NCBI GenBank assembly: GCA_964234715.1
Contig: OZ174279.1
From: Podarcis melisellensis
Lineage: Eukaryota
Length of the DNA: 64,000 nucleotides
Direction: 5' to 3' (one strand)
Numbering within the stretch: the first letter of the stretch is position 1; every line of letters starts with the position of its first letter. Both the position numbers and the translations under genes were made by a program. Below the pieces are notes generated by a model that was not told the origin of the DNA, did not search any database, and saw nothing but the letters and a program-made list of their open reading frames with translations. This document shows, piece by piece, positions 1-64,000 of the stretch.

Positions 1-972
1 ATGGGAAGAAGGATTTCCCCATATATATTTATGCAATATACAGTAAAGGGCTGTGAAAGGAAGGTTCCATGGTCCGATTAAAAACAGATCATTCTGTCAA
101 AGTTGTTGAATAGATTTCATTATATTCAAGTTGTAATATAAACCCAGGGAGCGTGGAATGCAGCTGTTCTCAAAAATATGGGGAATGCATTCTGGACTAC
201 AGATTGTATGCGAGAGGTTGCATATTTTACAGTTATTCCCAAATAGAAAGCTTTTTCTATGCAGTAACCTACCACACATCAGGGAGAGAGTTCTCCTTTC
301 TGTTTCTGAAGTGTTGGCCAGCCTCACTGAGGGATGTTTTCTGTTGACATGTCAGAGGACTTGAAATGACCCTACCCACCATTTGAGGTGGTAAAGTCCA
401 AAATTCTACATTGGGCGTAATATATTGATTGACTTTAAGAATGTCTGGGGAATTGTACCAAATGGCTTTAACTGAGCCAAGCAGCCCCTCAAAGTCTCAC
501 CTTATCTGTCAGTGTTCCGGTGGAGTGAACATGCAGGTTAATTCACTAGAAGGCCTTTGATCGAACACACTCAGTTCAGCCTTGGGGAAAGTCACTATAA
601 CTGACTGAGCCCTTTTAGATGGCAGTTCTCTCACAAGTAATCCAGCTCCCATCCTGTTCCTGTGTACAGTACTGTGCAGTGACCTGCCGATGCAGCTAAT
701 TCAGGTTCACTCCATTACTGTAATCAGTGATAGCTCCAAGCTCATTCACACCCTACGTTTAAGAAACAGAATATGTGCTGAAGTTTAAATGGCAATATTC
801 ACACAGGTCCTGATTACTGAATGCAATGACTTCCATGGAAACCGTTCATTAGGTGAGCGTTTGCATAATGAGTCCACAATGTCCATTATTTCCTACGGAA
901 TATTTCTAATGAGGGATTTGTCTGATCTCTTTCCCCTCACTCTCTATGGTTTCTTCCTGAAATTGCTGTGAA

Positions 973-1058
973 GATGAAGAAGAAGAAGAAGAAGAAGAAG
1001 AGGAGGAGGAGGAGGAGAAGGAGGAGGAGGAGGAGGAGGAGGAAGAGGAGGAGGAAGA
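973..1058. repeat. (GAA)n/(GAG)n microsatellite, probably the tail of the adjacent SINE
   Basis: Direct triplet run; it explains the spurious K/R-rich ORF 968..1468. Confidence 0.9.
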
Positions 1059-1282
1059 GTTTGGACTTGATATCCCATCTTTCACTCCCCTTAAGGAGTC
1101 TCAAAGCAGCTGACAATCTCCTTTCCCTTTCTCCCCCACAACAAACACTCTGTGAGGTGAGTGGGGCTGAGAGACTTCAAAGAAGTGTGACTGGCCCAAG
1201 GTCACCCAACAGCTGCATGTGGAGGAGTGGGGAAGTGAACCCAGTTCACCAGATTACGAGTCCACCGTTCTTAACCACTACT
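1059..1282 (-). mobile_element. CORE/MIR-like squamate SINE (Squam3-like)
   Basis: MIR/CORE-type motifs 'ctgtgaggtgagtggggctgagaga...tgactggcccaaggtcacccaacagct...gaacccag...cttaaccactac' next to a simple-repeat tail. Confidence 0.65.
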
Positions 1283-1536
1283 GGCGAAAGAGAGACAGTG
1301 GAGAAAAAATTGTCTGTTATCTCCTGCTCCCTGATTCATCTGATCTTGTTCCCCCTTTCACTCTCTGTGGTTTCTGCCTTAAAATGGCTGCCACAAAACA
1401 GCAAAGCACAGGAAGTTGGCTGTCCGAATAGTGGAATATCTGGAGTGTATAGTGAAATTTGGGTATAATTATTTATGTGTTTATAAGTGAATTTTCAGAT
1501 AGTGAATGTGTGGATAGTGGGGCCTGGGTGTGTGTA

Positions 1537-2146
1537 ACAAACAACAACAACAACAACAATAATTTATTTATACCGCACCCATCTGGCTGGGTTTCCCCAG
1601 CCACTCTGGGCGGCTTCCAACAGAATATTAAAATACAATAACCTATTAAAAATTAATAGCTTGCCTAAACAGGGCTGCCTTCAGATGTCTTCTAAAAATC
1701 AGATAGTTGTTTTTCTCCATGACATCTGGTGGGAGGGTGTTCCCCAGGGTGGGTGCCACTACCAAGAAGGCCCTCTGCCTGGTTCCCTGTAACTTGGCTT
1801 CTCGCAGTGAGGGAACCGCCAGAAGGCCCTCAGCGCAGGACCTCAGTTTCTGGGCAGAACAATGGGGGTGGAGACACTCCTTCAGGTATACTGGACTGAG
1901 GCTGTTTAGGGCTTTAAAGGTCAGCACCAACACTTTGAATTGTGCTCGGAAATGTACTGAGAGCCAATGTTGGTTTTTCAAGACCGGTGTTATGTGGTCT
2001 CAGCAGCCGCTCCCAGTCACCAGTCTAGCTGCCGCATTCTGGATTAGTTGTAGTTTCCCGGTCACCTTCAAAGGTAGCCCCACACAGAGCGCATTGCAGT
2101 TGTTCAAGCGAGAGATAACTAGAGCATACACCACTCTGGCGAGACT
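1537..2146 (-). mobile_element. L2-clade LINE 3' fragment with (AAC)n tail
   Basis: Minus ORF 1646..1981 (HWLSVHFRAQFKVLVLTFKAL...RAFLVVAP...LPPD...FRRHLKAALF) matches the L2 ORF2 C-terminus; the same 3' end recurs at 42298-42540. Confidence 0.85.
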
Positions 2147-3680
2147 ATGTACACACACACATAGTAGCATCAGTCATAGATGTTGTGTGTATGTTTAAGC
2201 ACCATGTGAGAAAGGAGGCATCCTCACTTTCATATCTAATATCAGGAACCTCTGCCATTTAACGTACATGCACCACGCACTGCTGATGGTGGTATGTGCA
2301 AGGTGGTTCGAGGTTTTATTTTTTGTCATTTGAAGTCAGTGTCTGTGCCAATAAATTTTTAGGTGAAGTGATAATCACTTGTGCAATGTTGATGCAATGC
2401 ATAAAATGTGCACAGGCAGGATTTGTCGCCCGGGTCATCTGCAAGCTGGACTCCAACAACTCTAAAATTACTTCTGCCTGTGGTTCACATTTAGAAACCA
2501 TTGCTTGGACTATTTTTTTGCATTTTATTAAAACAAAAGAATTTCTTCTTTTGGATGATTTTTCAGCCCTCCTTACTCACCTACTCATTTAAATCCCCCT
2601 CACCCTCATTCTCAGGTGCCTCTGTTTGCATCTTGCGAGATACCATGCAGGTTTTATTGAAGCACATACTTTTATTTACAAATGCGAGCTGACACTATCA
2701 ATCAGATGTGGAATAGTGACATCATTTTGTTTACTATATGGATCCTTTATTCCATGGGATCACCCACCTGACTAATGGGACAGGGGTGGGAAGCAAACAG
2801 CCAAAGTAAACAACTCTACTGAAAAGTGTAAAAAAAAAAAATGAGTATTTTCACAAACTAAATTATTTTCAAGGAAATATGAATATCCCACAGAAACACA
2901 TTTTAATCCAAAAATTCAGTCCATTGACTTCAATGTGTCTACTCTAGGCATGACTTAGGCGGCAATCACTTATAATATCCACCATACAGCACCTCCCAAG
3001 TGTGTAATGAGGGCGATTTTTTTTTTTAAAAAAAAAGCATTCTGCTTTTGCTTTATTATTTTGGAAAACAAATTGGATTATTTGACTCATGATGAATGAA
3101 ACATGATACTTTAATGCAAAAAAGTATTGTAAATTGTTTATTTTATTTTTAAAGAAACAAATTGAAATATCCTTTGATTTCTGCTCTCCCCAATTATTTT
3201 GGCTTGGCTGTTACACTGAACAAGCAGAAGAGATACAAATTTGCTTTTATAGGAAACAAAAGGAATTCTTGTGGGATTTCTTACCCCCATAATTATTCAT
3301 GACATTGTTTGATTTCAGTATGACCTTTATGGTTTTATTGTTTGTTTGACATATGCCTACGTTTGGATAATTGATTTTTTTTCCTTGTGTAATAATGTTT
3401 TGCAGGAGCTTTTTCAATGATATATGACCCTGTCTGCAAATTCCCCCACCCCAACCTCACTTCTATCAGCTGTAATTTGCTATTCATTATGACTGAGTAT
3501 CCATTGTAAATGAAAGCTTGCTCTCATAGGATTCAGTTTCTTCAGGTAAAAGTTGTGACAGGCAGCAGAAACAATTTCCTGTGTGCTTGTTGTTTTCTGA
3601 ATAAGTTAGGATGCACCTTCTTGCTAAAAAATAAAGTGTCAGTCATGAGAAATTGTCCTGAGTATTCGGTAACAATCCTT

Positions 3681-3842
3681 GAATCCTAGAACTGAAGAGT
3701 TGGAAGGGACCAGGAGGATCATGTAGTCTAACCCCCTGCAATGCAGGAATCTCAGCTACATCATACATGACAGATGCCTAGCCAACTTCTGCTTGAAAAC
3801 CTTCAAGGAAGAAGAGCCCACCATCTCCCAAGGTAACTGTTG
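3681..3842 (-). mobile_element. CR1 LINE 3' end fragment
   Basis: 'gagttggaagggacc...atcatgtagtctaaccccctg' is the reverse complement of the CR1 3' terminus; the same tail is on the SINEs at 43422 and 55676. Confidence 0.65.
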
Positions 3843-4116
3843 CTTTGAGCATAAGATAACTGAATTTAAATAGCATAATAATAAGACCAGCAGTATCATC
3901 CTTTTCATTTCTGCAAGGGAGGAGAGAGGAATCCATCCACTTTACACATTGGACCAATCTGATTTGACATTCCACACTGGATAACTAACAGCTGGATGGT
4001 GCCCTAATCCAGATTTTGAGATGCCATTTTGGTTCAAAAAAAGTGCACAAAGGTTATACAGTATGTATATATTAGGGAAAAGGCACATTTCATTGAACAA
4101 GTGTATCCAAAATGCA

Positions 4117-4159
<43 letters not shown>

Positions 4160-6343
4160 TCCACGCAAAATAGAGTGCAATGGAGTTATGATTGCACATC
4201 ATTAAATCCTGCATGGAGTAGACTTAAGCTGCTCTGTTCAGAGTTCATCCATAAAGTCAGAAGGAAGTCATGTTACATTTCATGAGACTTACTCAGTGGT
4301 AACCTTGTATAGCATTTCAAACTGAGTTTACCTGTTGGATATTCAGGATTAAGCTATTACTGCTTCTCTGTGAGGAATGCACAGGAGTTTGAGGAATGCA
4401 CAAATAGAATTCTTTTAGAACTTGGGATCTGTCAAAGAAACTGACGAGCAGACAATTTTTTTTGACTTTTTCACATTATGTACTATTAACTAAAGGAAAA
4501 CATAGCCACAGGATTTGGTGACAGAAACCATCTTTGGTGACTTTTAAAAAGAAATCCTTTGTGATTGGGGAACTCAATTATTGTTAAATATGATAACTAA
4601 AACCCTCCAAGTTCAAAGAGAGCCTCCTTCTGCATACCAGATCCTGAATGTGACCTAGGGGTGGACGGTTACTTTCATTACTTGTTTGAAACCCTCCCAG
4701 AAGCATCTCGCAGCCTGCCATTAGAAGCAGAATGCTGGAGTTTATGGAACTTTGTCTGAGGTGAGCCAGGAATCAGGCACTATGAGACAAGGTAAGTAAT
4801 CAGAACTGAATAAAAAGTCAGGACCAAGCAACAAATCAGGAGGCAAGGCCAAGAAGCAAGCCAGAAGTCAGGGCCAAAGTATAACTAAAGATACAGGAAC
4901 ACGTCAAGAAAACTATGTTGTTCTAGGAAGACTCAATTGGAACAGGAAGTTTCATACTCCTTCCTGTTGAGGAGGATCCAATGGCCAGCCAGTGCGATGG
5001 TAGATGGAGTCAGTCCAGGACCTGAAGATAATTAAGAAGCTGTCACATGCAGTTCATTGACTCACCACACGGAGCAGCTGTCCAAGAATCTTAACAGCTC
5101 CCATCAGTTTCTTATCCAGGAAGTCTGAGATCTAAGAACTTAATTTCTATTGTCAAGTTTAAATGGGTTTCATTGGAATTTGGAGTCTCCAAGATCACAT
5201 TTGCTCCTGGAATAATATCATTTTAGAGTGATGGCCCCAGTAACCAAGTCTTTTTCATAAAAGGCAGTAAAGCAGAGAGCATGAACACTCATTTCAGCAA
5301 TTGATGGATATTATTTAAGTTAGGGTGGGCTATGTGATTCATGGGGGAAAATATTTAAAAGGATAGGTGAGAGTATGGGACAAATGTAATGCATTCCCAG
5401 GGGCCACACATATTGCTTCATTATATTTGGTGTCCCAGGAGTTAAGAAAGTGCACTACATTGCAACATTATTTTCTCAAAAGGCCCTAATAGGCTTTGCC
5501 TTTTAAAAGCTTCGGAGTAGTTTGTCAGGTTGCAATACATCAAGAAATACACTTGATGCAAGTTCAAAACACACTTTTGTCAATCCAGCCTTTCCCCTGA
5601 AGGGAAGATTGAACTAGAAGTAAAATACCAAGTGTTTCCCTTGGCCGAATGGGAAACTAAAGGTTTTTAGGAGACGGACTGCTCCAACCTAGCTTCCTCC
5701 AGGTGTTTGGGGTTAACAGCTCCCATCATATCCCTGAGCATTTGGCCTTGCTAGCTCTGGCTGATAGGTGTTGCAGTCCAAGTGGAGGTCACCAGGATGG
5801 GGGAAGCTGGTAGGCATTCTTCATAGTTTTTCATGTGTGCACCAGGGGTGGGTGGATACATCTATTTCAGTTTCTCGGTTTCTAATTTTTCCAACCTTTG
5901 GCTCAGTTCTCCAGACTTCCACATCAGCTTGCAATTTTATTTTATTTTTAGAAGTCCTCATGAGAATTTATATACACAACCTTTGGCATGCTTTGATTAA
6001 CTTCTGCAATGTTATATGCTACAAAGATTATAGATAATTTATGATAAGTTAAAAGTAATACAATAATCAGTCAAAAAGGAAACAAAGGACGGAAGTCTCA
6101 ATGTATGGAATTGTTTTTTGTATTTGATGTGATTTTTTCCCCCTCTGGTTCTTTTTGTGGTGAATGGATTCAATATTTAAAATCAATAAAGATTAAATTG
6201 CAAGAAAAGAAAAGGATTTATATACACATAACCTACACATTTTGCATATTATTTTTGTAAAAGCAATTTCCCCCATTATAATGGGTGGGACTTGACTAAG
6301 TTTGACTCGGAATAGATCCTTTGAAATTAATGAACATGACTAA

Positions 6344-7366
6344 ATATTATGAAAATGATGTATAGATGGTACTTAACCCCAGTAAAATTAGCAAAGATCT
6401 ACCATACAAGTGATAATTTATGTTGGAAATGTAAAGAAAAAGAAGGTACCTTTTATCATATGTGGTGGACGTGTCCTAAAGTGAAAGACTTCTGGGAAAA
6501 GATTTATAATGAATTGAAAAAAATGTTGAAATATAAATTTATTAAGAAACGAGAAGCCTTTCTACTTGGAATAATAGGATTGGAAATGCCCCAAAAGGAT
6601 GTTAGATTTTTTTGTATGCCACCACCGCAGCAAGAATCTTATTAGTTAAAATTAGAAATCGCAATGGATACAACAGTAGAAGAATGACAGATGAAGATGT
6701 TCGACTTATTAGAGCTGGCCGACCTTACTGGAAGAATCCGTGATCAGAAAGAAGAGGAACGCCAAGAGCAATGGATGAAATTTAAAGACTATTTAGTTAA
6801 ATATTGTAATACAGTGGTACCCCGGGTTAAGTATTTAATTCATTCCGGAGGTTCATTCTTAACCTAAAACTGTTCTTAACCTGAAGCACCACTTTAGCTA
6901 ATGGGGCCTCCTGCTGCTGCCGCACTACCGGAGCACAATTTCTGTTCTAATCCTGAAGCAAAGTTCTTAACCCGAGGGTTAGCGGAGTCTGTAACCTGAA
7001 GCATATGTAACCCGAGGTACCACTGTATAAGACAAGTAGAAGCTACTTGAAAGTACCAATTTGGCTAAGGAATAGAATATGATTAAACTGTAAAACATTA
7101 TGGGTTTATAAATTATGAAAAGAAGTAAAGATAGTAATTGGAAGGAGTAAATTTTGTTACAAAGAAAATATTGGAAAACTGTTGCAAGGGGATACAGTGG
7201 AATTCAGTTAGGGGGGATTTGAGGAAGTCAGTTTACAATGAAAACTAAATTGGATTCTAGAAGGATTGTGTGTTTATATGTATGTTTTTCTTTTTTCTTT
7301 TTTCTTTCTCTTTTTAGTATGTGATATTTGTTATAAATTTGGAAAATTAATTAAAAAAATTAAAAA
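6344..7366 (+). mobile_element. 5'-truncated L1 (ORF2 C-terminus, 3' UTR, A-rich tail) with 21-bp TSD
   Basis: ORF 6349..6645 has the L1 CCHC motif CWKC..GTFYHMWWTC; TSD gaaattaa(t/c)gaacatgactaa at 6323-6343 and 7367-7387. Confidence 0.9.
6812..7025. mobile_element. Tc1/mariner (Tigger/pogo-like) MITE nested in the L1
   Basis: TIR cagtggtacc...ggtaccactg flanked by TA on both sides; a second copy in opposite orientation at 50145-50386. Confidence 0.85.
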
Positions 7367-9386
7367 GAAATTAACGAACATGACTAAGTTAATTTCAGTG
7401 AATCTACTTGTTGGGTAAATCTTAGTAGAATACAGCAAGTTTTTGTAGGCTATTTTCACCAATATGTGCATTTTTATGCACATTTTTATTTTTTATTAGA
7501 AAAAAAACAGTTCAGTGGCAGAGCACTTGCTTTACATCTCTAAGATTGTAGGGTTTTTTATTATTATTTGCTTGCCTTTTAAAATGATTGGATGCCAGGT
7601 AATAGGAAAGACCCTCTGCCTGATACCCTGCCAGTCAGAGTGGACAATATTAAGTTAAGCCCAGCTTTCTTTCTGTGTTCCATAGGACGTGTGTAAGAAT
7701 GTATCCTTGAATCAACTTGGGGATGACCAACAAACTCATAAAGGATCACTTCTTGATAGCCATTGATCTGGAATAATTTTACGTCACTAGAAATTACTGT
7801 GTTGAATGGAAATTGTACAGGTCTGATCCTGAACGATGAATTATTCTTTCATGGCAAAAAGAAAATCTCTTTGAGGAAGGAATCATTGTCCTTTTCTAGG
7901 TGAGCTATTGTCATTGCGGAGTAAACCCAGTTATCTGATAAGGTTTGTGGGGAGGGTATTATCTGCTGGACAATGTGCATTTGGCCAATGACAATCCAAT
8001 CAGCGTTTGGTCATGGCTCAGTGGAGTGGCGGTCTTAAAAAATGAAAGGGGAGGACATTGCAGGCTGTTGGCTAAGCCAGTCTTTCCCTAAATGAAGCTT
8101 TAATGAACCAACTTCAATTTCACCCAGATGGGTCAGAGGTTGCCAGCTTCTCTTCAAGCATTTAACATTTCAATCTCACCGTCAACAACTCAGCCTCATC
8201 CCCCCCCCTCAATGTGTACAATCTGTGTGCTCTATCACCCAATCTGTTAGCTGCTCTAATTTTTCACACAATGAAATGTTAATGCTTTTAAGATCATTTA
8301 CATATGGCCTAGTAGTTATTTAAGAAAACAGCAATTAGATGTGTTGGGATAATTAACAGTGTGCATACCATTAGCAACGTGTGAATAATACGTTTTTTAA
8401 GACGCCAGGCATTCAGGCAATGAAAGCCAAGTAAATGTAATCCAGCCCTCTCAGTTAAGATTTTATTTCCTCATTACATTAATTAAAACTAAAAGTATTC
8501 TGTTCAGAGTCAGTGGGAGGCAGGGTAGAATGGGTCAATGACCACTTTCCCCTAGAGGAATCCCAATCAGTTTGAACCCTATTTTTCTCACACACCTGAA
8601 AAGGGCTTTCAGAATCATATCTGCATTTTGTTCTTTTCTTTTCTAATGGCAGAAATGTGAATTTTGGCTCACTCATTCATCAGCAGGACGTGGAACATAA
8701 TTCCTCAGGGCAACCTAAACTATGGACAGCAGTGTCCATAGCTTGACTCAACTCAGCTCTTTTGCATCCATAATTAACTTTCTTGTTAATGTACCCACTG
8801 ATGTCAAACAGAATGAAAACGTTATGGCAGCGTGGTCCTGAGCATTCCCTAGAAGTCAATAATTTCAAAGGCCCTGCTATGCTATTGTTTCCAAATTAGG
8901 CATTAAAAGACATTAAAAGGCTCCCCCTCTGGCTCAGTGAATATGACATTATACTTGGCAGCATCTAAAGTCAAATTGGAGAATGATCTTGGGTTATTGG
9001 ATTAGCTTTCCTTACATGTACTTGTTTCCTGAAAAAAATAGTACTTATGCTCCATTTGTATTACTCAGTGTCTCTCTGTTTTACAGAAGACTTTAAAGAA
9101 CTGAAACTGATAGTTACAAAGGCGTCATAGCCTTTTACTCAATGGGCTTTACTTTTGAGTAGTCATGAATAGGATTGTGCCATTAGTTACTTATTTGCTG
9201 AGGGCATTACTCTTCCCTGAATGAGGGACCAATTGTGCTGTATTTTCTTCTTGTTTTCAGAATTCATTTTTGTTGCTGATTTTATGCTGTTCGCCACCAT
9301 GATTTTTTCCCTTACTGTTGGCAGTATAGCCATTTTTGCCCAAATAAAATAGCTGCATGTGGAAAGGTCCTCATAGGCATAGGCAT

Positions 9387-9648
9387 TGTTAAGTTGTGGG
9401 TGAACATATCAGACGACACAGCGATTCTTCAAACATCTCTTGTTTATTCACAGGCAAGAACAGAACTGAACTGAAGGGTTCAGCCTGTCTGCTTATATAG
9501 AGCTCCACTAGAATGCAACAGTAACCACTTTCTGTAATTATCAAATCACTGAACGTCACTTTCAATCCCTTATTTGCATATGCAGACCTGAGTGAAAACT
9601 ATACAGTATCCCCCTGCTGGCCCAGGGTGAGAACTTCAGTACATAACT
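9387..9648 (-). mobile_element. Probable solo LTR
   Basis: Ends tgtta...taac(t); imperfect 5-bp TSD ggcat/gtcat; octamer ATGCAAAT, TATA (ctatataagc) and AATAAA in the correct order on the minus strand. Confidence 0.6.
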
Positions 9649-10019
9649 GTCATCTGTGGGTGAACACTCCCCACATAAGAAGCTCACCTTTCATATCATC
9701 TTCTGTTGCTAGATCCCTTCACCTACTTGAAGGAAAGGGACTTTGCACATAGAAATGATATGTTGTTGTTTTTTCTGGAAATCTAACAGCTGAGACAAAG
9801 CTTCTCCCCACCTACCAACTGAAATTGGCCCTTCTGTGCTTCCTCGATTATTTTTTTCTGGTGTCACAACTTTTCTTAGGATACACTACAGCTCTTTCCC
9901 TCCCTCCATTCATAAAGACACTCAAGGTTCAGATATGCCTCTCACATCCTCCATTGGGTTCTCTTACTGTGCTTCAACTTACTCAGTAATATCAAGTAAT
10001 TTACAGTGATCAAGAGAAG

Positions 10020-10500
10020 AGCTTGGGGTTGTTCCTGGACACAACATTGTCAATGAAGACTCAGGTTGATTTGCCCACTATGGTCTCTCTTGGACAGAAA
10101 TGACTTGGCCATGAATCCCACACTGGATTATTGAAACATGTTCCATGTTGGGCTGTTCTTGAAAATAATTCAGGAGCTTCGACTGGTCCAAAATGCACCG
10201 GTCAGTTTATCGACTGGGATTCTATTTAAAACTCACATAACCCATGTTCCAGAGCAGCCGCATTGCTTGCCAATTTGTTTCTGGGCCCAATTCAAGGTGC
10301 TCACATTATTGTTTAAATCCCTAAGTGACTTTGGACTCAAATATCTGAAAGGTCTCCTCTTTCCCGCAGATGTTAAGATTGACAGGTGTTAAGATTGACA
10401 GAGGTGTGACCTCATGATTGTTCCACCTACTCTTAGCTGTTGGGGGAGTGCATAAAGAGAAGAATTCATTGACCTGTTTGAGTGCCTTAAGGTCCCTTGA
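10020..10500 (+). mobile_element. Old, degraded L2 fragment
   Basis: ORF 10138..10392 LRLVQNA...THITHV...HCLPICFWAQFKVL resembles the L2 ORF2 C-terminal region. Confidence 0.6.
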
Positions 10501-10592
10501 ATAGAGTATGGCTGACCAAAAGGAGCCTGTACAGGAAACCACCATCCAAATGGCATACAAAAAAAAGGAGACAAAATCAAGCTAAAACTAAG

Positions 10593-10624
<32 letters not shown>

Positions 10625-11746
10625 GAGAAAAATAAGTATAAAACAGAAGTAAGTTTTTAAACAGATATAAAACTTTTAAATCAGTTCTGCATGTCCCTCT
10701 TGTGTATTACATTTGTTATACATTCATGGTTTTCCAACAGCTGATTTTAGCAGCATAGAAACACATCTCTCATGGGACTGGGAAAAGAATATAAAAATGG
10801 TAATGCAAATGATCAGATGTAATGCATGGCTTCCCTGTAACCCTTAAAGAGATTGGGACACCTTGGTTTAAAGAAGGTACATTCATGAGAGGAATGAACA
10901 GTCTGCAAATAGAGGCAGCCTCTAGCCTTTTTCATGAACTGGAGAGCACTCACTGAAAATGAACTTAAGGCACATACTAAAAATTAACACAATTACTGAG
11001 CTGAGTATTCCAGTGTTACTAATGTAATAACATTCCCCCTTGGACCCCGTGTCCACCTAAGCTACATAAGATGATTAGATGTAATAAATTGGTAATATAG
11101 AAAATATGGACTGGCAAATCTTAAGTATAGCCTTTAATAAATCAATAGCCCATGTGTACCAAATGAGTGGACCCACAACCTCTTCTCACCACAGGCAACT
11201 AGCAGCCAATGTTGTAGAGTGTCTAGAGGATGAGTAGAGAACCTGTAACACTTCAGATGCTCTTGGTCTACTACTCCAATAATCCCTGATCATTGGCCAT
11301 GTTGGCTGGAGCTGATGAGAGTTCCACAACATTTGAAGGCCCAAAGGATTTCCATCCCTAATTTAGAATGTGGAATTTGGATCTGGGTTCAAAATCTTGC
11401 TCGGCCAAGAATGCCTTGGGTAAGTCACCATCACGGTGCCATCTCTACTTTCACAGTACTTCATATATTTGGTGTACATCTTCCCATGGTCTCAGCAAAA
11501 TGATTCATTGGATCAAGTGATGTCTGCAAGAAAGAACAAATGAAGAAAGAACAAATAGAAGTAATTGGTCACCCTTCTCATGTTCTTAGGATGTGTGATT
11601 CCATCCTGTCTCCCACCATCCAGTTCTGGTCATTTTATGAGATTGACCCAGGAACACTATCCTTACATTGACAAGTTGTCTTGAAGATGTGTCCCACACT
11701 TTCTTTTTTATCACCTAAATGAGCCACACACTGCAGAAATCCAATA

Positions 11747-11980
11747 CTCCAGGCCCAGTTCTTCAACGCACGGGCATGCGATTGCATGGTACCCAAATCC
11801 CATTCTATGAAATCTCAGAAGTGGGGAATATTTAATGGTAAGGTCATGAATTTTTCAAAAACACTCGTGAGACTTTTCAGTTGAAGCCATAGAACCACAC
11901 ACTCATGCACTTGGGTCTACAGGGAATAAAAGATCCAGTCAAAAGGAATCTGCCAGTGAGGGGAAGACTATATAGTTTTT
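11747..11980 (+). repeat. 234-bp direct duplication, copy 1 (left flank of the Ngaro element)
   Basis: ctccaggcccagtt...gactatatagttttt matches 15749-15982 with no difference found by eye. Confidence 0.95.
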
Positions 11981-12374
11981 TGTGTGGCTATTCCCTCCCC
12001 CCCCCCCACAGGTGGAATAAATGAAGACAACGGACACAGAGTTTTTAGGTTAATGGGCGAAAATGGCCACAACTTTATTGATTACAGGAAAGAAGGGTAT
12101 TGGCTTTAGGCATTGGGCCTAACCGACTATCCGGTCTGACCGGGAAGGGTTAAACACCAACAGGGGGAGCCACCCGAGATGCATATCCCTAGGCGCTCCC
12201 CGAGGGGTTACCGCTCGGGGGCGCGCTTTAGGCCCTAGCCTCCGTAGGTTTCGGACGAGGCGTCGCCCCTCGGAGTCCTTTAACGAACTACCCTTCAAGC
12301 ATTGGGGGAGGTGATGGCGTTCCTCCCCCCCAACCTCATCTGCATGATAATACCCCGGCCAATGCCTACCGCCA
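11980..12374 (-). repeat. Ngaro split direct repeat B2
   Basis: Matches 12769-13161 apart from 2 substitutions and a 2-nt poly-C length difference; minus-strand AATAAA near 12074-12079. Confidence 0.9.
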
Positions 12375-12768
12375 AAACCGAGGGAGTTGTGACGATTTGC
12401 TACGAGGTAGGCGAAAAAAACCAAGTGGCTCACCAAACCAGCCAATTAGCCAAATGGAAAAACTCCTACCAGGCCCCTTGCGGCGACCAGCCGAAGCCCA
12501 TAGCAAGGTCAGTGGCAAAACCTAAAGGGCGGGTGGGTGGGAAACCGCGTCGTCTCCAGGGAAGAAAGGTGGCGAGCCAGGGGCTGCCCTGACCTTAAGT
12601 GGCCCTACGAAGGCCCGCCCCTGCCGCCAGCCGATTGGCTGGCGCCACAGGGTATGCTAATTGAGGGAATCCCTGTCTCCCGCGAGGCTGACGCCAGCCT
12701 CGCGAGAGCAAGTGTGGGCGGGGTCGTGATCCCACAACCCCCCCTCCTCCTGAAGGTCGGAAGGGGCA
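12375..12768 (-). promoter_or_regulatory. Ngaro A2 segment with promoter-like boxes
   Basis: Unique segment between the B repeats; minus strand shows CCAAT (~12634-12638), a GC box GGGGCGGG (~12614-12621) and a TTAAG element (~12594-12598) in promoter order. Function is inferred. Confidence 0.55.
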
Positions 12769-13161
12769 TTGTGTGGCTATTCCCTCCCCCCCCCACAGGT
12801 GGAATAAATGAAGACAACGGACACAGAGTTTTTAGGTTAATGGGCGAAAATGGCCACAACTTTATTGATTACAGGAAAGAAGGGTATTGGCTTTAGGCAT
12901 TGGCCCTAACCGACTATCCGGTCTGACCGGGAAGGGTTAAACACCAACAGGGGGAGCCACCCGAGATGCATATCCCTAGGCGCTCCCCGAGGGGTTACCG
13001 CTCGGGGGCGCGCTTTAGGCCCTAGCCTCCGTAGGTTTCGGATGAGGCGTCGCCCCTCGGAGTCCTTTAACGAACTACCCTTCAAGCATTGGGGGAGGTG
13101 ATGGCGTTCCTCCCCCCCAACCTCATCTGCATGATAATACCCCGGCCAATGCCTACCGCCA
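12769..13161 (-). repeat. Ngaro split direct repeat B1
   Basis: Near-identical to 11980-12374; begins about 30 nt after the SGNH stop codon. Confidence 0.9.
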
Positions 13162-13193
13162 CCGAGCCGCAAGCCGGCTCGCCGCCAATACCC

Positions 13194-13769
13194 TCAGACC
13201 TGTAACCAATCCCTAACGCCTTGAAAAATATCTGCCAACCAAATATCATTGCCAGCATCAGATAGATGCACGCCATCCCAGCGATAAAGCATTTCCTTGT
13301 CAAACCGTATGCATGGGTGCTGAATGACCCGACCGCCCCATGCGGCCACTCTACGCGCCACCGTGCGCTCCACAATCCTCCTAGCTTTATTCACTGCCAC
13401 GGGTTTCTCTGCATCCCGCCAACATTGCCTTTCCAGCAAAGATGACCAAATTATTGTAAAGCTTTCATGGGATGCCTCCAACAATTCCAAGTCATTAATA
13501 ATGTTCCACATCAAATCCACCCCTTTTCTATACGCCAGGTCGTTCTCGCCCAGTTGGATGATCAAGGCACTGGGTAGGCCCTCGGCAGCGATTTTCCTGG
13601 ATACAACTGGGAAAAAACTCCTCCCAACGCATACCCCTCCTGGCGATCCATGACAATTTGACCCTGCTGGGTAGCCGTAGCTCCTTATCCCAGCCCCTTT
13701 GTTCTGTGCGCCGCTTTGCCCAATATACGATGCTGTGGCCGAGGATCCACAGTCGAACCACACCAGTAC
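13194..13769 (-). pseudogene. SGNH/GDSL hydrolase ORF of the Ngaro element (one frameshift)
   Basis: Joining ORFs 13528..13761 and 13194..13763 by removing one base from the A6 run at 13612-13617 gives VVRLWILGHS (block I), RGM (II), QLGEND (III), DGVHLS (V). Confidence 0.85.
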
Positions 13770-13831
13770 CTGAAATGAGAGAATCGGGGAACCAGATCAG
13801 GAGGAGTGCCAGGGGGAAAGCTGAGGGGAAT

Positions 13832-14803
13832 TTAGAAGGGCTTCCGGATGTAACCCCGGTATGCGTTAGATTTCCAGTGCCCCATGTCCATAATTCTTTG
13901 CCGGTAAACCCATATGGGCGGCGGTGGTCGCCGCCCCAATGCGAAAGGAGTGTGCGGCGTACTCCTCCTGGGGAAGCCCGATGGCGGCAATTGCCTTGCG
14001 CATGACCCTCGTGAACTGTTGCTTTGAGAGGGCAGAACCATCGGAATGTAAGAAAAAGGGGCCACTAGACTCTGGTCTTACACACAGGTATTTTCTGGCA
14101 ACCTTTACAGGGCAAGGGCCCGCCTTTTGAGTCGCCTGGAGGCGAACCAAGGCTCCCTTGCCAAGCTGATCAGTCTTTGAGCTACGGATTTTTAACGTTA
14201 CATGCGCACTGTCCACTGTTACGTCCTCCAACAATAGCCCCTTAGAGGCTGTGCGGTCCTCACAGACCACTTCACCTATGCGTAGGGCGCCAAAAAATGG
14301 AAAAGAAAACGCTGCTGAAAATAATCTGGCTTCGTATCTTGACCAACACAAGGCCCTCAACTTCCTACGGATTTGGGTGAGTATGTCTAAAGCTATGGGC
14401 CTTCTCCTGTCCAGGCCGTGCGGCCTGGACCTGCGCCAACCCTCAAGCATCTTCCGCACCACGAACTGCGAACAGGGATCAACGGGAAATAAGGTTTTAG
14501 AAAAGAAGGATATAGCAGCTGAATGAATATTGAGGGTTTTGGGGGCCCGTCCAAGATCTCTAAGGTGGACCAAATACTCTATGACTTCCGACTTGGACGG
14601 TGGCCTGCCCGGCTTGAATCGCTCCTTTTTGATGCGGAAGGATGTGAAGTCTAGCCATGCCTTATTATACGATCTCAGGGTAGAAGGCGCTAGCGTGGAC
14701 AATACTCCCTTTATTGCTTCTCGTTGCCAATATTCCAGAGGTGCACCGGGAATGGTTGCGGCTGCTGCTGCGCATCCGGCGCCAATGCGCGAAAGCGTTC
14801 CAT
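13832..14803 (-). pseudogene. Tyrosine recombinase of the Ngaro element (C-terminal frameshift)
   Basis: ORF 13866..14702 has LAPST, LRIGE, SKTDQ and HSFRIGAAT; GHWKSNAYRGYIR with the catalytic Tyr lies in another frame (ORF 13832..14065), with the shift near 13895-13900. Confidence 0.9.
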
Positions 14804-15748
14804 CTGGAAACGAGATAGGGCATCCGCGATGTTATTATCAATACCGGGGACAAACTTGGCTGAAGCGTGAAGGTTCAACCGCAAGCAGGAAAGGACAAAT
14901 TACCGTAAAAGGGACGCTACTCTGGGTGAACGTGACGATTGTTTATTCAAGACTGACACGACCGCTAGATTGTCCGTCCCGAAACAGACCCTATGGTTTT
15001 TAAACTGGTCTTCCCATAAGTGGATTGCAACTACGATGGGAAAGAATTCTAAAAATGTCAAGTCCCGTAGTATTGGTTTACCTTGCCAGGAGGGAGGCCA
15101 GTGCTGAGCACACCACTGGCCACTGAGCACCCTATCGGCATAGATTTGTCTATGGAATAAGCCCCCTCAAATCTAAAAACCTTGCCATATAAATTCCTCA
15201 GGGTGAATTGGCAGGAGACGGAAAGTCCACTCAATGTCGCACTTTGCCAAGAGCGCGCCCCTGCTGAACCTGCGCATACGATTTATAGCCTGATCAAAGG
15301 AGGCATATTTCACAGAATAAGGCTTCTGTGGTATTGCATCATTGACTGAGCCACCTCCAGGGTAGGGTAGGTTGTCGATCATAGGATACTCTCCTGGAGT
15401 CTATGGGGGGACAATGCCTAAAGGTGAAATGAGTAAACCCGCTATAGGTGGCTCCCTGAAGGGACCGGCCACCCTCCCAGCCAGAAATTTCTTTTAATTT
15501 CTTTTTTGCAATAGCTGGCATTTCCCAAACTGGTTTTTTTTTGGGGGGGGGTCCCTGAGTTAGGGGGTAATGAACGAGGATCTTGAAGCCATAAGAGAAA
15601 CTCTTTCCCAGGGTACTTTGCTGCCTCTATTTTAGGGTATTTATCGAGAAGGGTTCTAAGAGGTGAGAGCTTAACAGAAGAGAACATCACAGTCAAGGGC
15701 CAAATTCATAGCAGCTTGTGGTTGTTCCTTTTGGCGGGTCTTTGAGCT
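14711..15748 (-). pseudogene. Reverse transcriptase/RNase H remnant of the Ngaro element
   Basis: SVNDAI...YASFDQA...AKCDI...FRLLPIHP (RT N-half), LTFLEFFPIVVAIHLW...TDNLAVV and VPGIDNNIADALSRFQMERFRALAP (RNase H); several frameshifts, and the RT core is deleted near 15120. Confidence 0.85.
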
Positions 15749-15982
15749 CTCCAGGCCCAGTTCTTCAACGCACGGGCATGCGATTGCATGGTACCCAAAT
15801 CCCATTCTATGAAATCTCAGAAGTGGGGAATATTTAATGGTAAGGTCATGAATTTTTCAAAAACACTCGTGAGACTTTTCAGTTGAAGCCATAGAACCAC
15901 ACACTCATGCACTTGGGTCTACAGGGAATAAAAGATCCAGTCAAAAGGAATCTGCCAGTGAGGGGAAGACTATATAGTTTTT
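15749..15982 (+). repeat. 234-bp direct duplication, copy 2 (right flank of the Ngaro element)
   Basis: Matches 11747-11980 at an offset of 4002 bp. Confidence 0.95.
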
Positions 15983-16455
15983 CGCAGGCAAAGGAAGGCA
16001 GAAGCAAAAAGAGAATATTCTGGTAAATAAAACCTGTGAATGTGAATAAAATACAGGAACTAGGGCCTGCCACAAACTGTTGTGGCATGGAGGGTTCCCT
16101 AGTTAGAATTCCAGTGATTCCATTAAATTCACCTCCTCCTGTTTTACACTCACATACAGTCAGTCAGCACCCCAAAACCACTGAATACACTTGGCTTTTA
16201 AAACAGGTGGGGAGGGAGTTTCCATCAGACATTTCCCCCAAATATTTGTTTGTAGTTCTGCAAATGTTGTGCCTTTCTCTTCCCCCTCCCCGCTCTGCCT
16301 GCTAATATCTCTATCTTTCATGCAGGTGGTTTGCAGTAAAAATCACACTGAAGTTGCAATCAATATTTTAGGAGTTCTAAATCCCCATTCCAGCAAAACA
16401 AAAAATAAAAATAAACAGTAAGACTCAGCCACTTGGCATTATCTATAATTATAAT

Positions 16456-17291
16456 ATTTTTTTAAAAAAAAATTATTCATTTTTCAAACACATAATTAAA
16501 AACAAACACAACACAAAACAAAACAAAAACATACACAACATTAAACATATACCGTCTTCCCCATACCTCCCTTTCGCTGCATCCTTATTCCACAATTCTT
16601 CAGCAACCCTTTAGTCAATTTATCTATTAGTTCCCTTTCATTAAATTTCCTTAAACTTATTAGTTACAGCTGTAATTCTCTACTTCTTACCCCTTGACAT
16701 CTTAACACTCCTCAATTTTACAACAGTTTTTAAGATATGTTTTAAATTTCTTCCAGTCCTCTTCCACTGTCTCTTTCCCCTGGTCTCGGATTCTGCCGGT
16801 CATCTCTGCTAGTCCCATGAAGTCTGTCACCTTTGTCTGCCATTCTTCCAGAGTAGGTAGTTCTTGCATCTTCCAATACTTTGCCAGAAGAATTCTTGCT
16901 GCTGTAGTAGCATACATAAAAAAAGTCCTATCCGTCTTTGACACCAGTTGGCCAACCATGCCCAGGAGAAAAGCCTCAGGTTTCTTAGGAAAAGTCCACT
17001 TAAGGACCTTCTTAATTTCATTATAGATCATTTCCCAAAAGGCTTTAATCTTTGGGCAGGTCCACCAAAGGTGGTAAAAGGTACCTTCAGTCTCATTACA
17101 TTTCCAGCATTTATTATTGGGCAAATGGTAAATTTTTGCAAGCTTGACTGGGGTCATGTGCCACCTGTAAATCATTTTCATTATGTTCTCTTTTAAGGCA
17201 TTACATGCCGTGAACTTAACACCAGTGGTCCATAACTGTTCCCAGTCAGCAAACATAATGTCATGACCGATATCCTGTGCCCATTTAATCA
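16456..17291 (-). mobile_element. L1 3' part (ORF2 C-terminus and 3' UTR), interrupted by the copia element
   Basis: ORF 16702..17292 has CWKC..GTFYHLWWTC and is homologous to 6349..6645; T-rich tail at the left end. Confidence 0.9.
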
Positions 17292-17655
17292 TGTCCCATT
17301 AAACTTTAATTAGTTTAATGTAAATGCCCAGTGCACTTCCTTCTTTAAAAGTCTCACCACGGCAGAGGATTTCGCGCAGCAGCTAAGAAGGGCAGGAGAG
17401 GCAGCATCTTCCCAAAAAGGAGTCCTGGAGCATGCGGTTTGTAAATCAAAAATAAGGTTTATTTACAAAACACCAAAAAACAATCCTGGCGACGAACCAC
17501 ACATCTCAGCAAAACACACACCCAAAAGGAGAAGGGGGAGAACAAACAAACAGGGGGACTATTTATACAGACTCATGTTCCTGGAAGCCTAATGACCTCC
17601 AGCTGCTCAGTGATTAGAGCGTTTCTGCTACTCTTTTAACCCTTTGATAGCAACA
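17292..17655 (-). repeat. Copia 3' LTR
   Basis: tgtcccatt...gatagcaaca, identical by eye to 22102-22465; minus-strand AATAAA at 17458-17463. Confidence 0.95.
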
Positions 17656-17668
17656 CCCCCTCTTGCTC
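17656..17668 (-). other. Copia polypurine tract
   Basis: Minus strand GAGCAAGAGGGGG directly abuts the 3' LTR. Confidence 0.85.
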
Positions 17669-17690
17669 GTAACACTGAGCTGTACCAACC

Positions 17691-20498
17691 TTAATACAAA
17701 TTTAAACCTGAACAGAAACATTTATGAGATTGCGGACTCAAAGCTTTTGTAAAACCGTCTGCGAGATTTTCTTGGCTTGGACAATACTTTAGTTCAATTA
17801 AACCTTGTTTTACACTTTGGCATACATTTTGATAACGGATATCCAAGTGTTTTGTGTGCGCCTTGAATTGACCTGATTTAGCTAGTTTAATACAAGGTTG
17901 ATTGTCTTCCCACACTCTGATAGGTAGGGAACATTCTCCAAACAATTCTTGTACCAGTTGCTTATAAAATTCCAGTTCTCTACATATATCTGATAACGCA
18001 TTGAACTCAGATTCAGTTGAACTTAAAGCTATAAGTGATTGTTTTCTTGATCTCCAACCAATTAGTGCATTTCCAAATTTTATCGCCATTCCTGACACTG
18101 ATTTTCTATCTGGTCCAGCATCTGCCCAACTGCTGTCGGCCCAACATTCAAGTTGTGTGCTGCCCTCTGCTGATAGTTTTAAGCGAAAGCTTTTGGTAGT
18201 TTGGAGATACCTTAAAACTCTTTTTACTCCTTGCCAAGCATGCATTGATGGTTTTTCAGCTTGTCTACACAGCATGTTGACAGCATATGTTATATCGGGC
18301 CGAGTCCACTGTGCAATGTGGAGTAGACTGCCTATCGCTGACTGGTAAACCCCGGGATTACAGAACTCTGCCTTTTGCTCAGTTTGCGCATCCTTTGTGT
18401 AACTTAACTCCATTGGGGTTTTAACACCAGCACAGTTGTTCATTTTAAACCTTTCCAGCAACTGCTGGATTTTAGCTTCTTGGCTAAGCCAATAGTTACC
18501 ATTTTCATCTTGCTGAATTTTAACTCCTAGATAAACAGATACATTGCCTAGTGATTTTAACTGAAACCTTTCTCCAAGCTTTGTGGCAAATTGTTGTGCA
18601 AGTTTATCATCCTTTCCACTGTATAATAAATCGTCAACAAATATCAAAACTGCTTCTTGTTCACATCCCGAGCCTTTTAGATAAAGACACGCATCTGCTG
18701 CGCTCTTTCTGAACCCCATGCTCTCTAGAGCATCGTTTAAGCAGGAATTCCAATTACGGGCGGACTGTTTCAACCCATAAATGGATTTGTGTAGGCGCCA
18801 GACCTGGTTTGGCTTGTCTCCTTCAAAGCCTGGTGGTGGTGTCATATAGACTTCCTCCTGTAAGTCTGCATTTAAATAAGCCACATTGACATCAAAATGA
18901 AACAGCTTATTACCCTTCTTAGCTGAAGAGGCTAGAAGCATTCTTAATGACTCCGATCTTGAAGTAGGGGCATAGATTTGAGAATAGTGAACACCTTTGC
19001 GCTGCGAAAACCCTTTTGCAACTAGTCGGGCTTTATATTGCAACTCTTCAGTAGTTGTGGGCTTTAAACGATATACCCATCGACAACCTACAGCTTGTTG
19101 CCCTTTCGGAAGCTCTGTACTTGTAAACACACCGAGAGACTTCATTGAAGCCATCTCTTTTTCCATTGCTTCCTGCCACTTTACGGCTTCTGAGCTTGGA
19201 AGCTGTTGTACTTCCATATAGCTTTCTGGCTCACACTGTGCCATATTTACGTATACACTTGTCACCTTAAACCGCTCTGGTGGCTTGCCCTTCGTGGCGC
19301 GTTTTGACCTGCACAATTGCTCCTCTTGTGCCCCCTCTGACCGTTGGCTGTCAGAATCTGTCTCAGACTTTATGTCTGGACGTGCCTCTAGGGATAAAGA
19401 CCTCCGTTTAGATACCTCCCTTGGGCTTGGTGTTGCAGGTGACCTGCTTTGCTTTTGCTGTCTGCTAGGCCTACTGACTGGCGAAGTTGGAGCACTCCTA
19501 GATTCTGGCTTTTCTACCTTAGGAGAAGAACCTCGTGCCTGATCAGAATCTGCATCTGAACCATGTGCACCATCCCCTTCTGGCTCATCACTCTCTGGAC
19601 TTTCTTTCTCAGCATGAATGCCTAAATCATCTCTCAAAATGTCAGGGTTAGCGTGTAAGTGAGTCCATCCGGACTGCTCACAAAAATCAGCGCTCCTACT
19701 GAGGACCACTCTTGTAGTATCCCCACCTGGGTCCACAAACCTCCAAGATTTGGCATGTGGTTCGTACCCGCAAAAGATGAGTTTCCTAGCCCTTGGACTT
19801 CCCTTTTTCCTTAACGCTTTTGGGATAAGTACATAGGCTTGAGATCCAAACACCCGAAAGTAATTAACTTTGGGCTTCTTCCCATATAAAGCAAAATAAG
19901 GCGTAGTATCAATTACCGAATTATATACTCGGTTCAGAATATGAGTAGCCGCCTGCCAGGCTTCCGCCCAGTAACTTTGAGGAAGTTTAGCATCAAACAA
20001 CATAGAGTTTGCCAACTCTTGCAGAACCCTATTTTTACGTTCGGCCACGCCTCCTTCTTGGGGGGAATAAGGTGTAGACAGACGATGCTTAATTCCCTTT
20101 TTCTTAAAGAAATTCTGCAACACAGACCCGGTAAATTCTGACCCTCTGTCTGTCTGAAAAGCAAGTACTCTAGTACCGAATTCAAGTTCTACCGCATGAA
20201 CCCAATTTTTAACTGTTTCTGCAGTATCTGCTTTTGTTTTGAGAGGAAAAAACCATGTAACCTTTGTTTTGTCATCCGAGAGACACAGTGCATACTTTGA
20301 ACCTCCCATGCTAGCAACAGGCATTGGGCCACATAGGTCCATATGCACAAGTTGGAATACTTTGTCAGATTTCCTATCTGAACTGGGATAGCTGCATCTA
20401 TGAACCTTCGCACTTTTGCATGCAGTACAATCCAAATACTTAGTACATTTGTTCAATTTGCACCCTTCTGATAATTCAGGTTGCCTTTTAACATACTG
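17691..20498 (-). CDS. pol: Copia pol: integrase, reverse transcriptase, RNase H
   Basis: CTAC zinc motif; HMDLCGP / TDRGSEF / GVAERKNR (DDE); FDVNVAYL, YGLKQSARNW, FVDD (RT); WADSSWA, STESEF, EDNQ, TKHLDIRY, LADGFTK (RNase H). Open without stops; the ORF-track start at 20456 is a TTG, not a true initiator. Confidence 0.93.
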   Translation of the reverse strand, partial: QYVKRQPELSEGCKLNKCTKYLDCTACKSAKVHRCSYPSSDRKSDKVFQLVHMDLCGPMPVASMGGSKYALCLSDDKTKVTWFFPLKTKADTAETVKNWVHAVELEFGTRVLAFQTDRGSEFTGSVLQNFFKKKGIKHRLSTPYSPQEGGVAERKNRVLQELANSMLFDAKLPQSYWAEAWQAATHILNRVYNSVIDTTPYFALYGKKPKVNYFRVFGSQAYVLIPKALRKKGSPRARKLIFCGYEPHAKSWRFVDPGGDTTRVVLSRSADFCEQSGWTHLHANPDILRDDLGIHAEKESPESDEPEGDGAHGSDADSDQARGSSPKVEKPESRSAPTSPVSRPSRQQKQSRSPATPSPREVSKRRSLSLEARPDIKSETDSDSQRSEGAQEEQLCRSKRATKGKPPERFKVTSVYVNMAQCEPESYMEVQQLPSSEAVKWQEAMEKEMASMKSLGVFTSTELPKGQQAVGCRWVYRLKPTTTEELQYKARLVAKGFSQRKGVHYSQIYAPTSRSESLRMLLASSAKKGNKLFHFDVNVAYLNADLQEEVYMTPPPGFEGDKPNQVWRLHKSIYGLKQSARNWNSCLNDALESMGFRKSAADACLYLKGSGCEQEAVLIFVDDLLYSGKDDKLAQQFATKLGERFQLKSLGNVSVYLGVKIQQDENGNYWLSQEAKIQQLLERFKMNNCAGVKTPMELSYTKDAQTEQKAEFCNPGVYQSAIGSLLHIAQWTRPDITYAVNMLCRQAEKPSMHAWQGVKRVLRYLQTTKSFRLKLSAEGSTQLECWADSSWADAGPDRKSVSGMAIKFGNALIGWRSRKQSLIALSSTESEFNALSDICRELEFYKQLVQELFGECSLPIRVWEDNQPCIKLAKSGQFKAHTKHLDIRYQNVCQSVKQGLIELKYCPSQENLADGFTKALSPQSHKCFCSGLNLY

Positions 20499-21837
20499 AA
20501 AAATTAATATGCCCTAAACGGCGGTGCCATAAATGAACACAAGAATTATGGGTAGGCGTGTTCACACAACCAGCATGAACCTGTTCAACTTCATCTGGAC
20601 TTGTCTCAAAATAATATAACCCATTTCTGCATTCCACCTGCAAAAGAGATACGTTATTCTTTGAAATAGTGCAAACCCCATTTTCAAACACAGTTTTAAA
20701 CCCATTTCTATCAAGTTCTGACACAGACAAAATACACCCCTTCAGTCCCTTTAGCACGTAGGCATCAATTTCTGTTTGCAAACAATTCAAGAACACTGTG
20801 CCTACAGTCTCTAAGGAACGTTTAGTTGAATCTGCCATTGTCACAACTTTAGGGGTTAGCAAATGTCTGCAATTCTGCAAACGTACACTAGATGGCGCCA
20901 CCAGGTGGTGAGATGCACCACTGTCGATCAACCAGCGTAGATTGCTGCCTTGGCCACGCCCTTGCATCAACGCCATTGCTGAAGCCATGTGCTGTGTGCT
21001 GTGGGAGTAGCCACGACCTCCTCCTCTTCTTCGACGTCCCCTGGAACTCCTTGTCTGGTAACTAGGGGTAACGGCCTTGTTGCTGTCTTGACCAGGTTCA
21101 CGTGTGCAATTCCTGATTAGATGGGAAGGGGAACCACAGCGAAAACAGTGTCTAGCTGCAAAAGCATTTACTGTGTGCTCAAACTCAGCATCAACACTCT
21201 TAGGCACAGCATAACTCCCCTTTAAAGACAAACCTCTTTCTCTTTGCCTTTTATCCTGTTCATCCGCAAGCCGAGAAGAAATGTATTCAAGGGTTAATTC
21301 AGTTGAAGGCATAGCTTCCAAAGTTAGAGCTAGAGTCTCATAGCTTTTATCAAGAGAAGACAACAATATGTATGACTGCTGCTCCATAGAGAAAGGAATG
21401 CCCAGCTGTCTTAGTTGATTAAAGGCAGACACCATTTTGGCAATATGTTCTTTCACACACGCTCCCGGTTGGAGACGTAAATCAAACAAACATCTTGTAG
21501 CATGGATCTTGGCCCCCGCAGTGTTTCTGGAATTTAACCGCTGCAGAACCGTCCAGACCTCATGCGTGTTCTTTAACTCAGAAACATAAGGCATTTGCTC
21601 TGGTCCCACTGCCAAAACTAGTAGACCTTGGGCTTTCCTGTCGCGTTTCTGTGAAGCTGCTGCTGCTGCTTTGGCTTCTGCAGACGCGTCTGCAGCTGCC
21701 TGTAAAGGCGGTGCTTCAGTACAGCTCCACAACTCTTTTGCTTGCAACCAAACCCTTACTCTAGCCTTCCAATCTTGCCAATTTTTCCCATTGAGTCGCG
21801 TAAACGGGACAGTAAAACTTTCCTGGGACTCTGCCAT
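20488..21837 (-). CDS. gag: Copia gag, protease and start of integrase
   Basis: LNGKNWQDW, YILLSSL, zinc knuckle CFRCGSPSHLIRNC, protease WLIDSGASHH, HLWHRRLGH; ends at a 1-nt frameshift. Confidence 0.93.
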   Translation of the reverse strand: MAESQESFTVPFTRLNGKNWQDWKARVRVWLQAKELWSCTEAPPLQAAADASAEAKAAAAASQKRDRKAQGLLVLAVGPEQMPYVSELKNTHEVWTVLQRLNSRNTAGAKIHATRCLFDLRLQPGACVKEHIAKMVSAFNQLRQLGIPFSMEQQSYILLSSLDKSYETLALTLEAMPSTELTLEYISSRLADEQDKRQRERGLSLKGSYAVPKSVDAEFEHTVNAFAARHCFRCGSPSHLIRNCTREPGQDSNKAVTPSYQTRSSRGRRRRGGGRGYSHSTQHMASAMALMQGRGQGSNLRWLIDSGASHHLVAPSSVRLQNCRHLLTPKVVTMADSTKRSLETVGTVFLNCLQTEIDAYVLKGLKGCILSVSELDRNGFKTVFENGVCTISKNNVSLLQVECRNGLYYFETSPDEVEQVHAGCVNTPTHNSCVHLWHRRLGHINFSVC

Positions 21838-22092
21838 CCTCCCTGGGGCTTAGGAACGATACTCACACACCTGTAGACCGTCTCCCAGCTGCTGAGGTGG
21901 CTCCTTGAGGAATCAGACGTCTTCCAGCGAGTACAAACTGCGCAGTGCCTCTTTAAAACTTTTCTAGGCACGTTGCAGGACTCAAGCTGCTTTGGAGGCT
22001 TTCGTTGTCGGCAACCGCTTCTGTCTTCACTCCAGTCCTTGCATAAATCACTCTGAACTGCTCTCCTTATCTCCTTCTTGACGTACAAACAA

Positions 22093-22101
22093 CCCATAAC
22101 C
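22093..22101 (-). other. Copia primer-binding site (internal tRNAiMet type)
   Basis: Minus strand GGTTATGGG directly after the 5' LTR CA, matching the start of the Drosophila copia PBS GGTTATGGGCCCAG. Confidence 0.8.
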
Positions 22102-22465
22102 TGTCCCATTAAACTTTAATTAGTTTAATGTAAATGCCCAGTGCACTTCCTTCTTTAAAAGTCTCACCACGGCAGAGGATTTCGCGCAGCAGCTAAGAAG
22201 GGCAGGAGAGGCAGCATCTTCCCAAAAAGGAGTCCTGGAGCATGCGGTTTGTAAATCAAAAATAAGGTTTATTTACAAAACACCAAAAAACAATCCTGGC
22301 GACGAACCACACATCTCAGCAAAACACACACCCAAAAGGAGAAGGGGGAGAACAAACAAACAGGGGGACTATTTATACAGACTCATGTTCCTGGAAGCCT
22401 AATGACCTCCAGCTGCTCAGTGATTAGAGCGTTTCTGCTACTCTTTTAACCCTTTGATAGCAACA
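22102..22465 (-). repeat. Copia 5' LTR
   Basis: Identical by eye to 17292-17655; minus-strand TATAAAT at 22371-22377. Confidence 0.95.
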
Positions 22466-22782
22466 AATCATAGCTGATTTCACCGTTTCATCCTGTGTAT
22501 TCCATTTCAACAGCAAGTTATACATTCTAGACAAATTCTTAGTATTGGGTTCTAACAGTTCTGTTTCTAACTTTGACCTCTCCTTCTGAAATCCTATTTT
22601 CCTGTCCTGCTTAAATGTCTCATTTATCTGATGGTAATGTAGCCAGTCTCGAACTTTGAACTTTAGTTTCTCATAACTCTGAAGTTTAAGCTTCTCACCA
22701 TCTTGTTCTAGGATTTCACAGTATTTTGGCCAATTAGAATCCATATTAAGTTTTTTCACCGCCTTAGCTTTCATTGGTGACA
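22466..22782 (-). mobile_element. Upstream part of the same L1 ORF2
   Basis: ...TQDETVKSAMI reads through into KWAQDIGHDIM... once the copia and one TSD copy are removed. Confidence 0.88.
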
Positions 22783-22789
22783 ATATCAG

Positions 22790-23103
22790 GTAGGTAGCCG
22801 TGTTGGTCTGATGCAGTNNNNNNNNNNNNNNNNNNNNNNNNNNNNNNNNNNNNNNNNNNNNNNNNNNNNNNNNNNNNNNNNNNNNNNNNNNNNNNNNNNN
22901 NNNNNNNNNNNNNNNNNNNNNNNNNNNNNNNNNNNNNNNNNNNNNNNNNNNNNNNNNNNNNNNNNNNNNNNNNNNNNNNNNNNNNNNNNNNNNNNNNNNN
23001 NNNNNNNNNNNNNNNGAGATAGCACCTTATACACCAACCAAGTTTGTTCTAGTATAAGCTTTCGTGTGCGTGCACATTTCTTCAGATACACACTTCTTCA
23101 GAT
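22790..23103. mobile_element. Penelope-like element terminal fragment spanning the gap
   Basis: 'ggtagccgtgttggtctg' and 'gcaccttatacaccaac...agctttcgtgtg...ttcttcagata' resemble reptile Penelope terminal repeats (recognised from memory, not aligned). Confidence 0.55.
22818..23015. other. Assembly gap (198 N)
   Basis: Run of N. Confidence 1.
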
Positions 23104-23166
23104 AATTATAACAGAAACATTCTACTTAGTAGATAGATACTGTAGGTAGATAGATGATGATGATAG

Positions 23167-23202
<36 letters not shown>

Positions 23203-23780
23203 GTTCTTAGTGAATTGTTCTTAACTTCCAGTGCTGCCTTGCATTTATCTTCAGATTACCTAACATGGTAAGGAAGTTCAAAGTTTTGAAAAGGCAGTGC
23301 TGTAGACAGATTGTGTGCTTGAGATGCAGGGGAAAGGAATCCATCAACTCAAGGAGATAATACAGTCTTTATTCTTAATGCGAGTGCTGGCAGCCAATGG
23401 AGGCATCATTCAGCACAGGATCTCTTAGTATGACTTCTGAAGCTTTTCTTGTGGCAATCTGAATTCAATTTGACACACAGTCAGCTAATCAGTGGCAATT
23501 TTGGGGTATGAGCAAAGATAATTTATAGGCACTCAACCCTTTTCGATCATTTCATTCAGCAGTGTCAGAGGCAACTCTTACGACGATATCCATTAGCATT
23601 TCAGACAACATTAGTGGAAGTGTAAAACACTATTCACTTTCCCATTTACTATGGGTGAAGTCTTATGTATGATGTGGAGCTTCTACTGAAAACGACATCC
23701 TTGTGTCAAGCTTTCCTCCATAATACGTAAGCTAGTTATAGCAGAAAATGCCATCACCAAAACTGGCAAGGACGGTCCAC

Positions 23781-24912
23781 TTTTTAAAAAATATATATAT
23801 ATTTTATTAACCGGCCAATCAAATCAAATCAAATCAAATCACATAAATTCCAAATTACAAAGCCGAATTTTAAATTTTGTTGAGGGAACCCATATTTCAA
23901 GATCTGAAGGGGGATTCTAATCATCTTCTTGCCACTGCATTAATGTCCAAATCAGTCCAAACAAAGTTCATAATTCTATCCAGTCTTATCTTGCTGTTTC
24001 CACATCACATCTTGTTCATATATTTTCTCTTTTTTCTTTATGATCTCTTCTGATAGTCTCCTTAAGCCGATAAACACCAATAATAATCCTGTGTGAATTT
24101 TTCCGTTCTTCCAATTCTCAAATTGAGATGGTTTCCATATATCATCGCCTTCATAGATAACAGTGCTCTTTCCATCATTAATTACAGAACTGTCGTTCTT
24201 AAGTCCCACTGAGGAGTTTCACCCACAATATAAAAACAGCTCTATTTCTCTATTTCTCCTCTCAGACTTAAGTCCTCCGACAGAACTTCCCAATATGGCG
24301 ACGAAATTTTTAACTGCGTCATTCCAAAGCCCTTATACATTCCACGCTCTTCTTAAAACATGCTTTGGTTCGAAAGTTTATCTCCACACAGCCTTAAATC
24401 CACAGCTTAAGTCCTTAAAATGACATTTCTGACTTGTGAGGGGGGGGGATTCTTGTTTAATCACATAGGGAAAGAAATGAAAGTTTTTCCCCTCCCCCAT
24501 CAGTCCCTTTGCCATACCGAGTCTTGGCGTATCTTCTCATGAATCATACTTGTTTCTCCAACTCGTCTTGTTTTATCAGAGATCTCTTCTGTTAGCAGTC
24601 TTTACTCCCCCTTCTTCCTTGAAACATGTGCATTCGCTTCATCCAAATTGTTTCTTTTGAAGTTCTTGCAGCTAGTGGCGTGGATCAGAGACAGCGTCCA
24701 GGAGCGCCAAAATCCCACAGGAAGGCATTGTGCCTAGTGCCTCCATCCCCACAAATTCGGGGGTGGTATAGGGCACAGCAGGCAAAGGCGGTCCCCCACC
24801 ACAATCCTGGGGGGGGGGGGTAGGGAGGCTATTTACTCCCATCACAGCCTTCAATTTACCTCGTGTGGGTCGGAGAGATGTTATTGTCAGCCATCTTCTG
24901 ATGCGCCCCTAG
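23781..24912 (-). mobile_element. Short L1-related retroposed element (~1.1 kb)
   Basis: Minus strand starts near cagaAGATGGctgac (L1-type 5' motif), has a CpG-containing leader and an A-rich charged body, and ends (GATTT)n, AATAAA, A-rich tail; possible imperfect TSD ggtcc(c)actt. Confidence 0.5.
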
Positions 24913-27339
24913 TGGTCCCACTTCTGAGTGGGGCGGTGTTGTGAGCGGGCCACGTGGCCTCTGCACCCAGTGAGGTCTGGGCTAAGCCCCTTCATCATCT
25001 TGGGAAGGGGTACAGAATCAGGTCAGTGGGTTGTGGGTTTGCCAGTCCAATTTACACTGTCATTTTGCATGGTTCTACAATGGCTCCACGTAACTGGCTC
25101 CTACTGGGGGAAAAGCATACAACAAAGTCATTAACATGGGGCAACCAGAAAGTAATCCTGCATGTAACATCAGAGCAGGGAGAATTGGTACAGGAATGCC
25201 ATTTACAGTGGCAGCCCAGTGAAACACAGCCCTTTCTGCACTCAAGCATGTCATCAAATTCTTCTGCAAGGCGAAACAGAGGTATGCACAAGACTACAAA
25301 ACCCATGAGGTGATGCAACATGTTTAGTAGGAATACAAAACCCATGAGGTGCTGCAACCATGTGTGAGAACGTATGGTCAACAATATCCAAGGCCTAAAT
25401 TATATCAAACAATTGGGATTACCCATATGACAATGCACATGTAATCTGATAAATGTGGATGTCACCAGACGATTGGGAAGGGAGAAGGCTTGCTTGTATT
25501 TTTCTAAAGTGCTGCTTTCTTGTGTTTCCAGGCTTAAATAAATAATAGGTAAATTATTATTTGATGATGATGATGATAATAATAATAATAATAGAATTTT
25601 CATTGACGTTTTCATTTTAAAATGTTATTCATCTGACTTCAGAGCACATTCAGTGCTGTCCTCTGTTTAGTCCACAGCTTCTGATAGAACTCTGTTGTCA
25701 GTTATGGATAGTGAGAGCTTGGCTGTAACACCCCTACGGTTTGCCATTGGTTTGTGGAACCAAGGAGTGTAAGCTGAGCTCTAAAGTAGCTGTGTTCCAG
25801 TCCATTAACTGCCATGTAGATTAGGACCTGGTCTTTGAGCTCCGTACTGAAGTCAATGAGAAGTTCACGATTCACAGGTGTGGTGAGCTTGTATCAGTCT
25901 GTGCAGCTAATGAGCCATGGCGTTGCATTCTGTCCCTTTTTGGTAGTATCTTGGTGGTGGTCATCTCATTAACACGGAGCAGTAGATCCCAGACAATGGC
26001 AAACTTGCCCATACCTGGAAGGGAGTCTACACATCTGCCTAGAACTTCACCTTTGCTCCAACAGATGGAAGATGTACATATTTCTGTCATTTGAGTAGAG
26101 TCAGCATGGAGCAAAAATAGAGGGTTCTGAAACAATGGGGTAGTAATCAAAATCATGGGGAAAGTTAAGAGAGTGTGGGAGTCTAACTGGACAGCTGTGT
26201 GGCATGAGCAGGTAAGGACCAGCCATAGATACCTGGGGCCCAGAGCTCACAGCAAACAAGGAGAACCACCAATGGGGTGAAGCAAAAATATAGCGATTTT
26301 GAAGAAATCCAGTGAGGAGCAATGAATAGCATGTTGCATGCTATTCATCAGAATTGCTGGAAAACGGCAAAGCATATTTGCAAAGCAGAGAAAATGTCAT
26401 GGGCACCTCAACTACATGCCACAACCACACAAATACCGAGTCCTATTTTATTTGTACAGGAGAATGCTTCTTTCAAGACAAATTTCAGCATGGGCAAGGA
26501 CTCTGCAGGAACCACAGAAGAATGCACACAGGTGCCATGTTGGCTATCCCCTACGCAAGTGTATGATACCTGGTATGTTCTTGCCAAAGTAAACTCCTTT
26601 GAGTTCAATCAAGAAAGATTTAAGCATATCCATTGCAAATCCTACTTAGGGCCCATTCACACAAAAGACAAAGAGCCTTTATGTGGTCACAGTGGCTCAG
26701 CTGCTGCAGCAATTCTTGGTCCTGACAAATACTACACTCAACTAGATGCCCACTCTCATAATTCCATCACTACCTTTGTGGCTTCCCGCTGGCACTCCAG
26801 CTGCATGAGGATTCTTTGCACATTCTTGAAAAAACACTGTTACTGCTCTTTAGTGATTGCTCACCACTGAAGAGAGATGGCAGACCATCCACAGAGGACA
26901 TTGGACCACCCATCACTGATTTGTAGCAGCTGGCCTTAATACCAGACTTCTGGGTGGGGTAGGGAGGCTAAATGAGAAAAATTGTTGGTCCGATATAAAT
27001 GTTTTTTTTGGACTAGGGGGGAGGCTGATGTTTTATTTATTTGATAATTAGTGGCTCAGATTATTGCTTTGTTTATTCTTTGACTATTGTTCATGTTGTT
27101 CGTTACTATTTATATGGCTGTTATGGCTTTTTTTGCCCCATGGATGTTATATGAAATATTAATGTATTATACGATTCCCCCTGCTTTCTCCCCTATGGTA
27201 TTATGCATTGTGTATTTTTCTTTGCTTAAGTTGTGTGGAGACCTTCGGGTGACAAGCAAATAATAAGTTTAATAATAATAATAATATGGCTTCAATCTAC
27301 AGATGGTGATTCTAATTTTGGATGCTCCTGCTATATTTA

Positions 27340-27515
27340 CAGTCCTTTTTTTCTTTTAAAAAATGTTTAGGAGTACTCTCATTTTGACTCAAGAAAACCA
27401 CCATTTTATAGTTCAAATTGGGACAAATAAATACACCAAATGGACAAAAGTACAAAGATTCACAAAATGTTTAGGGGTATGCATACCCCTGCGTACCCCC
27501 CGAAAAAAAGCACTG
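27340..27515. mobile_element. Short MITE
   Basis: Imperfect TIR cagtccttttttt / aaaaaaagcactg; internal repeat aaatgtttagg(a/g)gta; TSD not clear. Confidence 0.5.
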
Positions 27516-30500
27516 TGTATGTGTGTTCAAAATTCTGCAAATAGAAATTAAGCACAACAAGAAGAAATATTCTGTCTTCACTCATTCTGCTAGTTTTGTA
27601 TTTGCAATGAGTTAGGCATGGAGCAATCCAGCCAAAATTGGGGCCAGATCAGGATTGCTGAATTGGGTCCCAAATCAAACTGGAGGTGACTTGCACAGCC
27701 CTACTAGGTCCTACTTAAAAAAAAAATCAAATTTGGGAATTTTTTAGCACTGTTCTAGATCCTAGCACAAGTATTGAATTTCAAATGAATTGTAACTCAG
27801 CAAACTCATGCTCTGCGCTCTCTCTCGATTCTTTTTTAGCATAGTGGTACCACATTCATCCCCAAAATGTCCTGGGAGATTGATTTTGCAGATCATTATC
27901 ATAAGAAACAACAAAAGGTGAACATGAGCATTAAAGAGGCAGGAGGAGAGTTTGAGGGAAACAAAGTAGAAGAATATTTGGCTTTAGAGACTGAGTGAAT
28001 TGTAACATCTCCCAGCTCCTCTCACAATTATCTCCTATCAAGATGAAGATTTATGAAGCCCTGTTTGTGAGATGAGCAATAGTTTCCTTCCCAAAGCTGG
28101 TTATTGACCAGAAATGTTCATTCCATAGAGCTAGGGATTAGATGCCCATTTATCTCCCTTTTAAGGGCATGCTATCATGAAAATGATTAAATATGGGATG
28201 GGGGTGCGAAATCCACTTGTTAACGCTTTCAGATGCATCAGTGTCAACATGTAAATGATTGTATTTGAACCACTGCACAAGAAAAGAGGTCTGATCCTCG
28301 CTCTCATCCTTTCTTACACATGCATCTGATAGCATCCAAAGGGCAATAACTCAGAGCTATAGCACCTGCCTTGTATGCAGAAGGTCAAACCATCTTCAGG
28401 TAGGACTGGAGAAAATTTCTCCCTAATATCCTGGAGACTTGCTGCCAGACACTACAGACACACAGTGCTCACAAAGAAGTGCAAGAGCTGCTTAAGCAGC
28501 TTTCAGTGTCATCTATGAAAATGATATTCTCTATGACTGAATGTGTCTGAGAATAATTTCATTCACTTTCTGGATTCTTCAGCCATGTGGCCCAGCAGCT
28601 CATTAGAAGTTGAAATCATCCGTGAATCGGTTTCTACTCTAAATTACAGGTGAATTTTAACATCCTGGGTGGGGTGGGGGGAAGTATAAAAATGATAGCA
28701 TTATTTAGTGTGCTCAATTAGTCAGTCCGTAAGTCAATATATTTGCAGGTCTTGTGCCTTACCAAAAGCTACAGAACGAAGATAGGCAACCCATCATTGC
28801 AGTCTCTGGGTACCATTACAATGATGTATGCTTCTGGGGGCACACCTTCCGGATAAGATTAATATTTTTGGAAGGCCAGATGGTTGACTATGCAATGATC
28901 TTGTCAACAGGAAAACTCTGGCATCCAATGCGAGCATAACCTTCTGACCCCCAGGTAGATGCCTCAGATCTAAATGATTCCAGAGTGAGCCAAACAGAGA
29001 TATCCATAGTGCACTTGTCCCCTCAGTATTCTTATTAGCACCTACATCATCTAGTACCATCTGGTATCTTTTCCTGAGAGATGCTGTAAATAAGAATTTA
29101 AGAGACTATATATATACATAATATCCTTGAAATACATCCACAGCTGCTACCTAATTCTGTACGAGTTTCTTTCATTTCTTATACTGCACACAAGGTATTA
29201 CATGTCTGGCTCCTTTCTTTCTTTCTTTCTTTCTTTCCTTCTTTCCTCCCTTCCCTTCCCCTTTTTGGTATATTTTTATTTATGTTTAAGAACAGCATCT
29301 AGGTACAGGATAATAAAAATGTCTTCAGCAGTACAGATGTTTGTCAATTTTGAGCCAGAAATGGGCTTTTGTTCTTTGCCTCACATGGCTCGGGGATGAG
29401 AAAAGGCTGTTAGTATATTTCTAACGAGAACATTTTGGCCAGAAACTAATTTATTTGTAGAACGTTTTTCATTCTACATGATGACCCAGAAACTGAAGCT
29501 GGGACAAAATGCTGCCACTCATTTTCAAATCACCTTTCATTTTGTAGAGAAGACCCCCCACGCCCCCTGCTGTTCTAATTTCCTTGCCCATAGAAATGTC
29601 ATAAAGCGATGCCATCACTTTCTCTAGCTTTAAGGAGTCTACAGTGCCTTTGTCACAGCACCAGCCAATCCCTGTCCTCACCTCAAACATATTTGCATGC
29701 TTAGAAGCCACACAGGAAAGGGCTGGAATGTGGAATGGCCTGGAAGTAAAGGAAGAATGAAAATTGTGGGACATTCACAGGGAAACAATGACCAGATAAG
29801 GCAATAGACAGAACTAAGGATCTAGCTGTGAACCCTGCAAGACCTGGTCCCTGTCTTTTTGTTAGGCTCATCTACATCTAGCCTATCAGGTATGTGTGTG
29901 CCTGTCTGCCTCACAGTTGTTTCCAGGAGTAATATTTGGCTTTGGCTAAGATGCACAATTGTTGCATCTTTTTTATATTTCTGTTGTTAGGCCTTATCAT
30001 GAATTATTAGTGGATCACTGGATCTTATGATACATTTATTATTAATTCAAGATGCTTTATTGACCTACTACTATTTGCACATTTTCTGTTGTAAGTTACT
30101 TAAACTTTTCTGATGTTCTGGTGAGCCATTTTGCACATGGTTTATCATGGGGAAATGGCATACAAAACTGATGATGATGGAAAAGTTAAAGAGCAGGAGA
30201 GAGCAGGGAGAAAAGGAGATTGGGGCTCCCATCTTTATATACTCACTTTTCCATATGATGAGAATTCCAAATGGTAGGAATTTCACTAGTTACCAGGAAT
30301 TCTTGTCTGGGCTAAGTATCTTTACTTACTTGAAACAAGGCAGGGGAATGTAAAGTGTGCTCCCCAGATTGAATTGTTCATGGTGTACATGTCAATCAGC
30401 CATGATGATATTCATTTAGCTGCCTGTAATTAATCTTTTGGCAAAATGGAATTCCACAGTAAATCTTAATTATGACCAGATGTGTTTCAATACAGACTTT

Positions 30501-32910
30501 CAACCCTTCAATTGCCCAATATGGCCTCTCTTGCTTTTTGAATATAAATCATTAATTAACTCAGTAAATAATCACAGGCATGCTGTAAGCATAATGAGGG
30601 ACCTATTAACTCTGCTGAAAATGCTACGAGCAGGATGCATTTGTGGGAAAGCAAATAGTTGCTTAACACAGGAAGAAGCATCGGTTGGTATATGCAGACA
30701 GGTTCCCAAAGGCCCTCTTGTAATCTGCATGCCTGTGCATTACTAATGGTGTTTACTTGCAGATCCATAAGAGAATGTGCTTGCATGGCCAACACATAGG
30801 CTGTGTAAAGTGTTACATGGTGTTAGGAGTCAAGTCTGCAGCATGCCTTGAAATGGTATTTTGAGGGATGTCAGGTGTGGACTGGTCCAAGTCAAGGACA
30901 GCCAAGTAGATGCCTTTCAAATTCTTTGAACTACAGTTCCCATCATCCCTGACCATTGGGGCTGATGGGAGCTGTAGGTTAGAACAGCTGAAGGCCACCA
31001 TGTTGATAGCCCCTGGTCTATGTCTATGCGTACCTATGTTTAGCTAAGGAAAGGAACTGCAATAGCCAGAACAGACAAGAAAATGGACCAGTAGATCAGA
31101 ACACGCCAGCTAATGCCCCCTGCACACTAATCAGCTTTTTGGAGGGTGGGGGTTGCTAACTAGGCAGTTTACAGCTAAGAGGCCAGCTCTTGGACTTATT
31201 TATTTAGACAGGTTGATAAAAAATAAAATAAATAAACACTATACATTAAAACCACTACCAGTACATTAAAATCACTACCAGTAACACAGAGATGAAATAC
31301 AAAAATGCAGAGATAAAAGTATATGTCTGGGTCGACTTTGTGAAATCAAAGAAAACTTTTTAACAGATGTCTAAAGCAGTATAGTGAAGGTGTCTGCCTA
31401 ATATTAAGAAGCAGAGAATGCCAAAGCATAGGTGCTGCCACGTGAAAAAATTAATTGCCCGCACACCCAGGAAGAAGACTCGAGAGAGGCAGCATTTGCA
31501 GAGCTAAAGGTCATATTTATTATAGAACATTAAGAGCTGGAGCCAATTCAACCCAATTATGAAAATGTGGGCAGGTGGAGCTTGGGTAAGTCAGGTAGGG
31601 ATGCATTGTTCCATTTCCCCAAGCACTGCACCTGGTCTCCATCTCCAAATATTAGGATGAGAGACAAAATTACCTGCCTCCTGGTAGAACAGTGGGTATG
31701 GGTACTTAACTTGTGTACCTTGGCCCTGCTGTCCAGCATTCATTGGAGTACATATTCTAGACCCCAAAGAGCACCCACCAAAGAACCTGCCAAATAGTCA
31801 GTGATGGAAGGTGGTTGGAAAGTGGTCTTCACCCAAGGAGGCCTCAGGTTGCTTACACTTTCCATTGACAAAATCCACACCCCTGACCACATCAGTTACA
31901 TGCCAATCAAGGAAGAACAGCAGCAAATTAAATACCAAACCACACTCAGTTAGAACTGCAGGTAATGTGGAGTCATGGGGGGGGCGGGGACCAGTCCAAG
32001 AGGTGAATCAATGACACACAAAAATCCTACTCAGACCGGAAGAGGGTGACTTGCTTAGACCACACTGCCATAGCACAAAGAAGGAAGATGAAAAAGGAGC
32101 TGGCACAACCTTAAATGCCAGTATGCCAACCCCCTTTGTGATTGTCCAGGAGGGCCTAGATAGATCCCACTCACTCTGTTTGGCATTGCAGCATTGCAAC
32201 AATCCACTCTTGAAACCAATGCCTGGGCTATTGGAATTAAGCCATCCCAGTACAGGAATGGCCACAGCCAAGGCCAGTAAGAGGCACTCCTAGGTATTGA
32301 GACCACCTGAACCTCCAGCTCAGTTTACTTTTCCTGCATGGCCTCTCCCCATTCTGGATCTCCAAGTTCTGACTCTTGAGAGAGGATGTCCTCCTTTCCC
32401 ATAGTTCATTAATCTGGCCTCCAGAGACACAGGGAAGGCTCCCCCCCCCATACTGATTCCCTACAGACTCAGATTTATGCAGTGGCAACAGCATTCTTTA
32501 TTATGGTCCAAATACCCACAAAAAGGGTTTCAAAAGCAAATGCAGCAGAGATACAGGGAAAAGATTCCAAGGCAGTCACTAAGATACATGCAAGTGAATG
32601 CTTTGTTCTTTAGATCTGTCGGAGCAAAAACAATTGGCAGGCTGGCTGAAGACTGTTTAATTACATCCACACACCTAGCATTGCTATATACTGTAATCCT
32701 GCTGATAGGCAACCCCTTACACTCCCTAAGGTGACTGTACCAGAGCAAAAAGAAGAAGGGAGGGTCCAGAACAAGGCCATAATTTCAGATGTGCCCATCA
32801 AACTTTGATTAAAAGTGACCTGAGCAAGAAGGTCAAAATGCAAGTCAAGGAGGTGACATTGACTGTAAGTGCGTAGACCTCAAAGGCCAAAAAGATCATG
32901 TTTTTTAAAA

Positions 32911-32948
<38 letters not shown>

Positions 32949-35125
32949 TAAAATGAAGCCTCAGTTTTAAAAATAGGGGCAGGAAATTTTCTTGTGAAGT
33001 GCTAGCACCCACAGCTATGCATAGCTGATGGAAGAAGCTACTCAAGCCAGTGCAGGTTGCAGAGAGAGGAGCAGAGTTCAAAAGAAAGAATTGGCAAATA
33101 TTGAAAAGGCAGGGGCTTAGTAAGGCAAAATACTGGTCAGATGGTAGACTACAGATGAGGGATTAGATTCTGAAAGCTTTCCATAAAATAAATTAAAATC
33201 CCTGAAGGAAGAAAACTAGCAGAGCAAAGAGAAGGCAGGTGTGTAACCTTTACCTACAGTGCTAGCTTTCTATTTGCAGAGCAAGGACCTTCACAAATCC
33301 ATGGGCCTCTGGAACCACTATCCCTGCCTAATTGCACAGGAAGCACATCAGGTAATCTCCAGGACAGGTGGCTGGCCTGTTGAGGTTCTCCATTCTTTGA
33401 ACAAGGGAAGCAGGGCTTGGGAGGGGTGGGGTGGAGGCCATGGGTCAAGTAGCCTCAGTTCACCTTCAGCCGTCCCTTGGAGCTGTCCATGGTCCTGCAA
33501 CCACCAACCTGCGTTGCTCAGCTGTGCCTCATGGACTCCTTGTCAGGGCCAGGATAGGACACAGTACAGACAAGAGGAAAGAGGCTGTTTCCCCCCTCAC
33601 ATATCTGACTGATGAACCACAGATATAATCAGATGCACACACATATGTGCATCTGAATGCCGATGAACTGTGAAGTGTGTTCCCAGCCACATTCTGACAC
33701 AATTCTTTATAATTAACTATGGTGCCTGGAAACAGGCAGTCAGGTCATGTATTCATAGCAGTGACCAGAGGAGGACTGACTGCTTGGAGGAGCACAGAGA
33801 GAAGAAACACACCTGCGCCAGCATAACCAGACACCTGCACCTGCCCCAGCTGCAACAAAACATGTCTCTCCCATTTCAATCTCTACAGCCACAGCAGGCA
33901 CTGCAATTCTCCAATGGTTTGAATCCATCTCCAAAGAGCATTCTTCCATTGTCTCCAGAGAGAGATGGATTCCAGCAACATGCAACTAGAGATGGATGAA
34001 GGTGTTTATAGATAACACACTGACAGGTAAGGTCCTGCAATATGGAAAGGTTGTCTTTTGGTGCAGTCTCTAATAAAATCCTCTCCCAAAAGTGAAAAGC
34101 TTCCCATGAGCTCATGACACTTCCTTAGTTCTACATGTACCATGGAAAATGTTGCAGACACATTTTTCTAATAGTTCTTTGAACCTCACAAGGATGAGAA
34201 CTTTCCAAACTTTGCTAAGAACTAATGCACGGACTTTGCCCAAGCACTGATTGCAAGCAAATGTATTAAACCCTTCTTATAACTCCTGAAACCAAACTGT
34301 GCCATTTTGCCCTGAAAATCCATTTCTGCCTAGCAGCTATATGCTGCAAGAAGCTATATTTTTTAAATAATAATAATAATACAGTGGATTTTGTATAATG
34401 TACAAACCTACAGTTTGCTATACCCATTGTCTCCTAAAAATAGCAATCCATTTCTCAGGTCAAGAGCGTTAACTGCTCATTCCCTGACTGTCTCATTAAT
34501 GTTTAAATACGCAGCTGGCAAAGCAATGTTTTAGAGCAGATTAACCCATTTACACATTTTGAAACACAGCTACTTTCTACTGTGCTAGCAAATCTGATTT
34601 TTCTAATATTGAGCTCAGGTCGAGATGTGTATGAATTAGTGAACGTCAGATCAGTTTGTAGTAGCTTCTTCTCACATCCCTAAACATAATCATAAAAGTC
34701 AATAAGAACCTAGTTGCAGTTATCAGATTTTTTTTTAAAGAAATTGATCAGCCTTCCCTTTCATTTCAAAGAGAAATTGCTTAGAAAGTGGACTGGAAGT
34801 GAAAACCCAGGTGGTGAATATTCTCAGCACAGATATTGTGCTTTCAGTGCCTCAGGGACCCATGGGTAGCCTTAAGATTTCAATGCAGTGACCATGCACA
34901 AAATTAAACGCGTATAGGCTCAGAGTTTACAGTTGATTCTTGGATGATTCCTGGATTTTGTCACTGAGAATGTATTTCAAATCTCCATGCACTGGATTTT
35001 GAGTGGTTTGTATTCAAGAAGCACTTCCATTTTCTTTCCTCCACACATGCACTCTGTGTACCCTCAAAAGCAGCCCCCTGTGTACCCTCAAAATCATCTC
35101 CAGAGGGTTGGAAGACCCTCTAGAG

Positions 35126-35261
35126 CAGGCATAGGCAAACTGGGCCCTCCAGATGTTTTTGGCCTACAACTGCCATGATCCCTAGCTAACAGGACCAGTG
35201 GTCAGGGATGATGGGAACTGTAGTCCCAAAACATCTGGAGGGCCGAGTTTGCCTATGCCTG
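35126..35261. mobile_element. Palindromic hAT MITE (136 bp)
   Basis: TIR caggcataggcaaact/agtttgcctatgcctg; 8-bp TSD ctctagag (35118-35125 and 35262-35269). Confidence 0.9.
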
Positions 35262-38200
35262 CTCTAGAGGGTCTTCAAACCCTCTGGAGATGATTTTGAG
35301 GGTACACAGGGGGCTGCAAGGGAGAGGAAATGAAAGGTCCATTCTGCTAGTTCAGAAGGCTAGTGTACCAAGGAGTGGTGCATGATAATATTAAATTGGT
35401 TCTTCACAGCATGAGACATATGGCTCTGGAAGCGCAAGGATTTTGTTAGGTCCACATTTTTAAGTGAACAATATCTGCACTTCCTCACGGACTCACACAT
35501 GGCTTGGTATGCAATTACCCACCAGCTTTCACACTTCTTGGAATTTCCAGATACAGTTCTCAGCTCAGACAGCATACCAAAATTGGTATGGTTGCATGTT
35601 TTTGACAAAGCTACATACTCTAGAGTAAAATGCATTTTATTTCATGAAAAATAAGTTAAAAAATAATGCAAATTTCCATGTAGAACCAGAATTGAATGAA
35701 CATATAATTGAGCACATGGAATAATTGACACACACCAGAAACACACTGATCCACCCACTCATCCTTATCTATATATACGGTACTTATAGCTGTAGAAACT
35801 GTCAATTGACAGTGTTCCTGATGATGTGAACTAAAGTCTCTGGAAGGTGATGCATGATACATCTGTTGGTTCCTCAAGACTTTGGAATATTCAGCCATTA
35901 TGCGTAAGAATGTTCAAAGCCAGTATTTTTGGGGTAGGGAGTAGGGAAGATTTTTTTTCTAGGGCATGTCATAGACCTGGAATGAAAAGAAGACCACATT
36001 CACTCCTTTTTCTGATACTTGTCCTAATGCAGCAGTAAGGCAGCTAAACTATGAAGTAGCCCTCAGAGAAAATTGTATGTCAGTAGACTTTGTTAATATT
36101 AAGGAAACTTTATTTCTCCCCCTGCAATAACAATTTAATTTCAAAGGATTCAGATCAGCATTAGATTTCAATTACACCTTGGGGCTTAGGTTCCACAACA
36201 GCAATGCTAAGAACTATTGGGCTTCCATTTCACTTTACTTGATTGGGGTTTTTTTAGGAGGAAGTAATTCCTATTGATTTGCATTGCTTATTCACTTTCT
36301 AATTTGTGTTTTCCATTCCCTTTGTCAGGTAGGATGACTAAAAGCTGAACCCTATCTGCATAATCCAAACTTTGAACAGAGATTCTTACAATTGCACTGG
36401 GGAGCTGATCTACCTGGCCGATAATTTGTGGCAAAGGCCCCTGTTCCCTCCCCCAAGTACCTACGCCTGGGGGGCCCACAGGCACCACAGCACACCAAAA
36501 CACCCCTTGTGGTGCCTGTCAAGGCCCTCAACCCCTCCCAATTTACCTATCTATTGACTTTTTAGGAGGGTGCCTTTTTGCCTGTAGTTTGGGGATGGTT
36601 TGAGTATTGCCAGTTTCCCTGCATAAAATGGGGATTTTGTGGCTGCCAGCAATAGCTTTTTCATTTTCCAAAGCTATCACTCCTCTAAAAGGGGTATCAC
36701 ACTAGCACAAAAACGTCACAAAGGATACTGGCATAGAAGTTGGTTCAAAAATTCCTGCAACAACTTGGAAACCCAGCCATATGGAAGTTATTTTTGGATA
36801 CAATCACCTATGAACCAGCATGATGGGTGTTTGGGGATCTCCACAATGGGATCTGTGAAGTGTTGACATGCTGGGAGAGCCTAGATGCCTAGAGATTCTA
36901 TGTCTTCCATTTCCCCCAACTCTTCTGTTCCCCATTCCACCTTCCCTGCTGCCTTATTGAACTATTGCCTCTAACAGTATCCTTTCCAATGCAATGTATA
37001 CAATGGTTGTTTAAGTTTACAGACTGGCTCATCCATCATCTGAGTGTGTAAGTATTCTGTGTAAATTGGTTTCAGTAACTGCACTGACATAATCCCATGG
37101 TTTGTTGCAACGTAGTTACGGAATAAAGTTATATGCTGTTTGGCACTAGTCAATAGTCATTCTTCAAACACATGGCAACAGCTACCATCACCCATACCAG
37201 CAACAACTTGAGACAGCTATTTGATATGCATATTCCTACACTGCAGTGAGGATGCCTCTGCAAAACTGGTGGCTATTCCAACTGCCTCAGATCCTAATGC
37301 CAGTGTGAACATTTGTACACGTGCTGAGTTTCCTTTCTGTATCTTCACTGGTGGATTCAGAACGATGGGTTTAAGGGCACATGCTACCACAATTAACAGT
37401 GTTCCCAGCACACACATTTCCAACACCATCAGGAGAGTCTGAAAGAATATAGCTCAAATCTGGCATGCTGGATGTATCAGCAGAAATGTGTACTGGAAGC
37501 TTGTGGTCACAGAATAGTCTGCTTAGTTCAAATCATTTAATACACCACCCTATCACTTCTTGGACCTCATCCCATCTTCGAATTCCTAATACTGTACCAC
37601 AGTGGTGGCAGGATGCACAATGGTAGAATTCTTCTTTTTAAACAACTCTTACTGAAGCCCTTTTCAGAGTCTATACCTTTCAATCTTAAGCATGGTTTCA
37701 CTCCCTTCCTACATTCTTCAAGCCTTCTCCTCCAGACTCTCGCTTCCATCAAGGTCTTCTTTTTCACTTGTTTTTACTCTGTTTTGTTTTTTAGGCATCC
37801 TGCATCTGGTCTCTTAGCTTCTGGAACTTTCTCCCACTCAGCTTTCTAGTCCCATTTCACACAGCACCTCCACCCAGAGCATGTATGAAGTATTCCCCCC
37901 CTCCAAATGACAAGTATTCCTTCTCATAGAAGATGGACCGTGAACAGTTTGTTTCTTACCCATTTCTTTCCCAGGAAGTTAGAATGTTTGTGCATATTCT
38001 GTAACACCAAGCAGCTCAAGTAACTGGTGTTAGGGGAACAATGAGAGGAGCACAGCATGTCTTCCTGTAATTAAAATAATATAATGTATTGCTATTGGTA
38101 TGCATGTTTGATGGAACAGCATATATATCAGAAGAGAAGAAGCAGGGATGTCTTCTATCTCTGAAACTATTTAAAAGTTTGATATGATGCTGCAAAGCTA

Positions 38201-38869
38201 GGATAAATCCAAGGATAAAAAAAAATCTTAGCAACTTCGCCCTGTTGAAATAGGTATTTCAAAATATCCCTGCTCCTCATAAATCAAAAACCTGAATATA
38301 CAGAAACGATACTTGAGGAGCAGGTGGCAAAACTGCCTAAAAATCTCTTTTCGATATTTCACCAGAGAATTAATTTCATGTTGAAAGAATGGATCATTTT
38401 TACTGTTAGTTTAGCCACATGGTTCCAGGGTGCCTATTTTGTAATGCATTATCCATTTTCCTTGTGGGTCATTTGTTTCCACTGCAAATTTCCAGAGACA
38501 TATGGCTCTGATGCTCATAGATTCCCTGCACCCATTTATGTATTTTTTATGTGCATAAATGACAACTGGGCTGGTTCCCCCTTTTTAATCTGAGAAAGAC
38601 ATGAGAGAAGAGAGCAAGACCCTTATCCTGTGTTATATGGAGCAAAATTCTGATTATTGTCATTGAAAGAGACAAAGGTGCCAATGCATTGAAAAAAATG
38701 CCCATTTCCCACTCTCTCTGTAAGCCACCTGTAGTCACTAAAGCCAATTTACCAAGGACATATGTGCTGGAGTAAAGCAGGTGAGATACTTTTTTTAATG
38801 TAATAATAAAAAAGAGGAAGATACATTTGCAGCAGATCACAGGCAATTATTAACTTCTCAAAAATATCG

Positions 38870-38909
<40 letters not shown>

Positions 38910-39410
38910 AGTTGTCTGCGGGTGCTCACACACACAAAGCCAACTATTTCAAATTAACATTGCAGTCCATTAACACGTGCAGAAAATGTACACTTCTCAG
39001 AGAGCAGTGTCCCTTATTGAATTATTTGCTCCCTACCATTCTACATCCAAGTGTAGATACTGTATTTCCAATGCAAGCTGTGAGAGACTGTGCTTCAGCT
39101 ATGGCCCCAGGTAGATGTATGGCACTTAGAGGTGCTGTGAACCTTTAGGGATTGTCCAATCCTGTTCTGAAAACTGCATGCTTGCTGTTGCAGATGTGAA
39201 CAAGATGAGAGTCATAATGAGTCTCCAGTCTTTCCCCTGTGCCTCCTGGTTGCAGCAGGGGCTGAGCTGGGATAGTCGCCAACTGCTGACACTTCCAAAA
39301 CATGTCCTTTGTGGGTGCTGCTCTCTCAATGGCCGTCTCTCGGACAGTGACTGTGGCCAGCTAGGGGAAAGGGGTTTGTCACCACTACCAGAATGCAGTT
39401 CCCTTTAAGT

Positions 39411-40442
39411 TAGGGTTACTAGACATCCCCGGTTCCTGCGGACAGTCCCTGGATTTGCAAATCTGTTCCTGGGAAATATGGCAGCAGCAGCCTCAGCAGC
39501 CCGGAGCCAGCCTGGTAGCACAGTTGGCTCTGGCTGGCTTCAGGAGCTGCTGACTGTCATGGCGCCCACCATTTTTCCTCTCTGGAAGTCCCCATATGAT
39601 GTGTTGTGTGCGCAACCCATCATATGGGGACTTCTGGAGAGGAAAAATGGCGGGTGCCACGGCCGCGAGCAGCTCCTGAAGCCAGCCAGAGCCAACTGCC
39701 AGAGCCAACTGCGCTACCAGGCTGGCTCTGGGCTGCTGACTGCTGCTGTTGCCACCACTGCCGAAGGGGAACTGGGGACGTCTGGCAGTACAGATCTCCT
39801 GCCCCCTTCTCCCTTTGTTTTGACTGATCAGGGGAGGCTCGGGAGTTGTGGTCTGGTGGCCATTGCCCTGTTTTTTTAAAACTCTGCATATTTATGTTTC
39901 ACAGGGTGTGAAAGAAGAGCTTTGCACCTTTATACATTATGCTTGTGTGCTTGGGCCTGGGGTCTTTTGCCTCACCATCCCCACTACTTACACCCTGTTG
40001 CTTTGTTGTTGTTTAGTCGTGTCCAACTCTTTGTGACCCCATGGACTAGAGCACGCCAGGCACTCCTGTCTTCCACTGCCTCCCGCAGTTTGGTCAGACT
40101 CATGTTTGTAACATCGAGAACGCTATCCAACCATCTCATCCTCTGTCTCCTTGTGCCCTCAATCTTTCCCAACATCAGGGTCTTTTCCAGGAAATCTTCT
40201 CTTCTCATGAGGAGACCAAAGTACTGGAGCCCCAGCTTCAGGATCTGTCCTTCCAGTGAGCACTCAGGGCTGATTTCCTTCAGAATGGATAGGTTTGTTC
40301 TTTTTGCAGTCCATGGGACTCTCAAGAGTCTCCTCCAGCACCATAATTCAAAAGCATCAATTCTTCGGCAATCAGCCTTGCTACTCAGCTTCAAAGGGGG
40401 AGGGGTGTCCCCGGATTCATTGAAAAAAATCTGGTAACCATA
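39411..40442. mobile_element. Non-autonomous hAT element with an internal palindrome and a nested BovB
   Basis: Ends tagggttactaga / tctggtaaccata; exact 8-bp TSD ctttaagt (39403-39410 and 40443-40450). Confidence 0.85.
40001..40378 (-). mobile_element. BovB (RTE) LINE 3' fragment
   Basis: KADCRRIDAFELWCWRRLLRVPWTA...LEKTLMLGKIEG...RWLD, with a (CAA)n tail. Confidence 0.92.
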
Positions 40443-42296
40443 CTTTAAGTGGTCCAAAGATTCTCTAGTGGGGAGGAGGGTGGAAGGGTTTAGGGGAAAG
40501 CAGGAAGAGAGAGAGAGAGCGTGCACAAAGGTGAGCTGCCTCTGAATACCAGCTTGCAGGTGAGGAGAGTGCTATGTCACTCAGGTCCTGCTTGTGGGCT
40601 TCCAATGTGCATTTGGTTGGACACAGAAAAGAAAGAATGCTGAACCAGATGGGATTTTTTGTCTGATCCAACAGGGCTCTTCTTTATGTTCTTGAGATAT
40701 GGACACAGTGGGACAAGGCAAGAGGGAGTTGGAAGGCGGTTATATCACCTCTCTGCTTGGGACAGTAGGAGTACAATACTCCTGGAGATAGGAGCAAATA
40801 GGGAGTGGAAACAGAATAGGGAGATTTGAGAGGGCCCTACTACCACTCTATGCTAGGACCTCTTTTCAGCGGCTTGACTTGAAATCCACAGGGAAGGAGC
40901 TCAGTCTGGAAGCATCTTTGGTCATGCCTTTGTGGCAGTGGTTGCATCAAAAACTGGCGACAGTTCAACCTCAGAAGCACAAACAAGAACCACTGGAAAA
41001 AGAATAGCCATCTGAGATGGGAGGTATTTACCTCAGAATCCACAAACACATTTCCTTTGGGGGAAAAAAGGAGAATATGTAGGGGACTGCCGTCTTAACT
41101 GAGAAACCAAGGCACATTTTTCAGCTTTTGCATTTCTATCTCACGTTCACTTCACACAGGATGGAAACTATTTCTTTTCAAGCCACTGAATACTTTTCAT
41201 TTTCAGGAGGTTTAGAGTAGAAGGAGCCGAATAACTGCTTTGAAGTATGCATAATATTAAAATAATAGAAGCATTAAAATCTAATATCTGATAAAGCTCG
41301 CCATCCTTCCCATGTGAAATTAGTCTTCTCGAGCAAATGAGGATAACAAAGGCGAGTCCAGATGCTCACCAAACCAAGAGTTTCAATTCAGAGTTGGACT
41401 GGGAGTTAGCTGCTAGAGAAATATATATGGCGAGTAAATCGGGTGTAAAGGTGACAGTCGAAATCCTGCTCAATCTCCGAAAGAAGTGAAAATACCCAAC
41501 CGCAAAAAAAAAAATGTATCAGCTTGTAAATTTAAGTTCCATTAAGAACCAAACATGATCCATTTGGGCTGTTGTTATCCTTGGCTCTGTTGACATCAAC
41601 TCCTTTCTGTTTCCAGTAAAGAAAAATTATTGTTTGGAAAATTATGGCAATAATGGTTATTATTATTTTTTTGCAAGGATCTTAAAGGTGATTTGCTTGT
41701 TTCTCTGAAACTATGGATGACAATCTACCTCTGACAAGTCAGCAGCAGCATGCTGTTTAGGGCTGCAACACAAACTGCATCTGGGGACTGGAAGGGGCAC
41801 TATTCAGTCTACTGCCCTGCTGCTCATGCCAGCCAAAGTCAACCTGGAGCCAGTACAGCAGGCCCGTCCAACTCCCAAGAGAATGTGATCCACTCCCAGT
41901 ATATATATATATATATATATAACTGGCAGTGATCTACCCATTGTCATTGAGGATTGACCAGTTGCTGAGGGGTTTTTTTGGGAGGGAGAGCAGAGTTGTT
42001 GAATTTTTGGGGTGGAGGATTATATATTTTTAAGGGGAATAATATACATCTCTCACCTCTCTAAACACTGCCAAACAGTTTCCACTTTACGCGACGGAGG
42101 GACAAAGTGAGGCGGGTGGAGACATTCATACCGCTGCTTTTTTTACTCCCACTATTGATAAGGATCACTCGATCGACCAGGAACACCAGGGGATCTACTA
42201 GTCGATAGCGGTTGACTGGTTGAACATCTCTGCAGCAATTGGGCCAGGATGGGGCCTGAGGAATTCCCAGTGACAGCGCTGGGCCTGGCTTGGAGC

Positions 42297-42297
<1 letters not shown>

Positions 42298-42356
<59 letters not shown>

Positions 42357-42540
42357 TTATTTATACCCCGCCCATCTGGCTGGGTTTCCCCAGCCACTCT
42401 GGGCAACTTCCAACAGAATATTAAAATACAATAACCTATTAAACATTAAAAGCTTCCCTAAACAGGGCTGCCTTCAGATGTCTTCTAAAAGTCTGGTAGT
42501 TATTTTTCTCTTTGACATCTGGTGGGAGGGCGTTCCACAG
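42298..42540 (-). mobile_element. L2 3' end with (AAT)n tail
   Basis: Near-identical to 1557-1748; encodes LWNALPPDVKEKNNYQTFRRHLKAALF. Confidence 0.85.
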
Positions 42541-43421
42541 AGCTAGCAGATCATGAGTCAACTCAGCCTGTCCCTCAGCTGGAACATCCTGTTTTCTCTG
42601 GGGTGCTGCCAGTGGGGATTCCACAGGTGAACATTTCAAAGTCAGATACCCAGTACTTTATAGCTACATTTGTCATGTGATATTATTTGATGTCAATATT
42701 TTAATGTCAGCGCAATGGTTTTAAGCATTTAACAGAACAGCTAGCACGGAGTGGTGCTTAACACCTGATTGTATTTAATAGTCAGCATATTGTGGCATTT
42801 AACAGACTTGGGATGTAATACTAGGCTCCCAAGGAAGGGGTCACAGGGGTCGAAGAATACATCAGATATTGTGCCCCACATTTGGAAACAGAGCTATGCA
42901 TTGCCAAGGGAGATGCAATGTCAGATTGCTCCTCCAGAGGGCTGCTGAAATGTCCAACACCCTGGAGCATGTCAAGGCATATCAACGATGTGCTAGGGAG
43001 GACCGAGAAAGAGACCCAAAGTCACTCCTGTCCCCTGGCATGCCTCAGCCCTGGAGAGAATTTCAGACATATTCCTGAGCATGTCTAAAACGCTTCCTCC
43101 CCTTTCATGCACATTGTTTTCAATGGGGAAGAAAACACTATGGCAGTTGAGCCACCTTCGTTTTTCCCATACTCGCATGTACTTTAGGATCAAGACCTTA
43201 TAGCACAACTCTATGCATGCTTACTCAGAATTAATTCCCACTGTGGTCAATGAAGCTTACTCTCGGGTAGACTTCCATAGGTTTGAAGCCTTAAAATTAT
43301 ATTTAGTGTTTGACATTGGACATATTTGATGCCCCCCCAAATAATAAAGAAATACTAAGAACAATGCACTTGAATCCTGTTTTTTTTTAAAAAAAAAAAT
43401 CAAAATGCAAAATATTAGTTT

Positions 43422-43562
43422 TAGAATCATCGAACCATAGAGTTGGAAGGGACCACAAGGGTCATCTGGTTCAACCACCTGCAATGCAGGAATCTTTCCC
43501 CCAACGTGAGGCTCAGACCCCTGACCCTGAGATTAAGAGTCTCATGCTCTACCGACTGTGCA
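43422..43562 (-). mobile_element. tRNA-Lys(CTT)-derived SINE with CR1 tail
   Basis: Minus strand CAGTCGGTAGAGCATGAGACTCTTAATCTCAGGGTC...CCTCACGTTGGG is the tRNA-Lys body, followed by a CR1 3' end. Confidence 0.85.
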
Positions 43563-44953
43563 ATTTTAAATCTCGCATTCAAAATCCCCGGAATGGCTTT
43601 GGAAAACCTGCTGGATTGTGAATACATTTGCAGTTCTGTTCTAGTAATAAAAAGACATTTGCCTTCAAACAAACATTGTTTATCAAAGTGGCCAGTTCTT
43701 TGTAGAGCACACTATACTAATATCGGTTTAATAGAACCAGGCTTCTTTTTTTTAATGTATCACAGCAAGCGCAAGAAATGCAGCGTCTGAAAGAAAGAGT
43801 AATTGCTGGAAGCAGTGGTATTTCTCATAGCTACCCATTTCTCCATGGATAAAATCATATCTGAATGTAAGTATTCACACACAACCCGAAAATGAAAGAT
43901 AAGACGGATGTTGGGTAATCATTATGCGCAGCCCATGCTCCAATAACATGATTGTGGGCATGATGGAAGCTATATAATACAGAGGTACTGAACATGATTT
44001 ATAGCTCCTGGAAGCATACGAGTTTTGCTACATTTCTGTATATTTAGCTCAGTGTTCTGAAAAGGTGCATATTTAACAGCTCTGCGTTTATATTTTAAAT
44101 GGTTGCCATTATACTTATAAAATACCAGGCTTCTGTCTTTATTTGAATGCCTGAAGCCTAATTTTCATGGCTGCTAGTGCTCCTGATTTCTCCCTTTAGG
44201 ATTCTGTACTCTTTTCCGTTTGATTCTAGATCAATTATTTCTGTTTTATTGTCAATTTCTAAGCATAGCTATTAAGCTCTATTCTTCCCCAGTGGTAGCT
44301 GCATTATTGATGGCATTTACACAGTAGTGTCCTGCAAACCCCCTTTAACAATTTTTTTGTTTAACTTCTCGCATTTAAGGAACACCTACCCATATTACAG
44401 AGTACACAATAAATATCTGTATTTGAAATTCAATGTGGGCAACCTATCATTTAAAAATAATGCTCTATCACATTTTTTTTTAAATAATGCTTTGTTCTTT
44501 AAAAATGCTGAAGTCAATCCAAGTGCATTCAGAACCCTCCACCAATAAATATAGGTAAAACTGCAAGGAATCTGATTGTGTACTCTTCTTAACCTTACAA
44601 TGTTAGCCATTCTGCAATAATACAAGCTGTCTTAGATTTATAAAGATAAAATTATATTCCACTTTCCCACCATAATAGGACCCAAGCTGGCTTAAAAAGA
44701 AATTTGAAAAACAGCTTCAACTATCCAAAGTATCAAAAATATAAAGTTGTTTTTTTTAAAAGCAATAGGCAGAGTGATCCAAACCACAAGATCCTCTGAC
44801 TGGGAGTGATTCGGATGTTGCAGATCTATCAGCTTAACAGCCCTCTGGTGGAGTCCCATGCTTTGGATGGCACAGCAAGACAACAATCCTGTTCGCACTT
44901 ACCTGGAGGTCCCACTGAATTCAATGGCCCCTCTTTCTGAGTAGACCTGCTTA

Positions 44954-45302
44954 AGGTAAAGGTAAAGGGACCCCTGACCATTAGGTCTAGTTGTGACCAA
45001 CTCTGGGGTTGCGGCGCTCATCTCGCTTTATTGGCCAAGGGAGCCGGCGTACAGCTTCTGGGTCATGTGGCCAGCATGACTAAGCCACTTCTGGCGAACC
45101 GGAGCAGCACACGGAAACGCCGTTTACCTTCCCATCAGAGCAGTACCTATTTATCTACTTGCACTTTGATGTGCTTTCGAACTGCTAGGTTGTCAGGAGC
45201 AGGGACCGGGAGCTCACCCCATTGCGGGGATTCGAATGGCTGACCTTCTGATCGGCAAGTCCTAGGCTCTGTGGTTTAACCCACAGCACCACCCGCATCC
45301 CT
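44954..45302 (-). mobile_element. Sauria SINE, full length
   Basis: (ACCTTT)n tail on the minus strand; TSD tagacctgctta (44942-44953 and 45303-45314). Confidence 0.9.
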
Positions 45303-46219
45303 TAGACCTGCTTAGGGATATACATAAACTGTAACAGGCAGAATTGACATAGAGTCAATTCTGTGGACCCGTGGACGGTCCAGGAATCAGCGTGTTTTTA
45401 CATGAGTAGAATGTGTCTTTTTATTTAAAATGCATCTCTGGGTTATTTGTGGGGCATAGGAATTCCTTCATATTTTTTTCCCCAAAATATAGTCCAGCCC
45501 CTCCACAAGGTATAAGAGACAGTGGACCAACCCCCTGCTGAAAAAGTTTGCTGACCCCTGATCTGAAAAAATCAATTGCTCCTGAAAGAACCTGTCCATT
45601 AATATCAGAAGCTATGTTCTGTGTCTCACCTGAACCCCACCCCGGTAGGTCACATGGGGCCTGAAGACAGGGCCTTTTTAGTTGTGGTGCCCTATCTTTT
45701 GGACTCTTATGCCAGAGAGGTTTCATTGATGTCATCATTTTCTTTCCTACTGAAAACATTTCATTCACTCATATTTCTTTGGGCCATTTTATGCTTGATT
45801 TTTCAAACAGTTTGCTAAATGTGTCATAGTCTGATGTTCTCATCTTTTGATGTTTTGTTTTTCAAGCTATTCCAAGTGCTTTGACTGAACAGCAGCTAAT
45901 CAATATTTTCAGGTATTAAAAATATCATCCCTGTTCCTTGTAAATGTAGAGCTGTTAACGAGGCATCTTTTAGCCAGGGCATCCTACTTTACAGAGCACA
46001 GTCCTCTATTTGAAGGTGTCTTCAACTGGAAGGGCTCTCTCTTAATAGATAAAGAACCACCAGAAGGAAGAGAAGGAGCCTTGAAGTTGTTCATCAATCA
46101 GCTTTCACTCTCCAGGAACTACAAGTCATCATTCCTTGCTATTGGCCATGCTTGCTGAATGCTGTACTCATGAGTTAGCACCTAGTCATAGACAGCAAAT
46201 TGAGGAGGTGCAGAAATCA

Positions 46220-46543
46220 CAGATCCTCCAGGGACATTCCTGAATAAATCCAGGGAGAGTCCCAGATTTACAGAAGTTGTCTCAGTTTCCAATTTGATCC
46301 TGGAATGTCCTGCTTCTCCTTAGTCCATCCCTATTTTGATTGGAGAATTGTTGAAGCATATAGTAAGCCATCCCTATTTTCATTGGAGAAATATTGGAGG
46401 GTATGTAGTTATCTGACCCCTGAGCCATCTGTAGGCAGCTCTGTATAGGGAAGCTTTTAAATGTTTTATTATGTTTTTATATATGTTGGAAGCTACTCAG
46501 ATTGGCTGGGGCAACCCAGTCAGAGGGGTGGGGGTAAACATAG

Positions 46544-46591
<48 letters not shown>

Positions 46592-46636
46592 GAATAGGAC
46601 ATCCCTATTTTCACCGGAGAAATGTTGGAGGGTATG
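46220..46636. mobile_element. Composite repeat: DNA-transposon-like end repeated three times around an L2 3' end
   Basis: Three variants of catccctattttcattggagaaatgttggagggtatg (~46327, ~46369, ~46600), with an L2-type 3' end and (AAT)n between the last two. Confidence 0.5.
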
Positions 46637-49600
46637 AGATCACCTAGTTACAACTTTTCCCACTTTGGCAAAATGTTGTTCTATTTAAATTATAATTACT
46701 TCAAAACTCCCATCTATACACATAAAGCTTTGTCTGCTTGTTTTTTTGGCAACCAGAACTAAATATACAGAAGCCCAGCAAAAATGTTTTGAGGAACTAT
46801 AAGCCTGGGACCTTCTGCATATAAAGGATGACTTCTACTACTGGGCTCTGAACCCTCCCCACCTTAGCCATCAAGATGTGATCTACCAGATGTTTAACCC
46901 AGGAACTGTCCATCAAAGTGGATTTTGTTCCACTGACTCCGGCTGGTTGAAAAGAAAAAGAAAAATCTAAACACTTTCAGTTGTGCAGTTTGCATATCAT
47001 TCCAAATCAGTGCCTGTTTTCTTCACCTTCTGATAAGCAAAGAAAATGCCACCAAATAAGTGCCATTGAGATAAGTGTGTGACCTTTGGGATGCTTTGAA
47101 GAATTCCACTCTAATTCTTACTACAGAAATAAATCAAAGTGAAAGTAGGAAAGCCCTGTTTTCTGAGAAGCTGCACTTCTTGAGAGACCGTGTACTTTGT
47201 TGGGCCCAACTGGCTTTAAGGCAGAGATGGGGAAAACATGGATTGCCATGTTTGTTGTTGGACCCCTAATCCCATTAGCCACCTTGACCAATGATCGGTG
47301 TGATGGGTACTGGAGTAAATATCTAAGGGACCCCCCTATTGCAGAGCAACAATCCTATCTACACAGAAATAAGTCCCACTGAATTGTGTGAGGCTCACAC
47401 CTGAGTAGATACACATAGGATTACACTTAGTCATGCCAAACACCCATGCACACAAACTACAAATTAACTCACATTCTTGGTTTGAATTATGGGGCTATTA
47501 CGGTTCACTGGAGACCCAGGTGCAATGCACTTCTGAATACTTCCAAACGTATCAGATTGGATCTTTATCGTGACCAGTTTCAAGTTTCATTGGCATCACA
47601 GAGGCAGAAACCTTGTCCTCTTTTGCATCTGGATGCCCTTCATTCGAAAGCCATGTCATCACACTGTGTTTGGACCTCAGGAAGTGTTTTCCTGGTAACT
47701 TAAGCCTTCCACTCTATGTGTTCCCTTCCCCACATTAGATGCAACTGCGGTTTTTGGTCTGCCTGTCTTGGTCTGCCTGTCTGAGTGAAAATTTTGCTCT
47801 TTTTTTGTCCTTTGATGACTCAGACATCAGAAAACCCCTTCAGTAAGGGTGACAAAAGAGTCAGTGTCTGAGACTGCCTCAGTTGCAACCATTTTGTGAG
47901 TGGAAAGTGGGAACAGTGTTTGAGGTTAACAGCCGTACTTTGGTTTTCGAACAGAATGCATTCTGGAAGTCTGTTCGACTTCTGAAATGTTTGGAAACCA
48001 AGGCACGGCTTCCGATTGGCTGCAGGAGTGTCCTGCAGCCAACCAGAAGCTGTAGAAGCAGAGCCGTAGCTAGGTGATCTTGCACCCCTGGTGGAACCAT
48101 CCAGATTGCACCCCCTAGCCACAGACAAATTAGCTCTTCTTTGCACCTTTCTTCCACCCCCACCCATCCAATTCACCCTCTATTTAAAACCATTTCTTAT
48201 GAGGCAATAATCAATATTTATATTTATGGACATATTTTTAGCCAATTCCCCCCCACACACATTGCCTGCACCCCCTAGCTACGACCCTACGCAGAAGTTG
48301 TGCTGGACGTTCGGCTTCCGAGGCAAAGTTCGCAAACCAGAACACCTACTTGTAGGTTTGTGGCATTTGAGTTCCAAACTGTTTGTGAACTAAGCTGTTC
48401 AAAAACCAAGGTACAACTGTATTTACCAAGCACCATCATAAGCTCATCCACAACTTGGTATTGCAACACATCATGAAACTATAGGAACTGATATTGAAAT
48501 TTCACACAGCTGGGGTGCATGATAAACCAAATCAAACCAGACCCACACACTCCCAAGAAAACACAAACGCTAAATGCCAGGCTCAAATGTGCACAGCGAT
48601 GAACAGACGTTCAAATCAAAATCCTAGCTTCCTGCAGGATATAGATGCAAGTATAGCTTTGACTAGCCAATCCCCTGTTCTTAGTGTGTGTGTGTGTGTT
48701 TTCAGAGCAAATATCAATAGAGGAAATTACTTAGGGAAGATTGATTTTTGAGAATTATTAGGGGATAACATTCACAGCAGCAAAATACACAGAACAATAA
48801 CTGGCCTTTGAGGGTTCATTGAGCATGGAAGCACAGGCAAGGCATTTAGATAATTGCAAAAGAAGTGCATTTCAAAATCAGCAGAGCTGGAGCAGCAAGG
48901 TCATTCATACCATATAATGGTAAATAAACCAAACACCAAGACTCCACTGACCACCGTAAAGCAAGACTCCTTGGTCAAAACCACAATTTGCTTTCCTCTT
49001 GCATAATCTGAAGGGTTATTCTATTTGCAGTTGCACCAATTCCACTTTAAGAGCACAACTGGAAGGCAGGGGGAAGGTAGCTAATGGAAATACTATTTAA
49101 AAAAAAACCAAGAGGGATGCAATCTAGTCAACGGTAAAAGTTGTTTACTCCCATTGCTTCCAATAGCTTTTTCATGAGCCCTTGGGCTAGGTGTATAGCT
49201 GTCCTATGTGGTAAGCCACAGAATGGCATCTTCCTAGACTGAGCAATGAAGTAAATTTTTCTCAGGCTTTGGACTGGCCCTATCCACCCCAAATTGTCAC
49301 TGGGCCTTTCAAGACAGGAAGGGCTATAAGAGACTTCCTGTTTCAGCTTAGACTTAGCCCACGACAAACCCATACTTCCAATGTGTTTCTTGGTTTTGAC
49401 ACCGACACAACTGGCTCCCATCTGGCAGGAAGAAATTGTTGTATTTGGTTTATCTCCTGGCACCAATACTGCTGGGGCTTACCAGAAGGGGGAAGAGGAG
49501 AGGCAATAGGGAGGTTGGTACATAAAATCTGCTTAATTTTGGCTGGGTTGTGCTGGTAGAGTTCATAACTCATAATGGCTGTTAATGTTGCCATGATGCA

Positions 49601-49965
49601 CAAAAACATTCTGTAAATCAGTTCCACCCCCTTTTACTGGAGATTTTGTCACATTAAACTCAATGGGTTCACTTCCTAGTAGACATGTAGGATTACACTG
49701 TGTCATTTTTTGGTCTCAAAATTATCTTTATTCTTATCACCCGAAGATGCTTTTTCTGTATGTAAAAATCTTTCCATAGGAGCCATTTTCTCCCATGCTG
49801 ATCAAAAGTCTCAGTTGCTTTTTCAAACAATACACATGTAAGCAAGAAGGTAAAGCAGATGTCTGATCAAAATATATGGATACTCCATTTTCGGGGCTTA
49901 AAAATAGGTTCTCTGGAGGAGGAGATCAAAGATCAGATGCTTCCAAAGCATCTCTTGGTTTACAC

Positions 49966-50101
49966 CAGGCATAGGCAAATCCGGCCCTCCAGATGTTTTG
50001 GGACTACAACTCCCATCATCCCTAGCTAACAGGATCAGTGGTCAGGGATGACAGGAATTGTAGTCTCAAAATATCTGGAGGGATGAGTTTGCCTATGCCT
50101 G
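49966..50101. mobile_element. Palindromic hAT MITE, same family as 35126-35261
   Basis: Same TIRs and length; 8-bp TSD gtttacac (49958-49965 and 50102-50109). Confidence 0.9.
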
Positions 50102-50144
50102 GTTTACACCTTTGGGCTGGCTGCTAGTACAACAGAACAAAATA

Positions 50145-50386
50145 CAGTGGTACCTCGGACTGCATACTCTTCAGGTTACATACGTTTCAGGTTACAGACT
50201 CCGCTAACCCAGAAATAATACCTCGGGTTAAGAACTTTGCCTCAGGATGAGAACAGAAATTGTGCTCCTGCGGTGTGGTGGCAGCAGGAGGCCCCATTAG
50301 TTAAAGTGGTGCTTCAGGTTAAGAACAGTTTCAGGTTAAGAACAGACCTCCGGAACGAATTAAGTACTTAACCAGAGGTACTACTG
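50145..50386. mobile_element. Tigger/pogo-like MITE
   Basis: TIR cagtggtacctc/gaggtactactg with TA flanks; reverse-complement relative of 6812-7025. Confidence 0.85.
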
Positions 50387-51382
50387 TATTGGCAGAGGAG
50401 AAGAGCAGCCCGTTACACCTCCTCATTCAAAGCCTGTTGTTGGATCTTGCTAGGAGATGTTACTCATCTTTTCATGACTCTTTTTTACTTCTCTTGAAAC
50501 GCTGAAGATAATTTTTCTGAGCAGGACTCTCCAAGTCAGCTTCAAAGTTTACTGAAGTGGTACTAATGCCCCCGAACATGACCTCACACTCACACTAGAG
50601 CTACAGTAACTTTACAAAGGCATTTCAAGCTTTGGTGGGGGTGGGTTGGAATTAACAAGTTACTGAACTGACACAGACACACTTCTTGCTGTCCAGATAC
50701 TAATAACACCCAAACGGAACATTCATTAAGCGTAAAAATCATATCTGAACTTTCACAGCTGTGACAGGCAACAGTCCTAGATTTTCACACAATATGGATT
50801 CTGGCATCTCTAATGTGCCCGACTGGTATCTGCTATATATATGTATGCACAGCTTTGGAACTGTTTTTAACTTGCAATTTACAGCACGTCAAGTTGATGG
50901 ACAGCCTCAGCTTAATTTTACTGTACAAAAAGTGACGTTACCTCGGAAGAATCATTTTCACATGGAAGACATCATTTTAAGAAACGTTGCAAATAAATAA
51001 GACCCACCTGCCTCCCCTTCGGATGCAATTATCTATAGTGCCTAATATTTTAAAACGCTGCTTTCAAATGCACAGGACTTAGCAAGATGTATATCTTTCT
51101 CATCATCAGTAAATTTCCAGCTGGGGGAACTGAAGAGTGCTAAGCCTATTGAAATCCATGGGGTTGTACTAACTTATTTGAAGGGCTAATGGCAGCCATA
51201 TGGCAGTGGGGGGGGGTAGGGTCAGAGATGAAAGTGGGCATAGCAATTAATGTGAATTTTAGCTTCTTACAGTAGGCTAATTTTTCCGCAGACCCACACA
51301 AAGACACCTGCATCTTCCATCTAGCCAAGTGAGAAGCATTACCAGTGTTTGAGGACACACTCCAGCCAGGCAAAAATCTTCA

Positions 51383-51891
51383 TTTTTTAAAAAAATAATA
51401 ATATTTATTGAGGTTTTGAAAGATTACAAAAAAAAAGAAAGAACAAAAAACCCCAGAAAAATAAAAACAATTTTAAAAAGACAAATCAATCCTTCCATAG
51501 CTTATCTTTCATTTGCTTGTTTCCTTGACCTCCTCACACCTAACTTTTTTGTGTTGTAGTTCAATTAGCTATTTCAGCAAATCCTTTCCATCTTTGTTTT
51601 TATCCTAATAATTTATCTTAATATAATGTAACTTTACATTCTCACCAATTAACAATCTATTTTTACTTAATCCTTTATAACATTTCTGCTAAAACCACAT
51701 AACTTCATTCCAACATCCTTCTAACATTCCTTAATTTTACAATGTTTCTGTAAATAAACTTTAAATTTCTTCCAATCTTCTTCCACCGACTCTTCTCCCT
51801 GGTCTCGAATTCTGCCAGTCATTTCCGCCAGTTCCATGTAGTCCATCATGAAAGCTGGACCATAAAGAAGGCTGATTGTCGAAGAATTGAT
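51383..51891 (-). mobile_element. L1 3' fragment joined to an inverted 45-bp BovB piece within one TSD
   Basis: MDYMELAEMTGRIRDQGEESVEEDWKKF (L1, minus) and ESWTIKKADCRRIDA (BovB, plus, 51849-51893); TSD gcaaaaat(c/t)ttca at 51370-51382 and 51892-51904. Confidence 0.8.
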
Positions 51892-52150
51892 GCAAAAATT
51901 TTCAAGGAGGATGTCAAGGATGTTCTCTAAGGAGAGGGCATGTGGCCAAGAAAGGATTGTGGTCTGGGGCCAGATAGAAAGGCTTTGAGGGGCTGCCAGA
52001 CTCATAAATTTGCAGGAAAATGTGAACCACAATGGGGGGGGGGATGTGATCAAAAGACAAACAGAGAACCCCATCCCTGTTCAACACCCAGACTCTAGAA
52101 ATTGCAACTTCTAAATGCTCCTCTTTTATACTTCAGATTACATAACTGAA

Positions 52151-52370
52151 CTCATCATGAAAACCAAAACTAGGAGAGGGACCTTTGGAAACTGATGCAG
52201 CCAAAGAGTCTTATCAGAGTACAAGCTGAAATTGTTGTGTCTGAGTACAAAACTAGTAAACTCATCATGAAAACCAAAACTAGGAGAGGGACCTTTGGAA
52301 ACTGATGCAGCCAAAGAGTCTTATCAGAGTACAAGCTGAAATTGTTGTGTCTGAGTACAAAACTAGTAAA
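52151..52370 (+). repeat. Perfect 110-bp tandem duplication
   Basis: 52151-52260 equals 52261-52370, with aact microhomology at the junctions. Confidence 0.95.
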
Positions 52371-52458
52371 CTTAATAAGGGGAATGGCACGTGTTAGCTG
52401 CTAGTGACTAAGGCTGCAATCCAAACCCCACTTACCTGAAATTAAGCCGCACTGAATA

Positions 52459-52761
52459 GTTTGTTGTTTAGTCGTTTAGTCTTGTCCGACTCTTCGTGAC
52501 CCCATGGACCAGAGCACGCCAGGCACTTCTGTCTTCCACTGCCTCCCGCAGTTTGGTCAAACTCATGCTGGTAGCTTCGAAGACACTATCCAACCATCTC
52601 ATCCTCTGTCGTCCCCTTCTCCTTGTGCCCTCAATCTTTCCCAACATCAGGGTCTTTTCCAGGGTGTCTTCTCTTCTCATGAGGTGGCCAAAGTATCGGA
52701 GCCTCAGCTTCACGATCTGTCCTTCCAGTGAGCACTCAGGGCTGATTTCCTTAAGAATGGA
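52459..52761 (-). mobile_element. BovB (RTE) LINE 3' fragment
   Basis: KLRLRYFGHLMRREDTLEKTLMLGKIEGTRRRGRQRMRWLD. Confidence 0.92.
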
Positions 52762-54684
52762 GAATACTTAGGAGTGTGCTATAAGGCATTAAGCTGAGTA
52801 AAATCCTGATTCTGAAGTATTGCTAAATTTTGAATGTAGAGGATTACCCCCCTTCTATTCTATAATATATGAAACCAGGAGACCGTACAAGATTCCTCTA
52901 AGGAATGAGGGCAACAACCTTCAGACTGCAATTTCTAAACCCTTTGTTCCTCCCACTTTATAGCTGTTCTTTTTTTCTCTCCAGCAACAGCACACCAACT
53001 GTGCTTCTTCTAATAAGCAACATACTTTTTTCTTTCTTTTTTAAGAATTAAAAAGTGGGCATTAGGGAAAGTTTCAAATGGTGTCAATGCACAAACTTCT
53101 GCTGGTTCCTGGCCACACAGCTGCTTTCAGCTGATGGTTTACTCTCCTGGGAAATCACTGGATGTGGGTACATTTCAATATGCATGCTTTCGAAAGAAAA
53201 GAGGAAAAGTCCCAAGATTAATAATAGTTGTCATGCTTTGCCAGCTCTAGCTGGGAAGGTGCAGAACACTGAAATTGATACAGAAAATGTGTGCTGAAGG
53301 AAGTAGCAGCAATTGGACAGTCTTGTCATTCACCATAATATACGGAGCAAACATCCACTATTATGGTCTTTTTCTACCGAAATATCTTAGTGACCTTCAT
53401 GGGATTATGGACAATGCATGCAAGGACTGTAGGCCCTATCTATCAGAAGTGTTACCACATTCCACCCTGTTATATGGAATTTCTTTCTTCACAGTCCAGT
53501 CAAAAAGTTCTCCCATTAAAATAATAAGAGGTGTCTAATGGTGGTGTAACTGTGTCCTCTGTGTCTTGAAGCTGTCTCTCACCATTAGCTACCAAGAGCA
53601 GTATTTCACAACCAAGAGCAGTATTTCTCTGAGGCAGCATAAAGCAGGACATCAAATCAAGGGAGTCTATGTATTCATTGAAATCACAAATCCTCTGTTC
53701 TCTTACAGTAGAGCAGGGAAACCTGTGGCCCTCCAAGTAGTGTTGGACCCCAAATCCTTTCCTCCTCAGTCAACAAGGTCACAGTTCATGGGTTGATGGG
53801 GTTGCAGAACAACAACATTTGGAGGACCGTGAGTTTTTCAGCCCTGTCCAGCAGTATCAACATTCCAGGGCATCCACATGGCAGGTCTTCTCATATTTCT
53901 TTGTGCAGTGATATGCCCCTAACAACACCTCCTGTACAGTTTAAGGGACCATACATACCCTACCAGTTTCCTTCCTGTCTTGTCCATTCCCTTTGAATTC
54001 ATTTTCATTAGCTTCTTTCTTATTTCCATTTTTTGACTGCTTATCTTTGCACTCTTCCAGATTCACCCCCCTTTTTTGTTGTTCAGCATGTTGATGTGGA
54101 TGGGTCAGCTGAGTGCTTTTCCAAATATACTCTTCAATAGTAGGTTATAATTCCATTTATTTAGTCATTTTTATTCCTATTCCATTTGCAACAGGAAAAG
54201 ATAATGGAGGACCGGAAATGAATACATGGAACTAGCACCAAAGCTAGGCAGAACAGGGAGGATGGGGCCCAACCAGTGACCTAAGAGAGACCCATAAGTG
54301 TTTCTGTGGGAAGAGAGGAGCTTCCAAGGGACTCCTCCAGTGAGACAAATTTGCTTGTTTGTTATGCATTTGGATACCTCTTAAGTTATCACAACCAAAG
54401 TTTGTATGGTGCTGAGATCAAGGAGTGGTTTTTTCATCCATGGAGACACTTGGATACCATTTTGAGTCCGGATAGTGGCCTGAAATTTTCAAAACTGAAC
54501 TGATTTTAATCACTAATTTCAAAACCGCACAGATTTTTTTTTGGGGGGGGGGTCTTATAATTCCAAAGCAATGCTATGAAGCTGTTAGTTATTAATAAAG
54601 TGTCATTAGTTTAACTTGTTTTACTTTCATCTCTCTCTCATTAAAGCAGAACAGGACAATCTTTAACATCCCCTACTTTCTTAC

Positions 54685-55004
54685 TTGCCGATCGAAAGGT
54701 CGACGGTTCGAATAACTGCAGCGGGGTGCGCTCCCGCTGCTCAGTCCCAGCGCCTGCCAACCTAGCAGTTTGAAAGCACCTCTGGGTGCAAGTAGATAAA
54801 TAGGGACCGCTTACCAGCGGGAAGGTAAACGGCGTTTCCGTGTGCGGCTCTGGCTCGCCAGAGCAGCGATGTCACGCTGGCCACGTGACCCGGAAGTGTC
54901 TCCGGACAGCGCTGGCCCCTGGCCTCTTAAGTGAGATGGGCGCACAACCCCAGAGTCTGTCAAGACTGGCCCGTACGGGCAGGGGTACCTTTACCTTTAC
55001 CTTT
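54685..55004 (+). mobile_element. Sauria SINE, 5'-truncated, CpG-rich subfamily
   Basis: acctttacctttaccttt tail; TSD tactttcttac (54674-54684 and 55005-55015). Confidence 0.88.
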
Positions 55005-55675
55005 TACTTTCTTACCAGCTAGACTAACAGTATGAAGACAGTTGGGGGGGAAACAAGATCTGCAGCCAAAGGACTGAAGCCTTGCAGCTCGACCCTTAAG
55101 CTGACATTTAAGGATCACTGACTCCCAAATACCACATCAGCAATTGAGGAAGCCACTGTGGTTAGTTGGAAGAAACATGATTAGCACAGCATACTCCATT
55201 TAAAACCAGTAATGCTAATCTCAGGTTTACCAAACGCCCAACAAAAATGGAAAATATATGGGTGGGTGGGTTGGAGGGAGGCTACCAATGTATCTTGCGT
55301 AATACCTCAGTTAGGCAATAAGCAAGAGACATTAATGCCTATTAAATACATACTGCAGGCCATCATAATCGAAGCTGTGCAGCTGGTAGAGATCAATGCC
55401 AACATTTCACCTGCTGACCATTCCATTTGGAGCTGTGCCATCCATCTTTTCTCTGTTACAGTTTCCATTAAAGGAATTCCAATTAGATAGAATAATGGCA
55501 CTGGGGAGGATGTATAGCAGACGGGAAGGATGGCCAGGTGGCGATAGTGATCCCTTGTAGTCTGGAAGCAAGCTCGTACACAAACCAAGAAGTACTGATA
55601 AGCAGGAATAAGAATGCTTTGAGAATCCAGCATCTGTGAATCTGTCCAAACTCAGTAGAAGGTTTCCATCTCTAA

Positions 55676-55810
55676 CATAGAATCAGGTGGAAGGAGCCAA
55701 AGGATCATATTGTCTAACTCCTTGCAATGCGGGAATATGCAAATGTCCCATACAGAGATCGACCCTGCACCCTTGGCATTTTCAGCACCACGCTCTAAGC
55801 ATCTCAGCTA
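55676..55810 (-). mobile_element. tRNA-Ile-derived SINE with CR1 tail
   Basis: Minus strand TTAGAGCGTGGTGCTG...GCCAAGG...TCGATC resembles tRNA-Ile(AAT), followed by a CR1-type 3' end. Confidence 0.7.
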
Positions 55811-58800
55811 TTATTGGTGAACTTAAACAAGAATACTACAGAATAGTTAACTTAGACACGACTACATATGACCTCCCCATTTCTGAACAGGAGGGCATGG
55901 TGCTGGTCTTCATTTTATGTCACAACACCTTGCAGCACCCAATAGGAATGGAATCATTCTATAGTACTGTGAAGGTAAATTCCCCCAGTAACTTAATCAG
56001 AACAACAGAGCCATGTCAGATTTGACTATTTGTTAATTCCATCGTGAAGTTCAATTCCAACATTATGAACGTACATTATTATGCAAACGTCTTTCTCAGC
56101 ATCTCTTTCATGCAAGCTCAGCACATCTTTTACTCTAATTCCACTTTTGTAAAAAAGGGAAAGACTTGAAAACTATCCTCTGTATGGACAGCTACAAAGA
56201 TGCACAGAATCAGAATGTGCAGAGCCTGCCGCAAAGCCTGTGAGTAAGCCCTTGAACGGATAAACACCGACAAGCTTGAAAATCGCCAACAATTTCAGGC
56301 TTTAATTTTAGAACCCAACATATACTGAAAACATCAACCCACTTTGAGTAACACACCTCTGCTGAGCCAAGGCGGGGGGGGGGGGGAGAGAGAGAGAGAG
56401 AGAGAGAGCTGTGCCGATTAAGCAGAGTCCTGCTTAACTTTGCTTTTGTGTTGCCCTCCACACGACAGGGGCGAAACACAAGAAGTAATGCCCTAGAGGA
56501 AAGCTGGATGCTATCCAGAAGTTTATAGCTTTCAAAAGAACCCTGTGGAGAAGATGAAGCTACTTAACATTTTGACTTTCCCCATCTGTTTGGAAAATAG
56601 GCAGGGAAAATGACGGCTTATAATTAGTGGTCATACAACTGCAAAAGTTTTCATGTAGATGTCTAGTGGCCATAATTATCCAAAGTTGCGTGGGTTGTAG
56701 AAACTGAGCAAGCACAATCTTAAAAAACCAGTTCATGTAGATGAATTACACAGAGAGAGAGAGGGGGGGGGGATGGTGACAATTAACAAGCAGCAAGACA
56801 CTGGAGTGATGGAAAAGATACTTCACATTCAGGCTGAATGTTTGTGCTTTTGCTGGAAATATCACATCCAGATAATAATTGATGGGACCAAGCTACAGTT
56901 AACATTCTCTGGTCAAAAGTAACGGGAAAGCTACTTTTCACTTTGGCAGGATCAAGCTCAAGATTTGCAATGAATATAATGCAACAGCATAAGGTGGAAC
57001 TGCTATCCTGGAAGAAACAAAATAATAATAATAGAGTCTTAAATGTACCTATGGCTGCAATCCTAGCCCTACTTACTTGTGGGTGAGCTTTGCTCATCCC
57101 AGAGCTACAATTGTTAGAGTGAGCCACAAACCAGGCAAGCCTGTTCTATGCTTTTCTGCCAATCAATATGCCTGTGATAATGGAGCACGGCATTTCCTTC
57201 ATTTCCTTCACTATGCTTTGTGAAGTTGCAAATGCTTTTGGCCACGTCCAAAGTGATTGTGTATGGATTGCAGAAGAATGCCACAATAAGGCTGTAAGTA
57301 GCAGTTATTCCTCTCGTTAAAGATACCAGGATTCCATGTTAACAAGAAATAGTCCTACTACCATTTCAGCATACATATATTTTTCGACATCATTGAATCG
57401 GTGTGACCTTTCTTTGAAAGCTTCGGGCTGTGTGATATCCTAAATATTGACAGATCTACAAAGCCTACTGCCTGCATGGATATCTAACAGCAAAAGTCTG
57501 AGTCAAAGCTTATTTGAAGTCTTTCATTCTCAAGAATGGAGTAGAATAGCTAATAATAACTGCTGGTATGATGAAGCATGTAACCAGATGCTAGGTTCTG
57601 TACACAACACAGATGGTATGAGGTCCCTGTTCAAAGGAGCTTACAATATTCATTAGGCAGAATGTGCTGAGACAGGGAAGAAGATCAGGAACTGACCCTA
57701 AACACTGGAGTTGGGGAATGTCAAATGGCAATTGATAAGAAAAGAGAGGGCAGGAATCTCAAGAAGGGGATTTGTTGAAGAAGTGGAAGATGAGAGGGAG
57801 GGAGGTCAATGAATCAAGAGGAGAAGATGGGACTAGAGCGGAGACAAAAGAAGATAGGTGATGGGATTCAGAAAAGTGTGGAAGTTATAAAAGGAAGGGA
57901 GCAGAGAGCAGGTATTGTGGAGTGAGTCAAAGGCTGTCCAGAGATATCAGAAGTCTCTAATAGACTTGATCATCTCACAAAAACCACCTCATATGGGTCT
58001 TGCAAAGCACATCTGCATCAAAGTATTCCTAATACCTATAACTGCATTTCAAAAGTTTGGTGGCAAAGAGTAATAAAATGTTATCTGAATGTAATTCATG
58101 CAAATCTATGCATCTGCATCTTTGTTTCAAAAGAGAACTTCTGGCATAGGATTCAAAAACTAGAAGTCCTTAGACTAGATTCAGTTTGTAAAAGAGTACC
58201 ATCTCCCTCCTAGCACTGACCCTCTTCTTCAAGATGCAATGAGGTCATGGAGGAGGAAGGGCAAGAGGTTGGAAGGGTGTAACACATACAAAAAGGAACT
58301 TAATGTGCTCCACCAGCTGCCTGATGTCCTAGACCTAGACCTAGGCATATAACTTCCTATAAGTCTTCCTAAGCATATAATTTATGGACTATTCACATTT
58401 AATTAAGCATGCATGGAGTGGAATTGAACTAAGCTTTACTCAGAGTAGACCCACTGGAATTAATGAACACAACTAACTTGTACCCATTATTTTTGATGGC
58501 TCTACTCTGAGTAAAACATAGTTGAATACTACCCATATGGTGAAAAAAAAATCACCATGTTAGATTTTTCTGTATTTCTACATTGGTGTTACTGCTATAA
58601 GAGCCCAGGGTGGTGTGCAACATAGAAAGTATTAACCCATATAATAATTAAAAACATCTAAAATTGCATCTCAAAAAAAACCACCCAAACAATACCAGCT
58701 GCTGGAATTCCAGTCAACATTCCTGTTTCAAAAGCCCAGGTGAACAGATGCTATGGTTAATTTGATTTCTGTGCTATGACACATTAGAAATTGCTATACA

Positions 58801-59389
58801 TTATAAAATATTAAGTACAGCTTAAAAGAGGGGGGATCCAAAAAAACCTCACAAATCTGAGCCATTGTGATCTGTCTGTTTTTACAAAGACCCACATTCC
58901 TTTTGCACACACATTGCCCCCTTGGTGGCATTTTCCAGCGAACTCCTAGCTGTTTCTCTCAGTGTCTTCTGCTTTTCCTTCCAACCACAACAGCCTTGGG
59001 GCTTCCCTCAGGGTCAGAAGCACATACTACAGGTTTGGGGCTTTTCAAGAATGCACATCCAATGAGAACAGCTGGCCTAAGTCCATTAGAGCCCAGCAGA
59101 CCAGATGACATCTATCTCCCCCAATGCAAATTGTACCAACCTGACACTTAGACTGATATGGACAGAAATGGCTCATGCTGAAATGCCAGTGGACCTTGGG
59201 GTGTCTATTGTGGCCTGCTGTCATGACTTGACAATCTATTGCTAAGTCCATTGAGGTTTATGCAACATTCCTGTTTTACAAACAATTATGTCTGGAAATG
59301 ATCCACTTACTCTTAGACTAAGTGGATAAATTGTGTCTTGGGCTGTCTGACTAAACCATGTGCAAATTGAGGTACAGTATAGCAGTAAA

Positions 59390-59705
59390 GGATGCGGGTG
59401 GTGCTGTGGGTTAAACCACTGAGCCTAGGACTTGCCAATCAGAAAGTCAGCGTTTCGAATCCCTGTGACGGGTTGAGCTCCCATTGCTCAGTCCCTACTC
59501 CTGCCAACCTAGCAGTTCGAAAGCACGTCAAAGTGCAAGTAGATAAACAGGTACTGCTCCGGCAGGAAGGTAAACGGCGTTTCCGTGTGCTGCTCTGGTT
59601 CGCCAGAAGCGGCTTTGTCATGCTGGCCACATGACCCGGAAGCTGTACGCCAGCTCCCTCGGCCAATAAAGCGAGATGAGCGCCGCAACCCCAGAGTCGG
59701 CCATG
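59390..59705 (+). mobile_element. Sauria SINE lacking its 3' tail
   Basis: Homologous to 44954-45302; TSD tatagcagtaaa (59378-59389 and 59717-59728). Confidence 0.85.
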
Positions 59706-60106
59706 ATAGCAGTATATATAGCAGTAAAACTTTGCATGCACATTCAATCCATACTCCCAGGATCAGAGGCAGCTTTCCCTGAATGCCAGGTGCTGGGGGA
59801 CAACAGCAGGAGGGGGTTATTGCCTGCATTTCATGCTTTGGGACTTCCCACAGGAATCCAAGTAACTTGGAGCAGGACCTTCAGTGCGGCTGCCTCTGTT
59901 CTTTGGAAGAACATACATGTTGAGATCCGACAGTTTCTCACTATCTGCACTCTCCAGAAACAGGAATACATTTCTGTTCTGACAAGCTTTCTTAGCCAGA
60001 TGAACAAGGCTTTGCCATGGATGTCTACTTTGCATTCCATCTGATGTTATTTTGTGATTTTTAGCTGGTTTAGCAGCTTTTATTGAATTTTGTACATCAT
60101 CTTGAG

Positions 60107-60241
60107 TAGGGTTGCCATATTTCAAAAAGTTAAAATCCAGACACAAAAGTTGTTGACCCCCCCCCCCGCACCAAAATCTACACTACCCAGACATTTCAGT
60201 GATTTCTGCCCAGACACTGTTTCCAATGTATGGCAACCCTA
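60107..60241. mobile_element. hAT MITE (135 bp)
   Basis: TIR tagggttgccata/tatggcaacccta; degenerate 8-bp TSD atcttgag/gtcttgaa. Confidence 0.75.
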
Positions 60242-60423
60242 GTCTTGAAATGTTTATGGAAGGTGACTAATAGAATGTTGTTGCTGTTGTTTATCATCAT
60301 CTGGTTGACCACTATGAGAAACAGGAGACTGTCTTGTGGCCTGCTTGATCTGGATCCTTCTTATGTTCTCTGCATTCCAGGTTCACATACTATGTCAAAT
60401 AACCTACCCATATGCAAAAGGTA

Positions 60424-60742
60424 GGGACGTGGGTGGCACTGTGGGTTAAACCACAGAGCCTAGGACTTGCCAATCAGAAGGTCGACGGTTTGAATCCCCG
60501 TTGCTCAGTTCCTGCTCCTGCCAACCTAGCAGTTTGAAAGCACAAAGTGCAAGTAGATAAATAGGTACCGCTCCAGTGGGAAGGAAAACAACATTTTTGT
60601 GCGGTGCTCTGGTTTGCCAAAAGTGGCTTAGTCATGCTGGCCGCATCACCGTATGCTGGCTCCCTCGGCCAGTAAAGTGAGATGAGCGCCGCAACCCCAG
60701 AGTCGTCTGTGACTGGACCTAACAGTAAGGGGTCTCTGACCC
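60424..60742 (+). mobile_element. Sauria SINE, diverged
   Basis: gggacgtgggtggcactgtgggttaaaccac... homologous to the other copies. Confidence 0.82.
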
Positions 60743-61010
60743 CTGGCAACATTTCCCTGGTGGCAACATTTCAACCTACAGTGTGTGTGTGGGCATGTGC
60801 AGAGAGGCTTTGTTGCCAATTTATCATGGCACAGGAGATGCACTAGTGGCTGGGGAGATGCTCTGGGACAGCTGCTAGAATATCTGTGTTTGTGAAAAGA
60901 CCAACTAAAAATAAAATTGGGGAAACAGTATTTTTTGTTAAGTCTAAGGTGCATTTTTTTCTGACTAAAGGCAGCATTACCCTCACCATGTCAGCATGCT
61001 TGAAGTAGGT

Positions 61011-61239
61011 CAGGCATGTCCAACAGGTCGATCGTGATCTACAAAGTCGATCTAGGTGTATCCCTGGTCGATCCTGGTTGATCACACAATCCTGTGCTTC
61101 CCCCCGCCCCCAAGCTCAATAACTTTGGTGAATTCTCCCCCCCAAAAGCTCAACAACTTTGGTCAACCAATGGGTAGATCTCTGCCAGTTTTTTTATAGC
61201 GGGAGTAGATTGCAGTCTCTTGGGAGTTGGACATGCCTG
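61011..61239. mobile_element. hAT MITE (229 bp)
   Basis: TIR caggcatgtccaac/gttggacatgcctg; TSD aagtaggt/aagtaggc. Confidence 0.85.
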
Positions 61240-61583
61240 AAGTAGGCATACATTTGTGCAAAGCCGGGCTGTTAAGCTCAGCCCCAGTTCATCATTTCAA
61301 AAGCTGCTACAACAACACAGTGCACAGTATAGTTGTGCTTCCTCCATAGTGTGCACACACACACAAATGTTTAACTGAGATAGACAGAAGTGTGTGATGA
61401 AACAGCAATGCGGCAGCTTAACAATGACAGCTGTGAGCATTGTTCTTACCACCATCTCCCTCTACATATAGTGGAACAGTGGCCTACTTTACCATAACTA
61501 TCACACATGGGATGCTCTTTGCTCTGCTCCTCCTGAAGCCCGCCAAGATCTAATCCAGGGGTAGAACAACCTGTGGTCTTCCT

Positions 61584-61774
61584 GATGTTCCTAGACTTCA
61601 ACTAACGTCATCTCCTTGACCATGCTTGTTGGGGTTGATGGGATTGGGGAGCCAAGAACAGGTTACAGCAGAGAGAAGGAACCTGCAACTCTCCAGGTAT
61701 TGTTGGACCCCCAATTCCATCAGCCCCAACAAGCATGGTCAATGAGATGACATTAGTTGAAGTCTAGGAACATC
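61584..61774. repeat. 66-bp inverted repeat with a 59-bp spacer
   Basis: 61584-61649 versus the reverse complement of 61709-61774 shows 4 mismatches. Confidence 0.85.
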
Positions 61775-64000
61775 TCTGGCCATGCCCAACTACAAGGATG
61801 GGGAAGAAATTGAGGAGATTCTCAACAAGTTTTAAAACTTCTTACACAGTGAGAAGCCCACACAAAAGAGGGTTGTTAGCCCTTAGTTTCCACAGCATCT
61901 CCGGAAGGTATGAAACGGGCATAGATCAACCAACTTGTTATCATATCCAGGTATTAAAGCAGTGTGGAAAGCCAATGCATTTTTGTACAATTCAGCTGCC
62001 CAAGGAATGGGGTTTTCGTGATTGCAGGTGAATTTTTGAACAAGAAGCCAGCATCCTATAAGCACTAGCCCTGTACAGTCGAAGTAAATACCCGGGAGCC
62101 AGATTTGTCAGTTGAGAAAGCTTAGCACTTTCATTAACTGCATGAACTCCCAAGTCAGTCTGATTCTGCTCAGACTTCTGGAAACATCTAGTTCACACTC
62201 AGCATGCCGAGAGACTTAATAGAGGCATTGAACAGCTGCCAGGATTCTTGATCCAACACTGCTATACACAAGGCTTTGCAAAACAGGATAAACAGCTTTG
62301 TTTCAAGCTAGCACCCAGTGACTTGTGCATCCGCAAACCTGAAGGGATCTATTTCCAAACTTCAGAGTCCTTGTAAGTAAGATATAGTACAATCTGGAGG
62401 CTTATGGGAAGAGGAGTCTTAAGCCTCTAAGTCCCATGAATAGTTCCTTACATGATACCCCTTGGATGACAAAATTTGATTTGCATATATGATCAATTTA
62501 CCCAAATGCGTGGTCTGTGCATACCTAGATTCTTCTACCTACAGCTTAATCTCATGCATGCTTATTAAGAAATAAATCCCATGGTGTTTGGTGGGGCTTA
62601 CTGTTAGTTAAATGGGTACTTCATACTGCAATTTTACACACAAGTGCTGTATCACTTCTGGGGATGCTTAGTTGCACTTTAAAAAATATATGATGTAGGA
62701 TAGCTTGTTGTTAGTGTGCTAAGTAACTATTTGCAAAATGTGTACCGGTTCTGGTCCAGTCATAAGAACCCAAGAAGAGCAGAGGTGTCAACTTGAATAA
62801 AATATCTGGGGGGAGCTGATGACATGCCCTGTGATGAGTGGGGGCTGGGAGGAGCCAGGGGGCAGAGCCAAGTATAGTGGCAGTGGCGATAGCTAGGGGG
62901 GCACTCGGCTTCAATGGCAGTTCTATTGATTTATAGGTACCACTCTCTCTCCACTGTCATCCAAATTGGGGGATGAGTGCATCAAATTGCCCTACCCCAT
63001 AGTCTGCCCTATTCAGGAGTGAATTGCTTTTTGCATTAAAAAAAATCCACAAAAAACTAGACTGACCTATGGATGTGTACGTATGAAGCTAGCATGGAAT
63101 GAAAATAAGCTTATCTGTTCACCCTGAGTTGCTCCACAGGGGCCTACAATTATTTAGCCCCCAACCCAGGAGGAGCAAGGGGTTGGTTAAGCAAATATGA
63201 GAAGTTGAGCTATAAGACTTTCAAAATGAGCTGTTGCTCTAAGAGATGGACAGGTAGAGAAATTTTGGCTCTGATTCACATGCTGATAAACAAGAGCCAA
63301 GAGCACATTTCCACCTGGCCTCAATGCAAGTTTATTTTTGGAAGGGACTTTTTCTTTTCTGTTTGGCAACGAGTCTATACACTTGGCTCATCTGCAGTTC
63401 AGTTTATCAGACTTTTCCATTCCTAACTACAATACAACAACAGACTAATGGCCTATCAAATGTAGTATCTTCTTCTCTGACCTTATAAAAGCAAGTCAGG
63501 CCTGATTCTCCGTAACTGACTCCTATGAAAGTTATAATACAATAGCTAAAAAGTCATAAAAGCTTCCGGAGAACTGTTCTGATTTAGTGGATGGAGGGGA
63601 AGATGAAGAAAAAAATCCATGAACCTTGCAAACCTTTAACCACCAATTATTTTGATGGTGGTTTACATGTATAGTCATCTCATGATCCAAAGGACCCTTG
63701 GGGCAGCTTACAATAATAGGCAATATCCATATCATTTAAAAACAATCAATAAAATCACAAGTAAAACTATAAAAGCTACAATCCATTCTGCACTGCAGTT
63801 AGAAACATATTAGACACTAGAATCTCTCTCTCCCTCTCATGCACTGAACCACCAAGAACTGGGTGAGCAGTGGATAACAACAACAACATTATTATATATC
63901 TGGCTGGCTGAATTCTGTTGAATTTCAGTCTTGATGACAATGGTCCAATCTGTCCCACTTTGTGTGGATTTTTTGACCAAGCATACAAAAAGTCCCCATT

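Follow-up and report, generated by a model that had tools for sequence, protein, structure and literature searches.

DIRS-53_XT of Xenopus, a Ngaro-like element of the order DIRS, carries gag, an RT/RNase H, a recombinase and an SGNH hydrolase of no proven function, and neither splicing nor introns nor frameshifting is mentioned in its description (bioRxiv 10.1101/2021.08.05.455354). Splicing and introns are likewise unmentioned in a paper on fungal Ngaro elements (PMC3783388), and no splicing or slippage model for Ngaro appears in the consulted portions of PMC7192593, PMC6681497, PMC3266345, PMC8547959, PMC4157794 and PMC9341512, or of PMC3498833, PMC5009743, PMC3783388, PMC5633606 and PMC5718144; the founding papers, Goodwin and Poulter 2004 and Poulter and Butler 2015, may mention splicing. 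Two questions follow these elements: how are the overlapping, start-less ORFs of the order DIRS translated, and what is the nature of the Ngaro hydrolase product? No account of either was found in the parts of the literature that were covered. As for frameshifting, influenza A makes PA-X by a +1 slip at UCC_UUU_CGU (PMC3498833), and amalgaviruses have UUU_CGN +1 sites (PMC5052127). The sections seen of the Atkins 2016 review mention neither DIRS nor Ngaro, and no PA-X-type +1 slip in a retrotransposon was found in the literature, as far as it was covered.

The locus described here lies in a stretch of 64,000 nucleotides of Podarcis melisellensis DNA (assembly GCA_964234715.1, contig OZ174279.1), called the window below, and is the 3' half of a Ngaro-type element (Table 1). 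Like DIRS-53_XT, its family has split direct repeats in the arrangement A1..B1-A2-B2 and four ORFs (bioRxiv 10.1101/2021.08.05.455354); B1, A2 and B2 are in the window, and A1 stands at the 5' end of full-length copies. Whereas DIRS-53_XT is described, in the portions consulted, with overlapping ORFs only, the ORFs here would be linked by a predicted donor in gag and a predicted +1 slip. The window copy itself is a dead, 5'-truncated element, with no gag, donor or slip site, the truncation being at 15748, and it cannot express either of the fusion proteins proposed below: it cannot use the splicing system because gag is missing and because its subfamily appears to come from RNA with the donor GT already removed. 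It is also chimeric, since its 5' part is about 66% identical to family-1 copies versus 95% to L115, and the source of that part is the deleted lineage of L034 and L115 type. Indels shift the frame of both of its enzyme ORFs, by 2 nt near 13900 in the recombinase and by 1 nt near 13617 in the hydrolase. The searched stretch is shared at 99-100% identity with four other copies, and its nearest named protein relatives are from lacertid lizards. The 234-nt flanking repeat is probably a later rearrangement and not a target-site duplication; it likely arose when repair moved between an allele with the element and one without it. No target-site duplication is visible at the ends of L031, L033, L034, L054 and L057. 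Elsewhere in the window, a Copia-type LTR element (17292-22401, minus strand) has LTRs of which 300 nt are reported identical and a 940-codon integrase-RT frame, and it breaks the 3' end of a LINE-type ORF2 (16702-17298); similar LINE ends adjoin several Ngaro copies (L035, L057, L112).

Table 1. Features of the window copy (positions in the window) and, in the last line, of a full-length relative (positions in that copy)
Feature	Position	Strand	Remarks
Ngaro-type element, 3' half	11981..15748	-	ends in B1-A2-B2 split repeats
Flank	15749..15982	.	234 nt; identical repeat at 11747-11980
Degenerate RT ORF, 5' part, from a second Ngaro lineage (carrier of the putative fossil splice)	15119..15748	-	95% identical to L115
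ORF2, RNase H end, family-1 type	14711..15126	-	96% identical to L035, as is 15126-11981 overall; translation; the two lineages of the chimera meet at about 15119-15126
Predicted recombinase 3' splice acceptor	14804..14820	-	phase 1; CAG at the end of RNase H codons for Ser-Arg-Phe-Gln, which are rich in pyrimidines
Tyrosine recombinase exon, no initiator ATG	13832..14803	-	PF00589/PF13495 below curated cut-off; frameshift near 13900 in the subfamily
Non-coding pyrimidine spacer	13770..13831	-	ends in predicted hydrolase acceptor AG, phase 1
SGNH/GDSL hydrolase exon, no initiator ATG	13194..13769	-	GHS, RGM, GEND and DGVH blocks; weak Pfam and PDB GDSL matches; frameshift near 13617
Split direct repeat B1	12770..13161	-	AATAAA at 12866
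Split direct repeat A2, second copy of A1, which is missing at the 5' end	12541..12769	-	CCAAT, GC box, TTAA word
Split direct repeat B2	11981..12374	-	AATAAA at 12079; element 3' end
Full-length copy L057: A1, 1.6-kb leader, gag ATG, RT/RNase H, recombinase, hydrolase, B1-A2-B2	gag ATG 3517; RT/RNase H 4892-6640; recombinase 6520-7521; hydrolase to 8166

The comparison covered 74 loci of the Podarcis melisellensis genome from four selections, namely 39 close copies (40 scored of 246 candidates, minus the window copy), 20 distant copies picked from 91 matches, 14 picked from 47 matches to the 5' lineage and one pattern match; the copies share descent, so that the counts given below overstate independence. 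The order gag, RT/RNase H, tyrosine recombinase is seen in L057. RVT_1 lies above the Pfam cut-off and PF00589 just below it, the HSFRIG..R W..Y residues being invariant in the recombinase alignment. ORF2 stops about 30 codons past the RNase H motif and, unlike that of DIRS1 and PAT, shows no methyltransferase domain, RVT_1 being its sole Pfam match. An SGNH hydrolase ORF follows 3' of the recombinase, with visible catalytic blocks, Pfam GDSL matches below cut-off (E 3e-4) and weak PDB GDSL matches (E 0.08-0.19). The leader of 1.4-1.6 kb holds 0-3 ATGs versus about 20 in shuffles (in the 5 of 16 copies that could be anchored) and is therefore followed by the only good start, that of gag; RT, recombinase and hydrolase have no start near their N-termini. 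No relatives were found among viral contigs.

For the intact relatives, alternative splicing from one donor in gag to either of two acceptors, with RT probably made by a +1 slip, is very likely. A single transcript would begin near the end of repeat A1, as promoter-like words there suggest, and ribosomes would scan the nearly ATG-free leader to the gag ATG. Unspliced RNA would yield Gag and, after slippage at a conserved CCC_UUU_CGN, Gag-RT-RNase H; splicing from the donor after gag codon 214 to the AG embedded in RNase H would give Gag-N plus recombinase, and use of that donor with the second AG, which follows the recombinase stop, would give Gag-N plus SGNH hydrolase. Both enzymes would take their start codon from the shared Gag-N half, which would probably also bring them into the nucleus or target them to particles; it has a conserved, helix-like short segment at its N-terminus and, immediately ahead of the donor, a Lys/Arg tract. 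The feature is real, and as an expression scheme for a known element family the arrangement is well supported.

The donor is the part that the window lacks. The first-pass annotation, made from the window sequence, had postulated a single donor in a lost leader or gag region, and a phase-1 GT downstream of an ATG was accordingly sought in full-length copies and found inside gag, as CAG|GTA after codon 214 of L057, where the junction falls at position 4159 of that copy (C3:110867323 in the genome). The L057 positions homologous to 14803 and 13769 of the window are 6548 and 7592. It is the sole one of six candidates that is kept among close copies, the others (a leader GTGAGT and four other gag sites) having been dropped, as they vary between copies. 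The donor matches CAG|GTAAGT at 7-8 of 9 positions, and the Gly codon that contains it is GGT in 43 of the 44 gag-bearing, peptide-anchored loci, which span families about 65% identical. Only L071 departs from this, and it has CAG|GTAGGT, a strong phase-1 GT, six codons later. Ten other conserved Gly columns have GGT in at most 13 of 21 copies. A genome-wide pattern census of family 1 returned 42 sites with GT...T and one otherwise (L124/L125). What stands of the original proposal is thus the single upstream donor for both acceptors, which the copies, a RefSeq pair and fossil deletions support; its position is mid-gag and not in a short leader, and the products would be fusions of the Gag N-half rather than short-leader fusions. 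Also within gag, Gln149 (L057 3961-3963) is CAG in 19/19 copies, is preceded by a T-run in L057 and resembles a further acceptor, and the Podarcis gag models P0158 and P0159 skip about 55 residues from or next to the donor (L057 about 4327), which suggests a further in-frame acceptor in gag.

The acceptor proposed for the recombinase, the AG at 14805-14804 of the minus strand, does lie inside RNase H codons, and only phase 1 reads from it into the recombinase frame. That frame was said to have no ATG near its N-terminus: the first Met in the window is about 119 codons downstream of the AG, and upstream of it the frame is open for just 9 codons. The same holds in the loci compared, with 6-10 open upstream codons and no ATG in 66/66, and the 56 intact ORFs do not reach a Met before codon 31-270. 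CAG|AT is found at the site in all 62 peptide-anchored loci (12 are without anchor), versus CAG at 225 of 345 upstream Gln codons, and in non-redundant copies the preceding codons are TCY for Ser (22/22), GCY for Ala (22/22) and CGY for Arg (20/21); of the 61 conserved columns of RNase H that lie further upstream, not one is synonymously invariant. Conservation here is partly protein constraint, since the site is inside coding sequence. Distant relatives in metagenomes comprise 80 loci, 59 with the motif, 55 with an open recombinase frame and 53 with phase-1 geometry; these last have the AG at the site (39), two codons later (10) or at neither position (4), and the Gln codon at the acceptor is CAG in 38/38, compared with 99/205 upstream.

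The hydrolase acceptor, proposed as an AG at 13771-13770 (minus strand) with a pyrimidine tract in phase 1, is again one from which only phase 1 reads into the frame, and the frame was correctly described as lacking an ATG, none being present in the 105 open upstream codons of the near-identical L031, L032 and L034. Of the 74 loci, 59 could be anchored on the hydrolase, and in 57 of these a YAG precedes the Trp by exactly 20 nt, with 84% pyrimidines upstream of it; one of the two misses has lost 2 nt after the AG and the other has no AG. The YAG at -20 is kept in 19 of 20 copies that are only about 65% identical to L057. Both acceptor sites are hence conserved, and not the chance words of one decayed copy that a loss of AG or pyrimidines elsewhere would have made of them. 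The branch-like CTGAT seen in the window fared less evenly: many close subfamilies retain it in the form CCTGAY, and it is not found in L060, L062-L069 and most distant families.

The splice signals are observed in genomic sequence, and the donor-acceptor junctions are seen only as RefSeq models of relatives. Two isoforms of Zootoca vivipara LOC118082278, X1 (XP_060139102.1, 533 aa) and X2 (XP_034965332.2, 397 aa), are identical for 207 Gag residues, after which X1 continues into the recombinase from Asp, as G+AT predicts, and X2 into the hydrolase. This is the leader-recombinase and leader-hydrolase pair that the first reading had predicted, in the annotation of another species. Alternative RefSeq isoforms are normally supported by transcript alignments. 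The models are, at the same time, automatic predictions, and other joins among them, such as recombinase-to-hydrolase in P0004, P0005 and P0151, show that not all are reliable. The Podarcis model P0001 is 93% identical over 235 aa to the unspliced gag P0145 and diverges at the donor position. The Gag-N-hydrolase form occurs in 12 lacertid models (7 of 12 longer hydrolase relatives, plus 5 from a second search), with the junction residue 7 before Trp, the spacing that a phase-1 AG at -20 demands, and 6 before it in Zootoca. As to the recombinase, 14 of 25 rows have Asp 36-37 residues before the core, preceded by non-genomic sequence, and come from Podarcis, Zootoca, Pogona, Anolis, Eublepharis and Mytilus; genomic read-through occurs in 5 of the 25. 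It is highly probable that the two predicted junctions form in Podarcis melisellensis.

Use of the donor is also suggested by deletions in the genome itself. L124/L125 lack about 520 nt, a segment that in relatives starts at the donor GT and ends in an AG at the gag Phe-Arg-Arg-Asn codons, and the same deletion is found in L034, L031, L114-L119 and L121-L123 compared with their undeleted relatives L112, L113 and L120 (513-524 nt); in L118, which has no junction anchor, the match to gag likewise ends at residue 214. Because the flanks belong to different families, two independent events, with homologous GT..AG ends, are implied. The most plausible reading is that spliced RNAs returned to the genome by reverse transcription and insertion. 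Both end at a third AG, inside gag, and their breakpoints share 2-3 nt (AG or AGG), so that for either fossil taken alone a microhomology deletion is a tenable reading. Deletions adjoining A1 (L031-L033, L048, L051, L064, L069) do not end at acceptors. None of the 43 family-1 donor matches of the genome-wide census is joined to the recombinase or hydrolase acceptor. Among 15 of the 28 joints in three contig sets of one sample aligned on L057 no donor-acceptor joint is listed, nor is a loose end at the donor among the matches listed for the same contigs, and contigs cannot show the absence of either.

A different signal is expected for RT, whose frame is +1 relative to gag, runs for about 560 codons downstream in intact copies and has its first ATG about 139 codons past the overlap motif in most close copies. 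The point of entry into the RT frame is confined by stops that lie 3, 6 and 8 codons upstream in three of the copies. Only 3 of 104 conserved gag columns are synonymously invariant in 21 non-redundant copies, and two of them are the CCC (19/19) and TTT (21/21) of the candidate slip site, which encode the Pro-Phe of a Pro-Phe-Arg after the zinc knuckles, the Arg codon being CGN in 21/21. Over all loci TTT is kept in 55/55, TTT C in 54/55 and TTT CG in 45/55; nine cases of TTT CC or CA are in degenerate copies, mostly of the gag-deleted lineage. L067 is the sole gag-bearing family-1 copy without the slip motif (TTT TGT), and its splice route into RT is open, as a single case. Ten distant loci have the +1 geometry, and TTT CGN is in the overlap of six, with about 1 expected from a background of 3 in 1793 codons, and missing in four. 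No stimulatory RNA structure was detected 3' of the site, the mean z being -0.34 for the 21 copies and -0.16 for 126 control windows. The site is like those of PA-X and the amalgaviruses in its UUU_C, its A-site CGN and its position at the 5' end of the +1 ORF; it differs from that of PA-X in that the product would be a retrotransposon Gag-Pol and the usual 5' codon is CCC, UCC_UUU_CGN being present in L072, L088, L135 and L145. For PA-X, according to the parts of PMC3498833 that were covered, a UUU_CGU to UUC_AGA change abolished slippage, and CCC as 5' codon lowered it by 40-70%. That RT is made by +1 slippage at CCC_UUU_CGN is, given this conservation, likely.

Could a third splice, joining the gag donor to the AG in gag that the fossils used, lead to RT instead, with recombinase and hydrolase spliced as proposed? 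Both fossil products use that AG exactly, and in 9 of 35 copies, L067 (TTT TGT) among them, the resulting frame stays open past the slip site and on into RT. It is, however, closed before the slip site in the other 26, which include the young intact L053-L059 and L061 (stop after 18 codons); the third AG is weak, reading GAG in most copies, and missing in several families, and a retained TTT C motif in 54/55 loci also speaks against this route, which we regard as unlikely. A scheme with no functional splicing, where the recombinase would arise by a second frameshift from RNase H and the hydrolase by re-initiation, read-through or an upstream ATG, draws on the overlap of the ORFs and on RefSeq models that read straight through. 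It can also point to in-frame ATGs ahead of the hydrolase, which the first-pass annotation had named as evidence against its own proposal and which do occur in 8 of 34 copies, 74-104 codons upstream and inside the recombinase; the other 26 do not share them. Against it, the RNase H end has no common slippery heptamer (TTC CAG and TTT CAG vary), 38-51 ATGs lie upstream on the full-length RNA, and the spacer between recombinase stop and hydrolase varies freely in frame (55-85 nt, all three length classes modulo 3, in the 34 of 39 copies measured) while the AG holds its exact distance and phase. The invariant GGT donor and the fossil deletions would be left unexplained, and such a scheme is very improbable. 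Least credible of all is that the sites are cryptic by-products of protein constraint and the spliced RNAs in annotation noise, for although Gly-GGT and Phe-Gln codons can form splice-like words and the third acceptor appears cryptic in most copies, synonymous alternatives are excluded at the candidate splice sites only, the hydrolase acceptor is in a non-coding spacer, and neither the recombinase nor the hydrolase ORF has a conserved start without splicing.

Alternative splicing from a gag donor, as preferred here, has familiar parallels. Retroviral and gypsy env is expressed from spliced subgenomic RNA, and foamy virus pol is also spliced. The element would be like them in using one 5' donor for downstream acceptors, with unspliced RNA as genome and gag mRNA; it would differ in that the donor is mid-gag, so that about 210 Gag residues are predicted to be fused to each enzyme, and in that integration is the task of a tyrosine recombinase, which is produced separately from RT. 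LINEs of the CR1/L2 type have ORF1 proteins with an esterase. A GDSL domain is also encoded by ORF3 of rotifer LTR elements, as described in the parts seen of PMC5718144. All share an SGNH/GDSL domain on or beside a retroelement structural protein, and the fusion proposed here is set apart by being made by predicted splicing, which would replace the C-terminal half of Gag and its zinc knuckles.

Extended to animal Ngaro in general, the scheme would give four proteins from one gag ATG (Gag, Gag-RT by a PA-X-type slip and two Gag-N fusions), with the hydrolase as a Gag-N-esterase, Gag-N as a targeting tag and an RNase H acceptor that is ancient beyond lizards; we lean towards this wider reading, with modest confidence. 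If it is true, any biochemical work on the recombinase or the hydrolase would have to deal with a Gag-N fusion, the long-unexplained hydrolase would be a Gag-N-esterase resembling the LINE ORF1 esterases, and the UUU_CGN +1 frameshift would extend from viruses to a retrotransposon. The model would also account for 'uncharacterized' and 'xerD homolog' gene models in the annotations of reptiles and other animals.

Some further observations concern the family's copies in this genome. L038-L040 share, at about 5350-6280, a repeat-rich insertion of about 930 nt with inverted ends that breaks RT in these three related copies, and the 39-Mb contig C19 holds a cluster of many Ngaro copies, intact as well as decayed. 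Repeat B (L057 8244-8560) has a summed contig depth of tens to more than 100 times that of the ORFs, which suggests many short non-autonomous elements or solo repeats.

Follow-up and report, generated by a model that had tools for sequence, protein, structure and literature searches.

A Ty1/copia element with identical LTRs in Podarcis melisellensis very probably belongs to a multicopy family resident in lacertid lizards

Structure of the element

The window (the whole stretch of 64,000 nucleotides of Podarcis melisellensis that was analyzed) contains a full-length Ty1/copia element of 5,174 bp, located on the minus strand at positions 17292 to 22465. Its two LTRs are 364 bp long, have TG...CA ends (5′ LTR, 22102-22465; 3′ LTR, 17292-17655; both minus strand), and were identical at 364/364 positions. 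In the alignment of the pair, identity ended exactly at the TG...CA termini, with no extension on either side. The 5′ LTR carries, on the minus strand, a TATAAA (22372-22377) and an AATAAA (22268-22273), which are consensus matches only. Next to it come a primer-binding site (PBS) of 9 nt (22093-22101) and the 5′ leader (21838-22092), while at the opposite end a polypurine tract (PPT) of nine purines (17656-17664) abuts the 3′ LTR, all on the minus strand. The pol stop lies 35 bp from the 3′ LTR, which leaves no room for env, and this gene is absent. The classification as Ty1/copia is based on the gag-PR-IN-RT-RH order (integrase before reverse transcriptase [RT]), on an RVT_2-type RT that groups with copia RTs, and on the direct TG...CA LTRs, the 5-bp target site duplication (TSD), and the position of the PBS beside the 5′ LTR and of the PPT beside the 3′ LTR.

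The pentamer AATCA was found on both sides of the element (17287-17291 and 22466-22470). In 550 reads from uninterrupted L1 copies (run X24, see below), it was present once and, therefore, it is a true duplication. An earlier description of this DNA, made from the letters alone (here, the sequence-only reading), had listed LTRs without differences, a perfect TSD, a PPT, and a PBS; these were all borne out, although the PBS is short.

Insertion into an L1 fragment

Both flanks are pieces of L1 on the minus strand. The piece downstream of the insertion (16480-17291) comprises the C terminus of ORF2 (16705-17289) and an approximate 3′ tail and is 87 to 91% identical to four Podarcis muralis L1 proteins, and the upstream one (22466-22783; 80 to 94% identical) is a 5′-truncated ORF2 that is contiguous with the first. 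In 4/4 P. muralis L1 proteins tested, the two flanks joined at the same residue, with 80 to 94% identity. The copia element interrupts an older, 5′-truncated L1 fragment. L1 matches numbered 44 among 314 candidates, with the best at 90 to 91% identity; 40 of them came from Podarcis, a proportion that annotation bias toward this genus may have affected, but identities of 90% indicate a lacertid host.

Ends of older, related L1 ORF2s, together with a weak zf-RVT match, were observed at 6343-6786 (68%) and 51722-51843 (80%, both versus the host L1). A run of 198 N (22818-23015) lies 350 bp to the right of the copia element, at the 5′ end of the L1 fragment, and the sequence around it resembles what is presumably a short Penelope-type remnant. 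Outside the three elements of the window, none of the 172 stop-free stretches of at least 70 aa gave a Pfam match to a host gene (one gave a weak zf-RVT match), a search that short exons would escape.

Coding capacity and the frame break

The coding span of 4,147 bp consists of two stop-free frames on the minus strand with one break near 20500. The first frame (20488-21837; 449 aa from the ATG) holds gag, a CCHC knuckle (21106-21147), the protease DSG (20914-20931), and the His pair of the integrase, and Pfam recognized in it copia gag, the pre-integrase domain, and, in the protease region, a Pol beta-barrel. The second (17691-20513; 940 aa from stop to stop) holds the integrase CxxC and core, an SH3-like domain, a spacer, RT, and RNase H. 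Here, the Pfam matches were the integrase catalytic core with its D,D(35)E (rve; 20037-20363; E value, 3.1e-13), the SH3-like (GKGY-type) C-terminal domain of the integrase (PF25597; 19665-19886; E value, 4.2e-21), and the RT (RVT_2; 18408-19130; E value, 5.5e-71), in which FVDD replaces YVDD, as it does in four of the five closest proteins (P0001, P0002, P0004, and P0265). RNase H is represented by the motifs ADS, TESEF, EDNQ, KHLD, and ADGFTK (17745-18143). The sequence-only reading had announced all catalytic motifs, and motif search and Pfam agreed with it: the CCHC, the protease DSG, the integrase HH...CC and D,D(35)E, the RT D...DD, and the RNase H D-E-D-D were all present, according to motif patterns that we take to mark the catalytic residues. 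When the two frames were searched separately, they covered residues 7 to 505 and 515 to 1357 of P0004, a Podarcis lilfordi copia polyprotein of 1,376 aa; therefore, no domain is missing. This protein represents a family separate from that of the window element (36% identity over gag-protease and 56% over pol).

The single lesion that the sequence-only reading had counted in about 4.1 kb was also confirmed. It is located at a short homopolymer run (20495-20505, minus strand) within the integrase zinc finger, after its HH half and before its CC half. Because the break sits inside this domain, the copy as assembled, which has no unbroken gag-pol frame, cannot make integrase, RT, or RNase H and is non-autonomous. 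A programmed frameshift was rejected on the grounds that the site is not at the gag-pol border and that the main forms of the family lack the break. None of the main contigs of the three contig runs shows it, nor do 35 of 47 X24 reads; the other 12 reads were not counted as differing from the window form at this position. Given that contigs lose rare or single-copy variants, a true copy-specific lesion and an assembly error are both possible.

In another reading, to which we give somewhat less than an even chance, the animal carries a fully intact element and the break is a homopolymer error of the assembly. The homopolymer at the break, the lack of the window form in every contig run, and the presence in the window of another young element that is also frame-shifted, with repeat copies that differ in homopolymer length, all speak for it. 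The LTRs, with several homopolymers, nevertheless agree perfectly, and no break interrupts the L1 frames to either side. The loss of single-copy variants from contigs and the 12 X24 reads also weaken this reading, and true lesions often arise from RT slippage at homopolymers.

Primer-binding site

The 9 nt next to the 5′ LTR are complementary to nt 31 to 39 of tRNA-Met, in its anticodon arm, a site of the half-molecule type. We fetched 127 metagenome loci by means of an anticodon-arm motif that we took as characteristic, and ARAGORN called 120 tRNAs in 114 of them. There were 117 tRNA-Met(CAT) among these calls, and 117/117 paired with the 9 nt that follow the 5′ LTR, a match that is built in by the search motif, so that the test concerns only the tRNA call and the position. 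In the commonest form of tRNA-Met (72 nt), nt 39 is the last to pair; this form begins with A, a hallmark of initiator tRNAs. In Drosophila copia, pairing also ends at nt 39, with a site of ca. 14 to 15 nt versus 9 here (8 of them constant). Among family copies, constancy is limited to the first 8 nt, as the ninth base takes all four letters. The spacing from the PBS to the leader also varies by one base among copies (22092-22101), and the constant primer site is unusually short.

Half-molecule priming by initiator tRNA-Met has been reported for Drosophila copia (PMC10275265) and, in plants, for some copia lineages (PMC6317226). Drosophila copia shares with the window element the single gag-pol layout and the use of the 5′ half of initiator tRNA-Met as the described primer (PMC10275265), although it is placed in a different clade (PMC11889832). 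For Mtanga elements, the copia clade discussed below, our literature search found no published description of the PBS. Priming by the 3′ CCA end of a tRNA was rejected (0 bases match). A further possible pairing of 8 nt, between a box near 21947 and nt 10 to 17 of the tRNA, was not counted, as by our own estimate ca. 0.5 chance matches are expected in the 500 bases scanned. No tRNA gene was found within the 64-kb window.

Relatives and clade

Three protein searches, with the best 120, 150, and 120 matches listed, provided 353 proteins for the tree, 15 of which had an organism name. In 350 of the 353, the alignment extended over at least 330 residues. Five proteins had 60 to 65% identity and the next had 48%; among the best matches listed (120 + 120 + 150), none was more than 65% identical. 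The five closest are P0004 and the proteins P0001 to P0003 and P0265, which have the same domain order and length as the element and are 60 to 65% identical to it over RT-RNase H. The invertebrate relatives with an organism name reached 42% identity at most.

Trees were built from 90 of 351 rows and, in a second version, from 31 rows, in both cases with the Mtanga reference not among the rows. In the 31-row tree, the element falls in a clade (support, 100/100) with P. lilfordi P0004, P0001 to P0003, and P0265. This clade is nested in another (100/97) with Podarcis raffonei copia, and then in a third (100/100) with elements of Anopheles, Aedes, and Trichuris. The element is placed on its own branch of 0.27 substitutions. 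An RT/IN phylogeny was among the checks that the sequence-only reading had proposed; the tree of 31 rows puts the element among Podarcis copia, and the wider clade mixes lizards with mosquitoes and a nematode. The nearest relatives with an organism name are Podarcis copia, and P0001 to P0003, P0265, and others could hide a close non-squamate relative.

We consider that the element probably belongs to the Mtanga clade. Its lepidosaur host and its grouping with mosquito and Trichuris elements follow the pattern described for Mtanga. It resembles the Mtanga elements of Lepidosauria reported in PMC11889832 in the squamate host, the copia RT/RNase H, and the mixture of lizard, mosquito, and Trichuris muris elements, a likeness drawn from description and neighbors. 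According to the same source, all 750 amniote elements were placed in Mtanga, together with mosquito and Trichuris elements, and vertical persistence and ancient transfer to sarcopterygians were left standing as two hypotheses (PMC11889832).

The sequence-only reading had described copia as essentially absent from mammals and birds, known in squamates, and sparse in vertebrates. The first two statements agree with the literature, where copia is reported missing from mammals and birds (PMC4350176) and present in 23 of 24 squamate genomes (PMC11889832). The third fails for this host, since squamates account for 66% of 49,920 copia copies in 263 animal genomes, and P. muralis has 1,004 copies in 44 clusters (Zootoca vivipara, 304) (Klai et al. 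2025, PMC11889832). Along similar lines, the tuatara has >1,140 full-length Mtanga-like copies (bioRxiv 10.1101/867069), frogs carry Mtanga-like elements (PMC4131045), and in hydrophiine snakes copia has recently expanded and is expressed (PMC8872380). In the corn snake, a copia family of 85 copies, proposed to be active, is behind two color alleles (amelanistic and Stripe) one base apart (PMC4657000, PMC11948899). By description, this family resembles ours in its youth, its squamate host, its near-identical copies in the tens, its confinement to related species, and the proposal of present-day activity; it differs in its snake host, its length (5,832 versus 5,174 bp), and its documented gene-disrupting insertions, none of which is documented for the window element (PMC4657000, PMC11948899). 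Among the papers listed for copia with Podarcis and for lacertid elements, no title or abstract start described the present family, and it may be contained in the clusters of PMC11889832 or in Repbase. The element is a further family within a copia group already abundant in squamates, ordinary rather than exceptional.

Family copies in public sequencing runs

Twenty of the 24 sequencing runs listed by a DNA-directed search (3 organism labels, 7 studies) carry 43 to 87% of the sampled words of the element, equivalent to a divergence of ca. 0.5 to 2.7%; run X21, with a share of 0.00, is not taken as evidence. Four of the 24 (X1, X13, X15, and X24) were aligned to positions 15990 to 22101, with X14 and 10 contig runs of organism B left out. 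The ratio of main internal contig depth to unique-flank (15990-16389) depth was 178 to 200 in X15 and 403 to 448 in X1, and the raw reads of X24 gave an element depth 27 to 42 times that of the unique flank. These are orders of magnitude, since contig depth counts copies poorly and the X1 value is halved if the flank contig represents one haplotype. The family is multicopy, with roughly tens to hundreds of copies in the four runs. In X13, the smallest data set, the whole element was contained in one contig of 4,858 bases. The lizard L1 family is also there and, therefore, X13 is a related lizard; an invertebrate holder of the family, for which this run was the only candidate aligned, was rejected on this ground.

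The main form differed from the window copy by 0.15% in X15 (5/3,274), 0.99% in X1 (35/3,545), and 2.56% in X13 (117/4,565). The 40 difference rows shown, chosen by support from 392, include 3 in the flank, 2 non-coding, and 35 coding. Of the latter, 23 are synonymous, against an expected fraction of 0.28 to 0.31 (P of 4e-6 to 2e-5; dN/dS ratio of ca. 0.2). This synonymous excess among the listed differences indicates that the family has replicated under purifying selection. In X24 and X13, divergence was far higher in the LTR than in the interior: in the former, depth drops over the LTR (17292-17655) at a 90% cutoff, and in the latter, the LTR is partly unalignable, with a segment of 77 bases replaced.

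X15 and X1 share one organism label, and yet their dominant variants differ by ca. 1%, each at hundreds of times the flank depth. At 9 listed sites, the other three runs differ from both the window and X15; differences found in X1 only account for 8 sites. The simplest reading of these variants would be separate amplifications in two lineages, and the pattern could serve the study of independent bursts within one species. If sister insertions are polymorphic, they would provide lineage-specific insertion markers for wall-lizard populations, and the family would be a candidate source of large-effect alleles, as corn-snake copia is for color.

Age and activity

The absence of differences in 364 positions bounds the LTR divergence only at <0.82%. 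At the P. muralis rate of 1.98e-9 per site per year (PMC8760935), this limit corresponds to an insertion age of roughly 0 to 2 My. Among the coding sites, 8 distinguish the window from every one of the four runs, with 5 synonymous and 3 nonsynonymous changes (P of 0.04 to 0.06 versus neutrality), a pattern that leans toward inheritance from a replicating parent and hence toward a young insertion. No listed contig spans the insertion junction, and both flanks are multicopy L1. None of the 24 runs listed by the DNA-directed search was recorded as RNA.

The sequence-only reading had held that the family is currently or very recently active. Recent activity is supported by the identical LTRs, the synonymous excess, and the abundance of near-identical copies, in whose main form the break is missing (stop codons may occur elsewhere in the main forms, beyond the 40/392 difference rows); current activity does not follow, as the LTR clock allows ca. 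2 My. An insertion some 0.5 to 2 My old, already fixed, in a family that is now quiet would accommodate this clock, and 0/364 differences has a probability of 0.33 even at 0.15%, the distance of the copy to the main form of X15. This older insertion is, in our view, unlikely, though not negligible: the 5 synonymous and 3 nonsynonymous window-specific changes are more easily reconciled with descent from a replicating parent than with decay in place, and the main contigs are free of bubbles for up to 883 bp at ca. 190-fold flank depth.

Vertical persistence or horizontal transfer

We consider it very probable that the element is a member of a lacertid-resident, multicopy Ty1/copia family (probably Mtanga), inserted within the last ca. 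0 to 2 My, and that the family has passed vertically among related lizards, constrained by purifying selection, and has recently amplified separately in different host lineages. Its cycle would begin with transcription from the 5′ LTR and the synthesis of one gag-pol polyprotein, with the gag-PR-IN-RT-RH order observed here and a single frame in the main forms suggested by the reads and by the single-frame relatives. For minus-strand DNA, the primer would be a 5′ half-molecule of initiator tRNA-Met that terminates at nt 39, as the complementarity and the example of Drosophila copia suggest, and plus-strand synthesis would presumably start at the PPT. The integrase would then join the product through a staggered cut of 5 bp, the duplication of which is present at the locus.

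In X1, the divergence of the element (0.99%, 35/3,545) was not lower than that of the host flank (0.75%, 3/400; Fisher P = 1), with a 95% interval for the flank of 0.15 to 2.2% in this one run. The rough dS values (2.2% to X1 and 5.7% to X13) were also not below the host flank. Recent transfer predicts an element less diverged than its host, and therefore this result, from one comparison with a yardstick of 400 bp, is contrary to it. L1 divergence (ca. 8% in 5 listed X13 pieces) was rejected as a host yardstick because the pieces are paralogues. The sequence-only reading had proposed the family as a candidate for horizontal acquisition, a proposal left unsupported by the 97 to 99% identity in related lizards, the divergence not below that of the flank, and the Podarcis copia as nearest named relatives.

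A horizontal entry into the lineage ancestral to these lizards, with another squamate or a terrestrial invertebrate as donor and with later amplification, would agree with the isolated branch of the element, its 60 to 65% identity to the five closest relatives, and the mixture of lizards, mosquitoes, and a nematode in the wider clade. Horizontal acquisition by sarcopterygians is also one of the two hypotheses offered for Mtanga (PMC11889832). We nevertheless judge such an entry very improbable, since no listed match exceeds 65%, the named invertebrate relatives are even more distant (42% at most), two Podarcis families bracket the element in the tree, X13 is a related lizard by its L1 family, and the dS values are not below the host flank. 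Equally little credence is given to a composite in which the family would have entered lacertids horizontally before the sampled split and would be transposing today, with independent bursts to hundreds of copies from different masters in lineages of one species and with priming on as few as 8 constant bases.

Other features in the window

A young and apparently 5′-truncated piece of a tyrosine-recombinase retroelement is found at 11747-15982 (minus strand). We take it to be of the Ngaro/DIRS type from a recombinase-like frame (13866-14831) and a hydrolase-like frame (13194-13796), with no Pfam match. It contains a 99% identical split repeat (11980-12374 and 12769-13161) and is flanked by an exact direct duplication of 234 bp (11747-11980 and 15749-15982), far beyond the usual TSD length, for which L1-driven retroposition or an assembly artifact are possible explanations. 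A stop-free stretch of 195 aa (39984-40571, minus strand), without a Pfam match, resembles what we assume to be the 3′ end of a BovB/RTE LINE. The window also includes a 300-bp repeat family (at about 44950, 54700, 59400, and 60450), short palindromic (MITE-like) elements (35070-35317, 39479-39754, 49957-50110, 58413-58536, and 61584-61774), and a perfect two-copy tandem repeat of 110 bp (52149-52372).
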